Of a DNA stretch of 64,000 nt, positions 1 through 64,000 are shown in pieces; positions within the stretch are counted from its first letter, which is position 1; each line of letters begins with the position of its first letter. Origin of the DNA: Alphaproteobacteria bacterium (GTDB taxonomy: Bacteria; Pseudomonadota; Alphaproteobacteria; Micropepsales; Micropepsaceae); assembly GCA_013140995.1 (NCBI GenBank), contig JABFRX010000097.1:8194-72193 (forward strand). Reading direction: 5' to 3'. Under the pieces are notes generated by a model that had not been told where the DNA came from, ran no database searches, and saw nothing but the letters and a program-made list of their open reading frames with translations. The translations under genes were made by a program, and so were the position numbers.

Positions 1-465
1 CGGCGCGAAGCCGACATCGAGCGGCAGATCGCAAAGTTGGAAGCGATGTCGCTCGTGCGGCTTAGGGAGACATGGCTTAAGCGCTTCGGCGCTCAAGCTC
101 CGAGGCTCAAGGGACGCGATCTGCTCACCCGCGTGCTTGCGTTTCGTCTTCAGGCGGCCGCCTTCGGAGATCATTCGCCCGCCATGAAACGCAAGCTCAC
201 GCATCTCGCGACCCTTCTCGCAAAGGATCCGAAGGCCTCTCTCTTCCCCACCCCCTCCTTGAAACCCGGCATCGTACTCACACGCGAATGGAAGGGGGTT
301 GTCCACAAAGTGCTCGTCCAGCATGAGGAATTCCTCTATGCCGAGAAGAGTTACGGCAGCCTCTCGGACGTCGCGCGGGCGATCACGGGCACCCAGTGGT
401 CGGGGCCACGCTTCTTCGGCATTGAGCAACGCGTACGCCAGCAGTTGCGTGATCGGCCCGTCTAA
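1..465 (+). CDS. DUF2924 domain protein (recombinase-associated); 5' end probably outside the window
   Basis: The frame is open from nt 1. The motifs LRETWLKRFG...RLKGRDLL..LAFRLQ and LTREWKGVVHKV...YGSLSDVARAITGTQWSGPRFFG match the DUF2924 family, which usually sits just upstream of large serine recombinases. The stop lies 3 nt before the next gene. Confidence 0.8.
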   Translation, partial: RREADIERQIAKLEAMSLVRLRETWLKRFGAQAPRLKGRDLLTRVLAFRLQAAAFGDHSPAMKRKLTHLATLLAKDPKASLFPTPSLKPGIVLTREWKGVVHKVLVQHEEFLYAEKSYGSLSDVARAITGTQWSGPRFFGIEQRVRQQLRDRPV

Positions 466-468
466 CTC

Positions 469-2133
469 ATGAGCCCGCCCAAGCGATCGCTGCGCTGTGC
501 GATCTACACCCGCAAATCAACGGAAGAAGGCCTCGACCAGGCCTTCAACTCGCTTCATGCGCAGCGCGAGGCCTGCGAGGCCTATGTGAAGAGCCAGGCC
601 GGTGAGGGCTGGGCCCTCGTCCGCACGATCTATGACGACGGCGGATATTCCGGGGGGTCGATGGAACGCCCTGCCCTACAGAGCCTTCTGACCGAGATCG
701 ATGGCGGTCACGTCGATGTGGTCGTCGTCTATAAGGTCGATAGGCTCACCCGCTCGCTCACCGACTTTGCCAAGATCGTCGAGCGCTTCGACAAGCGCGG
801 GGTCTCGTTCGTCTCGGTGACCCAGTCGTTCAATACCACGACCTCGATGGGCCGGCTGACGCTCAACGTGCTGCTCTCCTTCGCGCAGTTCGAGCGTGAG
901 GTTGCGGGCGAGCGCATCCGCGACAAGCTTTCGGCCTCGCGGAAGAAGGGCATGTGGATGGGTGGCTCGGTCCCCATGGGTTATGACGTTGTGCAGCGCA
1001 AGCTTGTGCCCAACCCGACCGAAGCCGAAAAGGTCCGGCAGATTTTCCGGCGTTACGTCGAATTGGGGTCAACACGGGAACTCCGTCTAGCACTCAAGGC
1101 CGACGGCATCGTCTCGCAACGCCGGACGGCCGAGAGCGGGCGAACCACCGGCGGCAACCCGTTCAGCCGTGGGGCCCTCAACCATATGATCCGCAACCGC
1201 GTCTATGTCGGCGAGGTTTTCTACAAGGGCGGCATCTATCCCGGGCAGCACGAGGCCATCGTCGATCGTCCGCTCTTCGACGAAGCGCAGGCCGTCGTGG
1301 ACGAAAAGCGACGGGTCAAACTGCACAGGCCGAGCACAACCCAGAAATTCCCGCTCACGTCCCTTATCTTCGATGATCGCGGCCATCCGATGGCCCCAAG
1401 CCAAAGTCAGAAGGGCGGCAACCGGCGCTATAGATATTACGTCAGCCGCGCGCTGATCGACAAAGATCGCGGCGAAGCGGGATCGATCCCACGCGTGCCG
1501 GCGCGGGCCATCGAAGACATCGTCATCGGGGCGATGCATCGGATATTCGAACTGCAAACCTCGAATGAGACCGGAAGCGACGCTATCGATCTCGTTGCTC
1601 GGACGCGAACGACCGTTCGACGAATCGAAGTCGGTGCCAGCGCGATTGTTCTTCGCCTCGATCCCGAAGTACTCGATGATCACAAACACGCAACACATCA
1701 CGATGCCATCGATGCATTGCGCTCGCGTCTGGCAACAGCATGCGTGCTGGATTGGGTGCGAGACGATCTCGTGCTTTCGATTCCGATCCGTGCTAAGTTC
1801 CGTGGCGGACAGCATCACATCATCGCTCCCGGCTTCGGCGAGATGAAATCCTTTCCAAAGCCGGATGCCACAATGGTGAGGGCGATCGTTCGGGCCCACG
1901 CCTGGTTGAAGCTACTGCTCGACGGCACCGTAGCGTCGATGGAGGACCTTGCACTGCACGTTCGACATGAACGCGTCTACGTCCGTCGTATCCTGAGACT
2001 TGCGTTCCTCAGCCCCACCATCACCTCCGACATCATCGAGGGGCGGCAGCCCGAATACCTTTCGCTGACCGACTTCATCGAAAGGGACCTGCCGAAATCA
2101 TGGCGCGATCAGCTTGATATGGTCCTGAGCTGA
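469..2133 (+). mobile_element. Large serine recombinase (resolvase/invertase N-terminal catalytic domain plus recombinase domain)
   Basis: N-terminal RCAIYTRKSTEEGLDQ...SLHAQREACEAYV (catalytic Ser context), then VVVYKVDRLTRSL and SMGRLTLNVLLSFAQFEREVAGERIRDK. At 554 aa it is tightly coupled to the DUF2924 gene and faces the 3' end of tRNA-His. Confidence 0.9.
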
Positions 2134-2254
2134 CGCCATCGGCTCGCGCGATACAGTGCCGAAATTTCCGTGCGCCGGAGACAACTCGGCCGAAACAGCC
2201 CCTTCCCGCCATTGCGAAACCCGCAGAGCAAGCTCGCCGAAATCGCGGCCCCCA

Positions 2255-2278
2255 GAATGGCGCGGAAGCGCGCCATTT
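2255..2278. other. Perfect 9-10 bp hairpin with a GAAG tetraloop between the recombinase gene and tRNA-His
   Basis: AATGGCGCG-GAAG-CGCGCCATT read directly. No U-tract follows on either strand, so the function is unknown (att-proximal structure or processing signal). Confidence 0.4.
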
Positions 2279-2318
2279 CGTGCGCGTGCTCAGTGCCTGC
2301 GGAGAAGGGGAAGGTGAA

Positions 2319-2395
2319 TGGTACAGTTGGGTGGGCTCGAACCACCGACCTCCGGATCCACAATCCGGCGCTCTAACCAACTGAGCTACAACTGC
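2319..2395 (-). tRNA. tRNA-His (anticodon GUG), atypical alphaproteobacterial type
   Basis: Reverse complement folds as a cloverleaf: GCAGTTG/TA/GCTCAGTTGGTTAGAGC/.../CCGGA-TTGTGGA-TCCGG/.../GGTGG-TTCGAGC-CCACC/CAACTGT-A-CCA. The anticodon loop is TT-GTG-GA. The acceptor has G1-U72 and discriminator A73. The nucleotide at -1 is U, not G. CCA is encoded. Confidence 0.9.
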
Positions 2396-2653
2396 ACGGA
2401 CGGCGAAAATGGATGCCGTTCAACGCTCGTTTCAGGCGGGAGCGGAACCTAGTGTGAGGGCCTTTCGATTGCAAGTTTCGCCGGAAAGGGCCCGCTTCAC
2501 CAATGCCCGCGCCGCCTGACCGTTGCATCCGCGCACGCTTGATCGGGCGCGGTATCCGGCATCGTCCCGTTTAACCCGGCCTTAAGCACGCCCACTCAAA
2601 GTGAAGAGGACGTTAATCGGACGCGTTCGTCCGTCACGAGGGAAATCTCAGTT

Positions 2654-3328
2654 ATGCGCTTTACTCTTGCACCGGCAGCGCTTGCGTTGTGCGCCACCAT
2701 CGGCACAGCCGCCGCGGCGGGCAGCACGTACGGCACCGCCTACATCGGCTTGCGCGGGTCTTACGTCTTCACCGACGACGGCTCCACCACCGGAACTTCC
2801 GGCTTCAACTATATTCAATCCTACGACGACGGCTATGCGACGGCCGCGTATTTGGGCTGGACGTTGACGCACGGCATCCGCTTCGAGGCCGAGGGCGGGT
2901 TTCGCAGCGCGGACATCGACAGCGTGCTCATCGTCTCGGGCGACGCCGGTCTCAACTACCTCCCCGGCGATGTCGTGGACGTCGGCGCGGATGTGCAGGC
3001 GGCAACCGTGATGGGCAACTTCTACTACGACTTCGACATCTTCGAGGGCCAGTTTGTGCCTTGGGTTGGCGTGGGTGCCGGCGCCGCGCACGTGGAATAC
3101 GAAGTCACCGATCCGCTGGGTGTTTTCGGCGGCAACGACGATGCTTGGATTTTCGCCTATCAGCTGATGGCCGGCATCACCTTCCCGGTCAGCGACGGCA
3201 TTTCGATCACGGCGAGCTATCACTACTTCTCGACCGAAGACTTCGACCGCACCGGCGCGACCGGCGAAGTGTTCAAGACCGACTTAACGCAGCAGAGCAT
3301 CGATTTGGGCGTGCAGATCCACCTTTAA
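2654..3328 (+). CDS. Outer-membrane beta-barrel protein (Omp25/OmpA-like barrel family)
   Basis: Signal peptide MRFTLAPAALALCATIGTAAAAG, alternating Gly/aromatic beta-strand pattern, 224 aa, GAGGGA Shine-Dalgarno upstream, terminator downstream. Confidence 0.6.
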   Translation: MRFTLAPAALALCATIGTAAAAGSTYGTAYIGLRGSYVFTDDGSTTGTSGFNYIQSYDDGYATAAYLGWTLTHGIRFEAEGGFRSADIDSVLIVSGDAGLNYLPGDVVDVGADVQAATVMGNFYYDFDIFEGQFVPWVGVGAGAAHVEYEVTDPLGVFGGNDDAWIFAYQLMAGITFPVSDGISITASYHYFSTEDFDRTGATGEVFKTDLTQQSIDLGVQIHL

Positions 3329-3362
3329 CTGTTCTAACCCCGGGTAGGGGCATCCAGCCCAA

Positions 3363-3400
3363 GGGCCGCCGGACCACACGCCGGCGGCCTTTGCGTTTTT
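3363..3400 (+). terminator. Rho-independent terminator
   Basis: GGCCGCCGG - 8 nt loop - CCGGCGGCC followed by TTTGCGTTTTT. Confidence 0.8.
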
Positions 3401-3428
3401 AGGGGTTAGCCGCTATCTCAGCGCCCCC

Positions 3429-4091
3429 ATGACTGCGTACGACCTCAGCAAAACATCCGGACGTCTGGCCGCGCGCGCCGATATGACGTTTCGCGACCAT
3501 GCGTTCTTGCGCCTGTGGTGGCAGAATGCGCATTGGATCTCGGACGAGATGATCCGCGCAAACCAGCCGTGGCCGTTTCAGATCCGCGCGCGGGCGCGGG
3601 CAGGGGTCAAAACGATCGTCAATCTGCGTGGCGGGATCGGCACCAGCTTTCACCAGCTGGAGCGCGATACGTGCGAGCGGACGGGGATTGTGCTTGAGAA
3701 CTGGACCGTCACTTCGCGCGGGGCGCCGACGTTGGAGCAAGTGCGCGGCGCAAAGGCGTTGTTCGAGCGGATCGCCTACCCTGCCCTTATGCATTGCAAG
3801 TCGGGCGCCGACCGGGCTGGCCTGATGAGCGTGCTCTATCTTCACTTCCGCAAGGGCGAACCGATCGACAAGGCGATGCGGATGCTGAGCCTGCGCTACG
3901 GCCACGTGCGCCAAGGTATGACGGGGATCATCGACCACTTTTTTGAGCAGTATCTGACGCTGGGCGCGCCGAAGGGGCTTTCGCTTCTCGAGTGGATGGA
4001 GCGCGACTACGACCCGGTGAAACTGAAAGCCGAGTTCCGCGCCGGGTGGTGGGGGAACGTTTTGGTCGATAAGATTTTGAGGCGTGAGTGA
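3429..4091 (+). CDS. Cys-based protein tyrosine / dual-specificity phosphatase family protein
   Basis: CX5R active-site signature HCKSGADRAG; 220 aa; stop overlaps the next gene's start. Confidence 0.6.
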   Translation: MTAYDLSKTSGRLAARADMTFRDHAFLRLWWQNAHWISDEMIRANQPWPFQIRARARAGVKTIVNLRGGIGTSFHQLERDTCERTGIVLENWTVTSRGAPTLEQVRGAKALFERIAYPALMHCKSGADRAGLMSVLYLHFRKGEPIDKAMRMLSLRYGHVRQGMTGIIDHFFEQYLTLGAPKGLSLLEWMERDYDPVKLKAEFRAGWWGNVLVDKILRRE

Positions 4092-4990
4092 TGCGGCCTG
4101 AGGTTCGCACCGTGTTCGTAAAGGCGAACGGGTTGACGTTCGAGGTCGATCAGTGCGGATCGGGGGACAAGTTCGCGCTGCTGCTGCACGGGTTTCCCGA
4201 GTCGAAGTTTTCCTGGCGCCATCAGATGCCATTGCTGGCAGAGCTCGGTTACACGGTTTGGGCGCCGAACATGCGCGGTTACGGCAGGTCGTCGAAGCCG
4301 CCGGCCGTCGCCGACTATCACATCGACAATCTGGTCTCGGATGCCGCGGCGTTGATCGACGCGGCGGGCGCGAAGAACACGCTGTTAATGGCGCACGATT
4401 GGGGTGCCGTGATTGCCTGGAATTTTTCGATCCGCAACGTGCGGCCTTTGGAGCGGCTCGTGATTATGAACGTGCCGCACCCGGCCTGCATGGTGCGAGA
4501 GTTCCGGACGTGGGCGCAGCGGCGCAAGTCTTGGTACGTGTTCTTCTTTCAGTTGCCGTGGTTGCCGGAGCGTTTGATGGCGGCCAAACAGGCGCAGGCG
4601 ATCGGACGTGCGTTCAGCGACATGGCGGTCGATAAGAGCCGCTTTCCTGTTGCGGTCACCGACGAATACCGGCGAAACGCTCTGGAGCCTGGCGCGTTGA
4701 CCGCGATGATCAACTATTACCGCGCAGCGGTGCGCGCCGGGCAGAGGGCAATGAACCCGGAGCCCGGCACGGTCGACGTGCCCACGTTGATGATTTGGGG
4801 CGAAGAGGATACCGCGCTCGGCAAAGCGACGACGTACGGAACCGATCGGTACGTGAAGGATTTGACGCTGCGCTATCTGCCCGGCGTGTCGCATTGGGTG
4901 CAGCAGGAAGCGCCCGAAACGGTCAACGCGATGATCGAGGCGTGGCTAAAGGGCACGCCGGTGCCGATCGAGGGCGAGGTGTTGCGTTAG
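4088..4990 (+). CDS. Alpha/beta hydrolase (epoxide hydrolase / haloalkane dehalogenase-like)
   Basis: LLLHGFPESKFSWRHQ, the nucleophile motif AHDWGAVIAW, and a C-terminal GVSHWVQQEAPE. The start may be GTG 4088 or ATG 4091. Confidence 0.8.
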   Translation: MMRPEVRTVFVKANGLTFEVDQCGSGDKFALLLHGFPESKFSWRHQMPLLAELGYTVWAPNMRGYGRSSKPPAVADYHIDNLVSDAAALIDAAGAKNTLLMAHDWGAVIAWNFSIRNVRPLERLVIMNVPHPACMVREFRTWAQRRKSWYVFFFQLPWLPERLMAAKQAQAIGRAFSDMAVDKSRFPVAVTDEYRRNALEPGALTAMINYYRAAVRAGQRAMNPEPGTVDVPTLMIWGEEDTALGKATTYGTDRYVKDLTLRYLPGVSHWVQQEAPETVNAMIEAWLKGTPVPIEGEVLR

Positions 4991-5682
4991 GTTTTCGGTG
5001 CCGCAAGACCGGCCGCGAGAAATGCCGATAGCTCGCGTTTGATCGTTTCGTTCGGCGTCGCATCGGCGGCGATGGCGGCCGGCATCCATTTCGGGAACTT
5101 TCCCGCCTTGAGCATCGTGATCATCATCAGCGATTGTTGAACCGCCGAACGCATAAAGGCGAGGCGCCATTTGCGCATTGGGTCGTCGGCCAAATGCGGC
5201 ACGGCGCGCAATAATGCCGCTTCGAAGCGGTCGAAGATGCGAACTTGGCTTTCAGGCGGCTCTAGCTGTTCGAAACCCGGTTCCCACGCTAGCCGCGAGA
5301 CGAAACGTATGAAGTGCTGCCATCCGCTGGTTTCCGACAACGCGAGATCGACAATAGGATCGATCATCGCCTCGACAAGTTCAATGACGGCGGGTTCGCG
5401 ATTCTCGTGCTTGGCCTTTGCTTCAATACGATCGAGGGCGATCGTGCGCTCGTGCTCAAGGTTGGCGGCGCGGCGCTCCAACACCTTGCGGACGAGGTTC
5501 TCTTTCGAGTCGAAATGATAGTTGACAGCCGCGACGTTGACTTTGGCCTTCTCGGTGATCGTGCGGACCGACGTGCCGGCGATACCTTGTTCGGCGAACA
5601 GTTCTTCGGCCGCGTCCAGGATACGATCTATCGTGGCACTCGACTGGGGCGGCTCGCGGAGCGACGGCTCTACCTTGACCAT
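4987..5682 (-). CDS. TetR/AcrR family transcriptional regulator
   Basis: HTH region ILDAAEELFAEQGIAGTSVRTITEKAKVNVAAVNYHFDSKENL. ATG 5682 is preferred over the ORF-track start at 5742. Convergent 4-nt overlap with the hydrolase. Confidence 0.8.
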   Translation of the reverse strand: MVKVEPSLREPPQSSATIDRILDAAEELFAEQGIAGTSVRTITEKAKVNVAAVNYHFDSKENLVRKVLERRAANLEHERTIALDRIEAKAKHENREPAVIELVEAMIDPIVDLALSETSGWQHFIRFVSRLAWEPGFEQLEPPESQVRIFDRFEAALLRAVPHLADDPMRKWRLAFMRSAVQQSLMMITMLKAGKFPKWMPAAIAADATPNETIKRELSAFLAAGLAAPKT

Positions 5683-5793
5683 ACGGGTGACAGCATAACC
5701 CGCGCATAGCGTGCGACAAGCGATATCTCTATTGCAGCGCACACCTCACTGAGGTTGATTGCGGGCAACGCGTTAACACCTTGGAGGAAAGCA

Positions 5794-6648
5794 ATGCCTG
5801 TAACCCATGACGGCTTGATGGCGCTGAAGTCGGAAGGCGACGTCTTTACCTATAGTGACAGGGATACGATGCTCTACGCGCTCGGCGTCGGCATGGGGCG
5901 CGATCCGATGAACGAAGCGGAACTGCCGTTCGTGTACGAGAACGGTTTGAAGACCGTGCCAACTTTGGCAACCGTCATCGCGTGGGGACAGCGGACGATC
6001 GGACAAGCGGGTATCAACTATCTGATGGTCGTGCACGGCGAGCAGCGTTTGACTGTTCATAAGCCGCTTCCGGCTTCGGCGACAATCATCGCGGATGAAC
6101 GGGTCGTCGCCGCGGTCGACAAGGGTGCAGGCAAGGGCGCGCTGATTTACACCGAGAAGGTCATCCGTCTGAAGGATACGAACGAGAAGCTCTGTACGGT
6201 GGGCGGCACGATCTTCGCGCGCGGCGACGGCGGCTTCGGCGGGCCTTCGACCGGTGGGCCGGAACCGCACGCTATCCCCGAGCGGAAGGCGGACGCGGTT
6301 TGCGAGAACGATACGCGGGTCGATCAAGCACTGCTCTACCGGCTGTCGGGGGATCGCAATCCGCTGCATTCGGACCCGAAGATCGCGAAGATGGCGGGGT
6401 TTCCGCGGCCAATCCTGCATGGGCTTTGCACCTATGGGACGGTGTGCCGGGGCGTGTTGCAGACGATCTGCCACTACGACCATACGATGATCGCGGGCTT
6501 CGATGTGCGTTTCTCTTCGCCGGTGTTTCCCGGCGAGACGATCGTGACCGAGATGTGGAAGGACGGGAACGTCGTCTCGTTCCGTTCGAAGGTGAAGGAG
6601 CGCTACGTCGTCGTGATCAACAACGGCAAATGCACACTGAAGAGCTAG
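5794..6648 (+). CDS. MaoC-like (R)-specific enoyl-CoA hydratase/dehydratase, double hot-dog
   Basis: YRLSGDRNPLHSDPKIAKMAGFPRPILHGL hydratase-2 motif. GGAGGA Shine-Dalgarno 5 nt before ATG 5794. Confidence 0.75.
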   Translation: MPVTHDGLMALKSEGDVFTYSDRDTMLYALGVGMGRDPMNEAELPFVYENGLKTVPTLATVIAWGQRTIGQAGINYLMVVHGEQRLTVHKPLPASATIIADERVVAAVDKGAGKGALIYTEKVIRLKDTNEKLCTVGGTIFARGDGGFGGPSTGGPEPHAIPERKADAVCENDTRVDQALLYRLSGDRNPLHSDPKIAKMAGFPRPILHGLCTYGTVCRGVLQTICHYDHTMIAGFDVRFSSPVFPGETIVTEMWKDGNVVSFRSKVKERYVVVINNGKCTLKS

Positions 6649-7724
6649 CCCGCGACCCGCTTGGGGTTGCGGCGGAGCTGATCGCCGCTGGCCGGGCGGA
6701 TGAGGTCGTCGCCGCCGCGCGACAGATGCTGGCCGCGCAGCGTGGCGGTGTGCTGACGCGCGTGGCCCTGGGCCGGGCGCTTGTTGCAGCGGGCGATAGC
6801 GCCGAAGCGGTCGCGTCGTTGCGCGAGGCCGATCTGCTTTCGCCCAACACGCCGGAGGTGGTGCTGGCGTTCGGTGAGGCGCTAGCGGCTGCGGGTGCGT
6901 TGCCCACCGCGATTGCCGAGTTTCAGCGTGCAGTACGTCTGTCGCCGCACGACGGTCGTCCGCATTGGCAGATCGCACAGCTTTGGCTTGCGGCGGGGGA
7001 GCCGGATAAAGCGGAGGCTACTGCGGACACGGCGTTGGCACTTCACGGTGCGAGCGACGGCGCGGTGGCGGAACTACGGGTAGCGGCGGCGCGGATACGG
7101 ACTGCAAGTCGCGCCGATGCGGGGTATGTGCGGCATCTGTTCGATCAGTTTGCAGCCGACTATGACACGCGGATGCGCGGGCGGTTGGGCTATGCGGCGC
7201 CCGGTATCCTGCGCGACCTTGTGGGTTTGCTGATCGATCCCGATGCGCGGTTCGATGTTCTCGACCTGGGATGTGGGACGGGCCTTAGTGGGCTCGCGTT
7301 TAAACCGATTGCAAAATCCCTTGTTGGCGTGGATCTGTCGCCGAAGATGCTGGCGAAGGCGCGCGAGCTGAACATCTACGACAAGCTAATCGGGGGCGAC
7401 GTCGAAACGCTGAACTTGGCGCGGACGTTCGATATCGTAGTCGCTGCCGATGTACTCGTTTATCTCGGCGATTTGACGAAGCTCTTTGCGGTGGCGCGTG
7501 CGCGCTTGACGCCGAACGGACTGTGGCTCTTCACAACGGAGAAGGGCGACGCGCAAGATTTCGGCTTGGGCAAGACGCGGCGGTACCGGCACAGCGAGGC
7601 ATATCTGCGCCGCCTTGCGGAAACGCATGGCTTCGATGCCGTGAGCCTGATCGAGTGCGTGACGCGTTATGAGGCCGGCGTCGCGGTGCCGAGTTGGGCG
7701 GCGGCGTTGCGTCTGCGACACTAG
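6630..7724 (+). CDS. TPR-repeat class I SAM-dependent methyltransferase
   Basis: N-terminal TPR-like Ala/Leu repeats, then FDQFAADYD...VLDLGCGTGLSG (motif I). Start taken at ATG 6630; the ORF-track N-terminus overlaps the MaoC gene. Confidence 0.75.
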   Translation: MHTEELARDPLGVAAELIAAGRADEVVAAARQMLAAQRGGVLTRVALGRALVAAGDSAEAVASLREADLLSPNTPEVVLAFGEALAAAGALPTAIAEFQRAVRLSPHDGRPHWQIAQLWLAAGEPDKAEATADTALALHGASDGAVAELRVAAARIRTASRADAGYVRHLFDQFAADYDTRMRGRLGYAAPGILRDLVGLLIDPDARFDVLDLGCGTGLSGLAFKPIAKSLVGVDLSPKMLAKARELNIYDKLIGGDVETLNLARTFDIVVAADVLVYLGDLTKLFAVARARLTPNGLWLFTTEKGDAQDFGLGKTRRYRHSEAYLRRLAETHGFDAVSLIECVTRYEAGVAVPSWAAALRLRH

Positions 7725-7867
7725 CGAGGCGCATTGGCTGGCGGGTTTGACGGGGTTTGGCCTAGAAACGCTGAGGTTAAGATCGAATCCGTTCGGCGTG
7801 GATTTGTGGCGCCGGTTTGGGGTATAGACCCCCTCCTCTATCGTTCCCAGGTTGTCGAGGTTTTGCC

Positions 7868-8392
7868 ATGCGGGTTTTCTTTGCTGCCGCAGTTTCCGTG
7901 TTGTTTGCCGCCGTCGTGATCGCTGCGCCAACGGCGGGCAAGCCGCCGAAGGCCGTCGATATCAAGAAGGAGCTTGGCGAAAAGTGCGGCTCAGCGCCGT
8001 ACGGCTTGGTCGATCTCAACGGCAAGACCGCGTCGAAGCTGGAATTGGAAGAGGCGAAGTTTCAGGTCACGGGCTTTATCACGCAAGCGGACGTCTATCA
8101 GGATTGCGTCTACAAACTGGCCGAGACTCATGCAGCGGTACTGACGGACAACGACAAGCGTTTGCTTGGCACCGCGTTGAAGGTGAGCCAGGACGAAAAG
8201 GAAGCCGTCGGCGCGGCGTTCAACACCGCTATTTGCGAGTACAACGCGGCGAACAAGATTCCGGACGCCGACTGCAAGGACGGCAAATGGATCCAGCAGA
8301 CGGTCGCGCAGAAGCCCGCGAAGCCTGCGGCAACGCCTGCCAAACCGGCGGCTGCGAAGCCTGCGGCGCCCGCGACGCCGAAACCGCAGTAA
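7868..8392 (+). CDS. Hypothetical secreted protein with a C-terminal PAKPAA repeat tail
   Basis: Signal peptide MRVFFAAAVSVLFAAVVIAAP, four Cys, tail AQKPAKPAATPAKPAAAKPAAPATPKPQ. No family recognised. Confidence 0.5.
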   Translation: MRVFFAAAVSVLFAAVVIAAPTAGKPPKAVDIKKELGEKCGSAPYGLVDLNGKTASKLELEEAKFQVTGFITQADVYQDCVYKLAETHAAVLTDNDKRLLGTALKVSQDEKEAVGAAFNTAICEYNAANKIPDADCKDGKWIQQTVAQKPAKPAATPAKPAAAKPAAPATPKPQ

Positions 8393-8542
8393 GCTGAACG
8401 GCAAACAAAACGCATGAGACTGCGGCGGAAAGCCGCCAGGCACCTGAGCGCTCGCCTCAGGATTGCCACATGCGCGCCCCGCATGAGGCGCATTTGGGCG
8501 TGAGCTTCATCCTTCGAGAGACCCCGAAGGAGAGTAGCGCCT

Positions 8543-10276
8543 ATGACCACCATTTCCCGCGTTTCGTTTCGTGAATCGCTGACCACCTCCGCCGCGATCG
8601 CCGCGCTGCTCGTCGGCGTGCTGTTGCTTGCCGGATGCGATCAGCGCGTCAGCGAAGGCGAAACCGACGCGAAGGCGCCGGAGAAGAACAAGCTCAGCCC
8701 GAGAGAAATTAAAGACGATACCGATCAACTCTCAACCGATGCAGCCACAGCGCCGGAGCCAAGCATGCGGGGATTTGCCTCCGCGCCGCCACCGCCGTTG
8801 ATGCTGCCGCAGCCGGAGGTGCGCGACAAATTTCCGGATGCAAAGCCCAATCCGGTGAAGCTGGTCGCTGAGGAGCCGGTTTCGACGTTCTCGGCCGATG
8901 TCGATACGGCGTCCTATACGGTGGTCCGGAAGTTCTTAAACGACGGCGCACTGCCGCCTGCCGACGCCGTGCGCATCGAAGAGATGGTGAACTACTTCGA
9001 CTACAGCTATCCCCTGCCCGACAATCGCGCGCAGCCGTTCCGGCCATCCGTCGCCGTCTACCAGACGCCTTGGAATCCGGACACGCAGATCGTGCACATC
9101 GGCATCAAAGGCTTCGACATTCAACGCAGCGAGCGGCCGACGGCGAATCTTGTGTTCCTTCTCGACGTGTCGGGATCGATGGACGAGCCGAACAAGCTGC
9201 CGCTGGTGAAAAAGGCGATGCGGATGCTTGTCAACGAGCTCGACGCGAAGGATCGGGTGTCGATCGTCGTCTATGCCGGTGCTGCGGGTGTGGTGCTTGA
9301 GCCGACACCGGGGTCGGAGAAGGGCAAGATTTTGGCCGCGATCGACGATCTGACACCCGGCGGATCGACGGCCGGTGCCGAAGGCATTCGTCAGGCCTAT
9401 CAGCTGGCGCGGTCCGGCTTTGTCAAAGATGGTGTTAATCGCGTGATCCTGGCGACCGACGGCGACTTCAATGTCGGCATCACCGATCCGAACCAGCTTG
9501 AGGATTTCGTGGCGCGCGAACGTGAGAGCGGCGTGACGCTGACTTGCCTTGGGTTTGGCATCGGCAACTACAACGACGCCTTGATGCAGAAGTTGGCACA
9601 GAAGGGTAATGGCAACGCCGCCTATATCGACACGATAAACGAGGCGCGGAAGGTGCTGGTTGAGCAGATTGGCGGCACGTTGTTCACGATTGCGAAGGAC
9701 GTGAAGTTCCAGATCGAGTTCAATCCGTCGCGGGTGAGCGAGTACCGGTTGGTTGGCTATGAGACGCGGCTGCTTAATCGCGAGGACTTCAACAACGACA
9801 AGGTGGATGCGGGCGATATCGGTGCGGGACACGCTGTGACCGCGCTCTACGAGATCGTGCCTGCGGGATCGAACGGGCATTTGATGGACCCGCTGCGCTA
9901 TCAGTCGAAGACGCCGGTGGTGCCCACGAGTTCGACCGGCGAGATTGCGTTCTTGCGTATGCGCTACAAACTGCAGGCGGAGAGCCAGAGCCGGCTGATC
10001 GAGCGGCCGGTGACGGACCGCGACAAGGTCGAAGACGTGCGCGGTGCGGGCGAGGACTTGCGGTTTGCTGCTGCGGTCGCCGGGTTCGGGCAGTTGTTGC
10101 GCAACGATCCTTACATGAAGAACTTCGGCTACAAGGACGTGGCCGAGTTGGCGAACGGCGCGAAGGGACGCGATCCGTTCGGCTATCGCTCAGAGTTCGT
10201 GCAGCTGGTGAAGCTCGCGCAGGCGCTGCCGTCGATCCCGGCGCTCGAGCAAGACGGCCAGGGCGGCCCGGATTAG
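8543..10276 (+). CDS. von Willebrand factor type A domain protein (YfbK-like, lipoprotein-type N-terminus)
   Basis: LLLAGC lipobox and MIDAS motif LLDVSGSMDEPNKLPLVKKAM. Also GGSTAGAEGIRQAY and ILATDGDFNVG, plus a C-terminal region typical of YfbK-like proteins. Confidence 0.85.
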   Translation: MTTISRVSFRESLTTSAAIAALLVGVLLLAGCDQRVSEGETDAKAPEKNKLSPREIKDDTDQLSTDAATAPEPSMRGFASAPPPPLMLPQPEVRDKFPDAKPNPVKLVAEEPVSTFSADVDTASYTVVRKFLNDGALPPADAVRIEEMVNYFDYSYPLPDNRAQPFRPSVAVYQTPWNPDTQIVHIGIKGFDIQRSERPTANLVFLLDVSGSMDEPNKLPLVKKAMRMLVNELDAKDRVSIVVYAGAAGVVLEPTPGSEKGKILAAIDDLTPGGSTAGAEGIRQAYQLARSGFVKDGVNRVILATDGDFNVGITDPNQLEDFVARERESGVTLTCLGFGIGNYNDALMQKLAQKGNGNAAYIDTINEARKVLVEQIGGTLFTIAKDVKFQIEFNPSRVSEYRLVGYETRLLNREDFNNDKVDAGDIGAGHAVTALYEIVPAGSNGHLMDPLRYQSKTPVVPTSSTGEIAFLRMRYKLQAESQSRLIERPVTDRDKVEDVRGAGEDLRFAAAVAGFGQLLRNDPYMKNFGYKDVAELANGAKGRDPFGYRSEFVQLVKLAQALPSIPALEQDGQGGPD

Positions 10277-10319
10277 AGGTGCGCGACTTCGAACCTTGCG
10301 GACGTTACTAGGCTCGCAA

Positions 10320-10373
10320 GGTTCACCACAAAGCCACGAGGGTCACGAAGAAATGAAATGGCGCTTCGCGCCG
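10320..10373. repeat. Left arm of a 54-bp inverted repeat flanking the GxxExxY gene
   Basis: GGTTCACCACAAAGCCACGAGGGTCACGAAGAAATGAAATGGCGCTTCGCGCCG matches the reverse complement of 10797-10850 at 49 of 54 positions (hand alignment). Confidence 0.9.
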
Positions 10374-10383
10374 GGAGGTTGGG

Positions 10384-10785
10384 ATGGAGGCTGTCGTTCG
10401 GAACCCGATTCCGGCGGAGTTGGAGAAAATCGCGACGGATGTCGTGGATGCGGCCTTTAAAGTGCATGTTGCGCTGGGACCTGGATTATTGGAGTCCGCT
10501 TACGAGAGATGTTTGGCGTTCGAACTTGAGCGTCGTGGACACGTGGTGCAGAGGCAGCTTGAGCTGCCAATCCACTATGACGGCTTCAAGCTTGATGTAG
10601 GCTACCGGCTCGATCTGTTGGTCGACGACGTAATCGTGGTCAAGGTGAAGGCGGTTGATAGTCTGATCCCAATCCATCAATCCCAACTGCTTACCTACCT
10701 AAAGCTGTCGGGCCGCCGTCTCGGTTTCCTAATGAACTTCAACGTCCGCCTCTTCAAAGAAGGGCTTCGGCGCGTTGCACTCTAA
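10384..10785 (+). CDS. GxxExxY protein (PD-(D/E)XK nuclease superfamily, PDDEXK_3-like)
   Basis: GPGLLESAYERCLAFELERRG contains the GxxExxY signature, followed by YRLDLLVDDVIVVKVKAV...HQSQLLTYLKLSG. 133 aa. Confidence 0.85.
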   Translation: MEAVVRNPIPAELEKIATDVVDAAFKVHVALGPGLLESAYERCLAFELERRGHVVQRQLELPIHYDGFKLDVGYRLDLLVDDVIVVKVKAVDSLIPIHQSQLLTYLKLSGRRLGFLMNFNVRLFKEGLRRVAL

Positions 10786-10796
10786 GGCTAACGGAT

Positions 10797-10850
10797 CGGC
10801 GCGAAGCGCCATTCTTTTTCTTGGTGACCTTCGTGGCTTTGTGGTGAACC
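10797..10850. repeat. Right arm of a 54-bp inverted repeat flanking the GxxExxY gene
   Basis: CGGCGCGAAGCGCCATTCTTTTTCTTGGTGACCTTCGTGGCTTTGTGGTGAACC; see the left arm. Confidence 0.9.
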
Positions 10851-10860
10851 ATTCTTCCTG

Positions 10861-10900
10861 CCTCACCAAAACAAAAGGGCGGCTGGTGAGGCCGCCCTTT
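10861..10900 (-). terminator. Rho-independent terminator of autotransporter 1 (could act bidirectionally)
   Basis: On the minus strand: GGGCGGC-CUCACCA-GCCGCCC followed by UUUUGUUUUGG. The downstream UGGUGAGG is complementary to the hairpin loop. Confidence 0.75.
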
Positions 10901-10921
10901 CGGTGTCTAGACTCGCTCGCG

Positions 10922-13900
10922 CTACCAGGTGGCGCGGAGGCCGGCTGAGGCGCCGTGGGTGTTCATGCTGCTCGAGAACAGGCCGTTGTAGTCGAGGAAG
11001 ACGGTGACGTTCTTCGAGACCTGGGCGCCTAGCCCCAAGTTTGCGACGATCGTGTCGCGCGCCTGGTCGGCGGAGATGATCTGGAACTGCGTCGCGGGGT
11101 CTTCGAGGAACGCGGCCGCGAACGACTGGTTCTCGTCCAGGAACTCGTGGCGCCAAGCGATCTCGGCCACCGGCACGAGGCGCACGCCGCCCGCTTGCCA
11201 CGCGCCGGTCAGACGCAGACCCAGCGTGGTGGAGAGGCTGTCGGCATCGGAGTCGGCGACCAGCAAGTTGAACGCACCGGCACCCGATTCGACGAAGCCG
11301 TCGGTCGAGGTCGAGGCGTAGGCGAGCCCTAAGAACGGCGTGAAGTCGATGCGGCCGCTGTCGAAGATCATGCCCGCTTCCGTGCGCACGCCGAATGCGT
11401 TCGCGTCGTAATTCGCGGTGGCGACGACAGGCGGGTTCAGCGTCACGTCGATCAGGCGCGTCGCGCTGATGTCGTGGAAGCCGAAGCCGATCTGCGCGTC
11501 AGCGTACCAGGACTTGCCGGTGTAGCCGCCGTAGCCTGCGAATTGGAACGTGTCGATGTCGGCGCTGTCGCGCAGCGTGTCGAACTCGACGTCCGTCGAC
11601 GACCAACCGATCGCGCCACCGATGTTCCAGCGACTGTCGACCGCGAAGTCGAGACCGCCCGCGAAGCCGCCGGTGTCTTGGCTGTAGCCTGCCGCTTCGG
11701 CGTCGCCGTCGCTCTCCGTCCAGGCGCCGTAGCCGCGACCCCAGATCGACATGCCGCCGCGCATACCCATCGCGCGCGCCGGGGCGTCACTCGCCACGTT
11801 TGGCGGCGCCGCGTCAGCGTAACGGCGGAGTGCCAATTCAGCGGTTTGAGAGGCGCCCGGGCCGCGCATGTCATCAAGACGTCCGCCGACGGCGTCGTTG
11901 AAGCCTTGGCTGACACGCAGGCCCGCTTCCTGGACGCTGGCATGTTCGGAGCCGCCTATATCGTCGTAGACGCGCGCGACTTCTGCTTCCGAGCCGACCG
12001 GAATGCTCAAGAGGTAGTTGAAGAGGTCGGTAAAGTCGGCGCTGTAGCCGCCGGCGTTGTAGATGCCTTCGAGCGTGCCGCCGATCGTCGTTTGGTTTTG
12101 CGAGAGGCTGGTCAGCGCCAGTGCGGTGCTGAAACCTTGGCGCGTCAGCGTGATGTCGACGTCGCCTGCGTTCACTGTCGCGACGCCGCCGAAGAAGATC
12201 GAGCTCGTGTCGATCGTGCCTGCGTTCGTGAAGGTGCCTGCAATCGCGCCCGTGATTACGTCCTGATAAACGAACGTGTCGCCGCCGATCGAGGCAAACG
12301 TGTCGCCTTGGACGTAGGCTGCGATCCGGCCGCCGAGGTTCGCCGTGCCCGCGGTGATCGTTGCGTGTTGGGCCGTGTTCGACGTCAGCTGGAATTCGAG
12401 CGTTCCGGCGGTCTGGGTGTAGGTGCCGACGTTCACCGTGGTGTCGTCGTCGAGATAGACTGTGCCCGAACCGCTGTGGGTCATGCTTGTCGCGGTGACC
12501 GCAGCGCCGGCACCCGTCGAGCCGCGTAGCGCGCCGCCGATGACAGCGGTGCCCGAGCCCAGCATGTCGAACTGGTCGAGGCCGGTCGCCGTGCCGCGCA
12601 GGTATGAGAACGTGCCCGAGGCATGCATGATGAAGTCGTCGGTGCCGCCGGCGGTGACGTCGCCGTCGAGCGTGCCGCCGTCGCCGTTGAACGTGGAACC
12701 GTTGGCGAGATTGAGCGCCGTTCCGACAATCGTACCCGCGCCGCCGCGGATGAGTCCTGCCGTTTGCGTGATCGTAGCGGCCGTGGCGCCGGTTACATTG
12801 ATGCCGACGCCGGTCTGACCGATGATCGTACCCGATGTGACGATGCCGCCCGATACCGAGCCGGACACCTGCACGCCATCCACGCCGCCATCGATCGTGC
12901 CTGTGTTGGTGATCGTGCCCGTAATCGGGCCGGTGACGTTGATGCCGTTGCTCGCTGCGTTGACCGTGCCCGCGTTGACGACGTTGCCGGTGAGCGCCGC
13001 GCCGCTCGTGACGATGCCGTCGCGACCGGCATCGATCAGCGCATTGTTCGTTAGGTTGCCCGTGAACGCGGTGGCGTTCACGACGACGCCGTCGCGGGTG
13101 GCAGAGACAATTTCACCGTCGTTCGTGACGTTGCCGGTGAACGAGGTGCCGCCGACGATGACCGCGTCAAGGTCGGCGCTGATCTGGCCGGTCGCGTTGT
13201 TGACGATGTTGCCCGTGAAGGCAGTCGCGCCAGTCAACACGATGCCGAAGGACGACGTATTCTCGCCTAAAATTTGGCCGGAGTTTGTGATGTTGCCGTT
13301 GAACGTCGCGCCGCTGATCAGCATCGCGGTCGCGGATGTGCCGGTGACTTCGATAATCCCGGTCGTGCTGTTCGTAATGCCCCCCGCTATCGTGCCCACG
13401 AGAAGCTGAATGCCGTTCGCCGAACCCTGGCCCTCAATCAGGCCGTGGTTGGTGATACCGCCTTTGAGCTGTCCGCCCGCGCTATTCATCTGCATCGCTG
13501 CCGTCGTCGTGCCGCGGATGACGGCGCCTGCGCTGTTCAGGATGCCACCGCGGAGTTCGAGCGAGGCGCCGCTCATGTCGATGCCGATCGCGCCCTCGAT
13601 CAATTCGTTGTTCTGAACGCCGCCGTTGATGTCGCTGCCCGCGCCCATGAAGATGCCGGCCGTGCCGCCGATGATCGTGCCGTCGTTCAGGAAGCCGTTG
13701 TCGAGCGAGCTGTCTGTGTCGAGGAAGAAGCCGTAGTTGCCGCCATCCAGCGTTCCTGTGTTCGAGAAGCCGCCGTCGACCTGCGAGTTCGCTTGAACTG
13801 AGATGGCGTTGTTAACCGCAAGCATTTGGCCGACGTTCGTGATGGCGCCCGCTAGGTAGCTGCTGTCGACCAGAAGCGCATCCGTCGGCGCGTTCATGTT

Positions 13901-14110
13901 CAGACCGTTATAGAAACTGTCGCCGTTCGCATCGGCGTAGACCGTCGCGTTGGTGTCGATGATGACGAAATCGGTTTCGGTGTTGACGATCGCGTCGCTG
14001 GGCAACGGGCCCGAGACGGTTGTCGATGCCGATGCCGGGCTTGCCGCGAACGCCGCAACGACAGCGATAATGGATGCACCGGACAGTAACTTCTTCGAAC
14101 GCGCGCGCAT
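10922..14110 (-). CDS. Autotransporter (type Va) with a beta-helical repeat passenger and a C-terminal beta-barrel
   Basis: Signal peptide MRARSKKLLSGASIIAVVAAFAASPASA (ATG 14110 preferred over the track start at 14209). About 20-aa G-x-I-T-N-x-G-x-I repeats. C-terminal barrel ending GLRATW. Confidence 0.85.
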   Translation of the reverse strand: MRARSKKLLSGASIIAVVAAFAASPASASTTVSGPLPSDAIVNTETDFVIIDTNATVYADANGDSFYNGLNMNAPTDALLVDSSYLAGAITNVGQMLAVNNAISVQANSQVDGGFSNTGTLDGGNYGFFLDTDSSLDNGFLNDGTIIGGTAGIFMGAGSDINGGVQNNELIEGAIGIDMSGASLELRGGILNSAGAVIRGTTTAAMQMNSAGGQLKGGITNHGLIEGQGSANGIQLLVGTIAGGITNSTTGIIEVTGTSATAMLISGATFNGNITNSGQILGENTSSFGIVLTGATAFTGNIVNNATGQISADLDAVIVGGTSFTGNVTNDGEIVSATRDGVVVNATAFTGNLTNNALIDAGRDGIVTSGAALTGNVVNAGTVNAASNGINVTGPITGTITNTGTIDGGVDGVQVSGSVSGGIVTSGTIIGQTGVGINVTGATAATITQTAGLIRGGAGTIVGTALNLANGSTFNGDGGTLDGDVTAGGTDDFIMHASGTFSYLRGTATGLDQFDMLGSGTAVIGGALRGSTGAGAAVTATSMTHSGSGTVYLDDDTTVNVGTYTQTAGTLEFQLTSNTAQHATITAGTANLGGRIAAYVQGDTFASIGGDTFVYQDVITGAIAGTFTNAGTIDTSSIFFGGVATVNAGDVDITLTRQGFSTALALTSLSQNQTTIGGTLEGIYNAGGYSADFTDLFNYLLSIPVGSEAEVARVYDDIGGSEHASVQEAGLRVSQGFNDAVGGRLDDMRGPGASQTAELALRRYADAAPPNVASDAPARAMGMRGGMSIWGRGYGAWTESDGDAEAAGYSQDTGGFAGGLDFAVDSRWNIGGAIGWSSTDVEFDTLRDSADIDTFQFAGYGGYTGKSWYADAQIGFGFHDISATRLIDVTLNPPVVATANYDANAFGVRTEAGMIFDSGRIDFTPFLGLAYASTSTDGFVESGAGAFNLLVADSDADSLSTTLGLRLTGAWQAGGVRLVPVAEIAWRHEFLDENQSFAAAFLEDPATQFQIISADQARDTIVANLGLGAQVSKNVTVFLDYNGLFSSSMNTHGASAGLRATW

Positions 14111-14327
14111 GAACCTTCCCCTTGCATTGACACTTTGATGGCCGGGGAGGCCTTGGCCGCGCTCCTGCCCCAGGAACGCGGCCAACCCTTCGCCGTCGAA
14201 CATCGTCACGTTCGGGGATAGGTCGTTAATCCTACCAACTTCTTAACTGGCCCTGCGGTTGGTGGGAATTCGCTAAGAACTGTGTTCGCGCCAGGCCTAG
14301 TTGTTGTTGGCGGGTCACAGAAACGGC

Positions 14328-14355
14328 GAAGGGCGGCCCGGTGGGACCGCCCTTC
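14328..14355 (-). terminator. Terminator-like hairpin after autotransporter 2
   Basis: GAAGGGCGG...CCGCCCTTC, a 9-bp stem similar in sequence to the 10877 hairpin. The U-tract is weak. Confidence 0.5.
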
Positions 14356-14384
14356 TGATCGAGAGAGAAGGAGTGATTCGCGTC

Positions 14385-17300
14385 TTACCAGGTGACGCGG
14401 ACGCCGCCCGATGCATTTGTGAGCGAGGCGTCGGCATTGTACTGGCCGTTGACGTCGAAGAAGACTTCGAAGTTCTTCGTCACGCCGAACGTCGCGCCGC
14501 TGGAGACGACCAAGCTGTCGGCCTTCACCTGCGAGGAGACGATCGACATCACGACCGAAGGATCGTCGATGAACGCGGCGTCGAACGTAGCGTTGTCGTC
14601 CAGATACTCATGACGCCAGCCGATCTTGAAATCGGGAACGACCGGGGTCTTGGCCATCATCCATTGACCGGACGCGCGCAGCGCGAGGGTGGTCGAGAGG
14701 CTTTGGCCTTCGGCGCCGCTGACGATCAACGCGTAGCCCGCCGGGCTCGTTTCGGTGAAGCCGGACGCACTTGAGTCGATGTAGGCGACAGCCAGCGACG
14801 GCTGCACGTTTACGCGGCCGAGACGCCAGATCGCGCCGAGTTCGCCGTTGACCGACCACGATGACGCATCGTAGCCCGCCGTCGCGATGTCGGAACCCGC
14901 GGGCGCCGGCAGATCGATCGAACGCAGCGTGCCGATATCGTGCCAGGCGTAGCTGCCTTGCGCATCGACATAGAAGCGGCCGAAGCCGTACGAGCCGAAC
15001 ACGTTGGCCTGCCAGGATTCGATGTCGGCCGTATCCGGCGAGGCGTCGAACCACATGTCGGATGTCGCGTACGCGATCGAGGCGCCGATCGTTTCGTTCG
15101 GGCTTAGTGCGTAGTCCACGCCGACGATGCCGCCTTGCGAGTCGTGATCGTAACCCGACGCGTCCGCATCGGTATCGACGTTGTTCTCGTTTTCGAAGGC
15201 ACGGCCCCAGACCGACCAACCGCTTGCGCCGCGGGTCATGCCTTGGCTTCCTCGGAGACCGCTGCTCGCTGCGTCTGACGCGACAGCGACGGCTTGTGCG
15301 TACTGCTGCCCGGGCGTACCCGACCAACGGACGCCGTCTTGGCTGATAAGGACGCTGTCGAGACGTTCACGCACCATGCCGTTGATCGAGTTCGTCAGGT
15401 TGTTCACGGCCTGACCCACTTGGGCGTGCTGCGAGCCGGAGAGTTCGATCAGCATCGCCTGCACCTCGGCCGTGGTGGCGGCGTCGAACAGAGCTTCGAA
15501 CACGTCCTGCAAGTCGCCCGAGTAGCCGCCTGCGGTGTAGATCGTTTCGAGTGCGTTGCCGACGGCTATCTGGTTGTGCGACTCGGCAACCAGGACATCG
15601 CCAAAGGCGAGGCGGTTCAAGATGAGATCGACCGTGCCATCGCCGTCGTATTGCGCGAAGCCGGTGAAGAACGGCGACGACGTGAGGATCGTGCCCGAGT
15701 TCGCGAACGTGCCGGTCAACGCGCCTGCGCTGATCACGTTGTTGTAGACGAGCGCGCTCGTCGTCGGGATCGGCGCCGCGGCCATTGTGGCCGGATCGAT
15801 GAAGGCGCCGACGTTCGCGCCGGTGATCGTGCCGGCTGCCGTCGAGATAAAGCCCGCGTCTTCGACGCCAGCCGGCAGGCTCACGTGGAATTCGATGAGG
15901 TCACCGGTGCCGACATTGAAGTCGTTCAACGTGATTGTCGTATCGTCGTCGAGGTAGAACTGCGCACCGACGCCGTTGCCGTACATGTGATCGGCGGTGA
16001 CAGTCACGCCAGCGCCGTCGATGCCGCGGGCGGATGAGCCTAGCACGAACAGGCCGGTACCGTCGTTGTCGAAGTGGAAGATGCCGGTTGCCGTGCCATT
16101 GCTGTAGGCGAACGTACCTGAGCCTGCGGCGCCGAAGCTGTCGGTCGTATCGCCGTTGATGTTGCCGCCGACGACGCCGCCCGAGCCGATGAACGTATCG
16201 ACGTCGCCGTTGACCATGAAGAGTGCGGTGGGTGCGGCGATCGATCCCGCTGTCTGCGTGATTGTGTGCCCCGCCGTCGCGCCGGACAGGTTGATGCCGA
16301 GGTTCGTGGCTAAGATGTTGCCGGAGTTACTGATGCCGCCGACGACCTGACCAGTGATGTTGAGGCCGGTGCCCGCAGTGATGTCACCGCCGTTGCTCAG
16401 CGCGCCTTGGACGAGGCCGCTGAGGAAGATGCCGGTGGCACCGACAGCGATATTGCCGTCGTTCGTGACGTCGCCAGTGATCGTGCCGTTCAGCGTGATG
16501 CCATTGGCGGTGGCGGTGAGGTTGCCGGTATTCGTGACGGACCCGTCGATCAGCGGCGCGATAAGCGCAATCGCCGTCGAGCCGGTGATGTCGCCGTTGT
16601 TCGTGATGTCACCGGTGATCGTTCCGGTGCCGAGCATGATGATGCCCTGGTTGAATGCGGTGATCGCGCCGTCGTTCAGAACGCTGCCGGTGAAGTCCGT
16701 GCCGGTCCAGCTGAAGCCGGCGCCGTTGCCAGCATTGATCAGGCCATCGGCGTCATTGACGAAGTCGCCGTTAAGGTCGGTGCCGAACACCGCGATGCCA
16801 GAGGAGTTTGCCGACGTGACGACACCGCTGTTCGTTATGCCGCCAGTAAAGGTCGCGCCATTTATCAAGATCGCGGTGTTGGAGGCTTGGATCGTGCCCG
16901 TATTCGAGATGCCGCCGGAAAACGTAGCGCCCGCTATCGAGATCGCGATGCCACTTGTGTTCGTCGCCGAGATGACGCCTTGGTTGTCAAGGCCTTGGGC
17001 AATCGTGCCACCATTCAGGCCAACGCCAATTCCACCGACGCCATCGGCGATGATCGAGCCGGTCGACTGATTGACGATCGATCCAGCTAGCACTCCACCG
17101 ATCAGCACGCCGTTGTCGCCGCGGATCGTGCCGGAGTTGTCGATGTTGCCGGTGACGGTGCCGCCGGCGATGTTGATGCCCGTGCCGCTTGTCGCAACGA
17201 TGCGTCCGCCTTCACGGTTGATGATCGATCCGGCGAGTACACCGGTCTGCATGTTGATACCGATGGACGTTGTCGCCCCCGACGAAAGAATGCGGCCGCT

Positions 17301-17984
17301 GTTGTCGATATCGCCGACCAGGGCCGTGAAGGAACTCAGGTTGATCGCGACGCCGTCGTCGGACACCAACGCCTGGATCGTGCCGGTAGAAGCGTTCGTG
17401 ATCCCGCCGATCACGACAACGCCCGCGCCTTCGAATGCAATGCCATCGGCATTGTTCGTGCCGAAGCCAATGATCGTCCCTTCGTTCGTGATGCCGCCGG
17501 TGACAATGGAATTCCCGGTGAGGAGAATGCCGTCGGTCTGGCCTTGAATTATGGCGGCCGTCCCCGAGTTCGAAATGGCGCCGTTGATGATCGAGTTGTT
17601 GATGAAGATGCCTTCGGTGCCTCCCTCGATGAGACCCGTGTTGGAAATGGCGCCGCCGATACTGCTTCCGACTATGTTGATGGCAGAACCCGTAATCGAG
17701 CCAGTGTTGGAGATTCCGCCATTAAGCGTCGCGTTCGTGATGTTCACGAACGACGTGAGCGTGCCACTGTTGAACAGGCTCACGCCGCCCGTGTCTGCCA
17801 AGACGAGCGATCCCGCTTGAATATCGATAAAGTCGTCGGAGACTGTGTTCGTCACCGGCGGATTCGGATTGCCGGCAGCCGTGATCGTCTGCCCGGCAAG
17901 TGCCGGATCGGCGGCCCCGAAGGCGGCCATGACGGCCAGCGTCGAGACGCCTGACAACAACTTCTTCGAACGGATACGGATCAT
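14385..17984 (-). CDS. Autotransporter (type Va), paralogue of the neighbouring gene
   Basis: Signal peptide MIRIRSKKLLSGVSTLAVMAAFGAADPALA (ATG 17984). Same G-x-I-x-N-x-G repeat architecture. Barrel ending GGVRVTW. Confidence 0.85.
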   Translation of the reverse strand: MIRIRSKKLLSGVSTLAVMAAFGAADPALAGQTITAAGNPNPPVTNTVSDDFIDIQAGSLVLADTGGVSLFNSGTLTSFVNITNATLNGGISNTGSITGSAINIVGSSIGGAISNTGLIEGGTEGIFINNSIINGAISNSGTAAIIQGQTDGILLTGNSIVTGGITNEGTIIGFGTNNADGIAFEGAGVVVIGGITNASTGTIQALVSDDGVAINLSSFTALVGDIDNSGRILSSGATTSIGINMQTGVLAGSIINREGGRIVATSGTGINIAGGTVTGNIDNSGTIRGDNGVLIGGVLAGSIVNQSTGSIIADGVGGIGVGLNGGTIAQGLDNQGVISATNTSGIAISIAGATFSGGISNTGTIQASNTAILINGATFTGGITNSGVVTSANSSGIAVFGTDLNGDFVNDADGLINAGNGAGFSWTGTDFTGSVLNDGAITAFNQGIIMLGTGTITGDITNNGDITGSTAIALIAPLIDGSVTNTGNLTATANGITLNGTITGDVTNDGNIAVGATGIFLSGLVQGALSNGGDITAGTGLNITGQVVGGISNSGNILATNLGINLSGATAGHTITQTAGSIAAPTALFMVNGDVDTFIGSGGVVGGNINGDTTDSFGAAGSGTFAYSNGTATGIFHFDNDGTGLFVLGSSARGIDGAGVTVTADHMYGNGVGAQFYLDDDTTITLNDFNVGTGDLIEFHVSLPAGVEDAGFISTAAGTITGANVGAFIDPATMAAAPIPTTSALVYNNVISAGALTGTFANSGTILTSSPFFTGFAQYDGDGTVDLILNRLAFGDVLVAESHNQIAVGNALETIYTAGGYSGDLQDVFEALFDAATTAEVQAMLIELSGSQHAQVGQAVNNLTNSINGMVRERLDSVLISQDGVRWSGTPGQQYAQAVAVASDAASSGLRGSQGMTRGASGWSVWGRAFENENNVDTDADASGYDHDSQGGIVGVDYALSPNETIGASIAYATSDMWFDASPDTADIESWQANVFGSYGFGRFYVDAQGSYAWHDIGTLRSIDLPAPAGSDIATAGYDASSWSVNGELGAIWRLGRVNVQPSLAVAYIDSSASGFTETSPAGYALIVSGAEGQSLSTTLALRASGQWMMAKTPVVPDFKIGWRHEYLDDNATFDAAFIDDPSVVMSIVSSQVKADSLVVSSGATFGVTKNFEVFFDVNGQYNADASLTNASGGVRVTW

Positions 17985-18315
17985 ATGAAATGCGCTCCCC
18001 AGCGGTGACGAAATCGGTTGGCTGGTTGGAAACGCGGGGCGCAGGATGGGCTGCGCATTCCCCCCGGAATCCACCGAATCAACCCTCGAATCCGGGATAC
18101 GTGGGTTAACGATTCACGTCTATCAGTGGGGGAGGTGGTTAATGCATTCTGCCAAACGTAGTGATTTTTCTACACCAGGTAGTTAAGAGACGTCTCGTTA
18201 CTATTCATAGCGTGCAGAGTTGTGAATTGACGGGGGTCTTTGTCTATGCGCGCGGGAATCCCGCGTGCTTTAACCTTGGTTAAGGATTCGCACGCGCGGC
18301 ACAGGGGCTTTTCGC

Positions 18316-19722
18316 ATGACCAACATGGCGGCGGCATCGGCAACCGGGGAGGGCCAGGGCGGCGGGCCGGTTCGCATGAAGCTTGCCGATGCGGTGAAGC
18401 AGGCGCAGTCGCTGTGCGCGAAGGGGCAGTTGGACGCGGCCGAGAAGATCGCGCTCGCCGTTTTGCAGAAGCAGCCGAAGCAGCCGCAGACGATGCAGGT
18501 GTTGGCCTCGATCGCCGAGCAGCGTGGCGATCCGAAGCGCGCCATCCACATTCTTCGCGAGGCGCTGACCGGCGCGCAGACCGACGCGCTGGCCCTCATG
18601 AACCTCTGCCGCGCTTACCGGATGCAAGGGCAACTGAAAGAGTCGCGCGACGCCGGCGAGAAGGCCGTGCGGATCGGGACTGTGCCTGACGCGATCGCCG
18701 ATCTGGGCGACACGTACACCGCGATGGGCGAACACGATTTGGCGCTGCAGGCGTTCGAGCATGCGGTCGCGCGCCGGCCGCAGTTGCCGCGCGCGCATCT
18801 GGGGCTTGCGCATGCGTTGCTGATGAAGGGCGAGTTTCGTTCTGGGTGGGCGGAGTACGAGTGGCGCTACAAGCTTGCCAATACCAAAGACATTCTGCCG
18901 AAGTTCAAGCAGCCGGTGTGGAACGGTATGCCACTGAAGGCGAGCCGTTTGCTGGTGATTTGCGAACAGGGGTTCGGCGACTGCTTTCAGTTCGCGCGGT
19001 ATCTGCCGATGGTGCGCGAGCGTGTCGCATCCGTTGTGATCGGCACAGGTCCCGAGATCCGTTCGATCATGTCGAACGTGGCGGGCGAGGCGTACGAGAC
19101 GCACGAGCGATGGGAGAACCTGCCGCCGTTTCACTATCAGATCGCGATCTCGAGCCTGCCGATGGTTTTCGGTACGACGCTTGAGACCATTCCGTCGAAA
19201 GTGCCTTACCTGAGCGCCGACCCGGCGAAGGCTGCAGCGTGGCGCACGCGGCTCGATGCGGCCGCACAAGGGCGGAAGAAGGTTGGGCTCGTTTGGCAGG
19301 GGCGGCCGGCGCATCCGAACGACCGCGTGCGGTCGGTTGGGCTTGGCGCGCTGACGCCGTTGCTTCAGATCGAGAACATCCTGCCGGTCTCGCTACAGTT
19401 CGGTGCGGGCCAAGATCAGCTGGCGAAGCACCCGGCGCGGGCACGCGTGCTTGACGTTTCGGGCGAGATCAAGGACTTCGGCGATACGGCGGCGGCGATC
19501 GCCGGGCTCGATTGCGTCGTGACGATCGACTCGGCCATCGCGCATCTGGCGGGCGCAATGGGAAAGCCCACGTTCGTGATGCTGTCTCATGCCGGCGAAT
19601 GGCGCTGGCTTGAGAAGCGCACCGACTCGCCCTGGTATCCGACGCTCGCGCTCATACGCCAGACGCAGCCGGGCGCTTGGGATGGCGTCGTTCAACGCAT
19701 CGCGGAACGGCTTCGTGCGTGA
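18316..19722 (+). CDS. TPR-repeat protein fused to a glycosyltransferase family 9 (heptosyltransferase-like) domain
   Basis: N-terminal TPR repeats. C-terminal KKVGLVWQGRPAHPND...TIDSAIAHLAGAMGKPTFVMLS resembles the GT9 signature DSGxxHLAAAxGxPxVxLFG. Confidence 0.7.
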   Translation: MTNMAAASATGEGQGGGPVRMKLADAVKQAQSLCAKGQLDAAEKIALAVLQKQPKQPQTMQVLASIAEQRGDPKRAIHILREALTGAQTDALALMNLCRAYRMQGQLKESRDAGEKAVRIGTVPDAIADLGDTYTAMGEHDLALQAFEHAVARRPQLPRAHLGLAHALLMKGEFRSGWAEYEWRYKLANTKDILPKFKQPVWNGMPLKASRLLVICEQGFGDCFQFARYLPMVRERVASVVIGTGPEIRSIMSNVAGEAYETHERWENLPPFHYQIAISSLPMVFGTTLETIPSKVPYLSADPAKAAAWRTRLDAAAQGRKKVGLVWQGRPAHPNDRVRSVGLGALTPLLQIENILPVSLQFGAGQDQLAKHPARARVLDVSGEIKDFGDTAAAIAGLDCVVTIDSAIAHLAGAMGKPTFVMLSHAGEWRWLEKRTDSPWYPTLALIRQTQPGAWDGVVQRIAERLRA

Positions 19723-19741
19723 ACTCCAACGGACAAGAACA

Positions 19742-21865
19742 ATGAACAAACCCCAACCCGTAAAAGCCCCCGCCTCCGGACAACGGATGAGCCCCGCGCA
19801 GGCGCTACAGCTTGCGGCGCAGCACCAGCAGGCGGGAAGGCTTGCGCAGGCAGAGGGCGTGCTCAGGCAGGTATTACGGCAGCGGCCGAACGATACGGAG
19901 GCGCTGCATCAGTTGGCGATCCTCGCCTATCAGGCGGGAAAAATGCCGCTCGCCGTGCAGCTGATCGAGCGCGCGCTTAGCGTCAATCCGAACGTTCATA
20001 TGTACCACGCTAACATCGCGGAGATGTACCGGCGGCTCGATCAGCCCGAGAAGGCAATCGAACACGGGCGCAAGGCGATTGCGCTGAAGAGCGACGCGCC
20101 GGATGCGCATAACAACCTGGGTATCGCTCATTTCGATCTCGCGGATTACGAGACCGCTATCCGGTGCTACGAACAAGCGATCGCGCTCAGGCCGCGTTTT
20201 GCCGAGGCGATCAGCAACCGTGCGAACGCGCTTCGGCAAATGAAGCGCTATGAAGAAGCTGAAGGCGAGTACAGGCGCGCGTTAGCGATCAATCCATCGT
20301 ATGCGGAAGCTCATAACAATTTGGGAAGCGTGCTGCGTGACATGGAACGTCACGAGGATGCGGAAGTTGCGTACCGGCGCGCGGTCGATCTGAAGCCGAT
20401 GTATATCGAAGCCTTGAATAACCTCATTTTGGCGCAGAAAGAGCTCAAGAAATACGACGAGGCGATTGCGACCGCCCAGAAGGTTCTTGGGCTCGATCCG
20501 AACAATGGAGACGCGCATTGCTACTTGGGCGGCGTCTATGTCGATCAGAAGAAGCCCGAACCGGCGCTGGAGGCGTTGCGTAAGTCGCTCACGTGCAAGC
20601 CCGACAAACCCGAGACACACAACATGCTGGGCCGGGCGCTGTTCGAGGCGAACGAGCCCGAGCAAGCCGTCGAGGCTTACAATCGCGCGATATCACTCAA
20701 GCCCGATTTTGCCGATCCTTACAACAATTTGGGCAACGTGCTGAAAGAGCTCGGACGATTCGAGGAGGCGCTTCGCGCGTTCGATACGGCCATCTCGCTG
20801 CAGCCGGATACGATCGGCGTGTATGTGAACTTGTCGGACGCGAAAAAATTTCGCGACGGCGACGACTCGCATTTGCGCGCAATCGAAGGGTTCCTGGCGA
20901 AATTCGATACGCTCAAAGACGAGGATCAGATGCATGCGGGGTTCGCTGCGGCGAAGGCCTATGACGATCTGAAGCGTTATGAGGAAGGGTTTCCGTACCT
21001 GATCCGCGCAAATGCGTTGAAGCGCAAGACCGTCGGCTATGACGAGACGACCGTGTTGAAACTCTTTGAGCGGATCAAAAGCACTTTCACTGCAGACCTC
21101 GTTGGCAGCAAAACCGGCGGTGGATTTGCGACGCAGAAGCCGATCTTCGTGCTGGGTATGCCGCGATCGGGAACGACGCTTGTCGAGCAGATCTTGGCGA
21201 GCCACGCGCGCGTGACAGGAGCCGGCGAACTCAAGGATCTGAGCGAGACCGTCAATTCGGTCCGCGGCAGCGACGGGCAGCAAGCGGCGTATCCGGAGTT
21301 CGCGCCGGTTCTTTCGCCTAACGAGCTTGCGAAGATCGGCGAGGTCTACGCAGCGAAACTCGACCGTCATGCGCCTGGCGCCGAGCGAATTACAGACAAG
21401 ATGCCGTCGAACTTCTATTTCTTAGGGCTCATTCATTTGGCGCTGCCTGGCGCGAAGGTCATTCACACGAACCGCAACCCGGTCGATACGTGCGTTTCGT
21501 GCTTCTCGAAGCTGTTCGCGGGCGAGCAGAGCCAGACCTACGACCTTGCCGAACTTGGGCGGTATTACCGCGCTTATCACGGGTTGATGGTGCACTGGCG
21601 TTCGGTACTGCCGAAGAGCGCGTTCCTCGACGTGCAGTACGAGGAGGTCGTGGCAGACACCGAGGGCCAGGCTCGGCGGATCCTCGACCACTGCGGGCTT
21701 GAGTGGAGCCCGCAGGTGCTCGACTTCCACCGCACGGAACGCCCCGTGAAAACGGCAAGCGCGCGTCAGGTGCGCCAGCCGATCTACGGGTCGTCGGTTC
21801 AGCGTTGGCGTAACTACGAAAAGTTCCTCACGCCACTGCTTCAGGAACTGGGCGACCTCGCTTAG
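19742..21865 (+). CDS. TPR-repeat protein fused to a sulfotransferase domain
   Basis: About 10 TPR units (AxxNLGxxL / YxxAIxLxP pattern). Then the PAPS-binding 5'-PSB motif GMPRSGTTLVEQIL and the 3'-PB-like IHTNRNPVDTCVSCF. ATG 19742 lies 19 nt after the GT9 gene. Confidence 0.75.
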   Translation: MNKPQPVKAPASGQRMSPAQALQLAAQHQQAGRLAQAEGVLRQVLRQRPNDTEALHQLAILAYQAGKMPLAVQLIERALSVNPNVHMYHANIAEMYRRLDQPEKAIEHGRKAIALKSDAPDAHNNLGIAHFDLADYETAIRCYEQAIALRPRFAEAISNRANALRQMKRYEEAEGEYRRALAINPSYAEAHNNLGSVLRDMERHEDAEVAYRRAVDLKPMYIEALNNLILAQKELKKYDEAIATAQKVLGLDPNNGDAHCYLGGVYVDQKKPEPALEALRKSLTCKPDKPETHNMLGRALFEANEPEQAVEAYNRAISLKPDFADPYNNLGNVLKELGRFEEALRAFDTAISLQPDTIGVYVNLSDAKKFRDGDDSHLRAIEGFLAKFDTLKDEDQMHAGFAAAKAYDDLKRYEEGFPYLIRANALKRKTVGYDETTVLKLFERIKSTFTADLVGSKTGGGFATQKPIFVLGMPRSGTTLVEQILASHARVTGAGELKDLSETVNSVRGSDGQQAAYPEFAPVLSPNELAKIGEVYAAKLDRHAPGAERITDKMPSNFYFLGLIHLALPGAKVIHTNRNPVDTCVSCFSKLFAGEQSQTYDLAELGRYYRAYHGLMVHWRSVLPKSAFLDVQYEEVVADTEGQARRILDHCGLEWSPQVLDFHRTERPVKTASARQVRQPIYGSSVQRWRNYEKFLTPLLQELGDLA

Positions 21866-22497
21866 GCAGTGATCGCGCGCGACATCGCGTCGAACGATTG
21901 GCGGAAGCCGTGCAGCAGCTGGTCGATGCGGACCTTGCGGTCCTGCTGCTGGCGGTCCTTGACCGTATAGACCAGCGAGAGCGTTTGCCCGGCGCGGAGT
22001 TGTTCGACCGCTTCGGCCGGCAGAGCGCCTTGGACCAGGCATTGCTTCGCGTTGCATTTGATCGGGGCCTTGAAGGCCGAGTTCTTATCGACGGCGAAGC
22101 TCACGCTGTCCGACGCCTTTGCGCCCAGCGGCAGCACGAACAGGATCCCGGGGGCCGGCTGGTTGTTCATCATCACGACGTTGAAGCCCGCAGCCAGCAC
22201 GGCCGCATTGTTGGGGCCGCGAACCGTCATCTTCGCATTCGTTAAGCAGAGGCGCTTACCGGCTTCTTCACCAGGATTCTGGACGTTGTGGCAGCTTAAC
22301 GTCCACAATCCGAACGCCTGTTTGCCTACGAAGCCGGGCTCGATCGCGACGTCCTGAACCGGCGGCAAGCGTACGGCGCGCGGACCCTGGTCCGGGCGAT
22401 GCTCGCGCGACCACTGATAGGCCAAGACCGACACCCAGATGAGGGCTGCGACCGCGCCAATGCCGACCAAGGTGCTTGTCTCGAAAAGTCTTTTCAT
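21862..22497 (-). CDS. Invasion-associated locus B (IalB)-like periplasmic protein
   Basis: N-terminal membrane anchor or signal MKRLFETSTLVGIGAVAALIWVSVLAY. Conserved Trp/Cys pattern (WTLSCHN...CLTNA...IKCNAKQCLV) reminiscent of the IalB family. Confidence 0.45.
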   Translation of the reverse strand: MKRLFETSTLVGIGAVAALIWVSVLAYQWSREHRPDQGPRAVRLPPVQDVAIEPGFVGKQAFGLWTLSCHNVQNPGEEAGKRLCLTNAKMTVRGPNNAAVLAAGFNVVMMNNQPAPGILFVLPLGAKASDSVSFAVDKNSAFKAPIKCNAKQCLVQGALPAEAVEQLRAGQTLSLVYTVKDRQQQDRKVRIDQLLHGFRQSFDAMSRAITA

Positions 22498-22683
22498 TCG
22501 CCGCCTGGTGATTTGGTTAAGGCTGGAGAGACTAGGTGAGCGCGGAACGTGCTTCAATCCGGGGCAGTTGCAACCTTAAGACGCGAGAAGACGCGTTCAG
22601 CAGGTTCACGCCGCGCTCCGGCAATGGTAGAAATCCCCTTCGTTTAACGGGCCTAACAAATCCCCAGGCTCGCGGGGTGGCGT

Positions 22684-23820
22684 ATGACGCGGTGGATCAT
22701 CTTCGCCGGCCTCACGGCGCTGATCGTGACCGGTTACTTTGCAACGTTCTATGCGCACGGAAAATCGTTCTGGCGCAGCGTGCAAACCGTGCCCGCGGAG
22801 CTTCAAAAACAAGCCGAAGATACGATCGCGAAAACCGGTGCGCAACGCTGGGCCCGCGTGCAAGTGGACGGCCAAGTCGCCTACCTGACCGGTCAGGCGC
22901 CGACCGAGGCCGATCGCGACGACCTAAAGCTCGCAGTGCGCCAGGCGGCCGGTCGCGGCGGGTCGTGGTGGGGCGGCATTACCCAGGTTCGGGACAGCAT
23001 GTCGTTGGCGCCCTTGCGCAAACCGTACTTCTGGCAGGCGCGGCGCGGCGAGAACGGGCGAGTCAGCTTGATGGGGTACGTGCCGGGACAGCGCTACTAC
23101 CGCGAGATCAAGACTGCGGCCAAAAATCTGTTTCCGACCGGCGTGGACGATCAGTTGGAGATTGCGGGCGGACACCCGACCGGGCCCTGGGCGGAAACGG
23201 CGATCGACGGACTCAGGCAACTGACGAAGCTGATCTCGGGCGAGGTCAGGTTCGAAAATCAAACGCTGACGATCAAAGGTGAAGCACGCGACAGCGCGGC
23301 ACAGGCTGCGACCTATGCGTGGGCAAAGGCGATCCCGCGTCCCTATCAAGGCGGCGCGGACGTGTCGCTGGCGGATGCGGTGGCGCTTCCCGACGTGACG
23401 GAAGACACGCCGCAAGTGGCGGAGCCGATTGTGGCCGCGCCCGTGCAGCGGCTGGCGGCTGCGGACTGCCAGAAGATCATCAACAAGGTGATGGCGGCGA
23501 ATACAGTTTCGTTCGATCACACCAAAGCCAGCATCAAGAGCGGTACGAAGAGGCTCGACAAAATTGCGCAATTGGGCGTCGATTGTGGGACAGTGCAGTT
23601 TAGGGTCACTGGACACACCGATGGTTCGAGCCTTGAGGGTGCGATCGAATATTTGAGCCAAGATCGAGCTCTCGCCGTGTCGAAGTATCTGCAAGACAAT
23701 GGTATCTCGCGGGATCGCATCAAAACCGATGGCGCCGGATCATCGTCACCGGTTGGCGACGTGGATACGCCCGAAGGCCAGGCGCGCAATCGCCGGGCCG
23801 AAGTGTCGATTGTGCCTTAG
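22684..23820 (+). CDS. OmpA family peptidoglycan-binding protein with an N-terminal TM segment
   Basis: C-terminal OmpA-like domain FDHTKASIKSG...VTGHTDGSS...YLSQDRALAVSKYL...GQARNRRAEVSI. N-terminal TM helix. Confidence 0.8.
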   Translation: MTRWIIFAGLTALIVTGYFATFYAHGKSFWRSVQTVPAELQKQAEDTIAKTGAQRWARVQVDGQVAYLTGQAPTEADRDDLKLAVRQAAGRGGSWWGGITQVRDSMSLAPLRKPYFWQARRGENGRVSLMGYVPGQRYYREIKTAAKNLFPTGVDDQLEIAGGHPTGPWAETAIDGLRQLTKLISGEVRFENQTLTIKGEARDSAAQAATYAWAKAIPRPYQGGADVSLADAVALPDVTEDTPQVAEPIVAAPVQRLAAADCQKIINKVMAANTVSFDHTKASIKSGTKRLDKIAQLGVDCGTVQFRVTGHTDGSSLEGAIEYLSQDRALAVSKYLQDNGISRDRIKTDGAGSSSPVGDVDTPEGQARNRRAEVSIVP

Positions 23821-23840
23821 GAACGGACGAAGCGAGCCCC

Positions 23841-25517
23841 ATGCTGTACCTGATCGTCCAAACCTGGTTGTTCCTTCTGATCGCGTGGCTGATCGGCATG
23901 GCGGTCGGCTTTGCGCTGTCGCGAGACCAAAAATCGCAGCGCCACGGCCAAGTTGAAGACGAGCTTCGCGAAGAGCGGGCACGCACGATTGCGCTCGGCA
24001 AAGATGTCGAGGATTTCCGCAACCGGGTGACCGACCTGGAAGGGTTGCCGCAAGGGGTGCGCGCCTCGCGGGTCGCTGCCCGCGAAGAGATGACGAGCCG
24101 CATCAGCCAGCTTGAGCGTGAACTTGACGCCGCGCGGGCGAATGAGAAGCGGGCGGGCGACGAGACGGAACGCTTGCGCTCGGACGTGGACGGGTTTCGT
24201 CAGCGTTACCTGGAAGCGCGGGCGAAGTGGGACGAGTACCAAGCGAAGGCCGAGGCGCTGGCCTCTTCGCCGCAACTCAATCTGACGGAAGCCCATATCG
24301 CGCCGACCGATACAATGCGTAAGCGCATGGTGGACCTTGAGGGTCAGCTTGCGGATGCGGGTAAGGGCCGCGAGCGTGCGCTCGACCAGGCAAAGATGCT
24401 GTCGTCGCGAGTGAGCGAGCTTGAACGGCTACTGGCCTCAGCCGGCAGTGGCAAAGCAGGCGGTGACTTCAAGACGCTGCAGACGCGGATCGGGGAGCTG
24501 GAGGCGCAGCTTGCGACGTCCGCGCAGGCGCGCGAGCGGGCGCTTGAGCAGGCGAAGTTCCTGTCCACGCGGATCGGCGAGTTGGAGAAGGGCTTCCAGG
24601 CCGTCGGCGCGGACAGGGCGAATGAGCAAAGCCGGGTCTTGCAAGCGCGGATCGGCGAGTTGGAAACGCAGCTTGCTGGGGCTAGCCAGATTCGTTTGGA
24701 GGCGAGCGATCAGGTGAGGACGCTCAACGCGCGCATCGGCGAGCTTGAAGGGCAGCTTGCAAACACCGGCAAAGCCAGCGAGGCGACGAAGGTCTTGCAG
24801 GCACGCATCGCCGAGTTGGAAGGGCGGCTATCGACGGGGATTTCGGCCGCGCGCGAGACCGATGCGCTGCGTTCGCGCGTCGCCGACTTGCAGGACAAGT
24901 TGGGCGAAGCCGAAGTTGCGTTGAGCCGTGCGATTACGACGACACGCCAGGATGCGGCGGGCGAGGCGGTGGCAGCGAAGGCCGTCGCTGAAGCTGCGGC
25001 GCTGCGGTCGCGCTTAAGCGAGACGGAGACAAGGCTAAACGAGGCACAGCAGCAGGCGAGCGAGTCGCGCGCGCTCCGGCTTCGGCTGGCGGATGCCGAA
25101 TCGCGGCCGGCGAAAATGGAGAGCACAGAGCGGGTCGCGGAACTTGAGAAGGCGCTGGAGCGTTCGCGCCGGCAAGCGAGCGAAGCAGAGTCTTTGCGCG
25201 CGCAGGTCACGAGCTTGGAATCGCGTTTGGCGTTGGCGCAGAACGCGGTCGACGAGCGTGCGGGCAAAGGCGAGGATGTCGGCTTGCTGAAAGCGCGGCT
25301 GTCCGACGTCGAGGCGCGGCTGATGTCGTCGAGCCAGGCCTCGATGGAGTTCGAGTCGCTTCGGAGCCGCGTGATGTCGCTCGAGGCTTTGCTGCACGAA
25401 GCGGCGAAGTCGCGCGATGAAGCGGCCATTTTGCGCTCGAAAGTCGCCGAGCTCGACGGGCGGTTGGGCCAGGCCATGAAGGCCGTCACTGGGTCTCGCG
25501 AGAGCGAGAAGGTCTAA
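23841..25517 (+). CDS. Membrane-anchored coiled-coil repeat protein (hypothetical)
   Basis: N-terminal TM helix LYLIVQTWLFLLIAWLIGMAVGFAL, then about 500 aa rich in A/E/R/L with repeated L-x-x-R-[IV]-x-E-L-E-x-Q-L units. Starts 21 nt after the OmpA-family gene. Confidence 0.65.
   Translation: MLYLIVQTWLFLLIAWLIGMAVGFALSRDQKSQRHGQVEDELREERARTIALGKDVEDFRNRVTDLEGLPQGVRASRVAAREEMTSRISQLERELDAARANEKRAGDETERLRSDVDGFRQRYLEARAKWDEYQAKAEALASSPQLNLTEAHIAPTDTMRKRMVDLEGQLADAGKGRERALDQAKMLSSRVSELERLLASAGSGKAGGDFKTLQTRIGELEAQLATSAQARERALEQAKFLSTRIGELEKGFQAVGADRANEQSRVLQARIGELETQLAGASQIRLEASDQVRTLNARIGELEGQLANTGKASEATKVLQARIAELEGRLSTGISAARETDALRSRVADLQDKLGEAEVALSRAITTTRQDAAGEAVAAKAVAEAAALRSRLSETETRLNEAQQQASESRALRLRLADAESRPAKMESTERVAELEKALERSRRQASEAESLRAQVTSLESRLALAQNAVDERAGKGEDVGLLKARLSDVEARLMSSSQASMEFESLRSRVMSLEALLHEAAKSRDEAAILRSKVAELDGRLGQAMKAVTGSRESEKV
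24390..25470 (+). repeat. In-frame periodic repeats (about 25-29 codons) inside the coiled-coil gene
   Basis: Recurrent DNA words such as CGGATCGGCGAGTTGGA(A/G) near 24484, 24571, 24649, 24727 and 24802. At least 12 peptide copies of LxxR[IVL]x[ED]LExxL. Confidence 0.7.
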
Positions 25518-25579
25518 CTACAGCGCGTGCCTGCTGTTTTTCTGCGGTTGACGGCAGGCGCGTTCGAGCCGACATTCCC

Positions 25580-27596
<2,017 letters not shown>

Positions 27597-27632
27597 AGGC
27601 ATCTTTACGAGGATCGCGTGCCGTGATAGGTG

Positions 27633-27653
27633 TTACCTCCTATTTTGAGGTAA
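27633..27653. promoter_or_regulatory. Inverted repeat overlapping the vapB ribosome-binding site (possible VapBC operator)
   Basis: TTACCTC-CTATTTT-GAGGTAA. The right arm contains the GAGG Shine-Dalgarno about 10 nt before ATG 27661. Confidence 0.35.
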
Positions 27654-27660
27654 TACTTCG

Positions 27661-27900
27661 ATGACGACACTAACGAGCAAGGGGCAAGTGACGATCCCAA
27701 AGCGCTTACGCGATCATTTACGGCTTAAGCCGGGTGCGGAGGTTGAATTCGAAGTCATAACCGACGGGCGGGTGGTCATCGTGGCAAAGGGAAATGGCCC
27801 GCGCGGTAAAAGCCGGTTTGCAAAGCTCGTGGGCAGCGCCAAAGGCAAGAGCAGCAACATGACGACCGACCAACTCATGGCGCTCACGCGCGGCGAGTAG
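27661..27900 (+). CDS. vapB: AbrB/SpoVT-family antitoxin (VapB-like)
   Basis: MTTLTSKGQVTIPKRLRDHLRLKPGAEVEFEV swapped-hairpin motif; 79 aa; immediately precedes a PIN-domain gene. Confidence 0.85.
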   Translation: MTTLTSKGQVTIPKRLRDHLRLKPGAEVEFEVITDGRVVIVAKGNGPRGKSRFAKLVGSAKGKSSNMTTDQLMALTRGE

Positions 27901-27906
27901 GGCCCT

Positions 27907-28305
27907 TTGATTCTTGTCGACACAAACGTGTTGCTCGATGTCGTGACAGACGATCCGGTTTGGAAGCCTTGGTCTCTTGCGCAACTGGAGGCAGCAGCTG
28001 CGAGTGATCGACTGGCGATCAATGAGGTTGTCTTTGCCGAACTCTCTGTCAAATACAGCCGTATCGAGGACGTCGAGAAACTGATCGACGATGCAGACCT
28101 CATCGTAGAAAGGACGCCGCGTGGCGCGCTGTTCCTTGCGGGGCAGACCTATCAAAGCTACCGGAAATCGGGCGGTCAGCGTACGGGTGTCTTGCCCGAC
28201 TTTTTCATTGGTGCGCATGCCGCCGTTGCCGGCGTTGCGTTGCTCACGCGCGATTCGCGGCGGTATCGGACCTACTTTCCACGCGTGAAGCTGCTGGCTC
28301 CGTAA
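27907..28305 (+). CDS. vapC: PIN-domain ribonuclease toxin (VapC-like)
   Basis: ILVDTNVLLDVV (first acidic residue); 132 aa; TTG start 6 nt after the vapB stop. Confidence 0.8.
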   Translation: MILVDTNVLLDVVTDDPVWKPWSLAQLEAAAASDRLAINEVVFAELSVKYSRIEDVEKLIDDADLIVERTPRGALFLAGQTYQSYRKSGGQRTGVLPDFFIGAHAAVAGVALLTRDSRRYRTYFPRVKLLAP

Positions 28306-28448
28306 CCCACTTTAGCCTCGTGATCATCGTCACAGAGCGCGCGAGATGAACGGATTCTGAACAGCCTGGCGATAACGCCATTCAGGTTCGAGGGCGCATC
28401 CTCGTCTCAACGCTCGATCATACGAGCCGGAGAGAAGGAAACGCCCAA

Positions 28449-28532
28449 ATGACCACGTCCAGAGATTTCGTGAACACCGCCGTTCTGACCGCGCTCGTCG
28501 TTCTGATCGCGTTCTTGCCCCGGATGTTCTGA
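28449..28532 (+). CDS. Candidate 27-aa hydrophobic small membrane peptide (below the ORF-track cutoff)
   Basis: ATG preceded by GGAGAGAAGGAA. Translation is MTTSRDFVNTAVLTALVVLIAFLPRMF, one TM-length helix. No family recognised. Confidence 0.3.
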   Translation: MTTSRDFVNTAVLTALVVLIAFLPRMF

Positions 28533-28580
28533 GCCAGTTTTGTTCACGCAGCGGGGCATGTCAGCGCTCCTCGTCCGCGG

Positions 28581-28618
28581 AAAATGAAGCGGGGCCGCCC
28601 GGTCGCCCGGACGGCCCC
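28581..28618 (-). terminator. Rho-independent-type terminator of the low-complexity protein gene
   Basis: GGGGCCG(C)CCGG-TCGC-CCGG(A)CGGCCCC; on the minus strand it is followed by GCUUCAUUUU. Confidence 0.6.
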
Positions 28619-28649
28619 ATCCCCTTCGTAACGGGCAGACTATGTCGCC

Positions 28650-29615
28650 TTACTTCGGCGGCAGGGCTTTGCGAACCTTGCGGACCTTGCGAACCGGGCG
28701 GTCAACGACCGGTGCCATCGGCGTGTATTCACGCGCCGGGGGCGGGGCAAAGACGGCGACCACTTCGCCGTTCGGGCACGGCGTGCCTGCCATGATCATC
28801 GCCTGACGGACGTCTTCATCGACGCACATCAGCGAAGTCGCCGCGCGGTGGTAGCCCAAGGACACCAGCTGACGCGAGTTTTTGAGGCGGCGGCAGTTGT
28901 CGTCCTGCCAGGTCGTGCCGATCGAGAGACCGAACGAAACAGCCTGCGCACCTATCGAGCTCGACCCCATGCAGGTGTCTTCGCCGACGGCCAACGGCGC
29001 AGCGTACGCCGTGTTCACTGGAGCGCGTTCGTTGTACGTGTTGACCTCGAGGTTGGCGTTGTTCGAGTTCGAGTTGTCGTTGGCGTTGTAGCTCGACTGG
29101 TGCTGACCCTGAGCCTGGCCCTGAATCTGGCCTTGGGCCTGCTTGTTGGTGTTGTTGTTCTCATTCTTGTTGACGTTTTTGTTCGCGTTTAGGTTCGTGT
29201 TATAGTTCTTGTTGTTGATATCGATGTCGTTCTTGTTGATGTTCTTGTTATCGATGTCGATGTCGTTCTTGTTGTAGGCGTGCGCATCGCCGCCTTTGGC
29301 GATGTTGGCATTGTGGTTTATTGCCGTTGCGTCAGCGTCACCACCGCGGCCACCTTGACCGCCTTCGCCACCTTTACCGCCCTGGCCGCCATAACCATGG
29401 CCGCCGTAGCCGTTGCCGCCTTCGCCGTAGCCGATGCCGACGCCGATGGCCGTGTTCTTGTTGTCGATATCGATGTCACCGCCCTTCGGGGGCGGCGGAG
29501 GCGTGGGATTACAATTCTTCGTGCAGTGATTGCCGGTCGCGAAGGCCGGCGTTGTGAGGGCCGTGGAGCCGAGAAGCATTGCGACAGCCACGAAACCCAG
29601 TTTAACAGAACGCAT
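28650..29615 (-). CDS. Secreted Gly-rich / Asn-Lys-Asp-rich low-complexity protein with a Cys-containing C-terminal domain (hypothetical)
   Basis: Signal peptide MRSVKLGFVAVAMLLGSTALTTPAFA. Poly-Pro, a GYGGxGG block, three DIDIDNKN motifs, an N/K/Q-rich tract and a QGQ repeat. Then an ordinary-composition domain with 4 Cys and a basic tail RKVRKVRK. Confidence 0.7.
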   Translation of the reverse strand: MRSVKLGFVAVAMLLGSTALTTPAFATGNHCTKNCNPTPPPPPKGGDIDIDNKNTAIGVGIGYGEGGNGYGGHGYGGQGGKGGEGGQGGRGGDADATAINHNANIAKGGDAHAYNKNDIDIDNKNINKNDIDINNKNYNTNLNANKNVNKNENNNTNKQAQGQIQGQAQGQHQSSYNANDNSNSNNANLEVNTYNERAPVNTAYAAPLAVGEDTCMGSSSIGAQAVSFGLSIGTTWQDDNCRRLKNSRQLVSLGYHRAATSLMCVDEDVRQAMIMAGTPCPNGEVVAVFAPPPAREYTPMAPVVDRPVRKVRKVRKALPPK

Positions 29616-29907
29616 AGGTTAATCTCCCGTTACTTGAGCGCGAACCCTCAAGTGCACGGGGCGGGCCAATTCTCTTTGTGTCACCGAGATACAGCCGACT
29701 CCTTTGAAGATTGCGGCAATCCGCCGGAAACCATGCTGCGGGCGGCGTTAAGGCTAGCGCGAATTTACGCCGTACCAATCGGACACAGCTGCCGCCGGTC
29801 CTGAAGAATGTGTTAAAACGGGTGCGGCAGGGGTCTCGTGGGGAGAGCCCTCGATGATGGGGCCGCGCCTGGGCAAGTAAACTCAGCGGCGGCGATGTGG
29901 GTGTGTC

Positions 29908-30477
29908 GTGCGGTTTTTTACTTTTGTCTGTTGCTTGGTGATGGCGTTTGCGGTTGCAGCCGGCGATGCAAATGCGCGTTCATGTGGACGCGCTAGCGAC
30001 CGTGACAATCCGATGGTTTGGAGCGAAGGCTACGGCGCTTCGCAATGCCGGGTTCACAGGCCGCGCTATGATAGCCGCGACGTTGCGCGCGAGCGGGCGC
30101 GCGGGTACGCCGCCGCGGCCGACCCGATGGTTTGGCCCAATACGCAATGGCGTAGCACGCTGATGGGCGGCTATTCGCGCAACACCGACAGCCGCTATGA
30201 TCGGCGCTTCCGCCGCGAACACGCTGCACGGCCGCAGGTTCGAATCGAACGGCAAATCGAAGTCACGATCCGCCAGGGCGACGCAGTGGCAGCGGACGAG
30301 GCGAGGGCCCGCGGGCCGAAGCTGCTCAGTGGGCGCACACGCGGGGAGTTCAAGACGACCTCCGGCGTGCTTCGGTTCGGCGGGCACGACTGCCGTGGTG
30401 TGCTGGTGCTGACGTGGGGCTCGCTCGGCGGCAAGTCACGCTGTCACGAAAACAATAGCCGTATCAAGACACCGTAG
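29908..30477 (+). CDS. Hypothetical secreted Arg-rich protein
   Basis: GTG start; signal-like MRFFTFVCCLVMAFAVAAGDANA; duplicated [ND]PMVW motif. Divergent from the low-complexity gene. No family recognised. Confidence 0.4.
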   Translation: MRFFTFVCCLVMAFAVAAGDANARSCGRASDRDNPMVWSEGYGASQCRVHRPRYDSRDVARERARGYAAAADPMVWPNTQWRSTLMGGYSRNTDSRYDRRFRREHAARPQVRIERQIEVTIRQGDAVAADEARARGPKLLSGRTRGEFKTTSGVLRFGGHDCRGVLVLTWGSLGGKSRCHENNSRIKTP

Positions 30478-30497
30478 CTAACCGATCGCGCCCGGCT

Positions 30498-31529
30498 TCA
30501 ACCGCCGCGCACAAGGTCGACCAGCGTTTGCACGTGCTCCGGATCGGTCTGCGGGATAATGCCGTGACCTAAATTGAAAACAAAGGGCGACCCTTTGGCT
30601 GCGGTCAAGATTTCCCTGACGCCCGCAGCCAACGCCTCGCCACCCGCTACAAGAGCAAGGGGATCAAGATTTCCTTGCAACGCGATAGGCCGCTTCAGCT
30701 GGGCGCGCATCCAGCCGATCGGCTGCGAGGGATCAAGGCTCATCGCATCGATGCCAGTCTCGGCGGCGTAGCGCACCGCCAAGACGCCGGAGCCGCGCGG
30801 AAAGCCGATGATCGGAATGTGAGGATGGCGCGCCTTCACTGCGGCCACGATGCGAGCGGCAGGACGAATGCATAACCGCTCGAACATCGGCTCGGGTAGG
30901 CCACTGGCCCAGCTCTCAAAGATCTGCAGCGCATCGGCACCCGCCTCAATTTGATTTTCGAGATAAAGGATGGTCGCGTCCGTCAGCACGTCAATCAGCT
31001 GTGCGAAACCGGCGGGGTCGCGATAGGCCCAAAGTTTGGCAGCGGCCTGATCAGATGAGCCGCCGCCTTCAACGATGTAGGTCGCAACCGTCCACGGCGC
31101 GCCTGCAAAACCGATGAGCGCAACCTGGGGCGGGAGTTTTGCCCGCACCAGCGATAGCGTCTCGTAGATAGGGGTCAACTTCGCCGCCGCACTCGAAGCA
31201 TCGGTGAGGCGCGCAAGTCCGGCGGCGTCGCGAATGGGATCGAGTTTCGGTCCCTCGCCTTCCGCAAAGCGCAGTGAGACACCCAGCGCATGAGGAATGA
31301 GTAGTATGTCGGCAAACACAATCGCGGCATCGAGCGCGTAGCGCCGGATCGGCTGCAGCGTCACCTCCGCGGCAAGCTCGGGCGTGTAGCACATTGTCAG
31401 GAAGTCGCCCGCGTTTGCCCGGACGGCGCGGTACTCGGGCAAGTAGCGTCCCGCCTGACGCATTAGCCACGTGGGGGGCGTCCATACGGCTTCGCCACGA
31501 AGGGCACGCAGAAATGAAGAGTGTCTCAT
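30498..31529 (-). CDS. hemE: Uroporphyrinogen decarboxylase
   Basis: PPTWLMRQAGRYLPEYRAVR N-terminal signature; 343 aa; full-length HemE-like. Confidence 0.95.
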   Translation of the reverse strand: MRHSSFLRALRGEAVWTPPTWLMRQAGRYLPEYRAVRANAGDFLTMCYTPELAAEVTLQPIRRYALDAAIVFADILLIPHALGVSLRFAEGEGPKLDPIRDAAGLARLTDASSAAAKLTPIYETLSLVRAKLPPQVALIGFAGAPWTVATYIVEGGGSSDQAAAKLWAYRDPAGFAQLIDVLTDATILYLENQIEAGADALQIFESWASGLPEPMFERLCIRPAARIVAAVKARHPHIPIIGFPRGSGVLAVRYAAETGIDAMSLDPSQPIGWMRAQLKRPIALQGNLDPLALVAGGEALAAGVREILTAAKGSPFVFNLGHGIIPQTDPEHVQTLVDLVRGG

Positions 31530-31624
31530 GCGGCGGTTCGCCTGATCCTGGGAATGTTGCTTTGCATCTGCGGGCCGCCAATATTACCGCATCGGGACGG
31601 GCATAAACCACGGAAACAAACCCA

Positions 31625-32077
31625 ATGCGAATGCGAGTGCTTATCATAACGGCTGTGGCTGGACTTGCCGGCTTGGCCTCTGCCGCACCGACAGCGGTCC
31701 CGCCTTCGACCGTCGTCGTTAAGGACGCGAAAGGCGTCTCCTACACCGGTGATGCAACGGCCGGCGAAAAGACGTTCAAACAATGCGCGATATGCCATAG
31801 CTCCAAGCTCGGCGAGAACAAGATCGGCCCTTCTCTCTTCGGCATCGTGGGCCGGGTCGCGGGGACAGCGAGCGCCTACAACTACTCGGCCGCCAACAAG
31901 AAATCCGGCATCACCTGGACCGAGCAGGCCCTATTTGACTATCTCGAGAATCCGCGTGCCAAAATGCCGGGTACGAAGATGGCCTATGTCGGGTTGCGGA
32001 AGGCGCAGGATCGGGCGAACCTTATCGCCTATTTGAAGACGCTCAGACCCCCGCCGGCCGCGGCCAAACCCAAGTAG
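31625..32077 (+). CDS. Class I c-type cytochrome (cytochrome c2 / c550-like)
   Basis: Signal peptide, heme motif CAICHS, and a distal Met region PGTKMAYVGL...LIAYL. Confidence 0.8.
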   Translation: MRMRVLIITAVAGLAGLASAAPTAVPPSTVVVKDAKGVSYTGDATAGEKTFKQCAICHSSKLGENKIGPSLFGIVGRVAGTASAYNYSAANKKSGITWTEQALFDYLENPRAKMPGTKMAYVGLRKAQDRANLIAYLKTLRPPPAAAKPK

Positions 32078-32136
32078 CGCCCCAATGCCGCAGGACGGGA
32101 TTTGACGAACCGAATAGAACGGCCAAAGAGGGTTAG

Positions 32137-33357
32137 ATGGACTACGAAAACTTCTTTAAAGCGCAGCTCGACGGCCTGAAAGAAGAGGGCCGCTACCGCG
32201 TGTTTGCGGAGCTTGAGCGCCGAGCCGGGTCCTTCCCGGCGGCCACGCGTTTTGCCGGCGATCAGACAGGTGACGTGACGGTCTGGTGCTCGAACGACTA
32301 TCTCGGCATGGGCCAAAGCCCGGTTGTTCTGCAAGCGATGCACGAAACACTCGACCGCTGCGGGGCGGGCGCCGGCGGCACGCGCAACATCTCCGGCACG
32401 ACGCACGCCCACGTGCTGCTTGAGCGCGAACTCGCCGACCTGCACGGTAAAGAAGCTGCTTTGCTGTTCACCTCGGGTTACGTCTCGAATTGGGCGAGCC
32501 TTTCGACGCTGGCGGCGAGGCTGCCGAACTGCGTCGTGGTTTCGGACGCCGGCAACCACGCTTCGATGATTGAAGGCATTCGTCACAGCCGCGCCGAATG
32601 CGTCGTCTTCAAACACAACGACCCCGAGGACCTCGAGCGCAAGCTGGCCGCCATCGCACCCGACCGCCCGAAGCTGGTCGCGTTCGAATCCGTTTATTCG
32701 ATGGACGGCGACATCTCGCCGATCAAGGCAATTTGCGATGTCGCCGACAAATACGGCGCGATGACCTATCTCGACGAAGTGCACGCTGTCGGCCTCTATG
32801 GCCCGCGCGGCGGCGGGATCGCCGAGCGCGAAGGATTGATGCATCGATTGACCGTGATCGAAGGCACGCTCGGCAAGGCGTTCGGCGTCGTCGGTGGCTA
32901 CATTGCGGCGTCCGGGGCACTTTGCGATTTCATTCGCAGCTTCTCGTCAGGCTTCATCTTCACGACGGCTCTCCCGCCCGCGATTGCGGCCGGCGCTTGC
33001 GCCAGCGTGAAGCACCTGAAGTCGAGCCAGGTCGAACGCAAACGCCACCAAGAACGTGTCGCGAAGGTGCGCCACCGCCTACGAGCGATGGGCATCCCGA
33101 TGCTCGACAATCCCAGCCACATCATTCCGGTGATGGTCGGCAACGCGAAGAAGTGCAAGTTCATCAGCGACTGGTTGCTCGACAACCACGGCATCTACGT
33201 GCAGCCGATCAACTATCCGACCGTGCCGAAGGGGACGGAGCGCCTGCGCTTCACGCCTTCGCCGCTGCATTCAGATGCCGACATCGACAAGCTCGCCACG
33301 GCATTGTCCGAGATTTGGTCACAATGCGCGTTGGCTCGGGTTTCGCACGCCGCATAG
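32137..33357 (+). CDS. hemA: 5-aminolevulinate synthase
   Basis: [34 protein letters not shown], and a PLP-Lys region [14 protein letters not shown]...TLGKAFG. 406 aa. Confidence 0.95.
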
Positions 33358-33490
33358 GTCGCGGTTTCGCGCGACTGGCGCGAAAGCAATCCAGCTACCA
33401 CGACACGAACGACGGCTTGGCGCCGTCGTCAATGCGAGATTTGGTGCGCAAACAGGCCCGTTTGTGCGAGACATCGTTGGCGTCAGGAGG

Positions 33491-34663
33491 ATGCCCGTGA
33501 TGCTGCTGTCCCAGGTCTTTGTTCTAGCCGGATTGCTTGTTCTGTCCGCCGACGCCCCGCCCCTAGCCGCTGCGCCGGCCGTGCCCAGCGCCGCCGCGAT
33601 CGATGCGGAAGTTGAGCGCGCCATGGCCGCTACCGGCGCCAAGGGGCTGGCGGTGGCCGTGGTCGAGAACGGGCGGGTCGTGCATGTGAAGAGCTACGGC
33701 GTGCGCAACGCTGCGGGAGATCCGCTGCAGGCCAACACCATCATGTACGGCGCGTCGCTCACCAAGGCGGTGTTCGCCACTACGGTCATGCAGCTGGTGG
33801 ATGAGGGTGTTCTTAAGCTCGACGTACCGATCGAACGCTATCTGCCCAAACCCCTGCCCGCTTACGCCGAGCCGGAGGTTGAGGACCGCTATGCGCGTTG
33901 GAGCGACCTCGCCGGCGACGAGCGCTGGCGCAAGCTGACGCCGCGGATTCTGCTCACGCACAGTCCGGGCTTTGCCAATTTCGGTTTCTTGGAGCCGGAC
34001 GGAAAGCTGCGCTTTCACTTCGAGCCGGGCGCTCGCTACGCCTATTCGGGCGACGGCTTCATCCTGCTTCAATTCGTGCTGGAGCGCGGCCTTGGCCTGG
34101 ACCTCGGCCGCGAGATGCAGGCCCGCGTGTTCGACCGTTTCGGCATGCGCAACACGAGCATGATCTGGCGTGACGAATTCCGCGCGAACCTCGCCGACGG
34201 TTGGGACATGAAGGGCAAGATCGAGCCGCATGACGAGCGCAGCAGGGTGCGCGCCGCGGGTTCCATGGACACCACCATCGAAGACTTCGCGCGGTTCGCG
34301 GCCGCCTTCGCGCGAGGCGAAGGTTTGTCGGCGGCGGCGCGGGCCGAGATCGTCCGCCCGCAGCTTCCGATCACCACGCGCACGCAGTTCCCGACTTTGC
34401 AGCCCGAGCTACCCGTGGCCGAGCGGCGCGCGGACCTCGCCGCGGGCCTTGGCGTCATCACGTTCACCGGCCCGCAAGGGCGCGCATTCGAAAAAGGCGG
34501 GCACAACGACACCACCGGTAACAGCTGGATTTGCATCGAAGCGCGCCGGAGCTGCGTGGTGCTGTTGTCCAACGACGTGCGCGCGGAAGCGGCGTTCCCA
34601 GGACTGGTACGGTTCATCCTGGGCGAGACAGGCGTGCCGTATGAGTGGACGAAGAGTCTCTAA
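33491..34663 (+). CDS. Serine hydrolase, beta-lactamase/transpeptidase-like family
   Basis: Signal peptide, SxxK motif YGASLTKAV, and YAYSGDG. The start is ATG 33491 or ATG 33500 (AGGAGG at 33485-90 favours 33500). The track start at 33275 overlaps hemA. Confidence 0.75.
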   Translation: MPVMLLSQVFVLAGLLVLSADAPPLAAAPAVPSAAAIDAEVERAMAATGAKGLAVAVVENGRVVHVKSYGVRNAAGDPLQANTIMYGASLTKAVFATTVMQLVDEGVLKLDVPIERYLPKPLPAYAEPEVEDRYARWSDLAGDERWRKLTPRILLTHSPGFANFGFLEPDGKLRFHFEPGARYAYSGDGFILLQFVLERGLGLDLGREMQARVFDRFGMRNTSMIWRDEFRANLADGWDMKGKIEPHDERSRVRAAGSMDTTIEDFARFAAAFARGEGLSAAARAEIVRPQLPITTRTQFPTLQPELPVAERRADLAAGLGVITFTGPQGRAFEKGGHNDTTGNSWICIEARRSCVVLLSNDVRAEAAFPGLVRFILGETGVPYEWTKSL

Positions 34664-34707
34664 GCGCAATTGGCCTGCCGAGCCGTAGCTGCGCAAGCAG
34701 CGTAGGC

Positions 34708-34794
34708 TGGTGCCCCTGGCCGGAATCGAACCAGCACGTTGTCACCAACAACAGATTTTGAGTCTGCCGCGTCTACCAGTTCCGCCACAGGGGC
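34708..34794 (-). tRNA. tRNA-Leu (anticodon CAA), class II with a long variable arm
   Basis: Reverse complement: GCCCCTG-TG-GCGGAACTGGTAGACGC-...-GCAGA-CTCAAAA-TCTGT-variable arm-GCTGG-TTCGATT-CCGGC-CAGGGGC-A-CCA. Confidence 0.9.
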
Positions 34795-34967
34795 ACTTTG
34801 CGGCCGGTGCATGTTGCGGTCTGGTAGTGTCCGCCCCGTTCGCCAAGGGGGCGCATATTAGGGTTGGCAGGCTCCGCGTCAACCGCGGGTTTGCCCACGG
34901 AATCTTGTGCGCTTTGCCGCATTTGTGCGGGGTGTACGGGAGGCCGGGCCGCGCTAGGTTTGCACCC

Positions 34968-35501
34968 ATGAACATCGCCACGCTTTCCACGCAGTTGCAG
35001 CGCGGGGCCGCCCATCCGCTGATCCCAGGATTGGCGATCGCGGGGCTCGCTTTCGCGGTGCTCGCGGGGGCTTATGCGTTCGAGTATTTGGGTGCGCTGA
35101 AGCCCTGCCCGCTTTGTCTTGAGCAGCGGGGCCCGTGGTTCGTGCTGATCGCAATCGGCGGAGCGATCTATAGCGCCGGTATGGCGAAGGCGCCGCGCAA
35201 CATCGTGATGGCGCTTTATGCGGGGGCGATCGTGATCGCGCTGTGGAGCGCTTACCTGGGCGGCTTTCACGCCGGCGTCGAATACAAGTGGTGGCCGGGG
35301 CCTCAGTCGTGCACCGGCGGCGGCCTCCCACTGGACGGCGGGCTGATCGGGCCTATCTCGCAGTCGGATATTGTGTGGTGCGATCAAGTCCCTTGGGCGA
35401 TGTTTGGCATTTCGCTCGCCGGATTCAATTTCTTGTTGTCACTCATTGCGGGTGCGCTTGGCGGACTTGGGTTTCGCACAGCGCTGACGGAGAAGCGATG
35501 A
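34968..35501 (+). CDS. dsbB: Disulfide bond formation protein B (DsbB family)
   Basis: Four TM segments; first Cys pair in KPCPLCLEQRGPW; second pair SCTGG...VWCDQV. The track N-terminal extension overlaps tRNA-Leu. Confidence 0.7.
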   Translation: MNIATLSTQLQRGAAHPLIPGLAIAGLAFAVLAGAYAFEYLGALKPCPLCLEQRGPWFVLIAIGGAIYSAGMAKAPRNIVMALYAGAIVIALWSAYLGGFHAGVEYKWWPGPQSCTGGGLPLDGGLIGPISQSDIVWCDQVPWAMFGISLAGFNFLLSLIAGALGGLGFRTALTEKR

Positions 35502-36061
35502 TCACGATCAAAGCTTCGCCGCGGTTGCCCGGGTTCAACGCGACGGACAAAGACCTCGAGCGGATGATCCGCGTGGATCATGCGGGCGAGCACGGCGCGG
35601 TGCAGATCTATCGCGGGCAGATGGCCGTGCTCGGCCACACGGCCACGGGCGATACGATCAAGCACATGTACGATCAGGAGCAGGCGCATCTTCAGCGGTT
35701 CGATCAACTGATCGCTGAGCACGGGGTCCGGCCCACGGTCTTGGCGCCGGTGTGGAGTGTGGCCGGCTATGCGCTTGGGGCGGTGACGGCGTTAATGGGC
35801 GAGAAGGCTGCGATGGCGTGCACGGCCGCGGTCGAGGAAGTGATCGACGAGCACTACGCGCGGCAGGCGGCGTCGCTTGAAAAAGACGGTGCGGCAAACG
35901 CCGAACTGAAAGAGACGATCGAGCAGTTTCGTGCCGACGAGATTCAGCATCGCGAGACGGCGATCGAGCACGGTGCGGAGCAAGCGCCCGGTTATCGCAT
36001 CTTGAGCGAGACCATCAAGGCTGGATGCCGGGTTGCTATCAAGCTTTCGGAACGGATTTAG
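35498..36061 (+). CDS. coq7: Demethoxyubiquinone hydroxylase family protein (Coq7-type di-iron)
   Basis: RVDHAGEHGAVQIYRGQ plus EExxH-type repeats (MYDQEQAHL, VEEVIDEHY, RADEIQHRE). ATGA overlap with the dsbB stop. Confidence 0.85.
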   Translation: MITIKASPRLPGFNATDKDLERMIRVDHAGEHGAVQIYRGQMAVLGHTATGDTIKHMYDQEQAHLQRFDQLIAEHGVRPTVLAPVWSVAGYALGAVTALMGEKAAMACTAAVEEVIDEHYARQAASLEKDGAANAELKETIEQFRADEIQHRETAIEHGAEQAPGYRILSETIKAGCRVAIKLSERI

Positions 36062-36714
36062 TGGCGGCGCCGGCTGACGCTGCGTTCGAGCGGCGGCGGC
36101 TGGCCGCCAATCCGAAGCGCGCGACGGAGACGGACCGCGATCGCGTGATCGATTGCTTGAGCGCGGCATTTGCCGACGATCCGGTGATGTGTTGGATCGG
36201 GCGGCGCGATGCGAAGCGCGACGCCGGGCGGCGGGCGATGTTCACGTTTCTCGTGGGCACGCTCGGCATTCCTGGCAACGAGCTTTGGACGGCTGGCGAC
36301 TATTCCGCGGCGGCGCTTTGGATTCCGCCCGAACGCGCGGACATGAAGCAGCCGTGGTGGCGCGAGCTAGCTATGCTTCCCACCATCGTGACGTTCACGA
36401 GCTTTAGCGGGCTTTCGCGCGTGGATGCGTTTCGTAAGGTAACCGATGCGCATCACCCAAAGGACAAGCCGCATTTCTATCTGATGACGATCGGCGTCGA
36501 TCCGAAGTTTCAGGGGCAGGGGTTGGGTTCGGCGCTGCTTGAGGCGACGCTCGCCAAGATCGATGCGCGCGGGTTGCCGAGCTATCTCGAATCGTCGAGC
36601 CCGAAGAACGTACCGCTGTACCGGCGGCATGGGTTCGAGGTGACAAAAGAGTTTCGACCAGCGCCGGACGGGCCGCCGCTCTGGGGCATGTGGCGCGCGG
36701 CGAAGGCGCGCTGA
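36061..36714 (+). CDS. GNAT family N-acetyltransferase
   Basis: YLMTIGVDPKFQGQGLGSALLE acetyl-CoA-binding motif. GTG 36061 overlaps the coq7 TAG (TAGTG). The start is uncertain (the track gives 36025). Confidence 0.7.
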   Translation: MAAPADAAFERRRLAANPKRATETDRDRVIDCLSAAFADDPVMCWIGRRDAKRDAGRRAMFTFLVGTLGIPGNELWTAGDYSAAALWIPPERADMKQPWWRELAMLPTIVTFTSFSGLSRVDAFRKVTDAHHPKDKPHFYLMTIGVDPKFQGQGLGSALLEATLAKIDARGLPSYLESSSPKNVPLYRRHGFEVTKEFRPAPDGPPLWGMWRAAKAR

Positions 36715-36717
36715 AGC

Positions 36718-37290
36718 CTACGGTTCCAGTTCGCTGTCCCAGTAGAGGTAGTCCTGCCACGACTCGTGCAGGTAGTTCGGTGGGAACAGGCGGCCGTTTG
36801 TGTGGAGCTGCGTCACCGTCGGGCGATGCGGCTTGTGGTGCGGATGCATGCCGCACTGATGGGGCAGCTTGCCGCCCTTGAATAGGTTGCACGGCGCGCA
36901 CGCGGTCACGACGTTTTCCCACGTCGTGCGGCCGCCGCGCGAGCGGGGGACGACGTGGTCGAACGTTAGATCATTCGCGACATGATTGACGCCGCAATAC
37001 TGGCACGCGAAGCGGTCGCGCAGGAACACGTTGAAGCGCGTGAACGCCGGGTGGCGCGCGGGCTTCACATAAGTCTTCAGCGAAACGACCGACGGCAGGC
37101 GCATCTGAAGCGTCGGCGAGTGCACAACGCGGTCGTACTCTTCGACGATGTGCACGCGATCGAGGAACACGGCCTTGATCGTGTCCTGCCACGACCAGAG
37201 CGACAGCGGAAAATAGGAAAGCGGCCGGTAGTCCGCGTTCAACACCAACGCGGGAAAAGCCTCCGGTGCGCGCTCCGAGGCGGCTAGCAC
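36718..37290 (-). CDS. HNH endonuclease (stand-alone, about 190 aa)
   Basis: CQYCG...LTFDHVVPRSRGGRTTWENVVTACAPCNLFKG HNH/Cys4 motif. GTG 37290 is preceded by AAGGAGGAGGA. The rest of the 511-aa track ORF is rejected. Confidence 0.8.
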   Translation of the reverse strand: MLAASERAPEAFPALVLNADYRPLSYFPLSLWSWQDTIKAVFLDRVHIVEEYDRVVHSPTLQMRLPSVVSLKTYVKPARHPAFTRFNVFLRDRFACQYCGVNHVANDLTFDHVVPRSRGGRTTWENVVTACAPCNLFKGGKLPHQCGMHPHHKPHRPTVTQLHTNGRLFPPNYLHESWQDYLYWDSELEP

Positions 37291-37433
37291 GATACTGTCC
37301 TCCTCCTTGCGCGGTGCCTGAAGACTTGGGTCCTTTCCGCTAGATTCGGCGTACGTAAGTGTGCGCCAGAGTTGCGTCAGCCTAATGTAAGCGCGGACCA
37401 CGGTGCAACAAGAGGCGCGAAATCCGCAGAAAT

Positions 37434-38147
37434 TCAGCTTGTGGCGGCAAGCTCCGGCCATGCGCACGGCGCATTTTCGGGCTTGGTTGCAAGCTTTCCG
37501 GCGAAGGCGTCGCTCAAGAATTGACCCGCCAGGTCGAGCGAGTCGGGGCCGATGCCGTGGCCGATGCCGCGCGACACGTGCCAGCGCGCGGTGACGCCGG
37601 CTTTGCCCAAGCCGTTCGCCGCGAGAAACATGGCTTGGACGGGGATCATCTCGTCGGCGTCGCCGTGCGTCAGCAGTACTGGCGGGCGGCCCACGATTTC
37701 GGCCAGGAGTTTTTCGGGACCAGGCAGCGTGCCTGAGAAGCCCACGATGGCTGCGGGCGGCGTCGCACGGCGCAAGCCGACGTGCAGCGACATCATCGTG
37801 CCTTGGCTGAAGCCGACGAGGGCGAGGCGCGAGGCGTCGAGGTTGAGGCGCGCGAGTTCGCTGTCGATGAACGCATTGAGGATAGGGGCGGCGCGTTCGA
37901 CGCCGCGCAGCATTTCTTCGGGCTGCATGCGGGTGATCGGGAACCACTGATAGCCCATCGGCGACATGGTGCAGCGTTCTGGCGCATGCGGGCATGAGAA
38001 CGCCGCGGTCGGGAGTGCGCGCTGCCAGTGTTGGCCGAGACTTACCAGATCGTTCCCGTCGGCGCCGTAGCCGTGACAGAAGACGATCAGGCGGTCGGCC
38101 TTGCCGTTCGCGGCCGGAATGCGAGGGCCGGTGAGTTGTTGTGTCAT
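37434..38147 (-). CDS. Phospholipase/carboxylesterase family alpha/beta hydrolase
   Basis: LIVFCHGYGADGNDL, nucleophile elbow GFSQGTMM, LLTHGDADEMIP, and GHGI. Confidence 0.8.
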   Translation of the reverse strand: MTQQLTGPRIPAANGKADRLIVFCHGYGADGNDLVSLGQHWQRALPTAAFSCPHAPERCTMSPMGYQWFPITRMQPEEMLRGVERAAPILNAFIDSELARLNLDASRLALVGFSQGTMMSLHVGLRRATPPAAIVGFSGTLPGPEKLLAEIVGRPPVLLTHGDADEMIPVQAMFLAANGLGKAGVTARWHVSRGIGHGIGPDSLDLAGQFLSDAFAGKLATKPENAPCAWPELAATS

Positions 38148-38193
38148 CGACGTACTCTATGCGGGGTCGATGCGGTTGAGCTAGAGGTGGCGG

Positions 38194-39063
38194 ATGGTCA
38201 CGACCGTCACGCGATTTGCGCCCTCGCCCACCGGGTACTTGCATTTGGGACATGCGTTTGCGGCGCTATACGCAGCGGATTTGGCGTTCGAGTCGGGCGG
38301 GCGGTTCCTCGTGCGGATCGAGGATACGGATCGCACGCGGGCACGGCCTGAGTACGAAGCGGCGATCTTCGAGGATTTGGGGTGGCTGGGCCTTACCTGG
38401 GAGGCACCCGTCCGGCGGCAGTCGGAACACTTCGGCGACTATGCGAAGGCGCTCGACGCGTTGAAGGCTTTGGGCTGCGCCTATCCGTGTTTCTGTACGC
38501 GCAAGGAAATCGAGGCGGAGTTTGCCGCGAGCGTGAACGCGCCGCATGGGCCGGACGGTCCGATCTATCCGGGAACGTGCCGCGCGTTGTCAAAGGCCGA
38601 GCGTGAGCAGCGTTTGGCACACGGCGATAAGCATGCGTGGCGGCTTGATGTGGCGAAGGCTGTTGTTATGGTCGGTGCGCGGCTCTCGTTTGAAGAGTTG
38701 GGCAACGGCGCGAACGGCGAACGCGGAACAATTGCCGTGAATACGGATTTGTTCGGCGACTTCGTATTGGCGCGCAAGGATGCACCTTCGAGTTATCACC
38801 TAGCCGTCGTTGTCGACGATGCATTGCAGGGGGTGACGTTGGTGACGCGAGGGAACGATTTGTTCGCCGCGGTGCATGTGCATCGATTGTTGCAAGAGTT
38901 GTTGAAGCTGCCGGTGCCTGCTTATTCGCATCACCGGTTGATTTTGGACGCGAGCGGCAAGCGGCTCGCGAAGCGCGATCAGGCGACGACGCTGAAACAC
39001 TTGCGCGCGGACGGTTGGACGTCCGCGCGGGTTCGCGAAGCCTTGGGGCTTACCAGTCGTTGA
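38194..39063 (+). CDS. gluQ: tRNA glutamyl-Q(34) synthetase (GluQRS)
   Basis: TRFAPSPTGYLHLGHAF (HIGH), Zn-site Cys (CFCTRKE...YPGTC), DFVLARKD and YHLAVVVDD. Truncated GluRS-like size of 289 aa. Confidence 0.9.
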   Translation: MVTTVTRFAPSPTGYLHLGHAFAALYAADLAFESGGRFLVRIEDTDRTRARPEYEAAIFEDLGWLGLTWEAPVRRQSEHFGDYAKALDALKALGCAYPCFCTRKEIEAEFAASVNAPHGPDGPIYPGTCRALSKAEREQRLAHGDKHAWRLDVAKAVVMVGARLSFEELGNGANGERGTIAVNTDLFGDFVLARKDAPSSYHLAVVVDDALQGVTLVTRGNDLFAAVHVHRLLQELLKLPVPAYSHHRLILDASGKRLAKRDQATTLKHLRADGWTSARVREALGLTSR

Positions 39064-39763
39064 GGCCGACGAAGCGGCGGAAGCCGGCCGACTGCGACCA
39101 GAACTGCCATTCGCCGAAGAGTCGCTCGGTATCGCCCGGCGAGTTCAGGCCGCGGCCGATGCCGAGGATCATCAGTTCCTCGCAGCCAGGGAACGGTGCC
39201 GATAGTGGCGCCGGCAGCGTCGCCGTGCGGCGCGAGAGTCTGGCGACTTGCGAGTCTTCGACGCCATCGCTTGCCAGGATGACGTGCACCGGCATGGCGC
39301 GGCAGTCGACACTGCGCGAGATATTCATCAGGAACGGGACGATGTTCGTCGAGTTCTGGACTTGGACACGGCCGTCGCGGACCATCTTCGGCAGACCGCC
39401 GATGACGCCGCCGACAAGACGGGCAATGTCCTCCGCGCGGGCTGTCTTTGGCGCGATCACGATATCGAGCGAGAGCTTGTTGTTTGCCGCGGCGTTGTAG
39501 GCGCCGAACGATCGCAGCAGGACGCGCGAGCGCGGCGGCAGGTTTGTGATCATCGGCGCGATGCGCGCGGCGACGCGGCCCGCGAAGCCGTCGTCCCGGA
39601 TCAACGGATTCGACGACGACAAATCGATGCCGATGACGATCGTTTGCGGCGGGTTCGCCGGCGGCGCGTAGCTGGCAGAGGCGCTGCCGTTCCATGCGAG
39701 GAGGGCTATGCCACCGACGAATGCGAAGGCGGGCAGCAACAACAAGGTGCGGAAGATGGCCAT
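39050..39763 (-). CDS. Secreted vWA-like protein with a DxSxS MIDAS motif (hypothetical)
   Basis: Signal peptide MAIFRTLLLLPAFAFVGGIALLA. IVIGIDLSSSNP (D-x-S-x-S), then a later ILASDGVED. GAGGGA Shine-Dalgarno before ATG 39763. Convergent 14-nt overlap with gluQ. Confidence 0.55.
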   Translation of the reverse strand: MAIFRTLLLLPAFAFVGGIALLAWNGSASASYAPPANPPQTIVIGIDLSSSNPLIRDDGFAGRVAARIAPMITNLPPRSRVLLRSFGAYNAAANNKLSLDIVIAPKTARAEDIARLVGGVIGGLPKMVRDGRVQVQNSTNIVPFLMNISRSVDCRAMPVHVILASDGVEDSQVARLSRRTATLPAPLSAPFPGCEELMILGIGRGLNSPGDTERLFGEWQFWSQSAGFRRFVGLNDW

Positions 39764-39774
39764 GTTTTTGTCCC

Positions 39775-40824
39775 TCAAGCCGACGCGACTTTGCGCGGGC
39801 GATGTGCGCTCAAGTCTTCGACGTTATCGCTGGAGCCGCCGAACGAGAAACTAACGCTCACTTCGTCCGCCGCGGCGTTCGCCTTTCGAAGCAGATAGCC
39901 GCGGCGCGAGCTGCCATAGCGTCCGGCGACCACGCCTTCGGTGTAGTGTGTGATGAATTCGGCGAGTTTTGCCTCCTTGAAGCCTTCGGCGTCAGCTTCT
40001 AGGTGCTTCAGGTCGAGTTGGGCTTGGCGCAGGTCGTCACGGACCCGGTTGCCACGCACGGCTTCTGAATGGTTGTCGTAGAGCGCGCCTCCCGTGATAC
40101 CCGTGAAGCCGCGCATCGCCGAATGCAAGGCCATGGCACCGATCGAGGCGACGACCAGAAAGATCGCGCCCAGTGAGAACAGCCAGACGAATACTTCGTA
40201 TTTCTTCAGGATTTTGACTTCGGCTGGCAAAGAGGCGGCACGTGGCGGCTTTACGCCGAGGCCCTTCAAGAAATTGTCGACCGATTGCGCGGAGCTGTTG
40301 ACGTCAAAGCCGAAGACTTTCGCGCCTTCGGGCAGGCTGTTGTTCGCCCACAAAAGGCCAATGCCCATGATCATGAACGCCGTCACCGCAAATATGAACA
40401 GCGAATAGACGATCCGGCCGCCGTGGCCGATATTGGTGATCAGGTAGTGTATGGCCAGCGTCGCGAACATCACCTGCAATGATTTCGCGGCCACGGTGTT
40501 CGCCATGGCCGGTGGGACTTCGCCGAATTCGTTGGAAAGCGCGCGCGTCCAAAACTCATGGATGATGTTGTAGTCGACGAACAGCGCGGTCAGAAAGACG
40601 CCAAGCCCCAAGAGCACACCTAGGCCATGGTGTAGGGTTGCACCTGAGCCCGAAACACGGCGCTTCAGATTTTCATAACGGAGCTGGAGGCCGTTCTTTG
40701 TGTGCGCGCCAAGCCAGGTGCGCACCAGTGTCGTCGTCACCTCGACGCCCTTGTGGCCCCAATTGTACGCGCGGCCCGTCGGACTCTGGTTGAGATCGTG
40801 CTTCGACGTGCCGAGCTTTGCCAT
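39775..40824 (-). CDS. Hypothetical multi-pass membrane protein with a coiled-coil-like C-terminus
   Basis: About 4 hydrophobic helices (GLGVLLGLGVFLTALFV, IVYSLFIFAVTAFMIMGIGLLW, VFVWLFSLGAIFLVVASIGAMAL). Its stop lies 11 nt before the vWA-like start. No family recognised. Confidence 0.5.
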   Translation of the reverse strand: MAKLGTSKHDLNQSPTGRAYNWGHKGVEVTTTLVRTWLGAHTKNGLQLRYENLKRRVSGSGATLHHGLGVLLGLGVFLTALFVDYNIIHEFWTRALSNEFGEVPPAMANTVAAKSLQVMFATLAIHYLITNIGHGGRIVYSLFIFAVTAFMIMGIGLLWANNSLPEGAKVFGFDVNSSAQSVDNFLKGLGVKPPRAASLPAEVKILKKYEVFVWLFSLGAIFLVVASIGAMALHSAMRGFTGITGGALYDNHSEAVRGNRVRDDLRQAQLDLKHLEADAEGFKEAKLAEFITHYTEGVVAGRYGSSRRGYLLRKANAAADEVSVSFSFGGSSDNVEDLSAHRPRKVASA

Positions 40825-41283
40825 TGAGCTTCCCCTAGTGATCAGCCATGCGGGCAACTTGTTTCAAGGTTACTGATGAACATCGGATTGTGCTCAAACT
40901 TGGGCAGCGCTGCCGCGACCCCGTCGCGATGCGCTGGCGTCTGCGCGAGGTTTGCGCGTGATCCACCAATTGTTGCAGAGCTGATGACGGCGGAAGGCCC
41001 GGCGAACTCAGAGACCGAATTCGCGTATTTGCGCGTGTCGATAGCGATTTCATTGATTCATACTGCATAGAGTGCGAACCGCACGCGATGAACGCGGCTC
41101 GTTTCCGACGCTACGATTGTGATCAAATTGCGGCGAGATGCTGGCGGAAAAAATATCGGAACCTTCTCAATTGTGGCGACGACGCTCAACCCTCAAAGGG
41201 GGGCGTCGCCAGAATTTTGCCACACTTTGACGACCGTGCCCCCGGATCGCTAGGGTCGAAGCCTACTCTCTTGAAGGTGATCG

Positions 41284-42834
41284 ATGGCGGAATCTGGGGT
41301 TGCGCAGGAAAAGCCGAGCCGATTGTTGCGTGCGTTGAACACGATCGAACGGGTCGGCAATAAGCTGCCCGATCCGGTGTCGCTGTTCATAATTTCCATT
41401 CTGATCGTGATGGTGTTGTCGGCGCTGATCGAGGGCATGATCGCCGTCAACCCCGCAACCGGCGCCGAGGTGACTGCCGTTAGCCTGCTGGACGCGGCGC
41501 AGATCCGGAAGCTGTTCGTCGAGCTGCCGCAGACGCTGACCAGCTTTCCGCCGCTCGGCATCGTGCTGGTGGTGATCATCGGGTCGGGGCTCGCCGAGCG
41601 CTCTGGGTTCTTTGCAGCGGCGCTGAAAGGCCTCGTGCGGGCGGTGCCGAAGCCGTTGATGACGCTCACCATTGTGTTTGCGGGCGTGCAGGCGAACATT
41701 GCGTCAGACGCGGGGTATGTGGTGCTCATTCCGTTGGCCGCTGTGGTGTTTGCATCGGCGGGGCGGCATCCGGTGGCCGGACTTTCCGCGGCTTTTGCGG
41801 GCGTTGCGGGCGGGTTTGCGGCCAATTTCGCGATCACGCCGGGCGACGGGATTCTCTCCGGCATGACGCAAGCGGCGGCCGCCCTGATCGACAAGGACTA
41901 CAAGGTCGAGATCACGGCGAACTGGTACTTCTTGTCGGCGCTGGTGCCGATGTACACGATCGTCGGCACGCTCGTTTGCGAACGGATCGTCGAGCCGCGG
42001 TTGAACGCGGGCGTTCCGTGGACGCATGTAGCGCCTCCGCCGCCCGATAAAGATCAAGACGCGCGAGAAACGCGCGGGTTGCGTTATGCGGGGATCGGGT
42101 TTCTGCTCGTCGTAGCGTTGATCGCGTGGCTCGCGTGGAGCCCGGGTGCGCCTTTGCGCGGCGACGACGGCGCGTTCGAGCCATTGTTCAAGTCTATGGT
42201 CGCGATCATGTTCCTGGTGTTCCTCGCCTGCGGGCTCGGGTACGGCGTCGGGTCGGGAACCGTCAAATCGGATAAGGACGCGGTGTCGCTCGCCAGTAAG
42301 GGCGTCGGCGAGATCAGTTCGTATCTCGTGCTCGTGTTCTTTGCGTCGATTTTCGTCGCTTTGTTCACGTGGTCGAACATGGGGACGCTGCTTGCGATTG
42401 GCGGGGCGCAGACGCTGAAAGGCGCGGGGCTCGACGGCGCGCCGGTGCTGCTTCTCTTCAGCGTGATCCTGCTTGCGATGGCGTGCGACATGCTGATCGG
42501 CAGCGCGTCAGCGAAGTGGGCGATCCTGTCGCCGATTTTGGTGCCGATGTTCATGCTGCTCGGCATCGCGCCGGAGGCGACACAGGCGGCCTATCGCGTG
42601 GGCGATTCCACGACGAACATGATCACGCCGTTCATGAGCTATTTCCCGCTCATCCTGGTGATGGCACGCAAGTACATGCCGGACTACGGGATCGGGTCGA
42701 TGGTGGCGCTGATGCTGCCCTATACGGTCGCGTTCTTCTTAGGTTCAGGCGCGTTCTTCGTCGGGTGGTACCTGCTCGGCCTGCCGTTCGGGCCGGGCGT
42801 GGAGAGCGTGTACGTGCCGGGCAAGTCGCTATGA
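41284..42834 (+). CDS. AbgT family transporter (p-aminobenzoyl-glutamate / antimetabolite transporter family)
   Basis: N-terminal LLRALNTIERVGNKLPDPVSLFI characteristic of AbgT/MtrF/YdaH; polytopic; 516 aa. Confidence 0.85.
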   Translation: MAESGVAQEKPSRLLRALNTIERVGNKLPDPVSLFIISILIVMVLSALIEGMIAVNPATGAEVTAVSLLDAAQIRKLFVELPQTLTSFPPLGIVLVVIIGSGLAERSGFFAAALKGLVRAVPKPLMTLTIVFAGVQANIASDAGYVVLIPLAAVVFASAGRHPVAGLSAAFAGVAGGFAANFAITPGDGILSGMTQAAAALIDKDYKVEITANWYFLSALVPMYTIVGTLVCERIVEPRLNAGVPWTHVAPPPPDKDQDARETRGLRYAGIGFLLVVALIAWLAWSPGAPLRGDDGAFEPLFKSMVAIMFLVFLACGLGYGVGSGTVKSDKDAVSLASKGVGEISSYLVLVFFASIFVALFTWSNMGTLLAIGGAQTLKGAGLDGAPVLLLFSVILLAMACDMLIGSASAKWAILSPILVPMFMLLGIAPEATQAAYRVGDSTTNMITPFMSYFPLILVMARKYMPDYGIGSMVALMLPYTVAFFLGSGAFFVGWYLLGLPFGPGVESVYVPGKSL

Positions 42835-44796
42835 CGCTGACGCGACGCTCATCGTGAGCATATCGCCCATGATGGCGTTCAGGTCGAAGTCCTTGGGCGT
42901 GTAGATGCGGGCGACGCCGAGCGCCTTCAAGTCGGCTTCGTCTTCGGGGGGGACGATGCCGCCGACGATCACCGGCGTTTTCGTGATGCCTGCCGCTTTC
43001 AGTTCGCGCATGACTTCGGCGACGAGTTCTTTGTGGCTGCCCGAGAGGATCGAGAGGCCGATGACGTGGGGTTTCTTTTCTTTCGCGGCCTTGGCGATCT
43101 CGGCGGGCGTCAGGCGGATGCCGTCGTAGACGACGGTGAAGCCGCAATCGCGGGCGCGGTAGGCGATTTGTTCGGCGCCGTTCGAGTGGCCGTCGAGTCC
43201 GGGTTTTGCCATCAAGAGCGACGGCGCACGGCCGAGCTTTAACGCGGCAGCTTTCGCCTTTTCGCGCAATGCACCGATCGCCTCATCGTTCGAGAGGCGC
43301 GGGCTTGCGGCGACGCCGGTGGGCGCGCGGAACTCGCCGAACGCCTGGCGCAGCGTGCCGGCCCATTCGCCGGTCGTGACACCGGCTTTGGCGCAGGCGA
43401 TCGAGGGTTCCATGATGTTGCGGCCGCTGGTGGCTGCTCCGCGGAGGGATTCGAGCGTTGCGGCGACGGCCTTTGCGTCGCGCTGCTTGCGCCACGCGTT
43501 CAGGCGTTCGATCTGGTCGCGTTCGGCGGAAGCGTCGACAGTGACGACAGCGGATGAGCCACCCATGAGACCGGGTTCGGCCGAGTCCTTGTAGGCGTTC
43601 ACGCCGACCACGGTTTGGTCGCCTGACTCGATCGCGGCGACGCGGGCGGCGTTCGATTCGACGAGGCGTTCTTTGATGTAGCCGGTTTCGACTGCCTTGA
43701 TTGCGCCACCGAGTTGGTCGATGTGCGCGAGTTCGGCGAGCGCCTCGCGTTTCAACTCCTTGACCTTCGCTTCGATCACGGGCGAACCGTCGAACAGGTC
43801 GCCGTATTCGAGGAGATCGGTTTCGAGCGCCAAGATTTGTTGCGCGCGGAGCGACCATTGCTGGTCCCACGGACGCGGCAGCCCTAGCGCTTCGTTCCAG
43901 GCGGGGAGTTGCACTGAGCGGGCACGGGCGTTCTTGGACAGCGTCACCGCCAGCATTTCGAGCAGGATGCGGTAGACGTTGTTCTCCGGCTGCTGTTCGG
44001 TGAGGCCTAGCGAGTTCACCTGCACGCCATAGCGAAACAGCAGGTCCTTCTCGTTCGTTACGCCGTAACGCTTGCGGCCGACCTCGTCCCAGAGTTCGGT
44101 GAAGGCGCGCATCTTGCACACCTCTGTCACGAAGCGGATGCCGGCGTTGACGAAGAAGGAGATGCGGCCGAAGACGCGGCCTAGATCGGCATCGGGGACT
44201 TGGCCGCTTTTCTTCACCTCGTCGAGGATCGCGGTTGCGGCGGCGAGTGCGTAGGCGAGTTCCTGTACCGGCGTCGCGCCCGCTTCCTGCAGATGATAGG
44301 AGCAAACGTTGACGGGGTTCCACTTCGGCAGTTCGCGGTAGGTGAACGCGATCGTGTCGGCGGTGAGGTTCAGCGACGGCTTCGGCGGGAAGATGTAGGT
44401 GCCGCGCGCTAGGTACTCTTTGATGATGTCGTTCTGCGTCGTGCCCTGCAAATCTTTGCGGGCGACGCCCTGTTCGTCAGCGACGGCGATGTAGAGCGCG
44501 AGCAGCCAAGGTGCTGTCGCGTTGATCGTCATCGACGTGTTCATCGTCTGGAGCGGGATGCCGTCGAACAGCGTTCGCATGTCGCCCAGGTGCGCGACAG
44601 GCACGCCGACCTTTCCGACTTCACCTTTGGCTTTGGGATCGTCGCTGTCGTATCCGGTCTGCGTCGGCAGGTCGAAGGCGACGGAGAGGCCGGTTTGGCC
44701 GCGCGAGAGGTTCTGGCGATAGAGCGCGTTCGACGCCATCGCGGTCGAATGACCCGCGTAGGTGCGGAAAATCCAAGGTTTGTCGCGCATGCTCAT
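42829..44796 (-). CDS. ecm: Fused B12-dependent acyl-CoA mutase, probably ethylmalonyl-CoA mutase
   Basis: KPWIFRTYAGHSTAMASNALYRQNLSRGQTGLSVAFDLPTQTGYDSD (MeaA/Ecm-like N-terminus). C-terminal B12 domain with GLDGHSNGAEQ (DxHxxG). Context includes ccr and mcd. Confidence 0.75.
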   Translation of the reverse strand: MSMRDKPWIFRTYAGHSTAMASNALYRQNLSRGQTGLSVAFDLPTQTGYDSDDPKAKGEVGKVGVPVAHLGDMRTLFDGIPLQTMNTSMTINATAPWLLALYIAVADEQGVARKDLQGTTQNDIIKEYLARGTYIFPPKPSLNLTADTIAFTYRELPKWNPVNVCSYHLQEAGATPVQELAYALAAATAILDEVKKSGQVPDADLGRVFGRISFFVNAGIRFVTEVCKMRAFTELWDEVGRKRYGVTNEKDLLFRYGVQVNSLGLTEQQPENNVYRILLEMLAVTLSKNARARSVQLPAWNEALGLPRPWDQQWSLRAQQILALETDLLEYGDLFDGSPVIEAKVKELKREALAELAHIDQLGGAIKAVETGYIKERLVESNAARVAAIESGDQTVVGVNAYKDSAEPGLMGGSSAVVTVDASAERDQIERLNAWRKQRDAKAVAATLESLRGAATSGRNIMEPSIACAKAGVTTGEWAGTLRQAFGEFRAPTGVAASPRLSNDEAIGALREKAKAAALKLGRAPSLLMAKPGLDGHSNGAEQIAYRARDCGFTVVYDGIRLTPAEIAKAAKEKKPHVIGLSILSGSHKELVAEVMRELKAAGITKTPVIVGGIVPPEDEADLKALGVARIYTPKDFDLNAIMGDMLTMSVASAS

Positions 44797-44853
44797 CGCC
44801 CTCGCTGCGGTGCAGCAAGGGCGATCTAGCAGGAGACACGGGCGGCCTGCAAA

Positions 44854-45372
44854 TCAGGTGCCGCGGATCCAGCGGACATTGGGGTCGTTGAAGTTCACCA
44901 CGTCGCCGAGTTCGTAGACGTTTTTGTAGCCGTAACCGTAGAGGTTGATGAACGTTTGGATGTTCAGTGCGAGCTGCACACTTTTCATCATGACGGGCGG
45001 CGCGTTGTTTTCGAAGTTGTTGTTGCAGTAGATCAGGATACGCGTGTTCGGGTTCTTGATCGCGGCGGCGAGGGCGGGTGCGGTGAAATCGGTGAGGCTC
45101 ACGTTGATCGCGCCTGCGATGTGACCTTGGCGGTAAGCCTCCGCCGACCGTGCGTCCAGGATGATCGTGTTCGGTTCGCGCGCCATCGTTTGGAATTGCG
45201 CTAGGGTGACCAGGCGGTTCGCGCGGTAGATGCGTACTTCTTGCGACAGATTCTGGAAGCCTACGAAGTCGATTTGGCCGCCGGTGGTGGCTGTGGGTTT
45301 CGGGGCTGCGATCGCGAAGGTCATGAAACCTGCGCTCAGCAAGGCGAGAGAAAGAACGACGATGCGTTTCAT
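44854..45372 (-). CDS. Secreted rhodanese-like domain protein
   Basis: Signal peptide; ILDARSAEAYRQGHIAGAINV; active-site-loop region ILIYCNNN. Confidence 0.7.
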   Translation of the reverse strand: MKRIVVLSLALLSAGFMTFAIAAPKPTATTGGQIDFVGFQNLSQEVRIYRANRLVTLAQFQTMAREPNTIILDARSAEAYRQGHIAGAINVSLTDFTAPALAAAIKNPNTRILIYCNNNFENNAPPVMMKSVQLALNIQTFINLYGYGYKNVYELGDVVNFNDPNVRWIRGT

Positions 45373-45549
45373 GGGCTTTCCTCTAAGGTCCGACCTTCAA
45401 CAGACGCCAGGCGTTGGGCGGGATTGAGGCGGCGCTGCGGCGATTTCTGGCACCGGGCATTACGGTTTCGACAGAATACACCGCTCGGGGCGTTGACTGC
45501 GGTGCGGGCTGCCGCTTCATTCGCGGCAATCAACCATCCAGGATCGCTC

Positions 45550-46467
45550 ATGGTTTATCGTACCGTCTTTGCCCTCGTTTCTGCCGTTGCCCTGTCGGCG
45601 TGTGCGACGACCGAAACCGGACCTGTTGTTTCTGGTGCCGCGCCGCGGGCGGATGCGCAGACCGCTTGGGAGGCGTGGAAGGCCGATGAGAACGCGGCGT
45701 GGGCGACGAACGAGTTTGCGATTCTGAAGATCGACGATGCGATTTATCTGAACGAGGGGCAGAGCGCGTGGCTCGAGGCGCGCAAGCAGAAGATGCTGGA
45801 GTACAAGTGGACACTGGGTACACCGCGCGGCCGCCACTTTGTGATCACGTACAAAGACGGCAAAGCCACCGTGCTGAACAACGGCAAGAGCGAGACGTTC
45901 CCGCTTGAGAAGATGCAACGCATAAATCTGGCGCCGGGGACGGACGTGCGCTTTGCACTGACGCAAGTGAATCCGGGCGTGAACGGCTTACGCGTTATGG
46001 TCTATAACCAGGGGCATCCGCTCGCGAAGAACTTCGCTGGGCTGGAGCATTTTCCTTACAATCCGGACGCGGTCGTCGAGGCGACGTTTGAGCCTTCGTC
46101 GAGTGCAGAAGGCGTCGACTTTCAGACATCGCGCGGTTGGCTGAAGCGGATCAATCGCGTTGGCTACGCCTCGTTCACGCTGATGGGCAAACCTGTAAAG
46201 CTTGGCATGTACAGCGACGAGACCGATCCGAAACAGGTGAAGCAGCTCTCGGCCTTCTTTCTCGACGAATTGTCGGGGAAGGAGACCTATGGCGTCGGCC
46301 GCTATCTCGACATCGACGTCAACGGCTTGCCCGCGCGGTTCACCATCGACTTCAACCGCGCGTACAATCCGAATTGCGCACGTTCGCCGCACTACAACTG
46401 CCCCTACGCAACTGAGAAGCTGCCGGTCGCGCTCAGCGCGGGTGAGAAGATTCCGCCGAAACACTAA
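45550..46467 (+). CDS. DUF1684 domain lipoprotein
   Basis: Lipobox AVALSAC. C-terminal GVGRYLDIDVNG...FNRAYNPNCARSPHYNCPYATEKLPVAL..GEK matches the DUF1684 signature. ATG 45550. Confidence 0.75.
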   Translation: MVYRTVFALVSAVALSACATTETGPVVSGAAPRADAQTAWEAWKADENAAWATNEFAILKIDDAIYLNEGQSAWLEARKQKMLEYKWTLGTPRGRHFVITYKDGKATVLNNGKSETFPLEKMQRINLAPGTDVRFALTQVNPGVNGLRVMVYNQGHPLAKNFAGLEHFPYNPDAVVEATFEPSSSAEGVDFQTSRGWLKRINRVGYASFTLMGKPVKLGMYSDETDPKQVKQLSAFFLDELSGKETYGVGRYLDIDVNGLPARFTIDFNRAYNPNCARSPHYNCPYATEKLPVALSAGEKIPPKH

Positions 46468-46645
46468 GTGTTGCGGCGCAGCACGTTTCGGCGAAATCTT
46501 TCGTAACTTGCACGTCGTTTGGTAATATTCTGCGCCATTAACCTGATTTCGTTGGGGATACTTGCGAATCCGCCATATTGCGGTGCACAACGGGGGCGTG
46601 ATATTCGGCCCTCAGAAATCCCCCAAAAGGCGGAGCCTTGAACCA

Positions 46646-47932
46646 ATGTCAGCAGCGGTGGCCACGGTCGTGAAAGATAAGCCCGCCTACAAGGATTTGT
46701 ACGAGATCGGCGAGATTCCGCCGCTCGGCTACGTGCCCTCAAAGATGTACGCGTGGGCGATCCGCAAGGAACGGCACGGCGAGCCCGAGAAGTCGATGCA
46801 GATCGAGGTCGTGCCCACATGGGAACTCGATAGCCACGACGTGCTCGTTCTCGTGATGGCGGCGGGCGTGAACTACAACGGCGTTTGGGCCGGTCTCGGT
46901 ACGCCGATCTCGCCGATCGACGGGCACAAGAATCCGTATCACATCGCGGGCTCCGACGCGTCGGGCATCGTGTGGGCCGTTGGCTCAAAGGTGAAGCGGT
47001 GGAAGGTCGGCGATGAAGTCGTCATCCACTGCAATCAAGACGACGGCGACGACGAAGAGTGCAACGGCGGCGATCCGATGTTCTCCCCGTCGCAGCGTAT
47101 CTGGGGCTACGAGACGCCGGACGGTTCGTTCGCGCAGTTCTGCCGCGTGCAGGACCGCCAGCTGATGGAGCGGCCGAAGCATCTGACGTGGGAAGAATCG
47201 GCTTGTTACACGCTGACGCTGGCCACGACGTACCGCATGTTCTTCGGGCATCGCCCGCACATCTTGCGCCCCGGGCACAATGTGCTCGTGTGGGGCGCGT
47301 CGGGCGGGTTGGGTTCGTTCGCGGTGCAGCTTTGCGCGGTGTCGGGTGCGAATGCAATCGGCATTATCTCGGACGACACGAAGCGCGACTTCGTGATGAG
47401 CTTGGGCGCGAAGGGCGTCATCAACCGCAAGAATTTCAAGTGCTGGGGGGCGATGCCGCAAGTGGGCACGCCTGCTTATGACGAGTGGACCAAGGAAGCG
47501 CGCAAGTTCGGCAAGGCGATTTGGGACATCACCGGCAAGGGTAACGACGTCGACTTCGTGTTCGAGCATCCGGGCGAGGCGACGTTCCCGGTCTCGTGTC
47601 TGGTCGTGAAGCGCGGCGGCATGGTCGTGTTCTGCGCGGGAACCAGCGGCTACAACATCACGTTCGACGCGCGCTATGTGTGGATGCGCCAGAAGCGCAT
47701 TCAGGGGTCGCATTTCGCGAATTTGCAGCAGGCGTCTCAGGCGAACCGCCTTGTCGTCGAGCGGCGCATCGATCCGTGCATGTCGGAGGTGTTCGCCTGG
47801 AACGACATTCCGAAGGCGCACACGAAGATGTGGAAGAACGAGCATTTGCCCGGCAACATGGCCGTGCTGGTGAACGCGGTGAAAACGGGCATGCGGACGT
47901 TCGAGGATGCGGTCGAGGCTGGTAAGCGCTAA
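46646..47932 (+). CDS. ccr: Crotonyl-CoA carboxylase/reductase
   Basis: YEIGEIPPLGYVPSKMYAWAIRKERHGEP...VNYNGVWAGLG...WGYETPDGSFAQF...VLVWGASGGLGS. 428 aa from ATG 46646. Confidence 0.9.
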   Translation: MSAAVATVVKDKPAYKDLYEIGEIPPLGYVPSKMYAWAIRKERHGEPEKSMQIEVVPTWELDSHDVLVLVMAAGVNYNGVWAGLGTPISPIDGHKNPYHIAGSDASGIVWAVGSKVKRWKVGDEVVIHCNQDDGDDEECNGGDPMFSPSQRIWGYETPDGSFAQFCRVQDRQLMERPKHLTWEESACYTLTLATTYRMFFGHRPHILRPGHNVLVWGASGGLGSFAVQLCAVSGANAIGIISDDTKRDFVMSLGAKGVINRKNFKCWGAMPQVGTPAYDEWTKEARKFGKAIWDITGKGNDVDFVFEHPGEATFPVSCLVVKRGGMVVFCAGTSGYNITFDARYVWMRQKRIQGSHFANLQQASQANRLVVERRIDPCMSEVFAWNDIPKAHTKMWKNEHLPGNMAVLVNAVKTGMRTFEDAVEAGKR

Positions 47933-47944
47933 ACATGCGGGGCG

Positions 47945-48502
47945 ATGAGCCCTACCCTCGGTGTCACAATCAAACGGCTTTCCCGCGATACGGAAAGCGA
48001 GTTCGTGCGCATTCATTGCGATGCGACCGGCAATGGCTGGTGTCAGTGCGTCGCTTGGTGGGTGCCCACTTGGGACTGCTGGGGCGATCGGACAGCCGCA
48101 CAAAATATCGAACTACGGCAGAAGCTCTTTCGTGACGGGGTTCATGACGGCTATTTCGTTCATGCGGACGGTGCGCTCGCCGGGTGGGTACAGGCATGGA
48201 AGCGCGATGCGTTCGCGAAGCTTTCGGCGCAGTTTGGCGTGACATCCGACGATGACGCCTGGATGATCGGGTGCGTGCTGATCCTGCCAGCGCTTCGCGG
48301 ACGCGGCGTGGCGGGCCAAGCGCTCGCGCTTGTCGTCGACGATCTGAGGTTGCGCGGTGCGCGCTCGATCGACGCGTTTCCGAAGCGCGGCGCCGGCGAT
48401 GCGAGCGAGTTGTGGAACGGGCCGGAATCGACATACGCTCAACTCGGCTTTGCGATTGTACGCGACGATGCGAAGCGCCCGTTGTTGCGTCTGACACTCT
48501 AG
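47945..48502 (+). CDS. GNAT family N-acetyltransferase
   Basis: ILPALRGRGVAGQALALVV acetyl-CoA-binding-like motif; 185 aa. Confidence 0.6.
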   Translation: MSPTLGVTIKRLSRDTESEFVRIHCDATGNGWCQCVAWWVPTWDCWGDRTAAQNIELRQKLFRDGVHDGYFVHADGALAGWVQAWKRDAFAKLSAQFGVTSDDDAWMIGCVLILPALRGRGVAGQALALVVDDLRLRGARSIDAFPKRGAGDASELWNGPESTYAQLGFAIVRDDAKRPLLRLTL

Positions 48503-48508
48503 GCCCCC

Positions 48509-49150
48509 ATGGTTTCGCCCAATCATCGTTCGACATCGGAAGCCTTAATCGAGATCGTGGAGGCATTTCCAGCTGAGGAGATGACGCTGCAGGATCTGAT
48601 GGAGGGCTTAGGCGAGCGCAGCTTCGGCTTCGTGTTGCTGCTCTTCGGTGTGTTGAGTGCGATTGCCATCGTGCCGGGGTTGGCGACGGTCACCGCTATA
48701 CCGTTATTGTTCTTCGGACTGCAGATGTTCGCGGGCTATCGCACACCGTGGCTGCCGAAATTCATCTCGGAGCGCAGCTTCGCGAAAGCCGATCTCTTGG
48801 CCACGGTCAAGCGTGCCGTACCGGCGATGCGCTGGGTTGAAAAGATATGCAAGCCGCGCTTGTTGTTTTTGACTGGGCGGTTCGCCGAGCGGCTGCTTGG
48901 GATTCTGGTGTTCGTTCTTGCGGCGGTGATCGCGTTGCCGGGACCCGGCACCAATTTCATGCCGGGCGTTGCGATTGCGTTCATGGCGATTGCGATCATC
49001 GAGCGCGACGGGTTGATGGTGCTTATCGGGATGCTCGTCTCCGCGTTTGCGCTCTATCTCGGTTACTTGGGCTTGCATCTTGTGATCACGGAAGTGCTGC
49101 CGTGGGTCTGGGAACCCACGCAGGAGCTTTGGAAATCCGTCGCAGGATGA
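48509..49150 (+). CDS. exoD: ExoD family exopolysaccharide synthesis membrane protein
   Basis: LGERSFGFVLLLFGVLSAIAIVPGLATVTAIPLLFFGLQMFAGYRTPWLP is typical of ExoD. Confidence 0.8.
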   Translation: MVSPNHRSTSEALIEIVEAFPAEEMTLQDLMEGLGERSFGFVLLLFGVLSAIAIVPGLATVTAIPLLFFGLQMFAGYRTPWLPKFISERSFAKADLLATVKRAVPAMRWVEKICKPRLLFLTGRFAERLLGILVFVLAAVIALPGPGTNFMPGVAIAFMAIAIIERDGLMVLIGMLVSAFALYLGYLGLHLVITEVLPWVWEPTQELWKSVAG

Positions 49151-49221
49151 ACGCGCGATAGGCGTTGCAGAGCCCCGGTGTTTGCGCTCTTGTTGCGGCG
49201 CACAACATTGCCAAGGACGCC

Positions 49222-50856
49222 ATGCAGACCTCAGACTTGCTCGCCGCCGTTCGCAGCGCTGTTGCCGCCGCCGATACGCTGTATCTGAAAGCCAAGATCG
49301 GCGTGCGGTCGGTCGTGAAGGATGCCGGCGGCGTCGATAGCGCGCAGCACGAGGCGCACGGCCTGGCGTGGCTTTGGACCTATGTCGAAGCGCAACGCCA
49401 GATGCTTGGCTGGGCGGAACGGCTTCAGGCTGAGAGTAAGTTCGGCGAGCTTGAGCAGCTTCTCTTGCGCGCGGGTGTGAGCGAATACGCTAACCAGATC
49501 GTGTTCGGCATTCCAATGAGCCAAAGCGAGATCGTTCGGCCCGTAGACTTCGGCGTCTCCGGCGAAGGTGTCGTCGAATACATCAGATCGGTTGGACCGT
49601 TGATGGGCGGGCTTGATGCGCGGGTGAAGGCGCGGATCGCGGCGCTGATCGGCGAGAATGCTAACGCGGTGACGTTCGGCGAGATCGGACTCGACGGCGA
49701 GATGACGCTCGTGCGCGATCAGTTCCGGAAGTTCGTCGTTGATCGCGTGGCACCGAATGCGCACGCGTGGCACTTAGAGGATCAACTTATCCCACTGCCG
49801 GTCGTCGAGGAGATGAGCGCGCTTGGCGTGTTCGGCCTTACTATACCGGAGGCGTTCGGCGGTGCGGGCTTGGGGAAAACCGCAATGTGCGTCGTCTCGG
49901 AAGAGCTTTCGCGCGGGTATATCGGCGTGGGCTCGCTTGGCACACGGTCGGAGATTGCGGCGGAGCTAATCCTGGGCGGCGGTACAGACGCGCAAAAGAA
50001 GTACTGGCTGCCGAAGATTGCGTCGGGTGAGATATTGCCGACGGCGGTATTCACGGAGCCGAATACGGGCTCCGACCTCGGGTCGCTGCGGACGCGAGCG
50101 GTGCGCGAGGGTGATGTCTGGAAGGTCACCGGCAACAAAACGTGGATCACGCACGCGGCCCGCGCGGATTTGATGACTTTGCTCGTTCGCACGAATCCGA
50201 GTGCGCCGGGGTACAAGGGGCTCTCCATGCTGCTTGCACCGAAGCCGCGCGGGACCGACGGCAATCCCTTCCCCGCGAAGGGCATGACCGGCGGCGAGAT
50301 CGAGGTGCTCGGCTACCGCGGCATGAAAGAGTACGAGATCGGCTTCGACGGCTTCGAGGTTCCGCACGCGAACCTGCTGGGCGGCGAAGAGGGGCAAGGC
50401 TTCAAGCAGCTGATGGTCACGTTCGAGTCCGCGCGCATACAGACCGCGGCGCGCGCGATCGGCGTCGCGCAGTCCGCGATGGATTTGGGGTTACGCTATG
50501 CGCTTGACCGGCAGCAATTCGGGAAGGCGATCTACGGCTTCCCCCGGGTCGCCAACAAGATCGCGATGATGGCGGTCGAGATCATGATCGCGCGCCAGCT
50601 CACCTATTTTGCCGCGCGCGAAAAGGATGCGGGGCGGCGCTGCGATCTCGAAGCCGGGATGGCGAAGCTGCTTGCCGCACGCGTCGCTTGGTCTGCTGCC
50701 GACAACGCCGTGCAGATCCACGGCGGCAACGGCTTTGCGCTTGAGTACCCGATCAGCCGCGTGCTCTGCGACGCCCGTATCCTCAATATCTTCGAAGGCG
50801 CTGCGGAGATTCAGGCGCAGGTGATCGCGCGGCGGCTGTTAGAAGACGCGAACTAA
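49222..50856 (+). CDS. mcd: Long-form acyl-CoA dehydrogenase, probably (2S)-methylsuccinyl-CoA dehydrogenase
   Basis: ACAD core (TEPNTGSDLGSL, ARIQTAARAIGVAQ, IHGGNGFALEYPISR) plus an N-terminal extension of about 170 aa, as in Mcd. Context includes ccr and ecm. Confidence 0.7.
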   Translation: MQTSDLLAAVRSAVAAADTLYLKAKIGVRSVVKDAGGVDSAQHEAHGLAWLWTYVEAQRQMLGWAERLQAESKFGELEQLLLRAGVSEYANQIVFGIPMSQSEIVRPVDFGVSGEGVVEYIRSVGPLMGGLDARVKARIAALIGENANAVTFGEIGLDGEMTLVRDQFRKFVVDRVAPNAHAWHLEDQLIPLPVVEEMSALGVFGLTIPEAFGGAGLGKTAMCVVSEELSRGYIGVGSLGTRSEIAAELILGGGTDAQKKYWLPKIASGEILPTAVFTEPNTGSDLGSLRTRAVREGDVWKVTGNKTWITHAARADLMTLLVRTNPSAPGYKGLSMLLAPKPRGTDGNPFPAKGMTGGEIEVLGYRGMKEYEIGFDGFEVPHANLLGGEEGQGFKQLMVTFESARIQTAARAIGVAQSAMDLGLRYALDRQQFGKAIYGFPRVANKIAMMAVEIMIARQLTYFAAREKDAGRRCDLEAGMAKLLAARVAWSAADNAVQIHGGNGFALEYPISRVLCDARILNIFEGAAEIQAQVIARRLLEDAN

Positions 50857-50924
50857 CCGGTTGCGCGAAACTCTGTGACGGCTGACGCTTGAGCTTGGCG
50901 TGCGGCCCAGCAACGCTCTCGGCC

Positions 50925-51719
50925 ATGTTCTATTTCATCTCGAAGATTGTTTGGTTCTTCGTCACGCCGTCGAATGCGCTTGTGACGGTAACGCTGCTCG
51001 GGCTTTTGCTCATGCGAACCAAGCGCGATGTGTTGGGCGGACGGCTTGCCGCGGTCGGTGCGGTCGGGCTGCTAGTTGCGGGGATTTCGCCGCTTGGCAA
51101 TGCTTTGGTCCTGCCGCTGGAGGAGCGGTTTGCGGCGCACCACGACGAAGGGGTACCGGTGGCGGGCTTCATCGTACTTGGCGGAACGTATGACACCGAA
51201 GTCACTAACGAGCGCGGGCAGATGGCGCTGAACGAAACGGGCGAGCGGATCGTGGCGCTCGGCGATCTGGCGCGGCGCTATCCGGCGGCGCGGATCATCT
51301 ACGCCGGTGGCGGTAGCGAGTTCACACCGGATACGACCCCGGAGGCGACGCTGGTGCAGAACACGATTGCGGCGGCGGGCGTCGATCCTTCGCGCATCGC
51401 CTATGACCGGCAATCTCTGAACACGTATCAGAACGCGGTCTATGCGAAGAAGATCGCGCGGCCGCAGGCGGGCGAGCGCTGGCTCGTCGTGACATCGGCG
51501 TTTCACATGCCGCGCACGATGGGCGTGTTTCGCAAGGCGGGATTTGCCGTCGTGCCCTACCCCGTCGACTATCGCACCGCGGGTGACGTGGCGCTGATGC
51601 GACCGTTCGGATTTGTGGGCGAAGGACTCCGGCGCACCGACATCGCGGCGAAGGAGTGGGCCGGCTTGCTCTCGTATTATCTCTCCGGCAAAAGCGATGA
51701 CGTGTTTCCAGCACCTTGA
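50925..51719 (+). CDS. YdcF/ElyC/SanA (DUF218) family protein
   Basis: N-terminal TM helices; GFIVLGG; VVTSAFHMPRTMGVFRKAGF. Confidence 0.75.
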   Translation: MFYFISKIVWFFVTPSNALVTVTLLGLLLMRTKRDVLGGRLAAVGAVGLLVAGISPLGNALVLPLEERFAAHHDEGVPVAGFIVLGGTYDTEVTNERGQMALNETGERIVALGDLARRYPAARIIYAGGGSEFTPDTTPEATLVQNTIAAAGVDPSRIAYDRQSLNTYQNAVYAKKIARPQAGERWLVVTSAFHMPRTMGVFRKAGFAVVPYPVDYRTAGDVALMRPFGFVGEGLRRTDIAAKEWAGLLSYYLSGKSDDVFPAP

Positions 51720-51734
51720 TTCGCGGAGGGTTCC

Positions 51735-52298
51735 ATGGCCGACGGCGGCTTCTGGCAGTTGTTCCGGGTGCGTGAAAGGGACAATCTGGAATTCTGGGTT
51801 TCGCACTTCATCGTGCTCGCGTCGACCGTGGTCGGCGTCTATCTGGCGGCAAGTGCGGGCTTCGATACTGCGGTCGCATTCGAAAAGCTTCAAAGCGACA
51901 AGCAAGGCTTCTACATGCGCCGCGCGCTCGCCGACGAACTCGCCGACAACCTGAAAGAAGCGGAGAAGTGGACGGGCTATTTCATCGAAGGCGACGCCTG
52001 GCGGTTCGAGGGCCGGGTCGAAGATTACCCACTGCAAACCTATGTCTGGGATGCGATGAAGGTAAACGACGCGACGCTGCAGCTGCCGCCAAAGGTGCTG
52101 ACGGGGATCAGGCGCTTCTATCGCATGACGAACCTACGTGTGCGCGACATGGTGAGCCGGACGGGCGCCTCCCGCTCTGCGGCGGAGGAACTGCGCAAAG
52201 ACGTGAAGCGCATGCGGGCCGATGTGGTGCCGTTGCTGGCGAAAGATACGAAGGACTTTGCGTCGCGGTTGACCACGCGTGGCATTAACGTCGATTGA
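51735..52298 (+). CDS. Hypothetical membrane-anchored protein
   Basis: One TM helix (FWVSHFIVLASTVVGVYLAASAGF). No family recognised. Codon usage is consistent with neighbouring genes. Confidence 0.45.
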   Translation: MADGGFWQLFRVRERDNLEFWVSHFIVLASTVVGVYLAASAGFDTAVAFEKLQSDKQGFYMRRALADELADNLKEAEKWTGYFIEGDAWRFEGRVEDYPLQTYVWDAMKVNDATLQLPPKVLTGIRRFYRMTNLRVRDMVSRTGASRSAAEELRKDVKRMRADVVPLLAKDTKDFASRLTTRGINVD

Positions 52299-52329
52299 TG
52301 CGGGCGCCAGGGCGGGCTAAAGTCCGCCC

Positions 52330-52539
52330 ATGCTCACTGGGAAAATCTTAGTCCTTGTTGCGACCGGCGCCGTCGCACTGGTGCTTGCCGTCGGACTCTA
52401 CAGCCTCTATCGCGGCGGCGACTTCGCGCGCAGTTATTCGAACAAACTGATGCGTCTTCGTATCGCCGCGCAGTTCGTCGCGATCGTCGTAATCATGGGC
52501 GTGCTTTATTTCTGGGGCCGCAGCCCAGGCGGGCCTTGA
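52330..52539 (+). CDS. Twin transmembrane helix small protein (HIG1 domain)
   Basis: 69 aa, two TM helices, and the central RGG...SNKLMRLRIAAQ motif typical of the HIG1/twin-TM family. Confidence 0.75.
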   Translation: MLTGKILVLVATGAVALVLAVGLYSLYRGGDFARSYSNKLMRLRIAAQFVAIVVIMGVLYFWGRSPGGP

Positions 52540-52543
52540 GACC

Positions 52544-53110
52544 ATGGTCGTTTTGAACCGTATCTATACGCGCACGGGCGACAAGGGCGACACGGCGCTG
52601 GGTTCCGGCAAACGCCTGCCGAAATACGATCTTCGGATCGAGGCTTACGGCACTGTCGATGAGACGAACGCGTGCGTGGGCGTTGCGCGGTTAGCCACGA
52701 CCGGCGACCTCGATGAGATGCTCGCGCGCGTGCAAAATGATCTCTTCGATCTCGGCGCCGATCTTTGTGTGCCGGAAGACGGCAGCGAGATCGCGAAGAA
52801 GGCGCTGCGCATTGCCGAGGCCCAAGTCGAGCGGCTGGAACGCGAAATCGATGCGATGAACGAGAAGTTGCAGCCGTTGCGTTCGTTTGTGCTGCCGGGC
52901 GGCACGCCGGCTGCGGCAAATCTTCACGTCGCGCGCACGGTTTGCCGCCGCGCGGAGCGATTGATCGTGAAGCTCGGCGAGAGCGAAACGATCAGTGCTT
53001 CGGCGATCAAGTACACGAATAGGCTATCGGATTTCCTGTTTGTCGCAGCGCGGTTTGCGAATTCGAGCACGGGCGACGTTTTGTGGGTCCCCGGCGCAAA
53101 CCGGGGCTAA
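52544..53110 (+). CDS. pduO: ATP:cob(I)alamin adenosyltransferase, PduO type
   Basis: IYTRTGDKGDTAL...RIEAYGTVDETNA...LPGG...ANLHVARTVCRRAER. Confidence 0.9.
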   Translation: MVVLNRIYTRTGDKGDTALGSGKRLPKYDLRIEAYGTVDETNACVGVARLATTGDLDEMLARVQNDLFDLGADLCVPEDGSEIAKKALRIAEAQVERLEREIDAMNEKLQPLRSFVLPGGTPAAANLHVARTVCRRAERLIVKLGESETISASAIKYTNRLSDFLFVAARFANSSTGDVLWVPGANRG

Positions 53111-53181
53111 ACTTTCCGTCAGTTGTGTTCGCGCTTCGGGTGGATACAGTCCGCCAACTTTTCATTTCAAGGAGACGAACG

Positions 53182-53679
53182 ATGCGCAGCCTTTTTGGCG
53201 CCGCTCTTCTTTCGATCGCAGCGACGGCGGCCGTTGCAGCACCCGCTGCACCGGTTGCCGTCTTTCAGACGGGGATTTCGCGCGTCGAACTTGCAGCCGT
53301 TTTGTCGTCGCATGGGCTAACCGTTAGCGATTCGACGACGAAGGATTCCGACCCTTGGCTGCTCGCCAAGACGCCGAAGGGAACCGAGTTCTACATCAAC
53401 ATGTATGACTGCGCGGGTGACGGCGCGGACGGGAGGCGCTGCAACAATCTGCAGTTCCTGGCGCAGTGGGAGCTCACGAAGAACGCGAACGTCGACTCCG
53501 CGAACATTTATAACCAAAAGTTCGTTTTCGGCCGCGCCTACCTGAACAAGGACGGCTCGCGGTTCATGTTCGACTACTCGATCAGCATCAAGGACGGGGT
53601 CACAGCCGGCAACCTGAAGCGGCACGTGGACAATTGGCTTCGCGTGCTGGACGACGTTCGGGCGCAGCTCAAAGTCTAG
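53182..53679 (+). CDS. Secreted YbjN-like domain protein (hypothetical)
   Basis: AAGGAGA Shine-Dalgarno and a signal peptide MRSLFGAALLSIAATAAVAAP. Weak resemblance to YbjN / putative sensory-transduction-regulator folds. Confidence 0.4.
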   Translation: MRSLFGAALLSIAATAAVAAPAAPVAVFQTGISRVELAAVLSSHGLTVSDSTTKDSDPWLLAKTPKGTEFYINMYDCAGDGADGRRCNNLQFLAQWELTKNANVDSANIYNQKFVFGRAYLNKDGSRFMFDYSISIKDGVTAGNLKRHVDNWLRVLDDVRAQLKV

Positions 53680-53758
53680 GGGTTCCTCAAAGTCCATCGC
53701 GTGTTGCGGCCGGGTCGGCTAGAGTCGCCCGGTCACAACACTTTGGGATCTGCACTCC

Positions 53759-54454
53759 ATGGTCTTCCTGCCGCTCAAGGACGACAATCCGCTTCGCATC
53801 ATTCCGTTTCAGTACATGACCGTCACGCTGATCGTGATCAATGTGATCGTGTTTATGTGGCAGGACTCCGTCGGACAGAAGGGGCTTGTCGATGTTGCGA
53901 TGAGTGCGGGCGTGATCCCGACGTCTCTGTTTGGCGTTTCGAAGATTCCTCCCGGCTTTGGCTTTCTGCCGCCGGAAGCGACGCTCGTCACCTACATGTT
54001 TTTGCACGGCGACTGGTGGCACCTGATCGGGAATATGCTGTTTCTTTGGGTTTTCGGCGACAACATCGAAGACGCGATGGGGTCGCTGCGCTTCCTGTTC
54101 TTCTATCTGTTTTGCGGGATCGCGGCGGGTCTCGCCCACGCCTATGCCAACATCGGATCGGACGCGCCGCTGATCGGGGCTTCAGGCGCGACGTCGGGGA
54201 TTGTGGGCGCCTACCTGATGCTCTATCCGCGGGTGCGGATGTGGGCGTTGGCTTTCATGCGCATCCCGCTGAAGGTTCCCGCCTACTTGGTGATCGGTGC
54301 GTTCATCGCCACGCAGGTGTTCTTCATTTTCTCAGGCATCGAAGACAACACCGCCTGGTGGGCGCATCTGGGCGGGCTTGCCGCCGGTGTTGTCTTCATC
54401 ATTGGGTTCAGGCGGCCCGGCACGCCGCTCTTTGCCGGGGCGCCGGACCGCTAG
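53759..54454 (+). CDS. Rhomboid family intramembrane serine protease
   Basis: HGDWWHLIGNMLFLWVFG, catalytic GASGATSGIVGAYL, and the later AHLGGLAAG His motif. Confidence 0.9.
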   Translation: MVFLPLKDDNPLRIIPFQYMTVTLIVINVIVFMWQDSVGQKGLVDVAMSAGVIPTSLFGVSKIPPGFGFLPPEATLVTYMFLHGDWWHLIGNMLFLWVFGDNIEDAMGSLRFLFFYLFCGIAAGLAHAYANIGSDAPLIGASGATSGIVGAYLMLYPRVRMWALAFMRIPLKVPAYLVIGAFIATQVFFIFSGIEDNTAWWAHLGGLAAGVVFIIGFRRPGTPLFAGAPDR

Positions 54455-54517
54455 GTCCAAGGCCCTGGCTCGCCCGGCAGGGTTTCCAGGGCTAAAACCC
54501 TAACAAGCTAGGTTTCG

Positions 54518-54546
54518 TTGACACGTTTGGCGGTTGCACGTAATTT
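54518..54546 (+). promoter_or_regulatory. Candidate sigma-70-type promoter of etfBA-hbd
   Basis: TTGACA (54518-23), a 17-nt spacer, then TAATTT (54541-46), about 93 nt upstream of the etfB ATG. Confidence 0.4.
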
Positions 54547-54564
54547 GTGCACCGCACAATTACG
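54539..54564. promoter_or_regulatory. Imperfect palindrome overlapping the candidate -10 element (possible operator)
   Basis: CGTAATTTGTGC-ACC-GCACAATTACG. The core TTGTGC-N3-GCACAA is perfect; the outer CGTAATT/AATTACG arms pair with one bulged T. Confidence 0.4.
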
Positions 54565-54638
54565 AGAATTCCATGTAGGCCGCCGGGCGCGCTCCTAAGC
54601 CGCCCCACTGGCCCGATCCAGCGGAGAGATAAAGCCTG

Positions 54639-55388
54639 ATGAAGGTGCTTGTGCCCATCAAGCGCGTGGTCGACTACAACGTGAAAATCCGCGTGAAAGC
54701 GGACCAAACGGGCGTCGACCTCGCCAACGTCAAAATGTCGATGAACCCGTTCGACGAGATTGGGGTCGAAGAGGCGATCCGGCTCAAAGAAAAGGGCATC
54801 GCGACCGAAATCATTGCGGTGTCCGTGGGTCCGCAGGAATGCCAAGAGACCATCCGCACGGCGCTCGCCATGGGTGCCGACCGCGGTATCCTGGTGAAGG
54901 TGCCGCATGAGGTGGAACCGATTGCTGTTGCGAAAATCATCGCGGCTATCGCGAAGGCTGAAGCGCCGCAACTGATCATCCTGGGCAAGCAGGCGATCGA
55001 CGACGACTGCAATCAGACGGGCCAGATGCTGGCGCAGCTGCTCGGCTGGCCGCAGGGTACGTTTGCTTCGAAGGTCGCGATTGAAGGCGGCAAGGCAGAA
55101 GTGACGCGCGAAGTCGACGGCGGTTTGCAGACAGTGAAACTGAACCTGCCCGCGATCGTGACGACGGATTTGCGTTTAAACGAGCCGCGTTATGCGTCGC
55201 TGCCGAACATCATGAAGGCGAAGAAGAAGCCGATCGAAGACAAGCAGGCTTCCGATTATGGCGTCGACGTCACGCCGCGCTTGAAAGTTCTCAAAGTCAG
55301 CGAGCCGCCGAAGCGCAAAGGCGGCGTGAAGGTAAAGACCGTGCAGGAACTCGTCGACAAGCTGAAGAACGAAGCGGGGGTCATCTGA
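54639..55388 (+). CDS. etfB: Electron transfer flavoprotein subunit beta
   Basis: [20 protein letters not shown]...[14 protein letters not shown]; 249 aa. Confidence 0.95.
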
Positions 55389-55389
55389 T

Positions 55390-56334
55390 ATGGCCGTTCT
55401 TCTCGTAGCCGAACACGACAACAAGTCGCTGAAAGACGCGACAGGAAAGGCGCTGAGCGCCGCCGTGGCATTGGGCGGACCGGTGGACATTTTGGTAGCC
55501 GGTCAGGGTGCGAAGGGCGTTGCGGACGCCGCCGCCAAGCTCAACGGCGTGTCGAAGGTGATCCTGGCCGACGATGCGCAATATGCGAACCAGCTGGCCG
55601 AGAACATGGCTTCGTTGATCGTCGAACTCGCGGGCAAGTATGACGCCGTGCTGTCGCCGGCATCGACCAGCGGCAAGAACTTCATGCCGCGTGTCGCGGC
55701 GGCGCTCGATGTTGCGCAGATTTCGGAGATCGTTTCGGTCGATGGACCGGACACATTCACGCGGCCGATCGATGCCGGCAACGCGATGCAGCAAGTGCAA
55801 GCGCCTGCCGGTGCGAAGAAGGTGATCACCGTTCGCTCCACCACTTTCAAAGCAGCGGAAGCGACAGGGTCGGCGCCGGTCGAGACGATCGGTGCTGGAC
55901 AAAACCCTGGCATTTCCGAATTCGTGAAGGACGAGCTGTCGAAATCAGAGAGGCCGGAGCTGGCGGCTGCGCGCGTTGTCGTGTCGGGCGGGCGTGGTAT
56001 GCAGTCGGGCGATAACTTCCATTTGCTGGAAAAGGTCGCCGACAGGCTGAAGGCTGCTGTCGGCGCGAGCCGCGCGGCGGTCGATGCCGGCTTCGTGCCG
56101 AACGACTACCAGGTCGGGCAGACCGGAAAAGTCGTGGCGCCGGAGCTCTATATCGCCGTCGGCATTTCGGGTGCGATCCAGCATTTGGCGGGCATGAAAG
56201 ATTCCAAGGTCATCGTCGCGATCAACAAAGACGAAGAGGCTCCGATCTTCCAAGTGGCCGACTACGGCCTCGTCGCCGACTTGTTCAAGGCGGTGCCGGA
56301 GTTGGACGAAGAGCTGAAGAAACAGGGCTACTAG
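55390..56334 (+). CDS. etfA: Electron transfer flavoprotein subunit alpha
   Basis: [11 protein letters not shown]...; C-terminal FAD region VSGGRGM...[39 protein letters not shown]. Confidence 0.95.
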
Positions 56335-56380
56335 GGCCAAAGGGCCTATGGCCACCCAAGCAACTTTTTGAGCAGGTGTC

Positions 56381-57256
56381 ATGAATATTGAACGTATCGG
56401 CATCATCGGTGCGGGCCAAATGGGCAACGGCATTGCCCATGTGTGCGCGCTTGCGGGCTACGACGTCCTGATCAACGACGTCAAGCGCGAGCGCATCGAC
56501 GCCGCGTTCGAGATCATCTCCGGAAATCTGTCGCGGCAAGTCGCGCGCGGCAAGATTTCGGATGCCGAGAAAGACAAGGCGCTGAAGAAAATTCACGCTG
56601 CACCCTCGCTGGACGATTTCGAGCGGGTGGACCTGGCCATCGAAGCCGCGACGGAAGACGAGAAGCTCAAGAAGCAAATCTTTCGCGACCTTTGTCCGAA
56701 GCTTTCGAAGAACGCGATGATTGCGACGAATACGTCTTCGATTTCGATTACGCGGCTCGCCGCCGTCACGGACCGGCCGGAGCGCTTTATCGGCCTCCAC
56801 TTCATGAACCCCGTGCCGTTGATGCAACTGGTCGAGCTGATCCGCGGGATCGCAACCGAGGAAGAGACGTTCACCACGGTGCACGGGCTCGTGAAACGGC
56901 TGGGCAAAACGTCTGCGAACTCGGAAGACTTTCCGGCCTTTATCGTGAACCGCATCCTGCTGCCGATGATCAACGAGGCGGTCTATACGCTCTATGAGGG
57001 CGTCGGCACCGTCGAGGCGATCGACACCGCCATGCGGCTCGGCGCGAACCACCCAATGGGGCCGTTGCAGCTTGCCGACTTCATCGGGCTCGACACGTGC
57101 TTGTCGGTGATGCAGGTGCTGTACGAGGGTCTTGCCGACTCGAAGTACCGCCCCTGCCCGCTTCTTGTGAAGTACGTGGAAGCCGGTTGGCTGGGGCAGA
57201 AGACGAAGCGCGGCTTCTACGACTATCGCGGCGAGAAGCCGGTTCCGACGCGGTAG
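56381..57256 (+). CDS. hbd: 3-hydroxybutyryl-CoA dehydrogenase
   Basis: IGIIGAGQMGNGIAHV Rossmann motif; FIGLHFMNPVPLMQLVE; PMGPLQLADFIGLD; 291 aa. Confidence 0.9.
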   Translation: MNIERIGIIGAGQMGNGIAHVCALAGYDVLINDVKRERIDAAFEIISGNLSRQVARGKISDAEKDKALKKIHAAPSLDDFERVDLAIEAATEDEKLKKQIFRDLCPKLSKNAMIATNTSSISITRLAAVTDRPERFIGLHFMNPVPLMQLVELIRGIATEEETFTTVHGLVKRLGKTSANSEDFPAFIVNRILLPMINEAVYTLYEGVGTVEAIDTAMRLGANHPMGPLQLADFIGLDTCLSVMQVLYEGLADSKYRPCPLLVKYVEAGWLGQKTKRGFYDYRGEKPVPTR

Positions 57257-57283
57257 CCGTTAGCGCAGAAAATTCAAGCCGTT

Positions 57284-57324
57284 TTTGCCCTTCCCTCGGA
57301 CCCGCGGGAGGGGCAAATTCTTTT
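57284..57324 (+). terminator. Rho-independent terminator after hbd
   Basis: 12-bp stem TTTGCCCTTCCC / GGGAGGGGCAAA (one G-U pair), a 10-nt loop, then TTCTTTT. Confidence 0.75.
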
Positions 57325-57349
57325 CCCAAGCGACTCCTCGAGGGCTTTC

Positions 57350-57709
57350 ATGGGCGACTTCGCCGTTCCCACTTTACCGATGCACGACGCCGCCGAGACG
57401 CGTGTGTTTTACGAGAAGCTCGGCTTCATTTGCGCGCATCAGCAGGAACCGCCGGATTCGTTTTTGTTCATGATCCGCAACGGCGTGCAGATTCAGTTTT
57501 TCGAGGCACCGGGGATTGATGGGTCGATCCGCGACCACACCTGCTACGTCTATGTCGATGATCTCGACGCGACCTACAAGGCGTTCGCCGCGGCAAAGGT
57601 CGGCAAGTTGATGCCGATCGAAATGAAGCCGTGGGGCGTGCCTGAGTTCGTGCTCGTCGATATCAACGGCAACATGCTGCGCGTGGGATGCCCGCGCCTT
57701 GAAATGTAA
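57350..57709 (+). CDS. VOC superfamily protein (bleomycin-resistance / glyoxalase-like)
   Basis: 119 aa; ...ETRVFYEKLGF...CYVYVDDLDATY...KPWGVPEFVLVDINGNMLRVG resembles bleomycin-resistance-type VOC proteins. Confidence 0.7.
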   Translation: MGDFAVPTLPMHDAAETRVFYEKLGFICAHQQEPPDSFLFMIRNGVQIQFFEAPGIDGSIRDHTCYVYVDDLDATYKAFAAAKVGKLMPIEMKPWGVPEFVLVDINGNMLRVGCPRLEM

Positions 57710-57718
57710 CCCGTACTC

Positions 57719-58870
57719 ATGAAGGTCGGCGTCATCGGTTTGGGCCAGCGTATCGCCGCCGTGGTTTCGGCGTTGAAAGCGGCCGGCGCGGATGTCGAGG
57801 TCAGCGGCTATGCCGATCCGGCACCCGTCGGGCTCGACCGGTTGAAAGAGGAAGGCATTCCGGTCGGGGAGGCCTACAAGAGCGCTGAAGAGTTGCTCAC
57901 CGCGGGCGAGCACGACCTCGTCATGATCGGGTCACCGAACCATCTGCACGCCGAGCATCTGATGCTCGCGCTCTATGGCGCCAAGCCCGTGTTTGCCGAG
58001 AAGCCGGTCGTGCGTACGGAGAACGAGTCCTACGCGCTGGCGCAGCGGCTTTCGAGCGAGGAGACGCCGCCGTTGTTTGTGGGCCTGGTGCTCAGGTCGG
58101 CGCCGATCGCGCGCGAGATTCTGTCGATCGTACGCGAAGGGCATTTGGGGCAGATCGTGTCGATCGACGCGACGGAGCATCTGCCACCGGAACACGGCGC
58201 CTATCTTGCGCGCAATTGGCGGCGCAAGCGCGAGTGGGGCGGTTCGTTCTTGCTCGACAAGGTGTGCCACGACTTTGACATCTTAAGCGAAATCGCGGGC
58301 GGGCGGCCGCAGCGGATCGTGAGTTTCGGCGGACGCGGAATTTTCCGGCCGGATCGCGAGCCTGCGGCGCGCGCCTATTCCGACGGATCGACGGCGTTCG
58401 AGACGTGGCCCGGCGGCTGGGAGGCCGCGGCCGACGCGTTCGCCAGTGACATGGACGTGACCGATCACCAAACGGCGCTTATCGAATACGTGAACGGCGT
58501 GCAGCTCGCTTTTCACGCGAATACATGCAGCGCGTTGCGCGAACGGCGCTGGTATGTGGCCGGGACGGAGGGCACGCTGATCGCCGACATCGACCGCAAT
58601 ACGCTGATGTGGCGGCGGCACCTTGAACGTACGGCGCCCTACCGGCGGCAGTTTCCGATCTCCGATCACGATCACAACGGCGGGGACGTCGCGATGGCGC
58701 GCGACCTCGTTGCCGCGTTGAAGGACGAGAGTGCGTTTCCCGTAACGCCGTTTCAGGCGATCGAAGCGGGGCTGACCGTCATGGCCATCGACAAGGCGCA
58801 AGCGATGGGCCAGGTGGTCGATTGTACAGCGATTTGGGACACGCTCGACACCGCGATGAAGGTGGCCTGA
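57719..58870 (+). CDS. Gfo/Idh/MocA family oxidoreductase
   Basis: MKVGVIGLGQRI Rossmann N-terminus; IGSPNHLHAEH; FAEKP motif. Confidence 0.8.
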   Translation: MKVGVIGLGQRIAAVVSALKAAGADVEVSGYADPAPVGLDRLKEEGIPVGEAYKSAEELLTAGEHDLVMIGSPNHLHAEHLMLALYGAKPVFAEKPVVRTENESYALAQRLSSEETPPLFVGLVLRSAPIAREILSIVREGHLGQIVSIDATEHLPPEHGAYLARNWRRKREWGGSFLLDKVCHDFDILSEIAGGRPQRIVSFGGRGIFRPDREPAARAYSDGSTAFETWPGGWEAAADAFASDMDVTDHQTALIEYVNGVQLAFHANTCSALRERRWYVAGTEGTLIADIDRNTLMWRRHLERTAPYRRQFPISDHDHNGGDVAMARDLVAALKDESAFPVTPFQAIEAGLTVMAIDKAQAMGQVVDCTAIWDTLDTAMKVA

Positions 58871-58874
58871 GGTC

Positions 58875-60068
58875 TCAGAAATAGCGAAGCACGCGGATTT
58901 CCAGCGCGTGATCGCGCTCCAAGTTCGACTCGGTCGTTCCGTTCGCGACGTAGGGCAGGAAACGGCCTTCGATTTCGAGCTTCCATCCGTCCGCAATGCG
59001 GGTCGCGAATTCGACGGTTGTAAACGTCGTTTGCGTTTCGACGTCGATGATCGCGCCGCCCAGGAAGCTGGTATCGTCTTGGTCGTTGAGGGCGAGCCTG
59101 GCCCCCACCATCACGTCGTTGTTGTAGATCGTGAACGGTGCGATGCCGTCACGACCGTCGTGGTGGTACTCGGCGATCAGGCCCAGATCGGCGCTGCTCT
59201 CGAAGAGTTGGTAGAGCGTGTACTCGAAGCCCGCGGTTGCGGCGAAGAACGTGTCGCCTTGGCCGGAGCGCGCGATCGCCTCCAGCTTCAAGAGCCACGC
59301 GTCGAACGTCGCCTGCACGTCGAGACCAGTTTGGTCGATCTGGTCGTAGTGCGGCACGAAGACTGGACCGCCGGGGACGAGAGTCGCCACGAGACGCGGC
59401 TCGCGGCCCGTGCCGTGGAAGTGCGACAGACCGATGTCGAAGTTGCCCACTCGCTCCTGCCAGCGCAGCGCGAAATCGACGTGGCGCTCTTCGTCGCCCG
59501 ATTCGAACACGGCGAGGTCTTCGGCGACGCGCAGCGGCAGGCCGGGTCGGCCCTTCGGGCCTGCAAACGTGCGCTCACGGAAATTGGGGAGCACGAATGC
59601 GCTCCAGGTGCCGAAGCCGGTGATGACGTTTAGGTTCACCATAGGCTGGCCGAGCTTATCCTCCTCGTCCAACGACTCGACGAGGTCGGTCTGGTTGATG
59701 ATATCCACCAGGTGGCGGGATTCGGCGACGCCCCAGAAGACCTTGCCTAAGCCCACACGCAAATCCCAATCGCCGGCGTTGTAGAGCCAGTTCGCTTCGC
59801 GGACGTCCCAGTGCGTGCGCTCGTCGTCGTCCGCATCGATACGGCCGAACGGGATCAGCGTCAGCGTGTTGTCTTCGTCGAGCTTCCAGCGGAGTTCCGG
59901 CTGCAGCGCGAGCGAGGGGCTAAACGTGTTGTCGTGTTGGGCGGGGAATTTGGGCTCGGCAGGGAAGATGCGAACCTCGCCCGCGACGAAGCCGGAGAAT
60001 TCGATCGGCTCTGCGCGCGCGACGACCGCGCACGCCAAGAAAATGCCGATGATCGCCGAACGCCGCAT
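58875..60068 (-). CDS. Putative outer-membrane beta-barrel protein (hypothetical)
   Basis: Signal peptide MRRSAIIGIFLACAVVARA, alternating beta-strand pattern, C-terminal ...RVLRYF (terminal Phe). Last gene of the RND/LolA-like operon. Confidence 0.5.
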   Translation of the reverse strand: MRRSAIIGIFLACAVVARAEPIEFSGFVAGEVRIFPAEPKFPAQHDNTFSPSLALQPELRWKLDEDNTLTLIPFGRIDADDDERTHWDVREANWLYNAGDWDLRVGLGKVFWGVAESRHLVDIINQTDLVESLDEEDKLGQPMVNLNVITGFGTWSAFVLPNFRERTFAGPKGRPGLPLRVAEDLAVFESGDEERHVDFALRWQERVGNFDIGLSHFHGTGREPRLVATLVPGGPVFVPHYDQIDQTGLDVQATFDAWLLKLEAIARSGQGDTFFAATAGFEYTLYQLFESSADLGLIAEYHHDGRDGIAPFTIYNNDVMVGARLALNDQDDTSFLGGAIIDVETQTTFTTVEFATRIADGWKLEIEGRFLPYVANGTTESNLERDHALEIRVLRYF

Positions 60069-60090
60069 ACCGCCCTACCCCGTCACCAGT

Positions 60091-60894
60091 TTAGCGCAGG
60101 CGGCCGAGCGCGTCAGGGTCGAACTCGGTTTGGTCGACTTTGGCGTTAAGCTCGAACGCGCCGAGGGAAAGCGTTGTTTTCTTGCCAGTCTGATGGTTCT
60201 GCATCGCCAGCACGTGCGACCGCCAGTACTTGCCCAGGTATTGCTTGTAACCCGTAAACATCAGCGTCTTCGAATGCTCCGCCTTGCGATCGTAGAATTC
60301 GAGCTTGCGGACTTGGTAGTCCTTCTTGTCCACCCAGCTAACTTGGCGTGTGTAGCCTGAGTTTTCGTAGGCCGGGAAACGTTCGCTTACGAAACAGACG
60401 AGGCCCTTGGCCTCAGTGGTGGGGCACGGCTCTTCGCGGAGGTACTTGTAGGTGAAGCGCGGCACTTCTTGGGCGAGCAGGTCTTCGAACGCGAATTCGC
60501 TGCCGACGAAGGAGCCGGACTTGTTCGCTGAGGCGATACGCTTCACGCGCTTTAATGCGGGCAGATAGAGCCACTGGTCGTCCGGCGTCTTGAAGTGCGT
60601 GAACGAGAGCAGCGCCGTTCCTTGAACGTCGGCAGGCGATTGGAAGTAGGTCAGCGACTTGTCGCCATCGACGTCGGAGAGGACCTCGAGCGAGCGCAGG
60701 CGCATATTGCGTTCGCTTTTCTCGCCTTGTTTGTTTTCAAGGATCATTTTCGCGTCGACCTTGGAGTCGACCCAGCCCTCGTTGCGCTTTTGCGACTCGA
60801 CGGCGATGCCCAAGCCTTTTTGTTCCGGCGTTTCGGCGTGTGCAAGCACGGGTAAGGCGAACGCTAAGAGAGCGGCGGCGAATGTCTTTTTCAT
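60091..60894 (-). CDS. Outer-membrane lipoprotein-sorting (LolA-like) protein
   Basis: Signal peptide MKKTFAAALLAFALPVLAHA. DDQWLYLPALKRVKRIASANKSGSFVGSEFAFEDL is typical of the LolA-like family found next to RND permeases. ATG 60894 has a GAGGA Shine-Dalgarno. Confidence 0.75.
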   Translation of the reverse strand: MKKTFAAALLAFALPVLAHAETPEQKGLGIAVESQKRNEGWVDSKVDAKMILENKQGEKSERNMRLRSLEVLSDVDGDKSLTYFQSPADVQGTALLSFTHFKTPDDQWLYLPALKRVKRIASANKSGSFVGSEFAFEDLLAQEVPRFTYKYLREEPCPTTEAKGLVCFVSERFPAYENSGYTRQVSWVDKKDYQVRKLEFYDRKAEHSKTLMFTGYKQYLGKYWRSHVLAMQNHQTGKKTTLSLGAFELNAKVDQTEFDPDALGRLR

Positions 60895-60905
60895 GGGGTT
60901 TGTCC

Positions 60906-63272
60906 TCATTCGGCTGGAGCGGCGGCCGCGGCGGCGGCACGGTCTTTGCGGCGGCGGTCGACAAGCATCAACAGCGGCGGCAACAGGAAGAAGTCGGCGA
61001 CGATCGCGAAGGCAATGCAGATCGCGGTCAATAGGCCCATCGCGCGGTTCACCTCGAACGGCGAGAGCGATAGTACGAGGAAGCCTAGTATCAATGCGGC
61101 GGTCAGGATCCAAAGTGCGGGGCCGACCGTCGAAAACGAGTAGCGCACAGAGTCCTCGGGACTCAAGTTTAGCTCGCGCCGGCCACGGATGTATTTCGAC
61201 AGCAGATGTATCGTCGAATCTACGACGATGCCGAGGCTGGTCGCGGTCACCACCGAGGAGGCCATGCCCAAGCGGCCGACGAGAAAGTACCAGACGCCGA
61301 ACGTCATGACGATTGGCACGATGTTCGGGATCAGGCTGATCAAGCCCAAACGGATCGAGCGGAACGGCACGATCAGCAGGAATGAGATCGCGACCATGGC
61401 CCATCCGGTGCCGAAGAGGTTGGCGTCGATGTTGCGCTGAGCGATGAAGGAGAACATGACCGCAGGGCTGGCGCCTTCGGAGCCTTTGCTGGTTGGAACA
61501 TTCGCCGCAATCCAGGCGTCGGCTTTTGCCTTGAAGGCGCGGGTGTCCACGGCTGAGACCACACCTTTCAGCGTGACGATGACGCGCGTCGCCGACTTGT
61601 CGACGTTGATCGTGTCGTTGAGGTCAAGGCCCAACGGCAGCGATAGTTCGTAAAGCAGCAGGTATTGCGCGGCGAGTTGGCGGTCGTCCGGCACTTTGTA
61701 GAATGCCGGATTGTCGGCGTTCAGGTTCTTGTTTAGGCGCTTCATGATGTCGGTGATCGTGAAGACGTGTAGCACGTGCTCTTGCGCGCGTGCCCAGTTC
61801 GCGAAATCTTCGACCTTGTTCAGGAACTGCGGGTTTGTGATGCCGTTCGATTCGCCCGATTTGATCGAATAGTCGACCGTGTAGATGCCGGTCAGGTGCT
61901 CGATCATGAAGTCGGTGTTGCGGCGGAACTCTATTGAGCGGTCGAACCAATTCACGAACTGGTCGTTCAGTTCGATCTTCGGGACCTGCATGCCGAGCCA
62001 GATCGTAACCGCCGTCAGCGACACGGCAAGCGGGATGCGCAACTTGATCACGAAGTTCGCGAGAAAGCGCATGAAGCCGCCACCTTCGTCGCCGATCAAC
62101 TTGCCCTGTTTGCCGATCGGCAAAATCGCGAGCAAGGCCGGCAGGAAGAGCAGCGCGTAGACCCAGGTCGTTAACACGCCCAGCGAAACGATGTTGCCGA
62201 GGTCGCGGAACGGCGGCGCGTCGGCGGCGTTCAGCGACAGGAAGCCGACGGCGTTCGTCACACTGGTCAAGGTGATCGCGCCGAAGTTGACGCGGGTCGA
62301 TTCGATCACAGCTTCGAAACGGGTGCGGCCGTGGCCCAGTTCGTGGAGAAAGTTATGGATGACGTGGACGCTTTCAGCGATCGCGAGCGTCAAGATGATG
62401 ACGGGCGCGAGCGCGGACGGCGGCGTCAGCGTCATGTGCAGCCAACCGGCCAGGCCCATCGCCGCAACCGTCGCCATCGAGAGCACGATCATCACGCAGA
62501 ACATCGCGCCGAACGATCGCAGCAGAACCAGAGAGGTCAACGCTACGACCAGGTACATCAACGGCACGAGCGTCGTGATGTCGGCCTGTGTCGCCTCGCT
62601 GAATGCGTTCGACAGTGCGACGGTGCCCGACAACCTTATCTGAACGTCAGGGTATCGTGTGCGGAACTCGCTCACCAGCTTGCGAGCGGCAGCCATCGCC
62701 GTCGTCGCCTCGGTCGGACTCTTGTCTGGCATCACCATCGTCAGCACGACCCCCGTCGCGAGGCCGTTAGGGGCGATGATGCGGTCCTTCAGCAGCGGTT
62801 CGTTCGTCGCGATCTGCTTGACGCGGTCGAGGCCCGTTTGGTCAAGGCTAGCCGGGTCCTTGACCAGGTCGGCGACGATCAGGTCGTCGCCCTGCGCCTC
62901 GGTGTGCTGGTAGTTTGCGATCGAGTCCGCGCGCAGTACGAACGGCAGTTTCCACCCTTCGTCCGTCAGCCAGCGGACCGCCGTTAACGTCTCCCGCGTG
63001 AAGACCGTGCCGTTCTTCGGCTTCAACACGAAGGCGAGGTTGTCGCGTTTCGAGTAGACGTTTTGGAGTTCGGTGAACGCCTGGAACTGCGGATTCTCGG
63101 GCGCGAAGAAATATCGGTAGTTGTTCGAGAACCCGAGGTTTTGGGCGCCATAGCCTGCGGCGGCGACGGAGGCGAGCCCTAAGATGACGACCGGCCAGCG
63201 AAAGAAGACGAGAATTTTGGCGATCACGACGGCGATGCGGTCGGTCGCGCTCATCGCGACTGGCTGGTCCAT
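60906..63272 (-). CDS. RND-superfamily permease (MMPL / HAE3-like, 12 TM with two periplasmic loops)
   Basis: 788 aa with two repeated halves, each having a large loop followed by 5 TM helices (sterol-sensing-domain-like). No adjacent membrane-fusion-protein gene. Confidence 0.8.
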   Translation of the reverse strand: MDQPVAMSATDRIAVVIAKILVFFRWPVVILGLASVAAAGYGAQNLGFSNNYRYFFAPENPQFQAFTELQNVYSKRDNLAFVLKPKNGTVFTRETLTAVRWLTDEGWKLPFVLRADSIANYQHTEAQGDDLIVADLVKDPASLDQTGLDRVKQIATNEPLLKDRIIAPNGLATGVVLTMVMPDKSPTEATTAMAAARKLVSEFRTRYPDVQIRLSGTVALSNAFSEATQADITTLVPLMYLVVALTSLVLLRSFGAMFCVMIVLSMATVAAMGLAGWLHMTLTPPSALAPVIILTLAIAESVHVIHNFLHELGHGRTRFEAVIESTRVNFGAITLTSVTNAVGFLSLNAADAPPFRDLGNIVSLGVLTTWVYALLFLPALLAILPIGKQGKLIGDEGGGFMRFLANFVIKLRIPLAVSLTAVTIWLGMQVPKIELNDQFVNWFDRSIEFRRNTDFMIEHLTGIYTVDYSIKSGESNGITNPQFLNKVEDFANWARAQEHVLHVFTITDIMKRLNKNLNADNPAFYKVPDDRQLAAQYLLLYELSLPLGLDLNDTINVDKSATRVIVTLKGVVSAVDTRAFKAKADAWIAANVPTSKGSEGASPAVMFSFIAQRNIDANLFGTGWAMVAISFLLIVPFRSIRLGLISLIPNIVPIVMTFGVWYFLVGRLGMASSVVTATSLGIVVDSTIHLLSKYIRGRRELNLSPEDSVRYSFSTVGPALWILTAALILGFLVLSLSPFEVNRAMGLLTAICIAFAIVADFFLLPPLLMLVDRRRKDRAAAAAAAPAE

Positions 63273-63316
63273 GAGATGCCCCTTACCGCTTTACAAAGCG
63301 GCACTTTCCCAGGTAA

Positions 63317-63331
63317 ACTACACAGTGTAGT
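63317..63331. promoter_or_regulatory. Perfect 15-bp palindrome between the RND operon and the divergent TetR gene (likely operator)
   Basis: ACTACAC-A-GTGTAGT read directly; 14 nt upstream of the TetR GTG and 45 nt upstream of the RND ATG. Confidence 0.55.
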
Positions 63332-63344
63332 GTAAAGGGACAGG

Positions 63345-64000
63345 GTGGCGAGTCAAGCCAAACAAAGCTCGCATTCGCGGAACGACCTTTTCGCCGAGCC
63401 GTTGGACAGCGAAAATCCAAAGCGCAACGCTGTTCTGATGGCGGCGGCGGAGCTTTTCCTCGATCAGGGCTATGAGCCCGTCAGCATGGATGCCATCGCA
63501 TTGAAGGCCGACGTTTCTAAGCGGACGGTCTATTCCTACTTCGAAAGTAAGACCGAGCTTTTCGTCGCGATTCTGAACGCGCATTGCGACAGTATGGGCG
63601 GCATCGCCCTGCCGGAACACGTTGCGGGTCATGATCCGAAAAAAGTGCTGACCGAGTTCGGGCGCGTGTTTGTGCGCATGATCACCTCGCCGCGCGCGGT
63701 CGCGATGCAGCGCGTAATCTTTCGCGAAGTGGACCGGTTACCCGAGGTCGGCCGCATCTTCTTTCAGAACGGCCCGCAGCGGCATATCACGAAGCTTGCC
63801 GATTACCTTCGCCGAGCAACGGTCGAGCGAAAGCTGAAGGTCGACGACCCGGTAGGAGCTGCATTCCTGTTCATGTCGATCGTGAAGGCGCCGTTTCACC
63901 TGCATCAATTGTGTGGCCTGATCGACACGCCCCCTGCGGCTGCGCTCGACCGCGCAGTGAAAGAGGCGGTCGATGTGTTTCTTCGCGCGTACGGCAGCCC
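63345..64000 (+). CDS. TetR/AcrR family transcriptional regulator (3' end outside the window)
   Basis: Not in the ORF track because it runs off the window. Translation: ...RNAVLMAAAELFLDQGYEPVSMDAIALKADVSKRTVYSYFESKTELF (TetR HTH). An in-frame stop lies at 63333-35. The GTG 63345 start is tentative. Confidence 0.8.
   Translation, partial: MASQAKQSSHSRNDLFAEPLDSENPKRNAVLMAAAELFLDQGYEPVSMDAIALKADVSKRTVYSYFESKTELFVAILNAHCDSMGGIALPEHVAGHDPKKVLTEFGRVFVRMITSPRAVAMQRVIFREVDRLPEVGRIFFQNGPQRHITKLADYLRRATVERKLKVDDPVGAAFLFMSIVKAPFHLHQLCGLIDTPPAAALDRAVKEAVDVFLRAYGS

Follow-up and report, generated by a model that had tools for sequence, protein, structure and literature searches.

The 64-kb stretch of DNA analysed here (hereafter the window) contains a short cassette in the gap between the gene of a vWA/YfbK_C protein (8543-10276, plus strand, left flank) and an autotransporter gene (10922-14209, minus strand, right flank), the transcripts of which converge. 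An inverted-repeat search delimited the cassette by two arms of 54 nt each (10320-10373 and 10797-10850, both in plus-strand coordinates) that lie 423 nt apart and are complementary at 49 of 54 positions (91%); all other inverted repeats in the surrounding 1.6-kb region were at most 14 nt long. The arms enclose exactly one ORF (10384-10785, plus strand, 133 aa), with spacers of 10 nt on the left (10374-10383) and 11 nt on the right (10786-10796), as the first-pass annotation of this sequence had described. Its further statements on the locus were borne out as well: the five mismatches gather mid-arm (arm positions 21, 28 and 35-37), the cassette is less GC-rich than its neighbours (0.53-0.58 versus 0.60-0.68), and no transposase was seen in the syntenic neighbourhood. 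The terminator hairpin of the autotransporter gene (10872-10902, minus strand) lies outside the cassette; it bounds the insertion site on the right and is found in empty sites too.

The core of the left arm (10322-10350, plus strand) consists of three approximately 9-nt units, TTCAC-CACAAAG-C-CACGAGG-GT-CACGAAG, and represents the part conserved across phyla; the core of the right arm (10820-10848, minus-strand reading TTCACCACAAAGCCACGAAGGTCACCAAG) places a CACCAAG unit opposite the CACGAAG unit of the left arm. Each arm ends internally in a palindrome: that of the left arm (GGCGCTTCGCGCC, 10360-10372, plus strand) is terminator-like on the minus strand and constitutes a lineage-specific extension of the repeat that is missing in the orthologous locus L002; that of the right arm (GGCGCGAAGCGCC, followed by a T-rich run; 10798-10820, plus strand) resembles an intrinsic terminator for the ORF. 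Direct reading of the sequence revealed a Shine-Dalgarno-like GGGAGG (10373-10378, plus strand) 5 nt upstream of the ATG. A small hairpin immediately outside the cassette (GAACCTTGCG / CGCAAGGTTC, 10291-10324, plus strand) overlaps the left arm by its outermost 5 nt and was present in filled sites only (I3 in L001).

In the RNA fold of positions 10300-10870 the arms form the single closing stem of the minimum-energy structure (-262 kcal/mol versus -202 +/- 6.7 kcal/mol for shuffled sequences, z = -8.9), and the arm pair scored 41.5 compared with a maximum of 10.5 in the shuffled flank controls of 79 cassettes. The 31-nt outer arm occurs at two places only within the 64-kb window (0 expected in shuffles), and a further arm array was not found there. 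Rfam gave no match above the gathering threshold for the cassette or for any of eight hairpin loci and detected no rRNA within the window; there were only chance-level matches at the neighbour's terminator.

The ORF matched the profiles PF13366 PDDEXK_3 (134.4 bits, cut-off 22; Pfam) and TIGR04256 GxxExxY (134 bits, cut-off 35; NCBIfam); PF13366 was its sole Pfam match, and the element contains no transposase. The name-giving motif is located at residues 34-40 (G34-L-L-E37-S-A-Y40), and its columns were invariant in an alignment of 21 sequences. Based on the AlphaFold model (pLDDT 91, element order H-H-E-E-E-H-E), the protein is assigned a PD-(D/E)XK fold: the best PDB fold matches were Cas4 SSO0001 (E = 3e-3) and lambda exonuclease, both weak (TM about 0.5), with tRNA-splicing endonucleases also among the weak matches. 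A sequence search of the PDB retrieved no relative, and the PADLOC and PHROGs profiles gave no match that would link the ORF with a known defence system or phage family. The catalytic set E...D...ExK is incomplete in the window ORF: E37, D77 and K89 are present, the near-invariant E87 is a lysine (E87K). The same position is occupied by glycine in the 98%-identical protein P0001, and the other orthologues have retained the glutamate. As judged from this substitution, the window copy is probably catalytically dead. The GxxExxY family as a whole comprises 19,305 clusters at 50% identity (E <= 1e-3); the one survey found gave its function as unknown and noted multiple transfers (PMC3424549). Homologues were detected in 7 of 72,556 plasmid records, mostly megaplasmids, and in no phage record; this rarity on plasmids and absence from phage records was counted against the mobile-element reading preferred below, as were the lack of another arm array in the window and the occurrence of identical proteins in one context only.

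Comparison with related loci revealed filled and empty sites. In L240 and L241, the vWA proteins of which are 79-82% identical to that of the window, gene pair and terminator are as in the window, but the cassette is absent; closer relatives carry the cassette at this junction, with the left arm kept in L006, L001, L002 and L238 and the ORF frameshifted in the last-named. The locus is therefore not identical in all relatives. Between orthologues, the two arm cores, together 58 nt long, have diverged by 0-5% at an ORF dS of 0.77-1.6, the dN/dS of the ORF amounts to 0.05-0.09, and the left CACGAAG / right CACCAAG mismatch has been kept in all of them. The pair formed by the window and L006 deviates by a raised dN/dS of 0.26; in these close relatives the catalytic glutamate is replaced (by lysine and glycine, respectively), and L006 has in addition an L116P exchange. 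As no recent insertion could be paired with an empty site exact to the base, the element ends are placed only to within a few bases; no target-site duplication is visible at the window site. The window copy, being old, vertically inherited, single within 64 kb and probably dead, represents a fixed resident and not a recently active insertion.

The arms are no peculiarity of this locus. Their core can be written as TTCAC-CACNAAG-N-CACNARG-NN-CACNAAG, and the exact 28-nt arm pattern was present in at least 120 genome stretches from well over ten phyla (including Planctomycetota, Chloroflexota, Acidobacteriota, Pseudomonadota, Bacteroidota, Gemmatimonadota, Verrucomicrobiota and Negativicutes) and in none of the shuffles. 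Family-wide, the arms comprise three or four units of approximately 9 nt (C-R-C-N-R-A-G plus a 1-3-nt spacer) with an outer end that always reads TTCACC(A/G)C; their complementarity is that of repeated copies of one conserved 9-nt unit, not of arbitrary sequence. Like arms were also found around distant GxxExxY genes whose contexts are unrelated (L007, L010, L013) and around such genes in cultured organisms, e.g. Bacteroides finegoldii, Sphingomonas parapaucimobilis and Bernardetia. When 79 unrelated, unique GxxExxY cassettes were sampled independently of the arm motif, 56 (71%) were flanked by repeats of like units, versus 0 of 79 shuffled controls. Among the matches listed, most arm pairs are gene-less hairpins with loops of 2-100 nt, which outnumber the gene-bearing cassettes by about 10:1; in the same set, close-matching arm pairs 388-491 nt apart all enclose a GxxExxY gene, be it intact or decayed, and no other protein recurs as cargo between the arms. 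The ORFs adjoining 103 arms were ordinary neighbour genes and included neither a candidate alternative enzyme nor any other cargo. Dispersed gene-less copies with different flanks were found within one and the same genome in a SAR324 MAG (L043/L108) and in a Lentisphaerae MAG (L082/L151), the latter of which also contains a decayed cassette (L117) with the same genome-specific fourth unit, ATCGAAG. A GxxExxY remnant was recognizable in 2 of 28 mid-sized hairpin loops, both from L114, so that most hairpins cannot be accounted for by mere ORF decay.

In this larger set, target-site duplications of at least 4 nt were found in 0 of 64 arm pairs (2-nt direct flank repeats in 8, versus 4 expected). 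Protein P0109 is listed on 44 contigs; the ten places shown proved to be one and the same locus, which provides no evidence of recent movement. Arm type and protein co-vary only weakly (mean identity 0.56 within versus 0.54 between types); the nearest protein neighbour shares the arm type in 32 of 43 cases, and the frequent switching of unit type among closely related proteins argues against tight co-evolution of protein and site.

The first-pass annotation had offered three readings of the arms, namely terminal inverted repeats of a nuclease-borne or non-autonomous mobile element, an RNase III-type duplex looping out the ORF, and an unusually long regulatory stem. Since the arm motif is not unique, the locus differs among relatives and comparable inverted repeats flank most other GxxExxY genes, the first of them is the best supported: recurring arms, a polymorphic locus and dispersed gene-less hairpins speak for it. 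It is qualified by the lack of target-site duplications, by the age of this copy and its probable catalytic death, and by the build of the arms from conserved units. At a probability of roughly one half, we regard the cassette as an old, fixed resident of a nuclease-associated family of inverted-repeat elements, with parallels in REPIN/RAYT systems or in the ORF-bearing intervening sequences of rRNA. The family layout would be a GxxExxY gene of approximately 125 aa (PD-(D/E)XK fold) between two unit-array arms, with the gene-less hairpins as putative non-autonomous partners resembling MITEs or REPINs. We infer that the protein may recognize the arm units as DNA, pair both ends and cut at or near them, whereupon the element would move or be copied without target-site duplication. 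Its landing sites would for the most part be short gaps between genes, where it would share the orientation of its neighbours and be transcribed by host read-through. The window organism is a Micropepsaceae-like alphaproteobacterium; the element presumably entered the vWA/autotransporter gap in one of its ancestors and was inherited vertically from then on; ORF and arms would then have remained under purifying selection for a long time before the catalytic glutamate was lost in the window lineage. We know of no transposition mechanism that relies on a PD-(D/E)XK enzyme only. More tentative is the wider claim that cassettes and hairpins together might constitute a hitherto unrecognized, phylum-spanning class of mobile DNA, in which a minimal PD-(D/E)XK protein would recognize arrays of the conserved 9-nt unit and bring about movement or copying of the element with no target-site duplication. 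That the element type is very widespread across phyla is evident from the counts above; it is apparently undescribed, as no account of such an arrangement was found in the searchable literature on GxxExxY/PDDEXK_3 families and inverted-repeat elements.

An unlikely alternative is that the cassette acts at the RNA level in the manner of an intervening sequence: the arm duplex of a read-through transcript would be cut by RNase III, or by the GxxExxY protein as an RNA endonuclease, the stem-capped ORF transcript would be freed harmlessly from host messages, and the arms would be conserved for processing. Besides the closing stem in the minimum-energy fold, the transcriptional context is suited to this: the GxxExxY ORF is oriented as its upstream neighbour in 45 of 62 cases and as its downstream neighbour in 41 of 57, its median distance from the upstream gene is about 72 nt, and cassettes occur without a promoter of their own inside operons, e.g. 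fabD-[GxxExxY]-fabG-acpP. The conservation of arms even around a broken ORF and the tRNA-splicing endonucleases among the weak fold matches point in the same direction; moreover, the size, the terminal stem of 28-54 bp and the ORF of about 125 aa equal those of the Coxiella and Leptospira 23S intervening sequences, which are excised by RNase III (PMC4990558). The chemistry of the arm mismatches gives this reading no support. On the sense strand, G·U is not preferred over A·C (61 versus 50 in cassettes; 39 versus 31 in hairpins with co-directional flanks), and mismatches between partner arms are not avoided everywhere: constant positions of the unit are mismatched in 0.7-1.9%, compared with 22% for the variable NN and 15% for the spacers. 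This gathering at non-conserved unit positions, together with the lack of a G·U bias, favors sequence-specific recognition at the DNA level over a simple RNA stem; likewise, the conserved inter-arm mismatch (G/C between the two units, G·G in the stem) and the conservation of the constant positions point to recognition of sequence rather than pairing alone. Furthermore, 16S/23S signature motifs were found in none of about 250 related loci, and the dispersed copies, the cross-phylum conservation of the arms and the presence/absence polymorphism would be left unexplained, so that a DNA-level spreading step would still be needed. The duplex reading of the first-pass annotation is favored by the co-orientation and the Coxiella-like architecture and not by the mismatch chemistry.

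The loss of the catalytic glutamate would render the window copy probably immobile, and its arms would persist for a reason independent of the local nuclease. Arms that are kept beside a frameshifted (L238) or mutated ORF (window, L006) are unlike purely selfish cis-acting ends, barring a paralogue active in trans or a use of the arms by the host. A host role of the module, in which the arms with or without bound non-catalytic protein serve e.g. as an insulator or stabilizer between the converging vWA and autotransporter transcripts, would account for the conservation of both parts: ORF and arms of vertically related loci are under purifying selection, L238 has retained its arms, and two independent replacements of the catalytic glutamate would fit selection for a protein that only binds. 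We nevertheless consider such a domestication improbable. The empty sites of L240 and L241, with gene pair and terminator intact, show the cassette to be dispensable; the raised dN/dS of the window/L006 pair and the L116P exchange look more like early decay; and the many contexts, decayed copies and bare hairpins of the family conform to the pattern of a selfish element.

No better a chance is given to the view that the hairpins are an independent repeat family run by another enzyme or host process, and the GxxExxY genes homing-type nuclease genes that insert preferentially into their loops with the arms as homology. The excess of hairpins over cassettes, the 26 of 28 mid-sized loops without a remnant and the loose tie of unit type to protein phylogeny could be understood in this way, and a PD-(D/E)XK homing endonuclease is known in I-Ssp6803I. 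Against it stand GxxExxY as the only recurring cargo, the arms around 71% of independently sampled genes, and the lack of any candidate alternative enzyme beside the hairpins. A locus-specific regulatory or terminator hairpin without wider meaning, the third of the initial readings, is suggested by inner palindromes and T-runs that look like intrinsic terminators on both strands, but it is hardly credible given that arm motif and architecture recur in hundreds of unrelated loci, that some cassettes interrupt essential operons, in which a terminator would do harm, and that the real terminator is already present in the empty sites. Compared with an intrinsic terminator, a short GC stem followed by a U-run that acts locally, the inner palindromes fit the pattern, while the 54-nt arms span 423 nt and homologous cassettes occur within operons.

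The family of nuclease-associated inverted-repeat elements preferred here bears on a very large protein family, GxxExxY/PDDEXK_3, without assigned biology: the unit-built repeats around most of its members suggest a testable role, that of a nuclease with cognate sites in DNA or RNA. The arm units are a directly searchable cross-phylum motif, and elements with such arms draw attention to a frequent cause of spurious small ORFs and of broken assemblies in metagenomic data. If the protein indeed mobilizes the arms, a new enzymatic route to MITE-like repeats would be at hand; if the arms are RNA processing sites, the idea of intervening sequences would extend from rRNA to ordinary operons. A mobile class of the kind proposed could explain both the role of the GxxExxY family with its ~19,000 clusters and the origin of ORF-bearing intervening sequences.

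Among known systems, classical DDE transposons and MITEs share the terminal inverted repeats; the cassette differs by lacking a target-site duplication and a transposase gene. Multiple dispersed copies within one genome were seen for the gene-less forms in the SAR324 and Lentisphaerae MAGs and not in the 64-kb window. Bacterial MITEs that are processed as RNA hairpins (Correia/NEMIS, ERIC, RUP) have DDE-type parents and target-site duplications and are confined to one genus each. The elements described here are likewise short, bounded by inverted repeats, intergenic and often co-transcribed, and their gene-less forms are MITE-like; they deviate in the absence of duplications of at least 4 nt (0 of 64) and in an arm motif that spans phyla. 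Free-standing homing endonuclease genes resemble the cassette as small nuclease genes that lie in short gaps between conserved genes, are co-oriented with these and are present or absent at one allelic site among relatives; conserved inverted repeats and gene-less derivatives are, however, normally neither found with nor needed by them. The ORF-bearing 23S intervening sequences of Leptospira and Coxiella (S23p) are similar in size (about 430-530 nt), in a stem of at least 28 bp around one ORF of about 125 aa, in a GC content below that of the host and in a sporadic distribution suggesting horizontal transfer (PMC4990558); in contrast, the cassette lies between protein-coding genes and not in a 23S rRNA helix (9, 25 or 45), and its ORF belongs to PF13366 and not to the four-helix-bundle S23p. 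REPIN/RAYT systems, finally, likewise have one small gene of nuclease type with a short repeat in inverted orientation on either side, and this repeat is far commoner as dispersed gene-less palindromic doublets; target-site duplications are likewise missing, and the gene is vertically inherited under purifying selection. Differences concern the window, which has no hairpin population, the constant positions of the 9-nt unit, which are shared across phyla, in contrast to the lineage-specific REP sequences, and the enzyme, which has a PD-(D/E)XK fold instead of being an HUH/Y1 (IS200/IS605-like) transposase. If the tentative reading as a mobile class is true, these elements would represent a second, enzymatically unrelated counterpart of REPIN/RAYT.

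The two 54-nt arms, 10320-10373 and 10797-10850, are separated by 423 nt and are reverse complements at 49 positions; all other inverted repeats that a repeat search returned from the surrounding 1.6 kb measure 14 nt or less. As described in the first-pass annotation, the arms enclose a single ORF (10384-10785) with spacers of 10 nt on the left and 11 nt on the right. The left spacer contains the ribosome-binding site GGGAGG, and the ORF codes for 133 amino acids; its matches to PF13366 (PDDEXK_3) and TIGR04256, far above the cut-offs, confirm a GxxExxY protein. The cassette is flanked by a vWA/YfbK_C gene on the left and by the 3' end and terminator hairpin of an autotransporter gene on the right, has a GC content about 8-10 points below that of its neighbours, and is predicted to fold as RNA with the arms as closing stem (z = -8.9). 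Two large tandem autotransporter genes (10922-18074, minus strand; 1095 and 1229 amino acids) follow directly downstream; the window also harbors a TPP riboswitch (25579-25690) and two tRNAs (2322-2395 and 34711-34794). Within the 64 kb, neither a further arm array or GxxExxY gene nor a second occurrence of the outer 31 nt of the arm was found, the latter being absent from shuffled sequences as well. A small hairpin just outside the cassette (GAACCTTGCG/CGCAAGGTTC, 10291-10324) reaches 5 nt into the left arm, and its formation would be in competition with that of the long stem's base; it is present in the orthologous loci L006 and L001 and missing from L002 and L238.

GxxExxY genes are specifically associated with such inverted repeats throughout the family. 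In an unbiased sample of 80 metagenome GxxExxY loci plus the other loci at hand, a flanking inverted repeat scoring at least 14 was present in 56 of the 79 unique cassettes with enough flank (shuffled controls: 0 of 79). Arms of the same kind accompany distant genes (62-74% identity) whose surroundings are quite different, e.g. on a Sphingomicrobium contig, on a Rhizomicrobium contig and at a locus adjoining RNase P RNA. At the latter (L013, 2501-3322) 52 nt separate the end of the gene from a class-A RNase P RNA downstream of it (Rfam, 296 bits); the cassette has an arm hairpin upstream, and its right arm is missing. Among NCBI-annotated isolates, the gene is likewise arm-flanked in Bernardetia and stands between radA and a FAD protein gene in Bacteroides finegoldii (30-nt arms, TTCACCACAGAGGACGCAGAGGACACGGAG); in Sphingomonas parapaucimobilis the cassette lies within the fatty-acid synthesis operon (fabD-[GxxExxY]-fabG-acpP). 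On the YK209 megaplasmid of this species (L252, cassette 1164-1629) the ORF extends across the right arm, with its stop codon immediately ahead of the fabG start. In some cassettes, arm hairpins abutting head-to-head by their outer ends flank the ORF on both sides, or three tandem hairpins follow downstream (L007, 2432-2491 and 2894-2969; L158, 604-662 and 1057-1115; L221, 1874-2374), which points to insertion of elements beside each other.

The arms are all built as arrays of three, or in some cases four, ~9-nt units (C-R-C-N-R-A-G plus a spacer of 1-3 nt); the outer end always reads TT(C/A)ACC(A/G)C, and the purine-rich strand always reads inward. The unit varies among elements (CACGAAG, CACAAAG, CACCAAG, CACAGAG, CGCAGAG, CGCGAAG, CGCCGAG and others) and is largely uniform inside one element, the CAC or CGC type being 100% homogeneous in 36 of 43; the full unit type (CAC/CGC plus the two variable bases) was also seen to be the same in each of the six to eight units that make up an element. 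This uniformity is concerted evolution without an obvious mechanism, and the unit type switches frequently between closely related GxxExxY proteins. Disagreement between partner arms is limited to 0.7-1.9% at the constant unit positions, against 22% at the variable NN positions and 15% in the spacers; a G/C disagreement of the window lineage (CACGAAG left, CACCAAG right) is kept in all orthologues. G·U-compatible mismatches were no commoner than A·C mismatches, with 61 versus 50 on the sense strand of cassette arms and 39 versus 31 in hairpins between co-directional genes. The arms are thus constrained in their unit sequence more than in their pairing, and an RNA-wobble signature is absent.

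The arms are far commoner without a GxxExxY gene than with one. The exact arm pattern TCACCACNAAGNCACNARGNNCACNAAG occurs in 20 stretches of IMG/VR (L018-L037, viral or proviral contigs) and in at least 120 stretches of a one-genome-per-species collection; among the matches listed, the carriers belong to Planctomycetota, Chloroflexota, Acidobacteriota, Alpha-, Beta-, Gamma- and Deltaproteobacteria, Bacteroidota, Gemmatimonadota, Verrucomicrobiota, Lentisphaerota, Negativicutes, Actinomycetes and several candidate phyla, together with one archaeal MAG (L154, Methanotrichaceae archaeon), and include cultured isolates. Shuffled sequence contained no arms. The majority of arm pairs are bare hairpins, convergent arms around a loop of 2-100 nt, and matched no Rfam family. 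All closely matching pairs 388-491 nt apart enclose a GxxExxY gene (intact: L078, L086, L105; frameshifted: L117), and two loops of 226-233 nt in L114 retain its last ~45 codons; no other protein cargo recurred between or beside the arms. Gene-less hairpins also occur as dispersed copies in one genome: one of ~240 nt is found on two SAR324 contigs (~81% identical across the loop) in unrelated flanks, and one of ~190 nt (87%) on two contigs of a Lentisphaerae MAG, which on a third contig has a decayed cassette with the same genome-specific fourth unit, ATCGAAG, in its arms. The neighbouring genes of hairpins are co-directional in 29 cases, convergent in 10 and divergent in only 4.

The window organism is Micropepsaceae-like, judging from the names on its closest vWA homologues. 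Relatives with a vWA protein 87-90% identical carry the cassette; the junction is empty in L240 and L241 (chromosome OZ245761.1), whose vWA proteins are 82% and 79% identical and whose vWA and autotransporter genes stand back to back with ~70 nt and the same terminator between them. A single insertion in the ancestor of the closer relatives, inherited vertically since, would account for this distribution; the sites are too diverged for the element boundaries to be read to the base. The repeat is retained in orthologous loci (vWA, GxxExxY, autotransporter) from metagenomes, with its outer 29 nt (TTCACCACAAAGCCACGAAGGTCACGAAG) nearly unchanged despite heavy divergence of intergenic flanks and synonymous sites. 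With an ORF dN/dS of 0.05-0.09 (dS 0.77-1.6) and an arm core (58 nt) differing by 0-5% between orthologues, both have been under strong purifying selection. In the ExK motif, however, the catalytic and nearly invariant Glu (codon 87, 10642-10644) is replaced by Lys (AAG) in the window and by Gly (GGG) in the 98%-identical L006, two independent hits at one codon among four non-synonymous differences, and GAG is kept in the other orthologues; the window protein is therefore probably not an active nuclease. In L238 and L239 the ORF is frameshifted and the arms are intact.

The AlphaFold model of the window protein is confident (pLDDT 91); its best PDB fold neighbours, all weak, are PD-(D/E)XK nucleases (Cas4 SSO0001, lambda and LHK exonucleases, the AdnAB nuclease domain, tRNA-splicing endonucleases). 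Searches revealed no PDB relative by sequence, no PADLOC or PHROGs match and no homologue among 50,697 phage records, and the gene is rare on plasmids. The family is very large, with 19,305 clusters (50% identity, E <= 1e-3), including proteins of about 270-295 amino acids with two GxxExxY domains (P0241-P0248 and others) that may have arisen by fusion of, or read-through between, tandem cassettes. In the only survey found to list the family, the function is stated to be unknown (PMC3424549).

Of the first-pass readings, that of a mobile element was borne out as to recurring arms, dispersed copies and presence/absence at the locus; a target-site duplication was not found (direct flank repeats of at least 4 nt in 0 of 64 arm pairs), and movement by the protein is inferred. 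We consider it about an even chance (roughly 0.5) that the GxxExxY protein acts on DNA, recognising the repeated units and moving or copying the element. Such mobility would account for inverted ends made up of several units, similar to the multiple transposase sites at the ends of transposons, for the sequence-level rather than pairing-level constraint, and for MITE-like derivatives and decayed copies. It does not explain why units are uniform per element yet switch frequently among related proteins, nor does it explain the conservation of arms around a nuclease gene that is broken or codes for a dead enzyme. A role in RNA processing, by analogy with the intervening sequence of Coxiella/Leptospira (PMC4990558), would fit the sites inside operons and the co-orientation of cassette ORFs with the upstream (45 of 62) and downstream gene (41 of 57); given the missing wobble signature, it seems rather unlikely. 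Domestication of the cassette by the host in the window lineage, where arms and ORF are under selection, is improbable, and little probability is likewise given to the GxxExxY gene being a passenger that homes into pre-existing hairpins. A purely local regulatory stem is very unlikely, since arms of the same kind flank GxxExxY genes at unrelated loci and recur as hairpins.

No description of the GxxExxY/inverted-repeat arrangement was found in the searchable literature, outside which most subscription journals lie, and an earlier one is possible. The cassette is placed here with a known kind, the nuclease-associated inverted-repeat element, and there is a real chance that its mechanism is new. 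The closest known systems are REPIN/RAYT, alike in logic but with a different enzyme and lineage-specific repeats, and the ORF-bearing rRNA intervening sequences, which are alike in architecture but differ in ORF family and location.

Follow-up and report, generated by a model that had tools for sequence, protein, structure and literature searches.

To our knowledge, dedicated cytoplasmic glycosylation of adhesins is represented by few systems, namely the BAHT enzymes with AIDA-I and TibA, and HMW1C with HMW1, and the RaxX peptide is essentially the sole known case of a bacterial protein sulfated by an enzyme. A beta-hairpin thumb and assembly into a ring-shaped dodecamer are characteristic of the BAHT enzymes. 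Their defining features are four iron-finger cysteines (C339, C342, C358 and C370 in TibC) and an N-terminal flattened beta-barrel (PMC4358343). A literature search returned no paper on the combined glycosylation and sulfation of an autotransporter passenger, in line with the original prediction that such a combination was undescribed, and no paper joining a sulfotransferase with TPR and GT9 domains or with autotransporter passengers; RaxST appeared only separately, in reviews. In this work we analyze a stretch of 64,000 nucleotides of alphaproteobacterial DNA (the window), in which genes for a TPR-GT9-like glycosyltransferase and a TPR-sulfotransferase (ST) lie next to two autotransporter genes, and we compare this locus with its counterparts in congeneric and more distant genomes.

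Organization of the locus and its encoded proteins

The autotransporter genes AT1 (10922..14110, minus strand; 1062 aa; PF03797, E 2.8e-64, and TIGR01414) and AT2 (14385..17984, minus strand; 1199 aa; PF03797, E 6.4e-53), the latter a paralogue of AT1 with 21 xTNxGxI coils, are followed by a 331-bp divergent intergenic region (17985..18315) that presumably holds the promoters and has the same arrangement in congeners. Beyond it lie the genes for the GT9-like enzyme (18316..19722, plus strand; 468 aa; Pfam, AF2 model and Foldseek) and the ST (19742..21865, plus strand; 707 aa), separated by 19 nt. The coordinates and features originally predicted for positions 10922-21865 were all confirmed by translation and Pfam searches, including the pair of type Va autotransporter paralogues, the two-gene operon transcribed divergently from them, both intergenic distances, the signature DSAIAHLAGAMGKPTFVML in the GT9-like protein and the motifs PRSGTT and RNPVDTCVS in the ST. 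A vWA/YfbK-like protein (8543..10276, plus strand; Pfam) and an IalB-like protein (21862..22557, minus strand; PF06776), assigned also through their synteny in congeners, form the left and right ends of a block that is present or absent as a whole, and a TPR and SAM methyltransferase (6300..7724, plus strand; Pfam) is a backbone gene that flanks this block from outside. The arrangement of autotransporters and transferases goes beyond chance, because autotransporter barrels (six) and genes with the passenger repeat (four) are few in the 4.04-Mb genome and because the adjacency recurs in congeners.

The open reading frame of AT1 spans 10922-14209 on the minus strand, with a likely start at 14110 (MRARSKKLL...), and that of AT2 spans 14385-18074 on the same strand, with a likely start at 17984 (MIRIRSKKLL...). 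Both products combine a Sec signal peptide, a passenger and a C-terminal PF03797 barrel, as is typical of type Va autotransporters; the barrel of AT1 is of the 12-strand type and shares 38% identity with that of AT2. Repeat segmentation divides the AT1 passenger into coils of ~23-29 residues following the pattern [IVF]-[TS]-N-x-G-x-[IL], and the coils of the two passengers overall are of the xTNxGxI type with 21-29 residues. Tyrosine is almost absent from these repeats, which argues against peptide tyrosine as the ST acceptor if the passengers are its substrate.

In the AF2 model of the GT9-like protein (pLDDT 89.9), an all-helical N-terminal array (H23-H186) of about five TPR repeats (residues ~23-186) precedes a predicted GT-B domain with a GT9-like fold (~190-468). 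Sequence matches of this domain are short, with 22.0 bits to Glyco_transf_9 (PF01075) against a cut-off of 22 and over only 33 residues, and a partial match to TIGR02193. When the catalytic domain alone was compared using Foldseek, the best matches were WaaF, WaaC and 3tov (E 2e-7 to 1e-5, TMq 0.5-0.64), the top entries 3tov, 1psw and 2h1h all being GT9 (E 2e-7 to 4e-6), and TibC ranked 40th (E 4e-3); the best matches of the whole model had the architecture of SPY and OGT, which are TPR-guided protein glycosyltransferases. Searches of all PDB chains, including TibC (4RAP), with the catalytic domain (phmmer) and with a 32-sequence profile gave no match at E <= 10, and a search with the full-length protein gave TPR matches only. 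The catalytic domain contains three cysteines, none of them in invariant or near-invariant columns of either homologue alignment.

The ST consists of ~11 TPR repeats followed by a PAPS-type Sulfotransfer_3 domain at residues ~467-657 (PF13469, E 1.4e-49, model positions 1-216 of 216), which scores above the family cut-off and carries its 5'-PSB (PRSGTT) and 3'-PB motifs. Its closest solved relatives are the OLS/CurM-type ST (4gox) and TPST1/2, with E values of only ~1e-4; the stretch PRSGTTL is identical in TPST2, and one Glu is also aligned. As read from their N-termini, the GT9-like protein and the ST both lack signal peptides and TM segments, and a pair of putatively cytoplasmic, TPR-fused enzymes would fit modification before export.

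The same proteins could instead be TPR chaperones or scaffolds for the export of repeat proteins, with one or both domains catalytically dead, a reading that agrees with the marginal GT9 match and with the frequent role of TPR proteins as secretion chaperones, NCBIfam having given partial matches to SycD and SctY. We consider it very improbable, since the PAPS-binding motifs of the ST are intact, the GT9 fold retains near-invariant G-x-G-D and D-x-x-x-x-H-L-A-G motifs across 32-42 homologues with identities down to 37%, and the catalytic domains are better conserved than the TPRs.

The transferase cassette within and outside the genus

Within the genus, the segment comprising the vWA, AT, AT, GT9, ST and IalB genes behaves as a single present-or-absent unit, so that the transferase pair is gained or lost with the autotransporters as one block. 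The whole segment is missing from three congeners (G002, G012 and G017), and of the 17 congeneric loci that could be resolved, 15 have an adjacent autotransporter. Two genomes, G007 and G027, were kept out of the count of counter-examples with an autotransporter and no pair, as their contigs end inside AT2 or IalB; the G007 assembly lacks the whole right flank, including OmpA. The TPR-methyltransferase at 6300-7724 was considered as a possible third component and discarded, since it remains next to OmpA in genomes without the block. Four congeners keep the autotransporter divergent from the ST without any close GT9 gene, which argues against a sulfation that depends on a sugar installed by the GT9-like enzyme. 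Judging from this gene content, sulfation by the ST can probably proceed without the GT9 product; its target may be Ser/Thr/Tyr directly or another glycan. On the more tentative reading given below, the natural variants lacking GT9 suggest that the protein itself, and not a glycan, would be O-sulfated.

Outside the genus, the ST gene adjoins a GT9 gene in 56 of 67 loci, drawn from Stellaceae, Caulobacterales, Acetobacteraceae, Rhodospirillales, Bradyrhizobium and others; the pair is an old cassette in Alphaproteobacteria. A tblastn search of these 67 loci for autotransporter barrels found none at E <= 1e-5. Between 18 and 23 of them do encode a large protein with xTNxGxI repeats, often immediately beside the cassette and in varied orientation. 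By chance, ~1% of the outside loci would be expected to abut such a protein, against the third or so observed: the genomes concerned have ~0.5 repeat genes per Mb, predicting ~0.5 loci (binomial P ~8e-21, with phylogenetic non-independence ignored), and the adjacency is 30-40x above background. The motif filter is passed by only two ORFs in the whole genome that contains the window. The cassette is hence strongly enriched beside this class of repeat proteins irrespective of secretion route. Some of the neighbouring repeat proteins end in Hint_2 or W_rich_C domains, and their repeat region matched no Pfam family; the passengers of AT1 and AT2 resemble repeat proteins elsewhere weakly (E 1e-6 to 1e-3, composition-corrected).

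We also considered that the autotransporter link might be specific to the genus. This idea was undone by the barrel-less repeat proteins, which emerged from clustering of neighbour ORFs, and later by a further autotransporter case (G120), from another bacterial family, in which the neighbouring autotransporter has 2264 aa and 44 motifs and lies in a different orientation. Of 20 genomes that carry the pair, 17 have the repeat type, versus 2 of 201 sampled genomes, with four candidates scored per genome in the sample, and in this unbiased sample of 201 Alphaproteobacteria the close ~480-aa GT9-like subfamily is found in only two genomes, G120 being one of them, and abuts a repeat protein in both. 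A genome-wide correlation of repeat proteins with the broad GT9-like family, which is large and has many paralogues, proved uninformative; only the ~480-aa subfamily follows the repeats.

The original proposal is only partly upheld: many genomes keep the pair without an autotransporter nearby, which is formally the outcome named in advance as refuting the idea, but its neighbours there are repeat proteins, far above chance, and not LPS, EPS or flagellin genes. Since the pair often lacks an autotransporter and yet lies beside repeat proteins, we widened the proposed substrate class to xTNxGxI beta-helix repeat proteins rather than autotransporters as such.

Adjacency within the genus could nevertheless reflect the inherited synteny of one inserted block and not function. 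If adjacency in the wider set is likewise mere co-residence in variable surface-protein regions, the pair would modify other envelope or cytoplasmic proteins. The behavior of the block as a single indel is compatible with this, as are the ~60% of outside loci with full flanks that have no adjacent repeat protein, the congener that retains the pair beside unrelated genes and without an autotransporter (G001), the second ST/GT9 pair of the same genome, located beside a TonB-dependent receptor, a cyclase and TPR-oxygenases with no adjacent autotransporter, and the up to 12 GT9-like paralogues per genome, which suggest many targets. We deem this explanation unlikely, if still a serious one: a single rare repeat class neighbours the pair in at least six families, with all orientations and three distinct C-terminal modules for export or processing represented, at the excess over background given above, and apart from the repeat proteins the clustering of neighbour ORFs revealed no gene family conserved around the cassette.

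A non-protein acceptor, such as LPS core, capsular polysaccharide or exopolysaccharide, or a small molecule, with the TPRs serving only for complex assembly, appears improbable to us. It would accord with a catalytic fold nearest to WaaF/WaaC and an uncharacterised GT9, with the NAD-epimerase or asparagine-synthase-like gene found near a few loci, and with the sulfated LPS and capsule known in rhizobia. Polysaccharide assembly and export genes are absent, however, from the block in the window and from most loci; both enzymes are soluble with long TPR arrays, as in OGT and SPY; the ST is closest to TPST and to polyketide-synthase-type sulfotransferases, not to carbohydrate sulfotransferases; and the PDB searches gave no sequence-level match to WaaC/WaaF.

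Proposed mechanism and significance

The reading we prefer, to which we assign an even chance on the strength of domain content and gene neighborhood, is that the GT9-like enzyme and the ST act in the cytoplasm as one module for the modification of beta-helix repeat proteins ahead of their export. The TPR array of each enzyme would hold the extended, not-yet-exported repeat polypeptide, with the passengers of AT1 and AT2 and their xTNxGxI coils as the putative substrates at the present locus. The GT9-fold domain would transfer a sugar from a nucleotide sugar, for which ADP-heptose, presumably available, is a candidate donor (an HldE homologue is present above its family cut-off), and the TPST/CurM-like domain of the ST would transfer sulfate from PAPS. 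The decorated precursor would then reach the surface by way of Sec and the autotransporter barrel. The elements that we infer are the catalysis itself, the sugar donor, the residue modified and the role of the neighbours as substrates. As for the passenger modification first proposed, the pair is indeed tied physically and evolutionarily to secreted beta-helix repeat proteins, AT1 and AT2 included; the kinship with Aah and TibC on which the proposal drew has not survived. More tentatively, and with somewhat less confidence than doubt, we put forward that the ~480-aa TPR-GT9-like protein and the TPR-ST constitute an uncharacterised modification system, widespread in Alphaproteobacteria, that glycosylates and O-sulfates xTNxGxI proteins in the cytoplasm whatever their export route (type Va, Hint-domain or type I substrate).

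If correct, this proposal would describe a new modification of surface proteins, in which a cassette of glycosyltransferase and sulfotransferase is linked to one definable class of secreted proteins with beta-helix repeats, and the first case in which adhesin-like proteins of a bacterial surface are sulfated by an enzyme. Such decoration would probably alter charge, hydration, adhesion or recognition by phages and predators in common soil and freshwater Alphaproteobacteria, and would give a function to two large families of "TPR repeat proteins" now annotated only as PilF/TadD-like or hypothetical. The locus offers a clean test case, in which one present-or-absent block holds both autotransporters, the presumed divergent promoters and the transferase operon, and natural variants lacking GT9 alone, the autotransporter alone or the whole block are at hand among the congeners.

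Comparison with described transferases

Like the BAHT enzymes, the GT9-like protein is predicted to be a soluble GT-B enzyme of the cytoplasm with a GT9-like fold, would act ahead of Sec export and is encoded next to an autotransporter with a passenger of short-period beta-helix repeats, whose modification is only proposed here. Membership in the BAHT family, and with it the predicted relationship to Aah and TibC, is nonetheless ruled out: the enzyme has no detectable sequence homology to TibC, lacks the Cys4 iron finger, has an N-terminus formed by a TPR array and not by a beta-barrel, and has a catalytic fold closer to WaaF/WaaC. Also unlike BAHT genes, its gene is paired with an ST gene and, in other loci, also adjoins genes for repeat proteins that are no autotransporters.

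The similarity to WaaC/WaaF lies in the fold of the catalytic domain and in the C-terminal GT9 nucleotide-binding motif (PF01075, TIGR02193 partial), but the sequence match extends over only 33-44 residues, the domain is fused to TPRs and an LPS-core gene context is absent. With TPST and RaxST, the ST shares the Pfam family, a 5'-PSB motif (PRSGTTL) identical to that of TPST1/2 and, plausibly, PAPS-dependent chemistry on a polypeptide. It differs from TPST in being equally close to the polyketide-synthase ST domain, and from both in its fusion to TPRs and in an acceptor that would differ from theirs, the passenger repeats being nearly Tyr-free.

With the GT41 enzymes (OGT, SPINDLY, bacterial OGT homologues such as XCC0866, and HMW1C), the GT9-like protein has in common an N-terminal TPR superhelix followed by a C-terminal GT-B domain. 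It is much shorter than these, and we do not assign it to GT41, as its isolated catalytic domain matches GT9, with no GT41 member among the best 50 Foldseek matches. GT41 nevertheless provides the best structural matches to the whole protein, and the TPR-guided recognition of extended polypeptides is a trait that we propose the GT9-like enzyme shares with it.

Gene anatomy and enzyme families of the cassette

Translations and Pfam searches confirmed the four genes of the original prediction, namely two autotransporters and a divergent operon of a TPR-GT9-like and a TPR-sulfotransferase (ST) gene. The two autotransporters, AT1 (10922-14110) and AT2 (14385-17984), lie on the minus strand. Each combines a signal peptide of Sec type and a long, Gly/Thr/Ser/Asn-rich passenger with the Autotransporter beta-domain of Pfam (E 2.8e-64 in AT1, 6.4e-53 in AT2). 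A divergent spacer of 331 bp separates AT2 from the GT9-like gene (18316-19722, plus strand; 468 aa, ~5 TPRs), the C-terminal domain of which carries DSAIAHLAGAMGKPTFVML. The ST gene follows after a 19-nt gap (19742-21865, plus strand; 707 aa, ~11 TPRs, Sulfotransfer_3 E 1.4e-49, motifs PRSGTT and RNPVDTCVS), and no signal peptide was found in either the GT9-like protein or the ST. A small PD-(D/E)XK_3 nuclease-family ORF (10384-10785, plus strand) lies between the vWA gene and AT1, recurring among congeneric loci only in L039. Two genes from AT1, a TPR and SAM-methyltransferase fusion (6300-7724, plus strand) constitutes a conserved backbone gene, which still adjoins OmpA in congeners without the autotransporter/transferase block.

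The Pfam GT9 match of the GT9-like protein is marginal, its 22.0 bits equaling the cut-off and covering 33 residues. Modeled in full with AlphaFold2 (pLDDT 89.9), it best matches the TPR and GT-B protein glycosyltransferases SPINDLY, OGT and bacterial OGT homologues, a consequence of its architecture. Modeled separately (pLDDT 89.6), the catalytic domain best matches the GT9 structures 3tov, WaaF (1psw) and WaaC (2h1h/2gt1), with E values of 2e-7 to 1e-5 and TMq of 0.5-0.64; TibC (4rap) ranks only 40th (E 4e-3). Sequence-level searches of the PDB with the catalytic domain and a 32-sequence profile matched no GT9 or TibC chain. Three features define bacterial autotransporter heptosyltransferases (BAHT), such as TibC for TibA and Aah for AIDA-I: a beta-barrel at the N-terminus, a Cys4 iron finger and a thumb formed by a beta-hairpin (PMC4358343). 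The GT9-like protein has a TPR N-terminus and its family alignments contain zero conserved cysteines. The kinship with Aah/TibC implied by the original prediction therefore does not hold, and the GT9-like protein belongs instead to a distinct TPR-fused GT9-fold family.

Across alignments of this family, two motifs are nearly invariant, G-x-G-D, which follows the first strand, and D-x-x-x-x-H-L-A-G; by inspection, they may correspond to WaaC catalytic residues. This pattern of sequence conservation argues for an active enzyme, and a non-catalytic chaperone role for the pair proteins seems highly improbable. An HldE homologue in the same genome scores above the family cut-off, so ADP-heptose is available in the host, as a candidate donor only. 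Among solved structures, the ST comes closest to the ST domain of a polyketide synthase (4gox) and to the protein tyrosine sulfotransferases TPST2 and TPST1 (all at E 3e-5 to 5e-3), and the PRSGTTL motif is identical. We consider it unlikely that the acceptor of the pair is a glycan, a lipid or a small molecule. Two congeners carry two tandem ST paralogues downstream of GT9 (G005, L053:4790-7884; G019, L054:5177-8223), with 75-77% and 62-63% identity to the window ST.

Conservation of the block within the genus

The gene order vWA - AT(1-2) <> GT9 - ST - IalB - OmpA - coiled-coil - ThiC, found in this 4.04-Mb Micropepsaceae MAG, is maintained in 20 congeneric loci, at GT9 identities of 53% to 93%. 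Of the 17 congeneric loci with sufficiently long contigs, 15 have an autotransporter next to the pair. In G002, G012 and G017 the TPR-methyltransferase is followed directly by OmpA - coiled-coil - ThiC; vWA - AT - AT - GT9 - ST - IalB is thus a single present-or-absent block of ~15 kb among genomes with contigs spanning the locus, those of G007 and G027 stopping there. In four congeners (G004, G006, G028 and G023), the autotransporter and the ST orthologue are divergently arranged without an intervening GT9 gene, and the sole GT9-like copy is a distant paralogue (26-33%) elsewhere in the genome. Because of these four genomes, sulfation appears separable from GT9. G001 retains GT9-ST downstream of genes for a PhoD-like phosphatase, a peptidase, a thioesterase and a chemoreceptor. 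At one locus (L056 in G029, 862-3048), an OMP-type beta-barrel ORF and a PurH C-terminus-like fragment replace the autotransporters between vWA and GT9, perhaps because the locus was rearranged or because the contig of this 77% complete MAG is chimeric.

Genus-wide, ~23 genomes encode both an ST orthologue and an AT1/AT2-type orthologue, 2 encode only the ST and 8 neither, and 2 are candidate autotransporter-only genomes. Physical linkage and phylogeny both confound the resulting co-occurrence (Fisher P ~7e-5), and it is conceivable, if rather doubtful, that the pair acts on other protein targets and that its adjacency to autotransporters is inherited synteny.

Repeat proteins beside the cassette in other lineages

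Outside the genus, a pattern scan covering a single genome of each GTDB species gave 67 loci (35-48% identity), spanning Stellaceae, Caulobacterales, Acetobacteraceae, Rhodospirillales, Bradyrhizobium, Xanthobacteraceae and others. At 56 of them the GT9-like gene directly adjoins a sulfotransferase gene, most commonly in the order ST->GT9 and often with overlap, and the closest ST relatives from beyond the genus (55-57%) are found at Stellaceae loci. The MAG records of L068 and L092, titled 'uncultured Flavobacteriaceae' and 'uncultured Bifidobacterium sp.', hold clearly alphaproteobacterial syntenic sequence and are probably mislabeled. Clustering of all neighboring ORFs revealed no other broadly conserved family besides ST and GT9; some loci also contain a type I ABC exporter and an HlyD-like protein (neighbor clusters 11 and 29).

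The most frequent neighbor family after the ST comprises large proteins with a repeat region lacking Pfam matches, built from 21-29-residue coils of the form [IV]-[TS]-N-x-G-x-I...G-[IV]-x-[LIV]..G-G. The AT1/AT2 passengers share this coil type, and their direct similarity to the repeat proteins is weak (E 1e-6 to 1e-3). Repeat proteins of at least 250 aa occur at 21 of the 67 loci by homology, 23 by composition and 18 under a strict motif-density filter, many directly abutting the pair (upstream, downstream, divergent or convergent). Among eight C-termini tested, three bear Hint_2, in large proteins beside the ST-GT9 pair (L085:1591-5964, L092:5211-8135 and L139:6978-10427), and one W_rich_C, in five repeats (L107:15925-19962); the others have no recognized domain. 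Short Stellaceae coil proteins of 181-218 aa, with a signal peptide and no barrel, lie near or adjoining the pair (L078:2649-3194 and L080:18570-19226, both minus strand); they may have arisen by gene truncation or constitute a small secreted form.

In 20 pair-carrying genomes the repeat type has a density of ~0.47 places per Mb, so that ~0.5 repeat genes are expected in the 1.02 Mb of loci, versus ~20 observed; the binomial P of 18 or more such loci among the 67 is ~8e-21, related genomes not being independent. No adjacent repeat protein is present at ~60% of fully flanked loci. The repeat type was found in 17 of 20 pair carriers versus 2 genomes among 201 evenly sampled Alphaproteobacteria, the latter scored at only four candidates per genome. 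The culturable Limobrevibacterium gyesilva RN2-1 is among the carriers of the pair and encodes repeat proteins of this kind at 5 places in its genome. In the window's own genome, the motif filter retains only two ORFs, AT2 and one for an autotransporter on contig C139, and four regions are BLAST-similar to AT1/AT2 passengers.

The GT9-like profile matches 64 of the 201 sampled genomes, many of which carry as many as 12 paralogues, and the close ~480-aa subfamily is confined to two (G230 and G120), both with ST->GT9 adjoining a repeat protein. G120 belongs to a different family, and its repeat protein is a convergently oriented autotransporter of 2264 aa, with a barrel and 44 coils. The window's own genome holds a second TPR-enzyme cluster on contig C16 (L057:464-15459), with a TPR-ST (42%) and a long, 879-aa TPR-GT9-like paralogue (36%) among genes for a TPR-2OG-Fe(II) oxygenase, a TPR-Asp/Asn beta-hydroxylase, a TonB-dependent receptor, an RDD-adenylate/guanylate cyclase and a methyltransferase. 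The wider ST and GT9-like families therefore occur in other settings, the link with repeat proteins being limited to the short subfamily. A cyclase is also found downstream of the ST-GT9 pair in L062.

A proposed module and its known counterparts

The most economical reading, which we favor with moderate confidence, is a cytoplasmic module in which the GT9-like protein and the ST, guided by their TPRs, would modify beta-helix repeat proteins, with the AT1/AT2 passengers as putative substrates in the Micropepsaceae genus. Modification would precede export, as it does for BAHT enzymes. A literature search found no paper on the GT9-ST cassette or on sulfation of autotransporter passengers. The cassette is best classed with dedicated cytoplasmic adhesin-modifying transferases, a known kind, to which it would add a sulfotransferase partner without precedent and a substrate class set by the repeat, not by the secretion route.

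Follow-up and report, generated by a model that had tools for sequence, protein, structure and literature searches.

The window, by which we mean the whole 64-kb stretch of DNA that was analysed, contains a gene (ORF1) whose product is the most Asn-rich of the 3,901 ORF proxies in the genome (Asn 13.1% against a median of 2.6%). The question raised by this locus is whether such a protein is a functional product at all and, if so, to which class of exported proteins it belongs. The earlier note proposed amyloid-like, beta-solenoid or adhesive matrix proteins, of the curli or chaplin type, as candidates.

ORF1 encodes a secreted modular protein

The following features of ORF1 were distinguished:

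28650..29615, minus strand: ORF1 coding sequence, 321 aa, exported modular protein (ORF call)
29538..29615, minus strand: Sec signal peptide, residues 1-26, cleavage AFA/T (read from the sequence)
29511..29525, minus strand: N-terminal Cys pair C31-x3-C35 of the mature protein, directly after the signal peptide
29487-29501, minus strand: PPPPP, residues 39-43, downstream of the C31/C35 pair
29031..29537, minus strand: hypervariable periodic low-complexity region, residues 27-195 (repeat analysis)
29334-29405, minus strand: Gly block, residues 71-94, a Gly-x-y run of 8 triplets
Residues 47-54, 118-125 and 130-137: three DIDI[DN]NKN motifs
29094-29213, minus strand: 20-dipeptide (N/Q)-x run, residues 135-174
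28752..29030, minus strand: conserved 4-Cys domain, residues 196-288 (Cys 215, 241, 264, 280), PHROG 20531
28653..28751, minus strand: Pro-rich linker and basic tail ending RKVRKVRKALPPK, pI 11.5 for residues 291-321

The same 321-aa sequence with a signal peptide was recovered as in the earlier note, and all the low-complexity blocks named there (PPPPP, the Gly block, the three DIDI[DN]NKN motifs and the N/K tract) were located, as were the 4-Cys domain and the basic tail. The C31-x3-C35 pair had been overlooked. The signal peptide, as read from the sequence, has no lipobox, and the N-terminus of ORF1 is kept among orthologues.

Intact orthologues were found in 19 of 25 genomes of the Micropepsaceae genus, the genome of the window itself being counted among the 19. 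The identity of the C-terminal domain is 52-83% across the genus and 98% in the closest strain, L025, and the C-terminal part used as a query retrieved 113 clusters. ORF1 is a genuine secreted low-complexity protein of modular build with a conserved Cys domain. The probability that it is a chance ORF or a decaying remnant without function is negligible: its odd composition is all that speaks for this, and the conservation of the frame and of the domain rules it out, together with a GC3 of 0.77, the conserved ribosome-binding site (RBS), promoter and terminator, and homologues in the thousands.

The AT-rich stretch seen earlier at 29100-29300 was confirmed (GC 0.48 at 29100-29299, against 0.62 for the window), but codon usage is native and the stretch is no mark of foreign DNA. 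The dip is confined to codon positions 1 and 2. GC3 reaches 0.77-0.84 in the low-complexity region and 0.84 in the N/K tract; AAC is used 37 times and AAT 5 times. The dip is thus accounted for by amino-acid composition alone.

The 4-Cys domain defines a large family

The earlier note recognised no match to the protein, but a profile search with the C-terminal Cys domain, which it had suggested, placed the domain in a very large catalogued family of uncharacterised function, PHROG 20531 (E 5e-27, residues 196-288 against profile positions 189-281), and a genome search confirmed the assignment. This was the only database match of the domain, and its annotated function is unknown. Neither ORF1 nor the divergent ORF2 (see below) matched Pfam, NCBIfam or PADLOC, and PDB profile searches with the ORF1 domain gave no match. 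The domain profile retrieved 2,901 clusters at 50% identity, with phage relatives matching at up to 1e-74; its members are spread over Alpha- and Betaproteobacteria and the lytic phages that infect Ralstonia, Achromobacter, Agrobacterium and Pelagibacter. ORF1 is a member of this uncharacterised and very large family, whose proteins are Sec-exported and come from proteobacteria and phages. Most relatives were found in metagenome assemblies of environmental origin. Among Pseudomonadota the distribution is patchy, with the family present in 5 of 400 sampled genomes, and there is no match in 14 model genomes, E. coli, B. subtilis and Caulobacter vibrioides among them; this absence is probably why the family has never been studied. 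Literature searches on JWAlpha gp25, Micropepsaceae, asparagine-rich phage periplasmic proteins and phrog_20531 yielded nothing relevant.

Among the 150 best-scoring of the 2,901 clusters, the architecture is uniform, in the order signal peptide, hypervariable repeats, 4-Cys domain and either a Pro-rich basic tail or an OmpA domain. ORF1 has the same build as PHROG 20531, with a signal peptide, G/N/Q/S low-complexity sequence, the 4-Cys domain and a short tail. The four Cys of the domain occupy invariant alignment columns across the family. Exactly a Cys pair of the C31-x3-C35 type is present in 80 of 178 members, and the number of Cys residues N-terminal to the domain is 0 or 2 and almost never odd.

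The AlphaFold2 (AF2) model of the C-terminal 141 aa, built with 78 sequences, was poor (pLDDT 59.5), only three helices being moderately confident, and the best Foldseek match to the PDB obtained with it (E 0.8) is meaningless. The low confidence of the monomer model is compatible with an obligate oligomer. A likeness to PG_binding_1 seen by eye ('LGY' followed by three helices) was dropped when no Pfam family recurred among 36 domain-only sequences searched at E<=10.

A conserved chromosomal locus with a divergent partner

The neighbours of ORF1 are thiC, vapBC, ORF2 and hemE, and the locus keeps a conserved chromosomal position between thiC and hemE. Within ORF2 the following were noted:

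29908..30477, plus strand: ORF2 coding sequence, 189 aa, Arg-rich secreted protein, mature pI 10.9, signal peptide 1-23
30007-30021 and 30121-30135, plus strand: NPMVW (residues 34-38) and DPMVW (residues 72-76)
30382-30444, plus strand: C-terminal beta-hairpin

The signal peptide and the duplicated [ND]PMVW motif reported earlier are both present, and both copies of the motif are kept in 41 homologue clusters; the protein also has four conserved Cys. ORF2 adjoins ORF1 orthologues divergently in at least 10 relatives, which answers the proposal to check the conservation of the pair: within this Micropepsaceae genus the secreted, divergently transcribed partner is conserved. Its AF2 model was poor (pLDDT 53.7). 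Upstream of ORF2, an ECF-like pair (GGAAAC...CGTTAA) was discarded, as relatives do not keep its spacing. Neighbour clustering revealed no conserved secretion partner near the gene in any clade and no partner gene conserved across clades.

The position of the locus bears on the possibility that ORF1 is an envelope-modifying 'moron' of phage origin fixed in the chromosome and active, for example, in superinfection exclusion or receptor masking, its domain binding some component of the envelope on which phages depend. Lytic phages infecting four host genera carry this PHROG family in their early or accessory regions, with the same architecture, and L021 is a phage-like contig; the patchy distribution, the lack of matches in the model genomes and a hypervariable region that fits an arms race point the same way. 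We nevertheless consider this origin unlikely, since the gene occupies a conserved chromosomal site in 19/25 genus genomes, has native codon usage and a predicted promoter of host type, lies near no prophage genes and gives no PADLOC match.

Expression signals of ORF1

The signals flanking ORF1 are:

29653..29668, minus strand: predicted sigma-54-type promoter TGGCCCGCCCCGTGCA, GG-N10-GC, 37 nt upstream of the ATG (from conservation)
29673..29693, minus strand: conserved box TGTATCTCGGTGACACAAAGA, imperfect inverted repeat GTnyC-N5-GrnAC, abutting the -24 element, candidate regulator site
29616..29640, minus strand: conserved 5' leader with a strong RBS, GTAACGGGAGATTAACCT, followed by the ATG
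28590..28619, minus strand: intrinsic terminator with a 13-bp stem (11 GC) and a T-rich tail, 31 nt after the ORF1 stop

In TGGCCCGCCCCGTGCA, the -24 GG and -12 GC elements are spaced by 10 nt. The motif TGG[CT]-N8-TGC[AT] is invariant in 23 orthologous loci, 47-65 nt before the ATG, with a spacer that varies, and no sigma-70-like site was seen for ORF1. The loose sigma-54 motif has 16 matches in the 64-kb window, and the promoter is assigned to sigma-54 from conservation only. The box TGTATCTCGGTGACACAAAGA was derived from an alignment of 13 intergenic regions and occurs in this arrangement once in the genome; an upstream activator site at the typical distance was not found, and this inverted repeat beside the -24 element is the only conserved candidate. 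The invariant promoter motif TGGC-N8-TGCA, the conserved RBS and the strong terminator of the ORF1 orthologues, all predicted from sequence, are new.

The genome carries rpoN (contig C44) and three enhancer-binding proteins, namely NtrC (called above the NCBIfam cut-off), an NtrX-like protein and an orphan REC-AAA+ activator with a GSFTGA motif. ORF1 would be transcribed as a monocistronic unit from the sigma-54 promoter, activated by NtrC or by the orphan receiver-AAA+ regulator. A genome-wide scan for the sigma-54 regulon was too noisy for naming co-regulated genes. The motif is absent from the Caulobacterales/Hyphomonadaceae and phage copies with an assignable start; at the Burkholderiales loci it matches inside coding sequence and, in one case, about 230 nt upstream of the gene, none of the matches being convincingly placed as a promoter. 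A match to Rfam CC2171 overlapping the ORF1 terminator (25 bits against a gathering score of 75) was taken as chance.

The repeat region keeps its phasing but not its sequence

The N/K tract and QAQGQIQGQAQGQ proved to be a single 40-residue run of (N/Q)-x dipeptides (residues 135-174). The coding DNA of the region consists of short tandem repeats. The word reported to recur three times was found as a 21-mer at 29208, 29244 and 29457 with at most 2 mismatches (0.01 expected by chance). The repeat region cannot be aligned even with that of the near-identical strain L025, in which the flanks are 99-100% identical. A period-2 N/Q signal was present in 89% of 100 family members, together with a period-3 Gly signal. 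Runs of at least 8 N/Q-x dipeptides occurred in 89/235 members and runs of at least 8 Gly-x-y triplets in 24/235, and neither was seen in composition-matched shuffles. What the region conserves is its grammar (every second residue N/Q, every third Gly), not its sequence. Complete sequence turnover with persisting N/Q and Gly phasing is an unusual mode of evolution.

The low-complexity part is a lineage-variable module of the PHROG 20531 family. The earlier note would have given up its reading if this part were a lineage-specific expansion of a well-characterised family, which does not apply because the PHROG 20531 family is not well characterised.

Since period-2 N/Q is beta-strand-like and period-3 Gly is collagen- or polyglycine-II (PGII)-like, a fibrous or beta-rich structure is plausible; this part of the earlier proposal stands, and membership of the curli or chaplin classes does not. 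Neither Curlin_rpt (PF07012) nor Chaplin (PF03777) matched ORF1 even at E<=1, whereas a true curlin-repeat gene of the same genome (C182:3418-3981) scored 1.7e-16 as a positive control, and no CsgG/CsgE/CsgF-like gene adjoins ORF1. Assignment of ORF1 as a curli or chaplin protein thus failed on both profiles and linkage. The broader idea of ORF1 as a subunit of extracellular functional-amyloid or beta-solenoid fibres of the curli/Fap/chaplin kind, with an N/Q region that would stack in cross-beta form for matrix formation or adhesion, could draw on the strict (N/Q)-x alternation across 40 residues, which is family-wide, on the extreme hydrophilic N/Q/G composition and on the CsgG-like channels of the genome. 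These CsgG homologues, however, lie on other contigs (C128 and C130) with substrates of their own, export or nucleator genes adjoin ORF1 in no clade, and curli repeats are conserved in sequence, unlike the unalignable region of ORF1. OmpA-fused relatives, described below, indicate a periplasmic, peptidoglycan-associated location. We regard an amyloid fibre as quite unlikely.

A disordered periplasmic filler, hydrophilin or spacer, in which composition alone would matter (for water retention, crowding or desiccation tolerance) and the Cys domain would stabilise or retain the protein, fits a repeat-region GRAVY of -1.37, the lack of sequence conservation there, the lack of a confident AF2 structure and the mainly environmental origin of the relatives. 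The period-2 and period-3 phasing is, however, strict and far above that of the composition-matched shuffles, although slippage of 6-nt units could yield some phasing without selection, and the continuity with true collagen repeats in relatives argues for order. On balance this explanation is improbable.

Tail, OmpA domain and collagen repeats in relatives

In some relatives an OmpA domain replaces the ORF1-type tail at the same position (8 of 78, or about 20 of 235 relatives, roughly 1 in 12); no Pfam match to the OmpA C-terminal domain (PF00691) was obtained with ORF1. About half of the members have no N-terminal Cys pair and 16/235 wholly lack the tail, so anchoring cannot be uniform across the family. 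The collagen family PF01391 matches the relatives P0063, P0067, P0072 and P0073; in the long collagen-repeat members P0067, P0072 and P0073 the 4-Cys domain follows the triple-helix repeats and precedes a C-terminal OmpA domain. ORF1, with only 8 Gly-x-y triplets, does not match PF01391.

A possible envelope protein

We tentatively favour, at somewhat below even probability, the reading of ORF1 as an envelope-anchored, disulfide-stabilised protein with fibrous or spacer-like repeats, switched by sigma-54 and paired with ORF2. Its localisation, anchoring, oligomerisation and regulation are what we infer from the features described above. The signal peptide would be cleaved on export, after which a small N-terminal disulfide loop could optionally form. 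The repeat region would evolve by slippage of 6-36-nt units, while its structural grammar is kept: the alternating N/Q residues would form one Asn/Gln face of a beta-strand, and the Gly in every third position makes a collagen- or polyglycine-II-like pattern. The conserved domain of about 90 aa, with two disulfides presumably oxidised by DsbA/DsbB after export, may serve as the folding or oligomerisation nucleus of this extended fibrous or gel-like region. The C-terminal anchoring module would be the Pro-rich linker with the basic tail ending in LPPK in ORF1 and the OmpA-type domain in those relatives that carry one; the protein would be retained in the cell envelope with its C-terminal end held at the peptidoglycan or outer-membrane layer. 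The strongly basic, lineage-specific ORF2 product would be its secreted counterpart.

A bolder and rather doubtful extension takes the PHROG-20531-type family as an unrecognised class of envelope fibres or tethers, the hypervariable fibre being a target of the phage-host arms race. The disulfide-locked domain would nucleate oligomeric fibres of interchangeable periodic modules (Asn/Gln polar-zipper strands, polyglycine-II/GGx segments or a true collagen triple helix) anchored to the peptidoglycan or outer membrane; in bacteria their deployment would be governed by sigma-54, and lytic phages would make versions of their own that remodel or mask the host envelope. The family is common to free-living proteobacteria and lytic phages, and its roughly 2,900 clusters at 50% identity have no counterpart in Pfam, NCBIfam or the structure databases. 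Knowledge of what the family does in the envelope or during phage infection would allow thousands of 'hypothetical proteins' to be annotated and might reveal a new type of periplasmic or surface fibre.

Comparison with known systems

Like CsgA and CsgB, ORF1 is Sec-exported, N/Q/G-rich, built of repeats and probably beta-rich. It differs from them in having no conserved repeat unit and no linked CsgG/E/F genes, and in its C-terminal disulfide domain and basic tail, both of which curlins lack. Chaplins are actinobacterial and have a hydrophobic domain of about 40 aa with 2 Cys, in contrast to the mature ORF1 protein with its GRAVY of -0.86 and alphaproteobacterial host.

Bacterial collagen-like proteins such as Scl1/2 and BclA combine PF01391 with terminal trimerisation domains. 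Some members of the family similarly have 23-86 Gly-x-y triplets immediately before the 4-Cys domain, and ORF1 retains an 8-triplet GGx run and a fibrous part flanked by Cys pairs. The ORF1 repeats are, however, mostly period-2 N/Q rather than Gly-x-y, and trimerisation by the domain is hypothetical.

Braun's lipoprotein ends in Lys, and so does ORF1, after a basic stretch. As regards tethers of the OmpA family, the peptidoglycan-binding OmpA domain of relatives sits where ORF1 has its tail. In contrast to both kinds of tether, ORF1 has no OmpA domain, lipobox or beta-barrel, and its attachment to peptidoglycan is hypothetical.

Spackle and Imm of phage T4 are phage-encoded periplasmic superinfection-exclusion proteins and resemble the phage members of the family as small signal-peptide proteins from early or accessory regions of lytic phages. 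No similarity in sequence or fold to the PHROG 20531 family was detected, and the bacterial copies of the family are chromosomal, with host regulation.

The closest likeness is to the phage proteins of PHROG 20531 themselves (Achromobacter phage JWAlpha gp25, Ralstonia phage RSP15 ORF122 and phiRSL1 ORF070), which have the same 4-Cys domain and module order as ORF1, with QxQGQ runs in their G/N/Q repeat region. Their tail reads DPIVRxRLGLPPLK, compared with the basic ...LPPK end of ORF1. Unlike the phage copies, ORF1 is chromosomal and lies in a conserved host locus. ORF1 is one ordinary member of the PHROG 20531 family, to which a predicted sigma-54 promoter and a genus-specific partner gene have been added.

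The ORF1–ORF2 locus

ORF1, encoding a 321-aa exported Asn/Gly-repeat protein, and its secreted partner ORF2 are divergently oriented across a 292-bp gap. The flanking genes are thiC and vapBC at one end, and at the other hemE together with genes for a cytochrome c and a 5-aminolevulinate synthase. Both ORFs and all the motifs named in an earlier note on this DNA were found.

Features of the locus (window coordinates and ORF1 residues)
27661-28305: AbrB-type antitoxin and PIN (VapC) toxin pair, between thiC and ORF1
28650-29615, minus: ORF1, 321 aa
29653-29668, minus: sigma-54-type element TGGCCCGCCCCGTGCA, conserved position
29908-30477, plus: ORF2, 189 aa, GTG start
Residues 1-26: signal peptide, cleavage between AFA and T
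Residues 39-43: PPPPP
Residues 71-94: Gly block
Three copies: DIDI[DN]NKN motif
Residues 135-174: (N/Q)-x dipeptide run of 40 residues, taking in QAQGQIQGQAQGQ
Cys 215, 241, 264 and 280: Cys of the C-terminal domain (residues 196-288)
Tail: RKVRKVRKALPPK

A further Cys pair, C31-x3-C35, directly behind the signal peptide had been missed. The 21-nt word reported to recur three times in the repeat region is indeed present in 3 copies with at most 2 mismatches (0.01 expected). The AT-rich stretch noticed at 29100-29300 is likewise real (GC 0.48 at 29100-29299) and is due to amino-acid composition and not to foreign DNA, since the GC loss is confined to codon positions 1-2 and GC3 of the N/K tract (0.84) is at least that of neighbouring housekeeping genes (0.69-0.79). 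The preferred codons are AAC, AAG, GAC and ATC. Asn makes up 13.1% of ORF1, the highest value among 3,901 genome ORF proxies (median 2.6%).

Family membership and distribution

The earlier statement that the sequence matches no recognised family holds for Pfam, NCBIfam and PADLOC, where neither ORF1 nor ORF2 had a match, but the C-terminal part of ORF1 matched PHROG 20531 ('unknown function') with E 5e-27, and more distant relatives matched it at up to 1e-74. The same part used as a query gave 113 clusters; the profile search with the Cys domain alone, which had been proposed for mapping its distribution, found 2,901 representative clusters at E<=1e-3, 1,603 of them at <=1e-10. The family is nevertheless present in only 5 of 400 sampled Pseudomonadota genomes, was not found in any of 14 model genomes, and no paper mentioning it was found in a literature search. 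ORF1 is very probably a lineage-typical member of this large, patchy and entirely uncharacterised family.

Copies were detected by tblastn in Ralstonia phages RSP15, RsoM2USA and phiRSL1, Achromobacter phages JWAlpha and JWDelta, Agrobacterium phage JP1 and three Pelagibacter phages. These phages are lytic, and the copies, all annotated as hypothetical, lie in early or accessory regions. Two translated betaproteobacterial phage proteins have the module order of ORF1, including QAQGQIQGQ-like runs, and a Pelagibacter phage protein retains the signal peptide, an N/S/T-rich region and the domain. A phage-like contig (L021, Logan contig SRR13870178_19354, 1-10670) carries a member at 6001-6828, followed by a putative clamp-like gene and a 670-aa DNA polymerase gene; it also has 7-deazaguanine pathway genes (queC, PTPS/queD-like and GTP cyclohydrolase I, folE) and many small ORFs. 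Chromosomal copies occur in Hyphomonadaceae and Caulobacterales MAGs, Variovorax, Herbaspirillum, Burkholderia, Caballeronia and Novosphingobium.

The nearest ORF1 loci are in Micropepsaceae MAGs (Alphaproteobacteria); one of them, L025, is 98% identical in the C-terminal part. Intact ORF1 is present in 19 of 25 genus genomes (own genome counted) and was not found in 16 genomes from other families of the same class. The order thiC-ORF1-ORF2 is syntenic within the clade. That ORF1 is a domesticated phage envelope-modifier appears unlikely, with family copies in lytic phages on one side and this clade-wide chromosomal synteny on the other.

The divergent secreted partner with a duplicated [ND]PMVW motif proved to be conserved: ORF2 homologues adjoin ORF1 homologues, in divergent orientation, in at least 10 relatives. 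They keep the duplication, four Cys and a C-terminal hairpin GHDCRGVLVLTWG...C, and form a family of 41 clusters, none annotated. Since ORF2 was not found beside distant ORF1 relatives, the pairing is real but lineage-specific. An in-frame ATG 51 nt upstream of the ORF2 GTG (window 29857-29880) is shut by a TAA at 29878. In ORF2 relatives this frame is open and gene callers begin there (MGP...), about 17 residues before the signal peptide; this upstream start is probably mis-called.

The domain gene of Herbaspirillum, Variovorax and Burkholderia cenocepacia has directly upstream of it one or two genes that encode secreted G/A/S/T/N low-complexity proteins without the domain (L088:4037-4615, 4683-5366; L102:5965-6657, ~6722-7624; L101:5138-5473, 5513-6175, 6542-8203). 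These neighbours had no Pfam match, and the sets could represent a subunit-plus-anchor arrangement. In B. cenocepacia (L101), a sigma-54 enhancer-binding protein gene is located just downstream (L101:9055-10476).

Architecture and predicted structure

The 235 members surveyed follow one constant plan: a signal peptide and a low-complexity region precede the domain, which has about 90 aa and four invariant Cys, and a tail comes last. The tail is DPIVRxRLGLPPL(K) in 42, Pro-rich and basic ending in ...LPPK, as in ORF1, in 33, otherwise Pro-rich and basic in about 50, and an OmpA peptidoglycan-binding domain in about 20; 16 members have none. An envelope- or peptidoglycan-associated location is argued for chiefly by the OmpA domain, which sits where the basic tail otherwise stands. 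The number of Cys N-terminal to the domain is 0 or 2 and almost never odd, and 80 of 178 members have a C-x3-10-C pair directly behind the signal peptide. Oxidised proteins of the periplasm or secreted ones typically show such a Cys pattern. Three long collagen-repeat members (P0067, P0072, P0073) consist of a Cys pair, 83-86 Gly-x-y triplets, the domain and OmpA, a module order which suggests that the domain may nucleate or oligomerise the fibrous N-terminal part.

In the AF2 model of the C-terminal 141 aa of ORF1 (78-sequence alignment, pLDDT 59.5), the first Cys pair encloses a poorly defined beta hairpin, and three helices of moderate confidence surround the second pair. Foldseek against the PDB gave nothing better than E 0.8, and sequence-profile searches of the PDB gave no match. 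Such low confidence for a monomer, given a good alignment, fits an oligomeric or disulfide-dependent fold but is no proof of one. The ORF2 model was poor (pLDDT 53.7).

The repeat region is not alignable between members. Even between ORF1 and L025 the central ~120 residues are completely different, despite 100% identity over the signal peptide and first 45 residues, about 98-99% over the last 131 and 93% between the ORF2 counterparts. The DNA encoding the repeat region is pieced together from imperfect tandem repeats, whose periods are 6, 9, 12, 15 and 36 nt. The conserved feature is a grammar of periodicity. For N/Q, the autocorrelation takes positive values at lags 2, 4, 6 and 8 (0.27, 0.28, 0.20, 0.18) and negative values at odd lags, an even-lag pattern found in 89% of 100 members; for Gly, it is highest at lags 3 and 6. 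Of 235 members, 89 contain (N/Q)-x stretches of 8 or more dipeptides and 24 contain Gly-x-y stretches of 8 or more triplets, compared with 0 for either in composition-preserving shuffles. ORF1 carries one of each, of 20 N/Q-x dipeptides and of 8 GGx-type triplets. A purely disordered hydrophilin, to which the unalignable region might point, seems doubtful; the period-2 N/Q and period-3 Gly phasing speaks less for a purely random coil than for an ordered extended structure, made of Asn/Gln-faced beta strands or of PGII/collagen-like helices, although part of this phasing could stem from 6-nt slippage.

Expression signals

Alignment of the ORF2-ORF1 intergenic regions of 13 loci contained an invariant TGGCC-N8-TGC(A/T) about 50 nt 5' of the ORF1 ATG, with a variable spacer, which we read as a sigma-54 promoter from its GG-N10-GC geometry. 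This putative promoter, new in this analysis, recurs 47-65 nt ahead of the ATG in 23 orthologous loci, among them more divergent ones and an OmpA-fused member. As the loose pattern is common (16 matches in the window), the evidence is its positional conservation and not the match itself. It was not seen upstream of Caulobacterales/Hyphomonadaceae or phage copies with a placeable start, and Burkholderiales loci had no match in a convincing promoter position. The own genome (a 4.0-Mb assembly of 319 contigs) has one rpoN and three true enhancer-binding proteins: NtrC, which exceeds its NCBIfam cut-off, an NtrX-like protein and an orphan receiver-AAA+ (GSFTGA)-Fis regulator.

In the same alignment, the -24 element is directly adjoined by a conserved imperfect inverted repeat, TGTATCTCGGTGACAC. 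Closer orthologues hardly differ in leader and RBS (GTAACGGGAGATTAACCT then ATG), and a 13-bp GC-rich terminator follows the ORF1 stop codon. No sigma-70-like site was found. With these signals and the promoter element, ORF1 is a tightly defined monocistronic unit whose expression is probably conditional.

A weak match to Rfam CC2171, a Caulobacter sRNA (28591-28689, minus; 25 bits, gathering score 75), overlaps the terminator and is probably driven by its hairpin. TGGC-N8-TGC also occurs 18-34 nt before the start codons of two other secreted low-complexity proteins of the own genome (C226:576, plus, and C86:29878, plus; one of 401 aa, Q/P/G/K-rich, the other of 251 aa, R/Q-rich and basic), which are possible further sigma-54 targets.

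Of the readings considered, the most likely, though tentative as a mechanism, is that the ORF1 product would be exported and stabilised by disulfides, anchored in the envelope through its C-terminal end and expressed from the sigma-54 promoter, its repeat region forming a periodic fibre or spacer that evolves rapidly.

Comparison with curli and chaplins

The earlier interpretation of a secreted, repeat-built, possibly beta-rich or fibrous protein with a conserved partner gene is retained, but its comparison with curli and chaplins is not, as ORF1 fails the profile tests for both. An extracellular amyloid, for which Asn/Gln-faced beta strands would speak and those failed tests would not, is quite improbable.

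The own genome does encode a bona fide curlin-repeat protein (C182:3418-3981, minus; PF07012, E 1.7e-16) and two CsgG-family proteins, on contigs C128 and C130. The former CsgG-family gene is in an operon-like cluster (C128:5756-9828) of a LuxR-type response regulator, the CsgG-like lipoprotein (7455-8306), a 321-aa secreted protein and a 163-aa secreted G/S/N-rich protein. The two secreted substrates had no Pfam match, and the cluster resembles an export module of the curli/holdfast-anchor (Hfa) type. The organism possesses curli/Hfa-like machinery; ORF1 is unlinked to it and does not look like its substrates.
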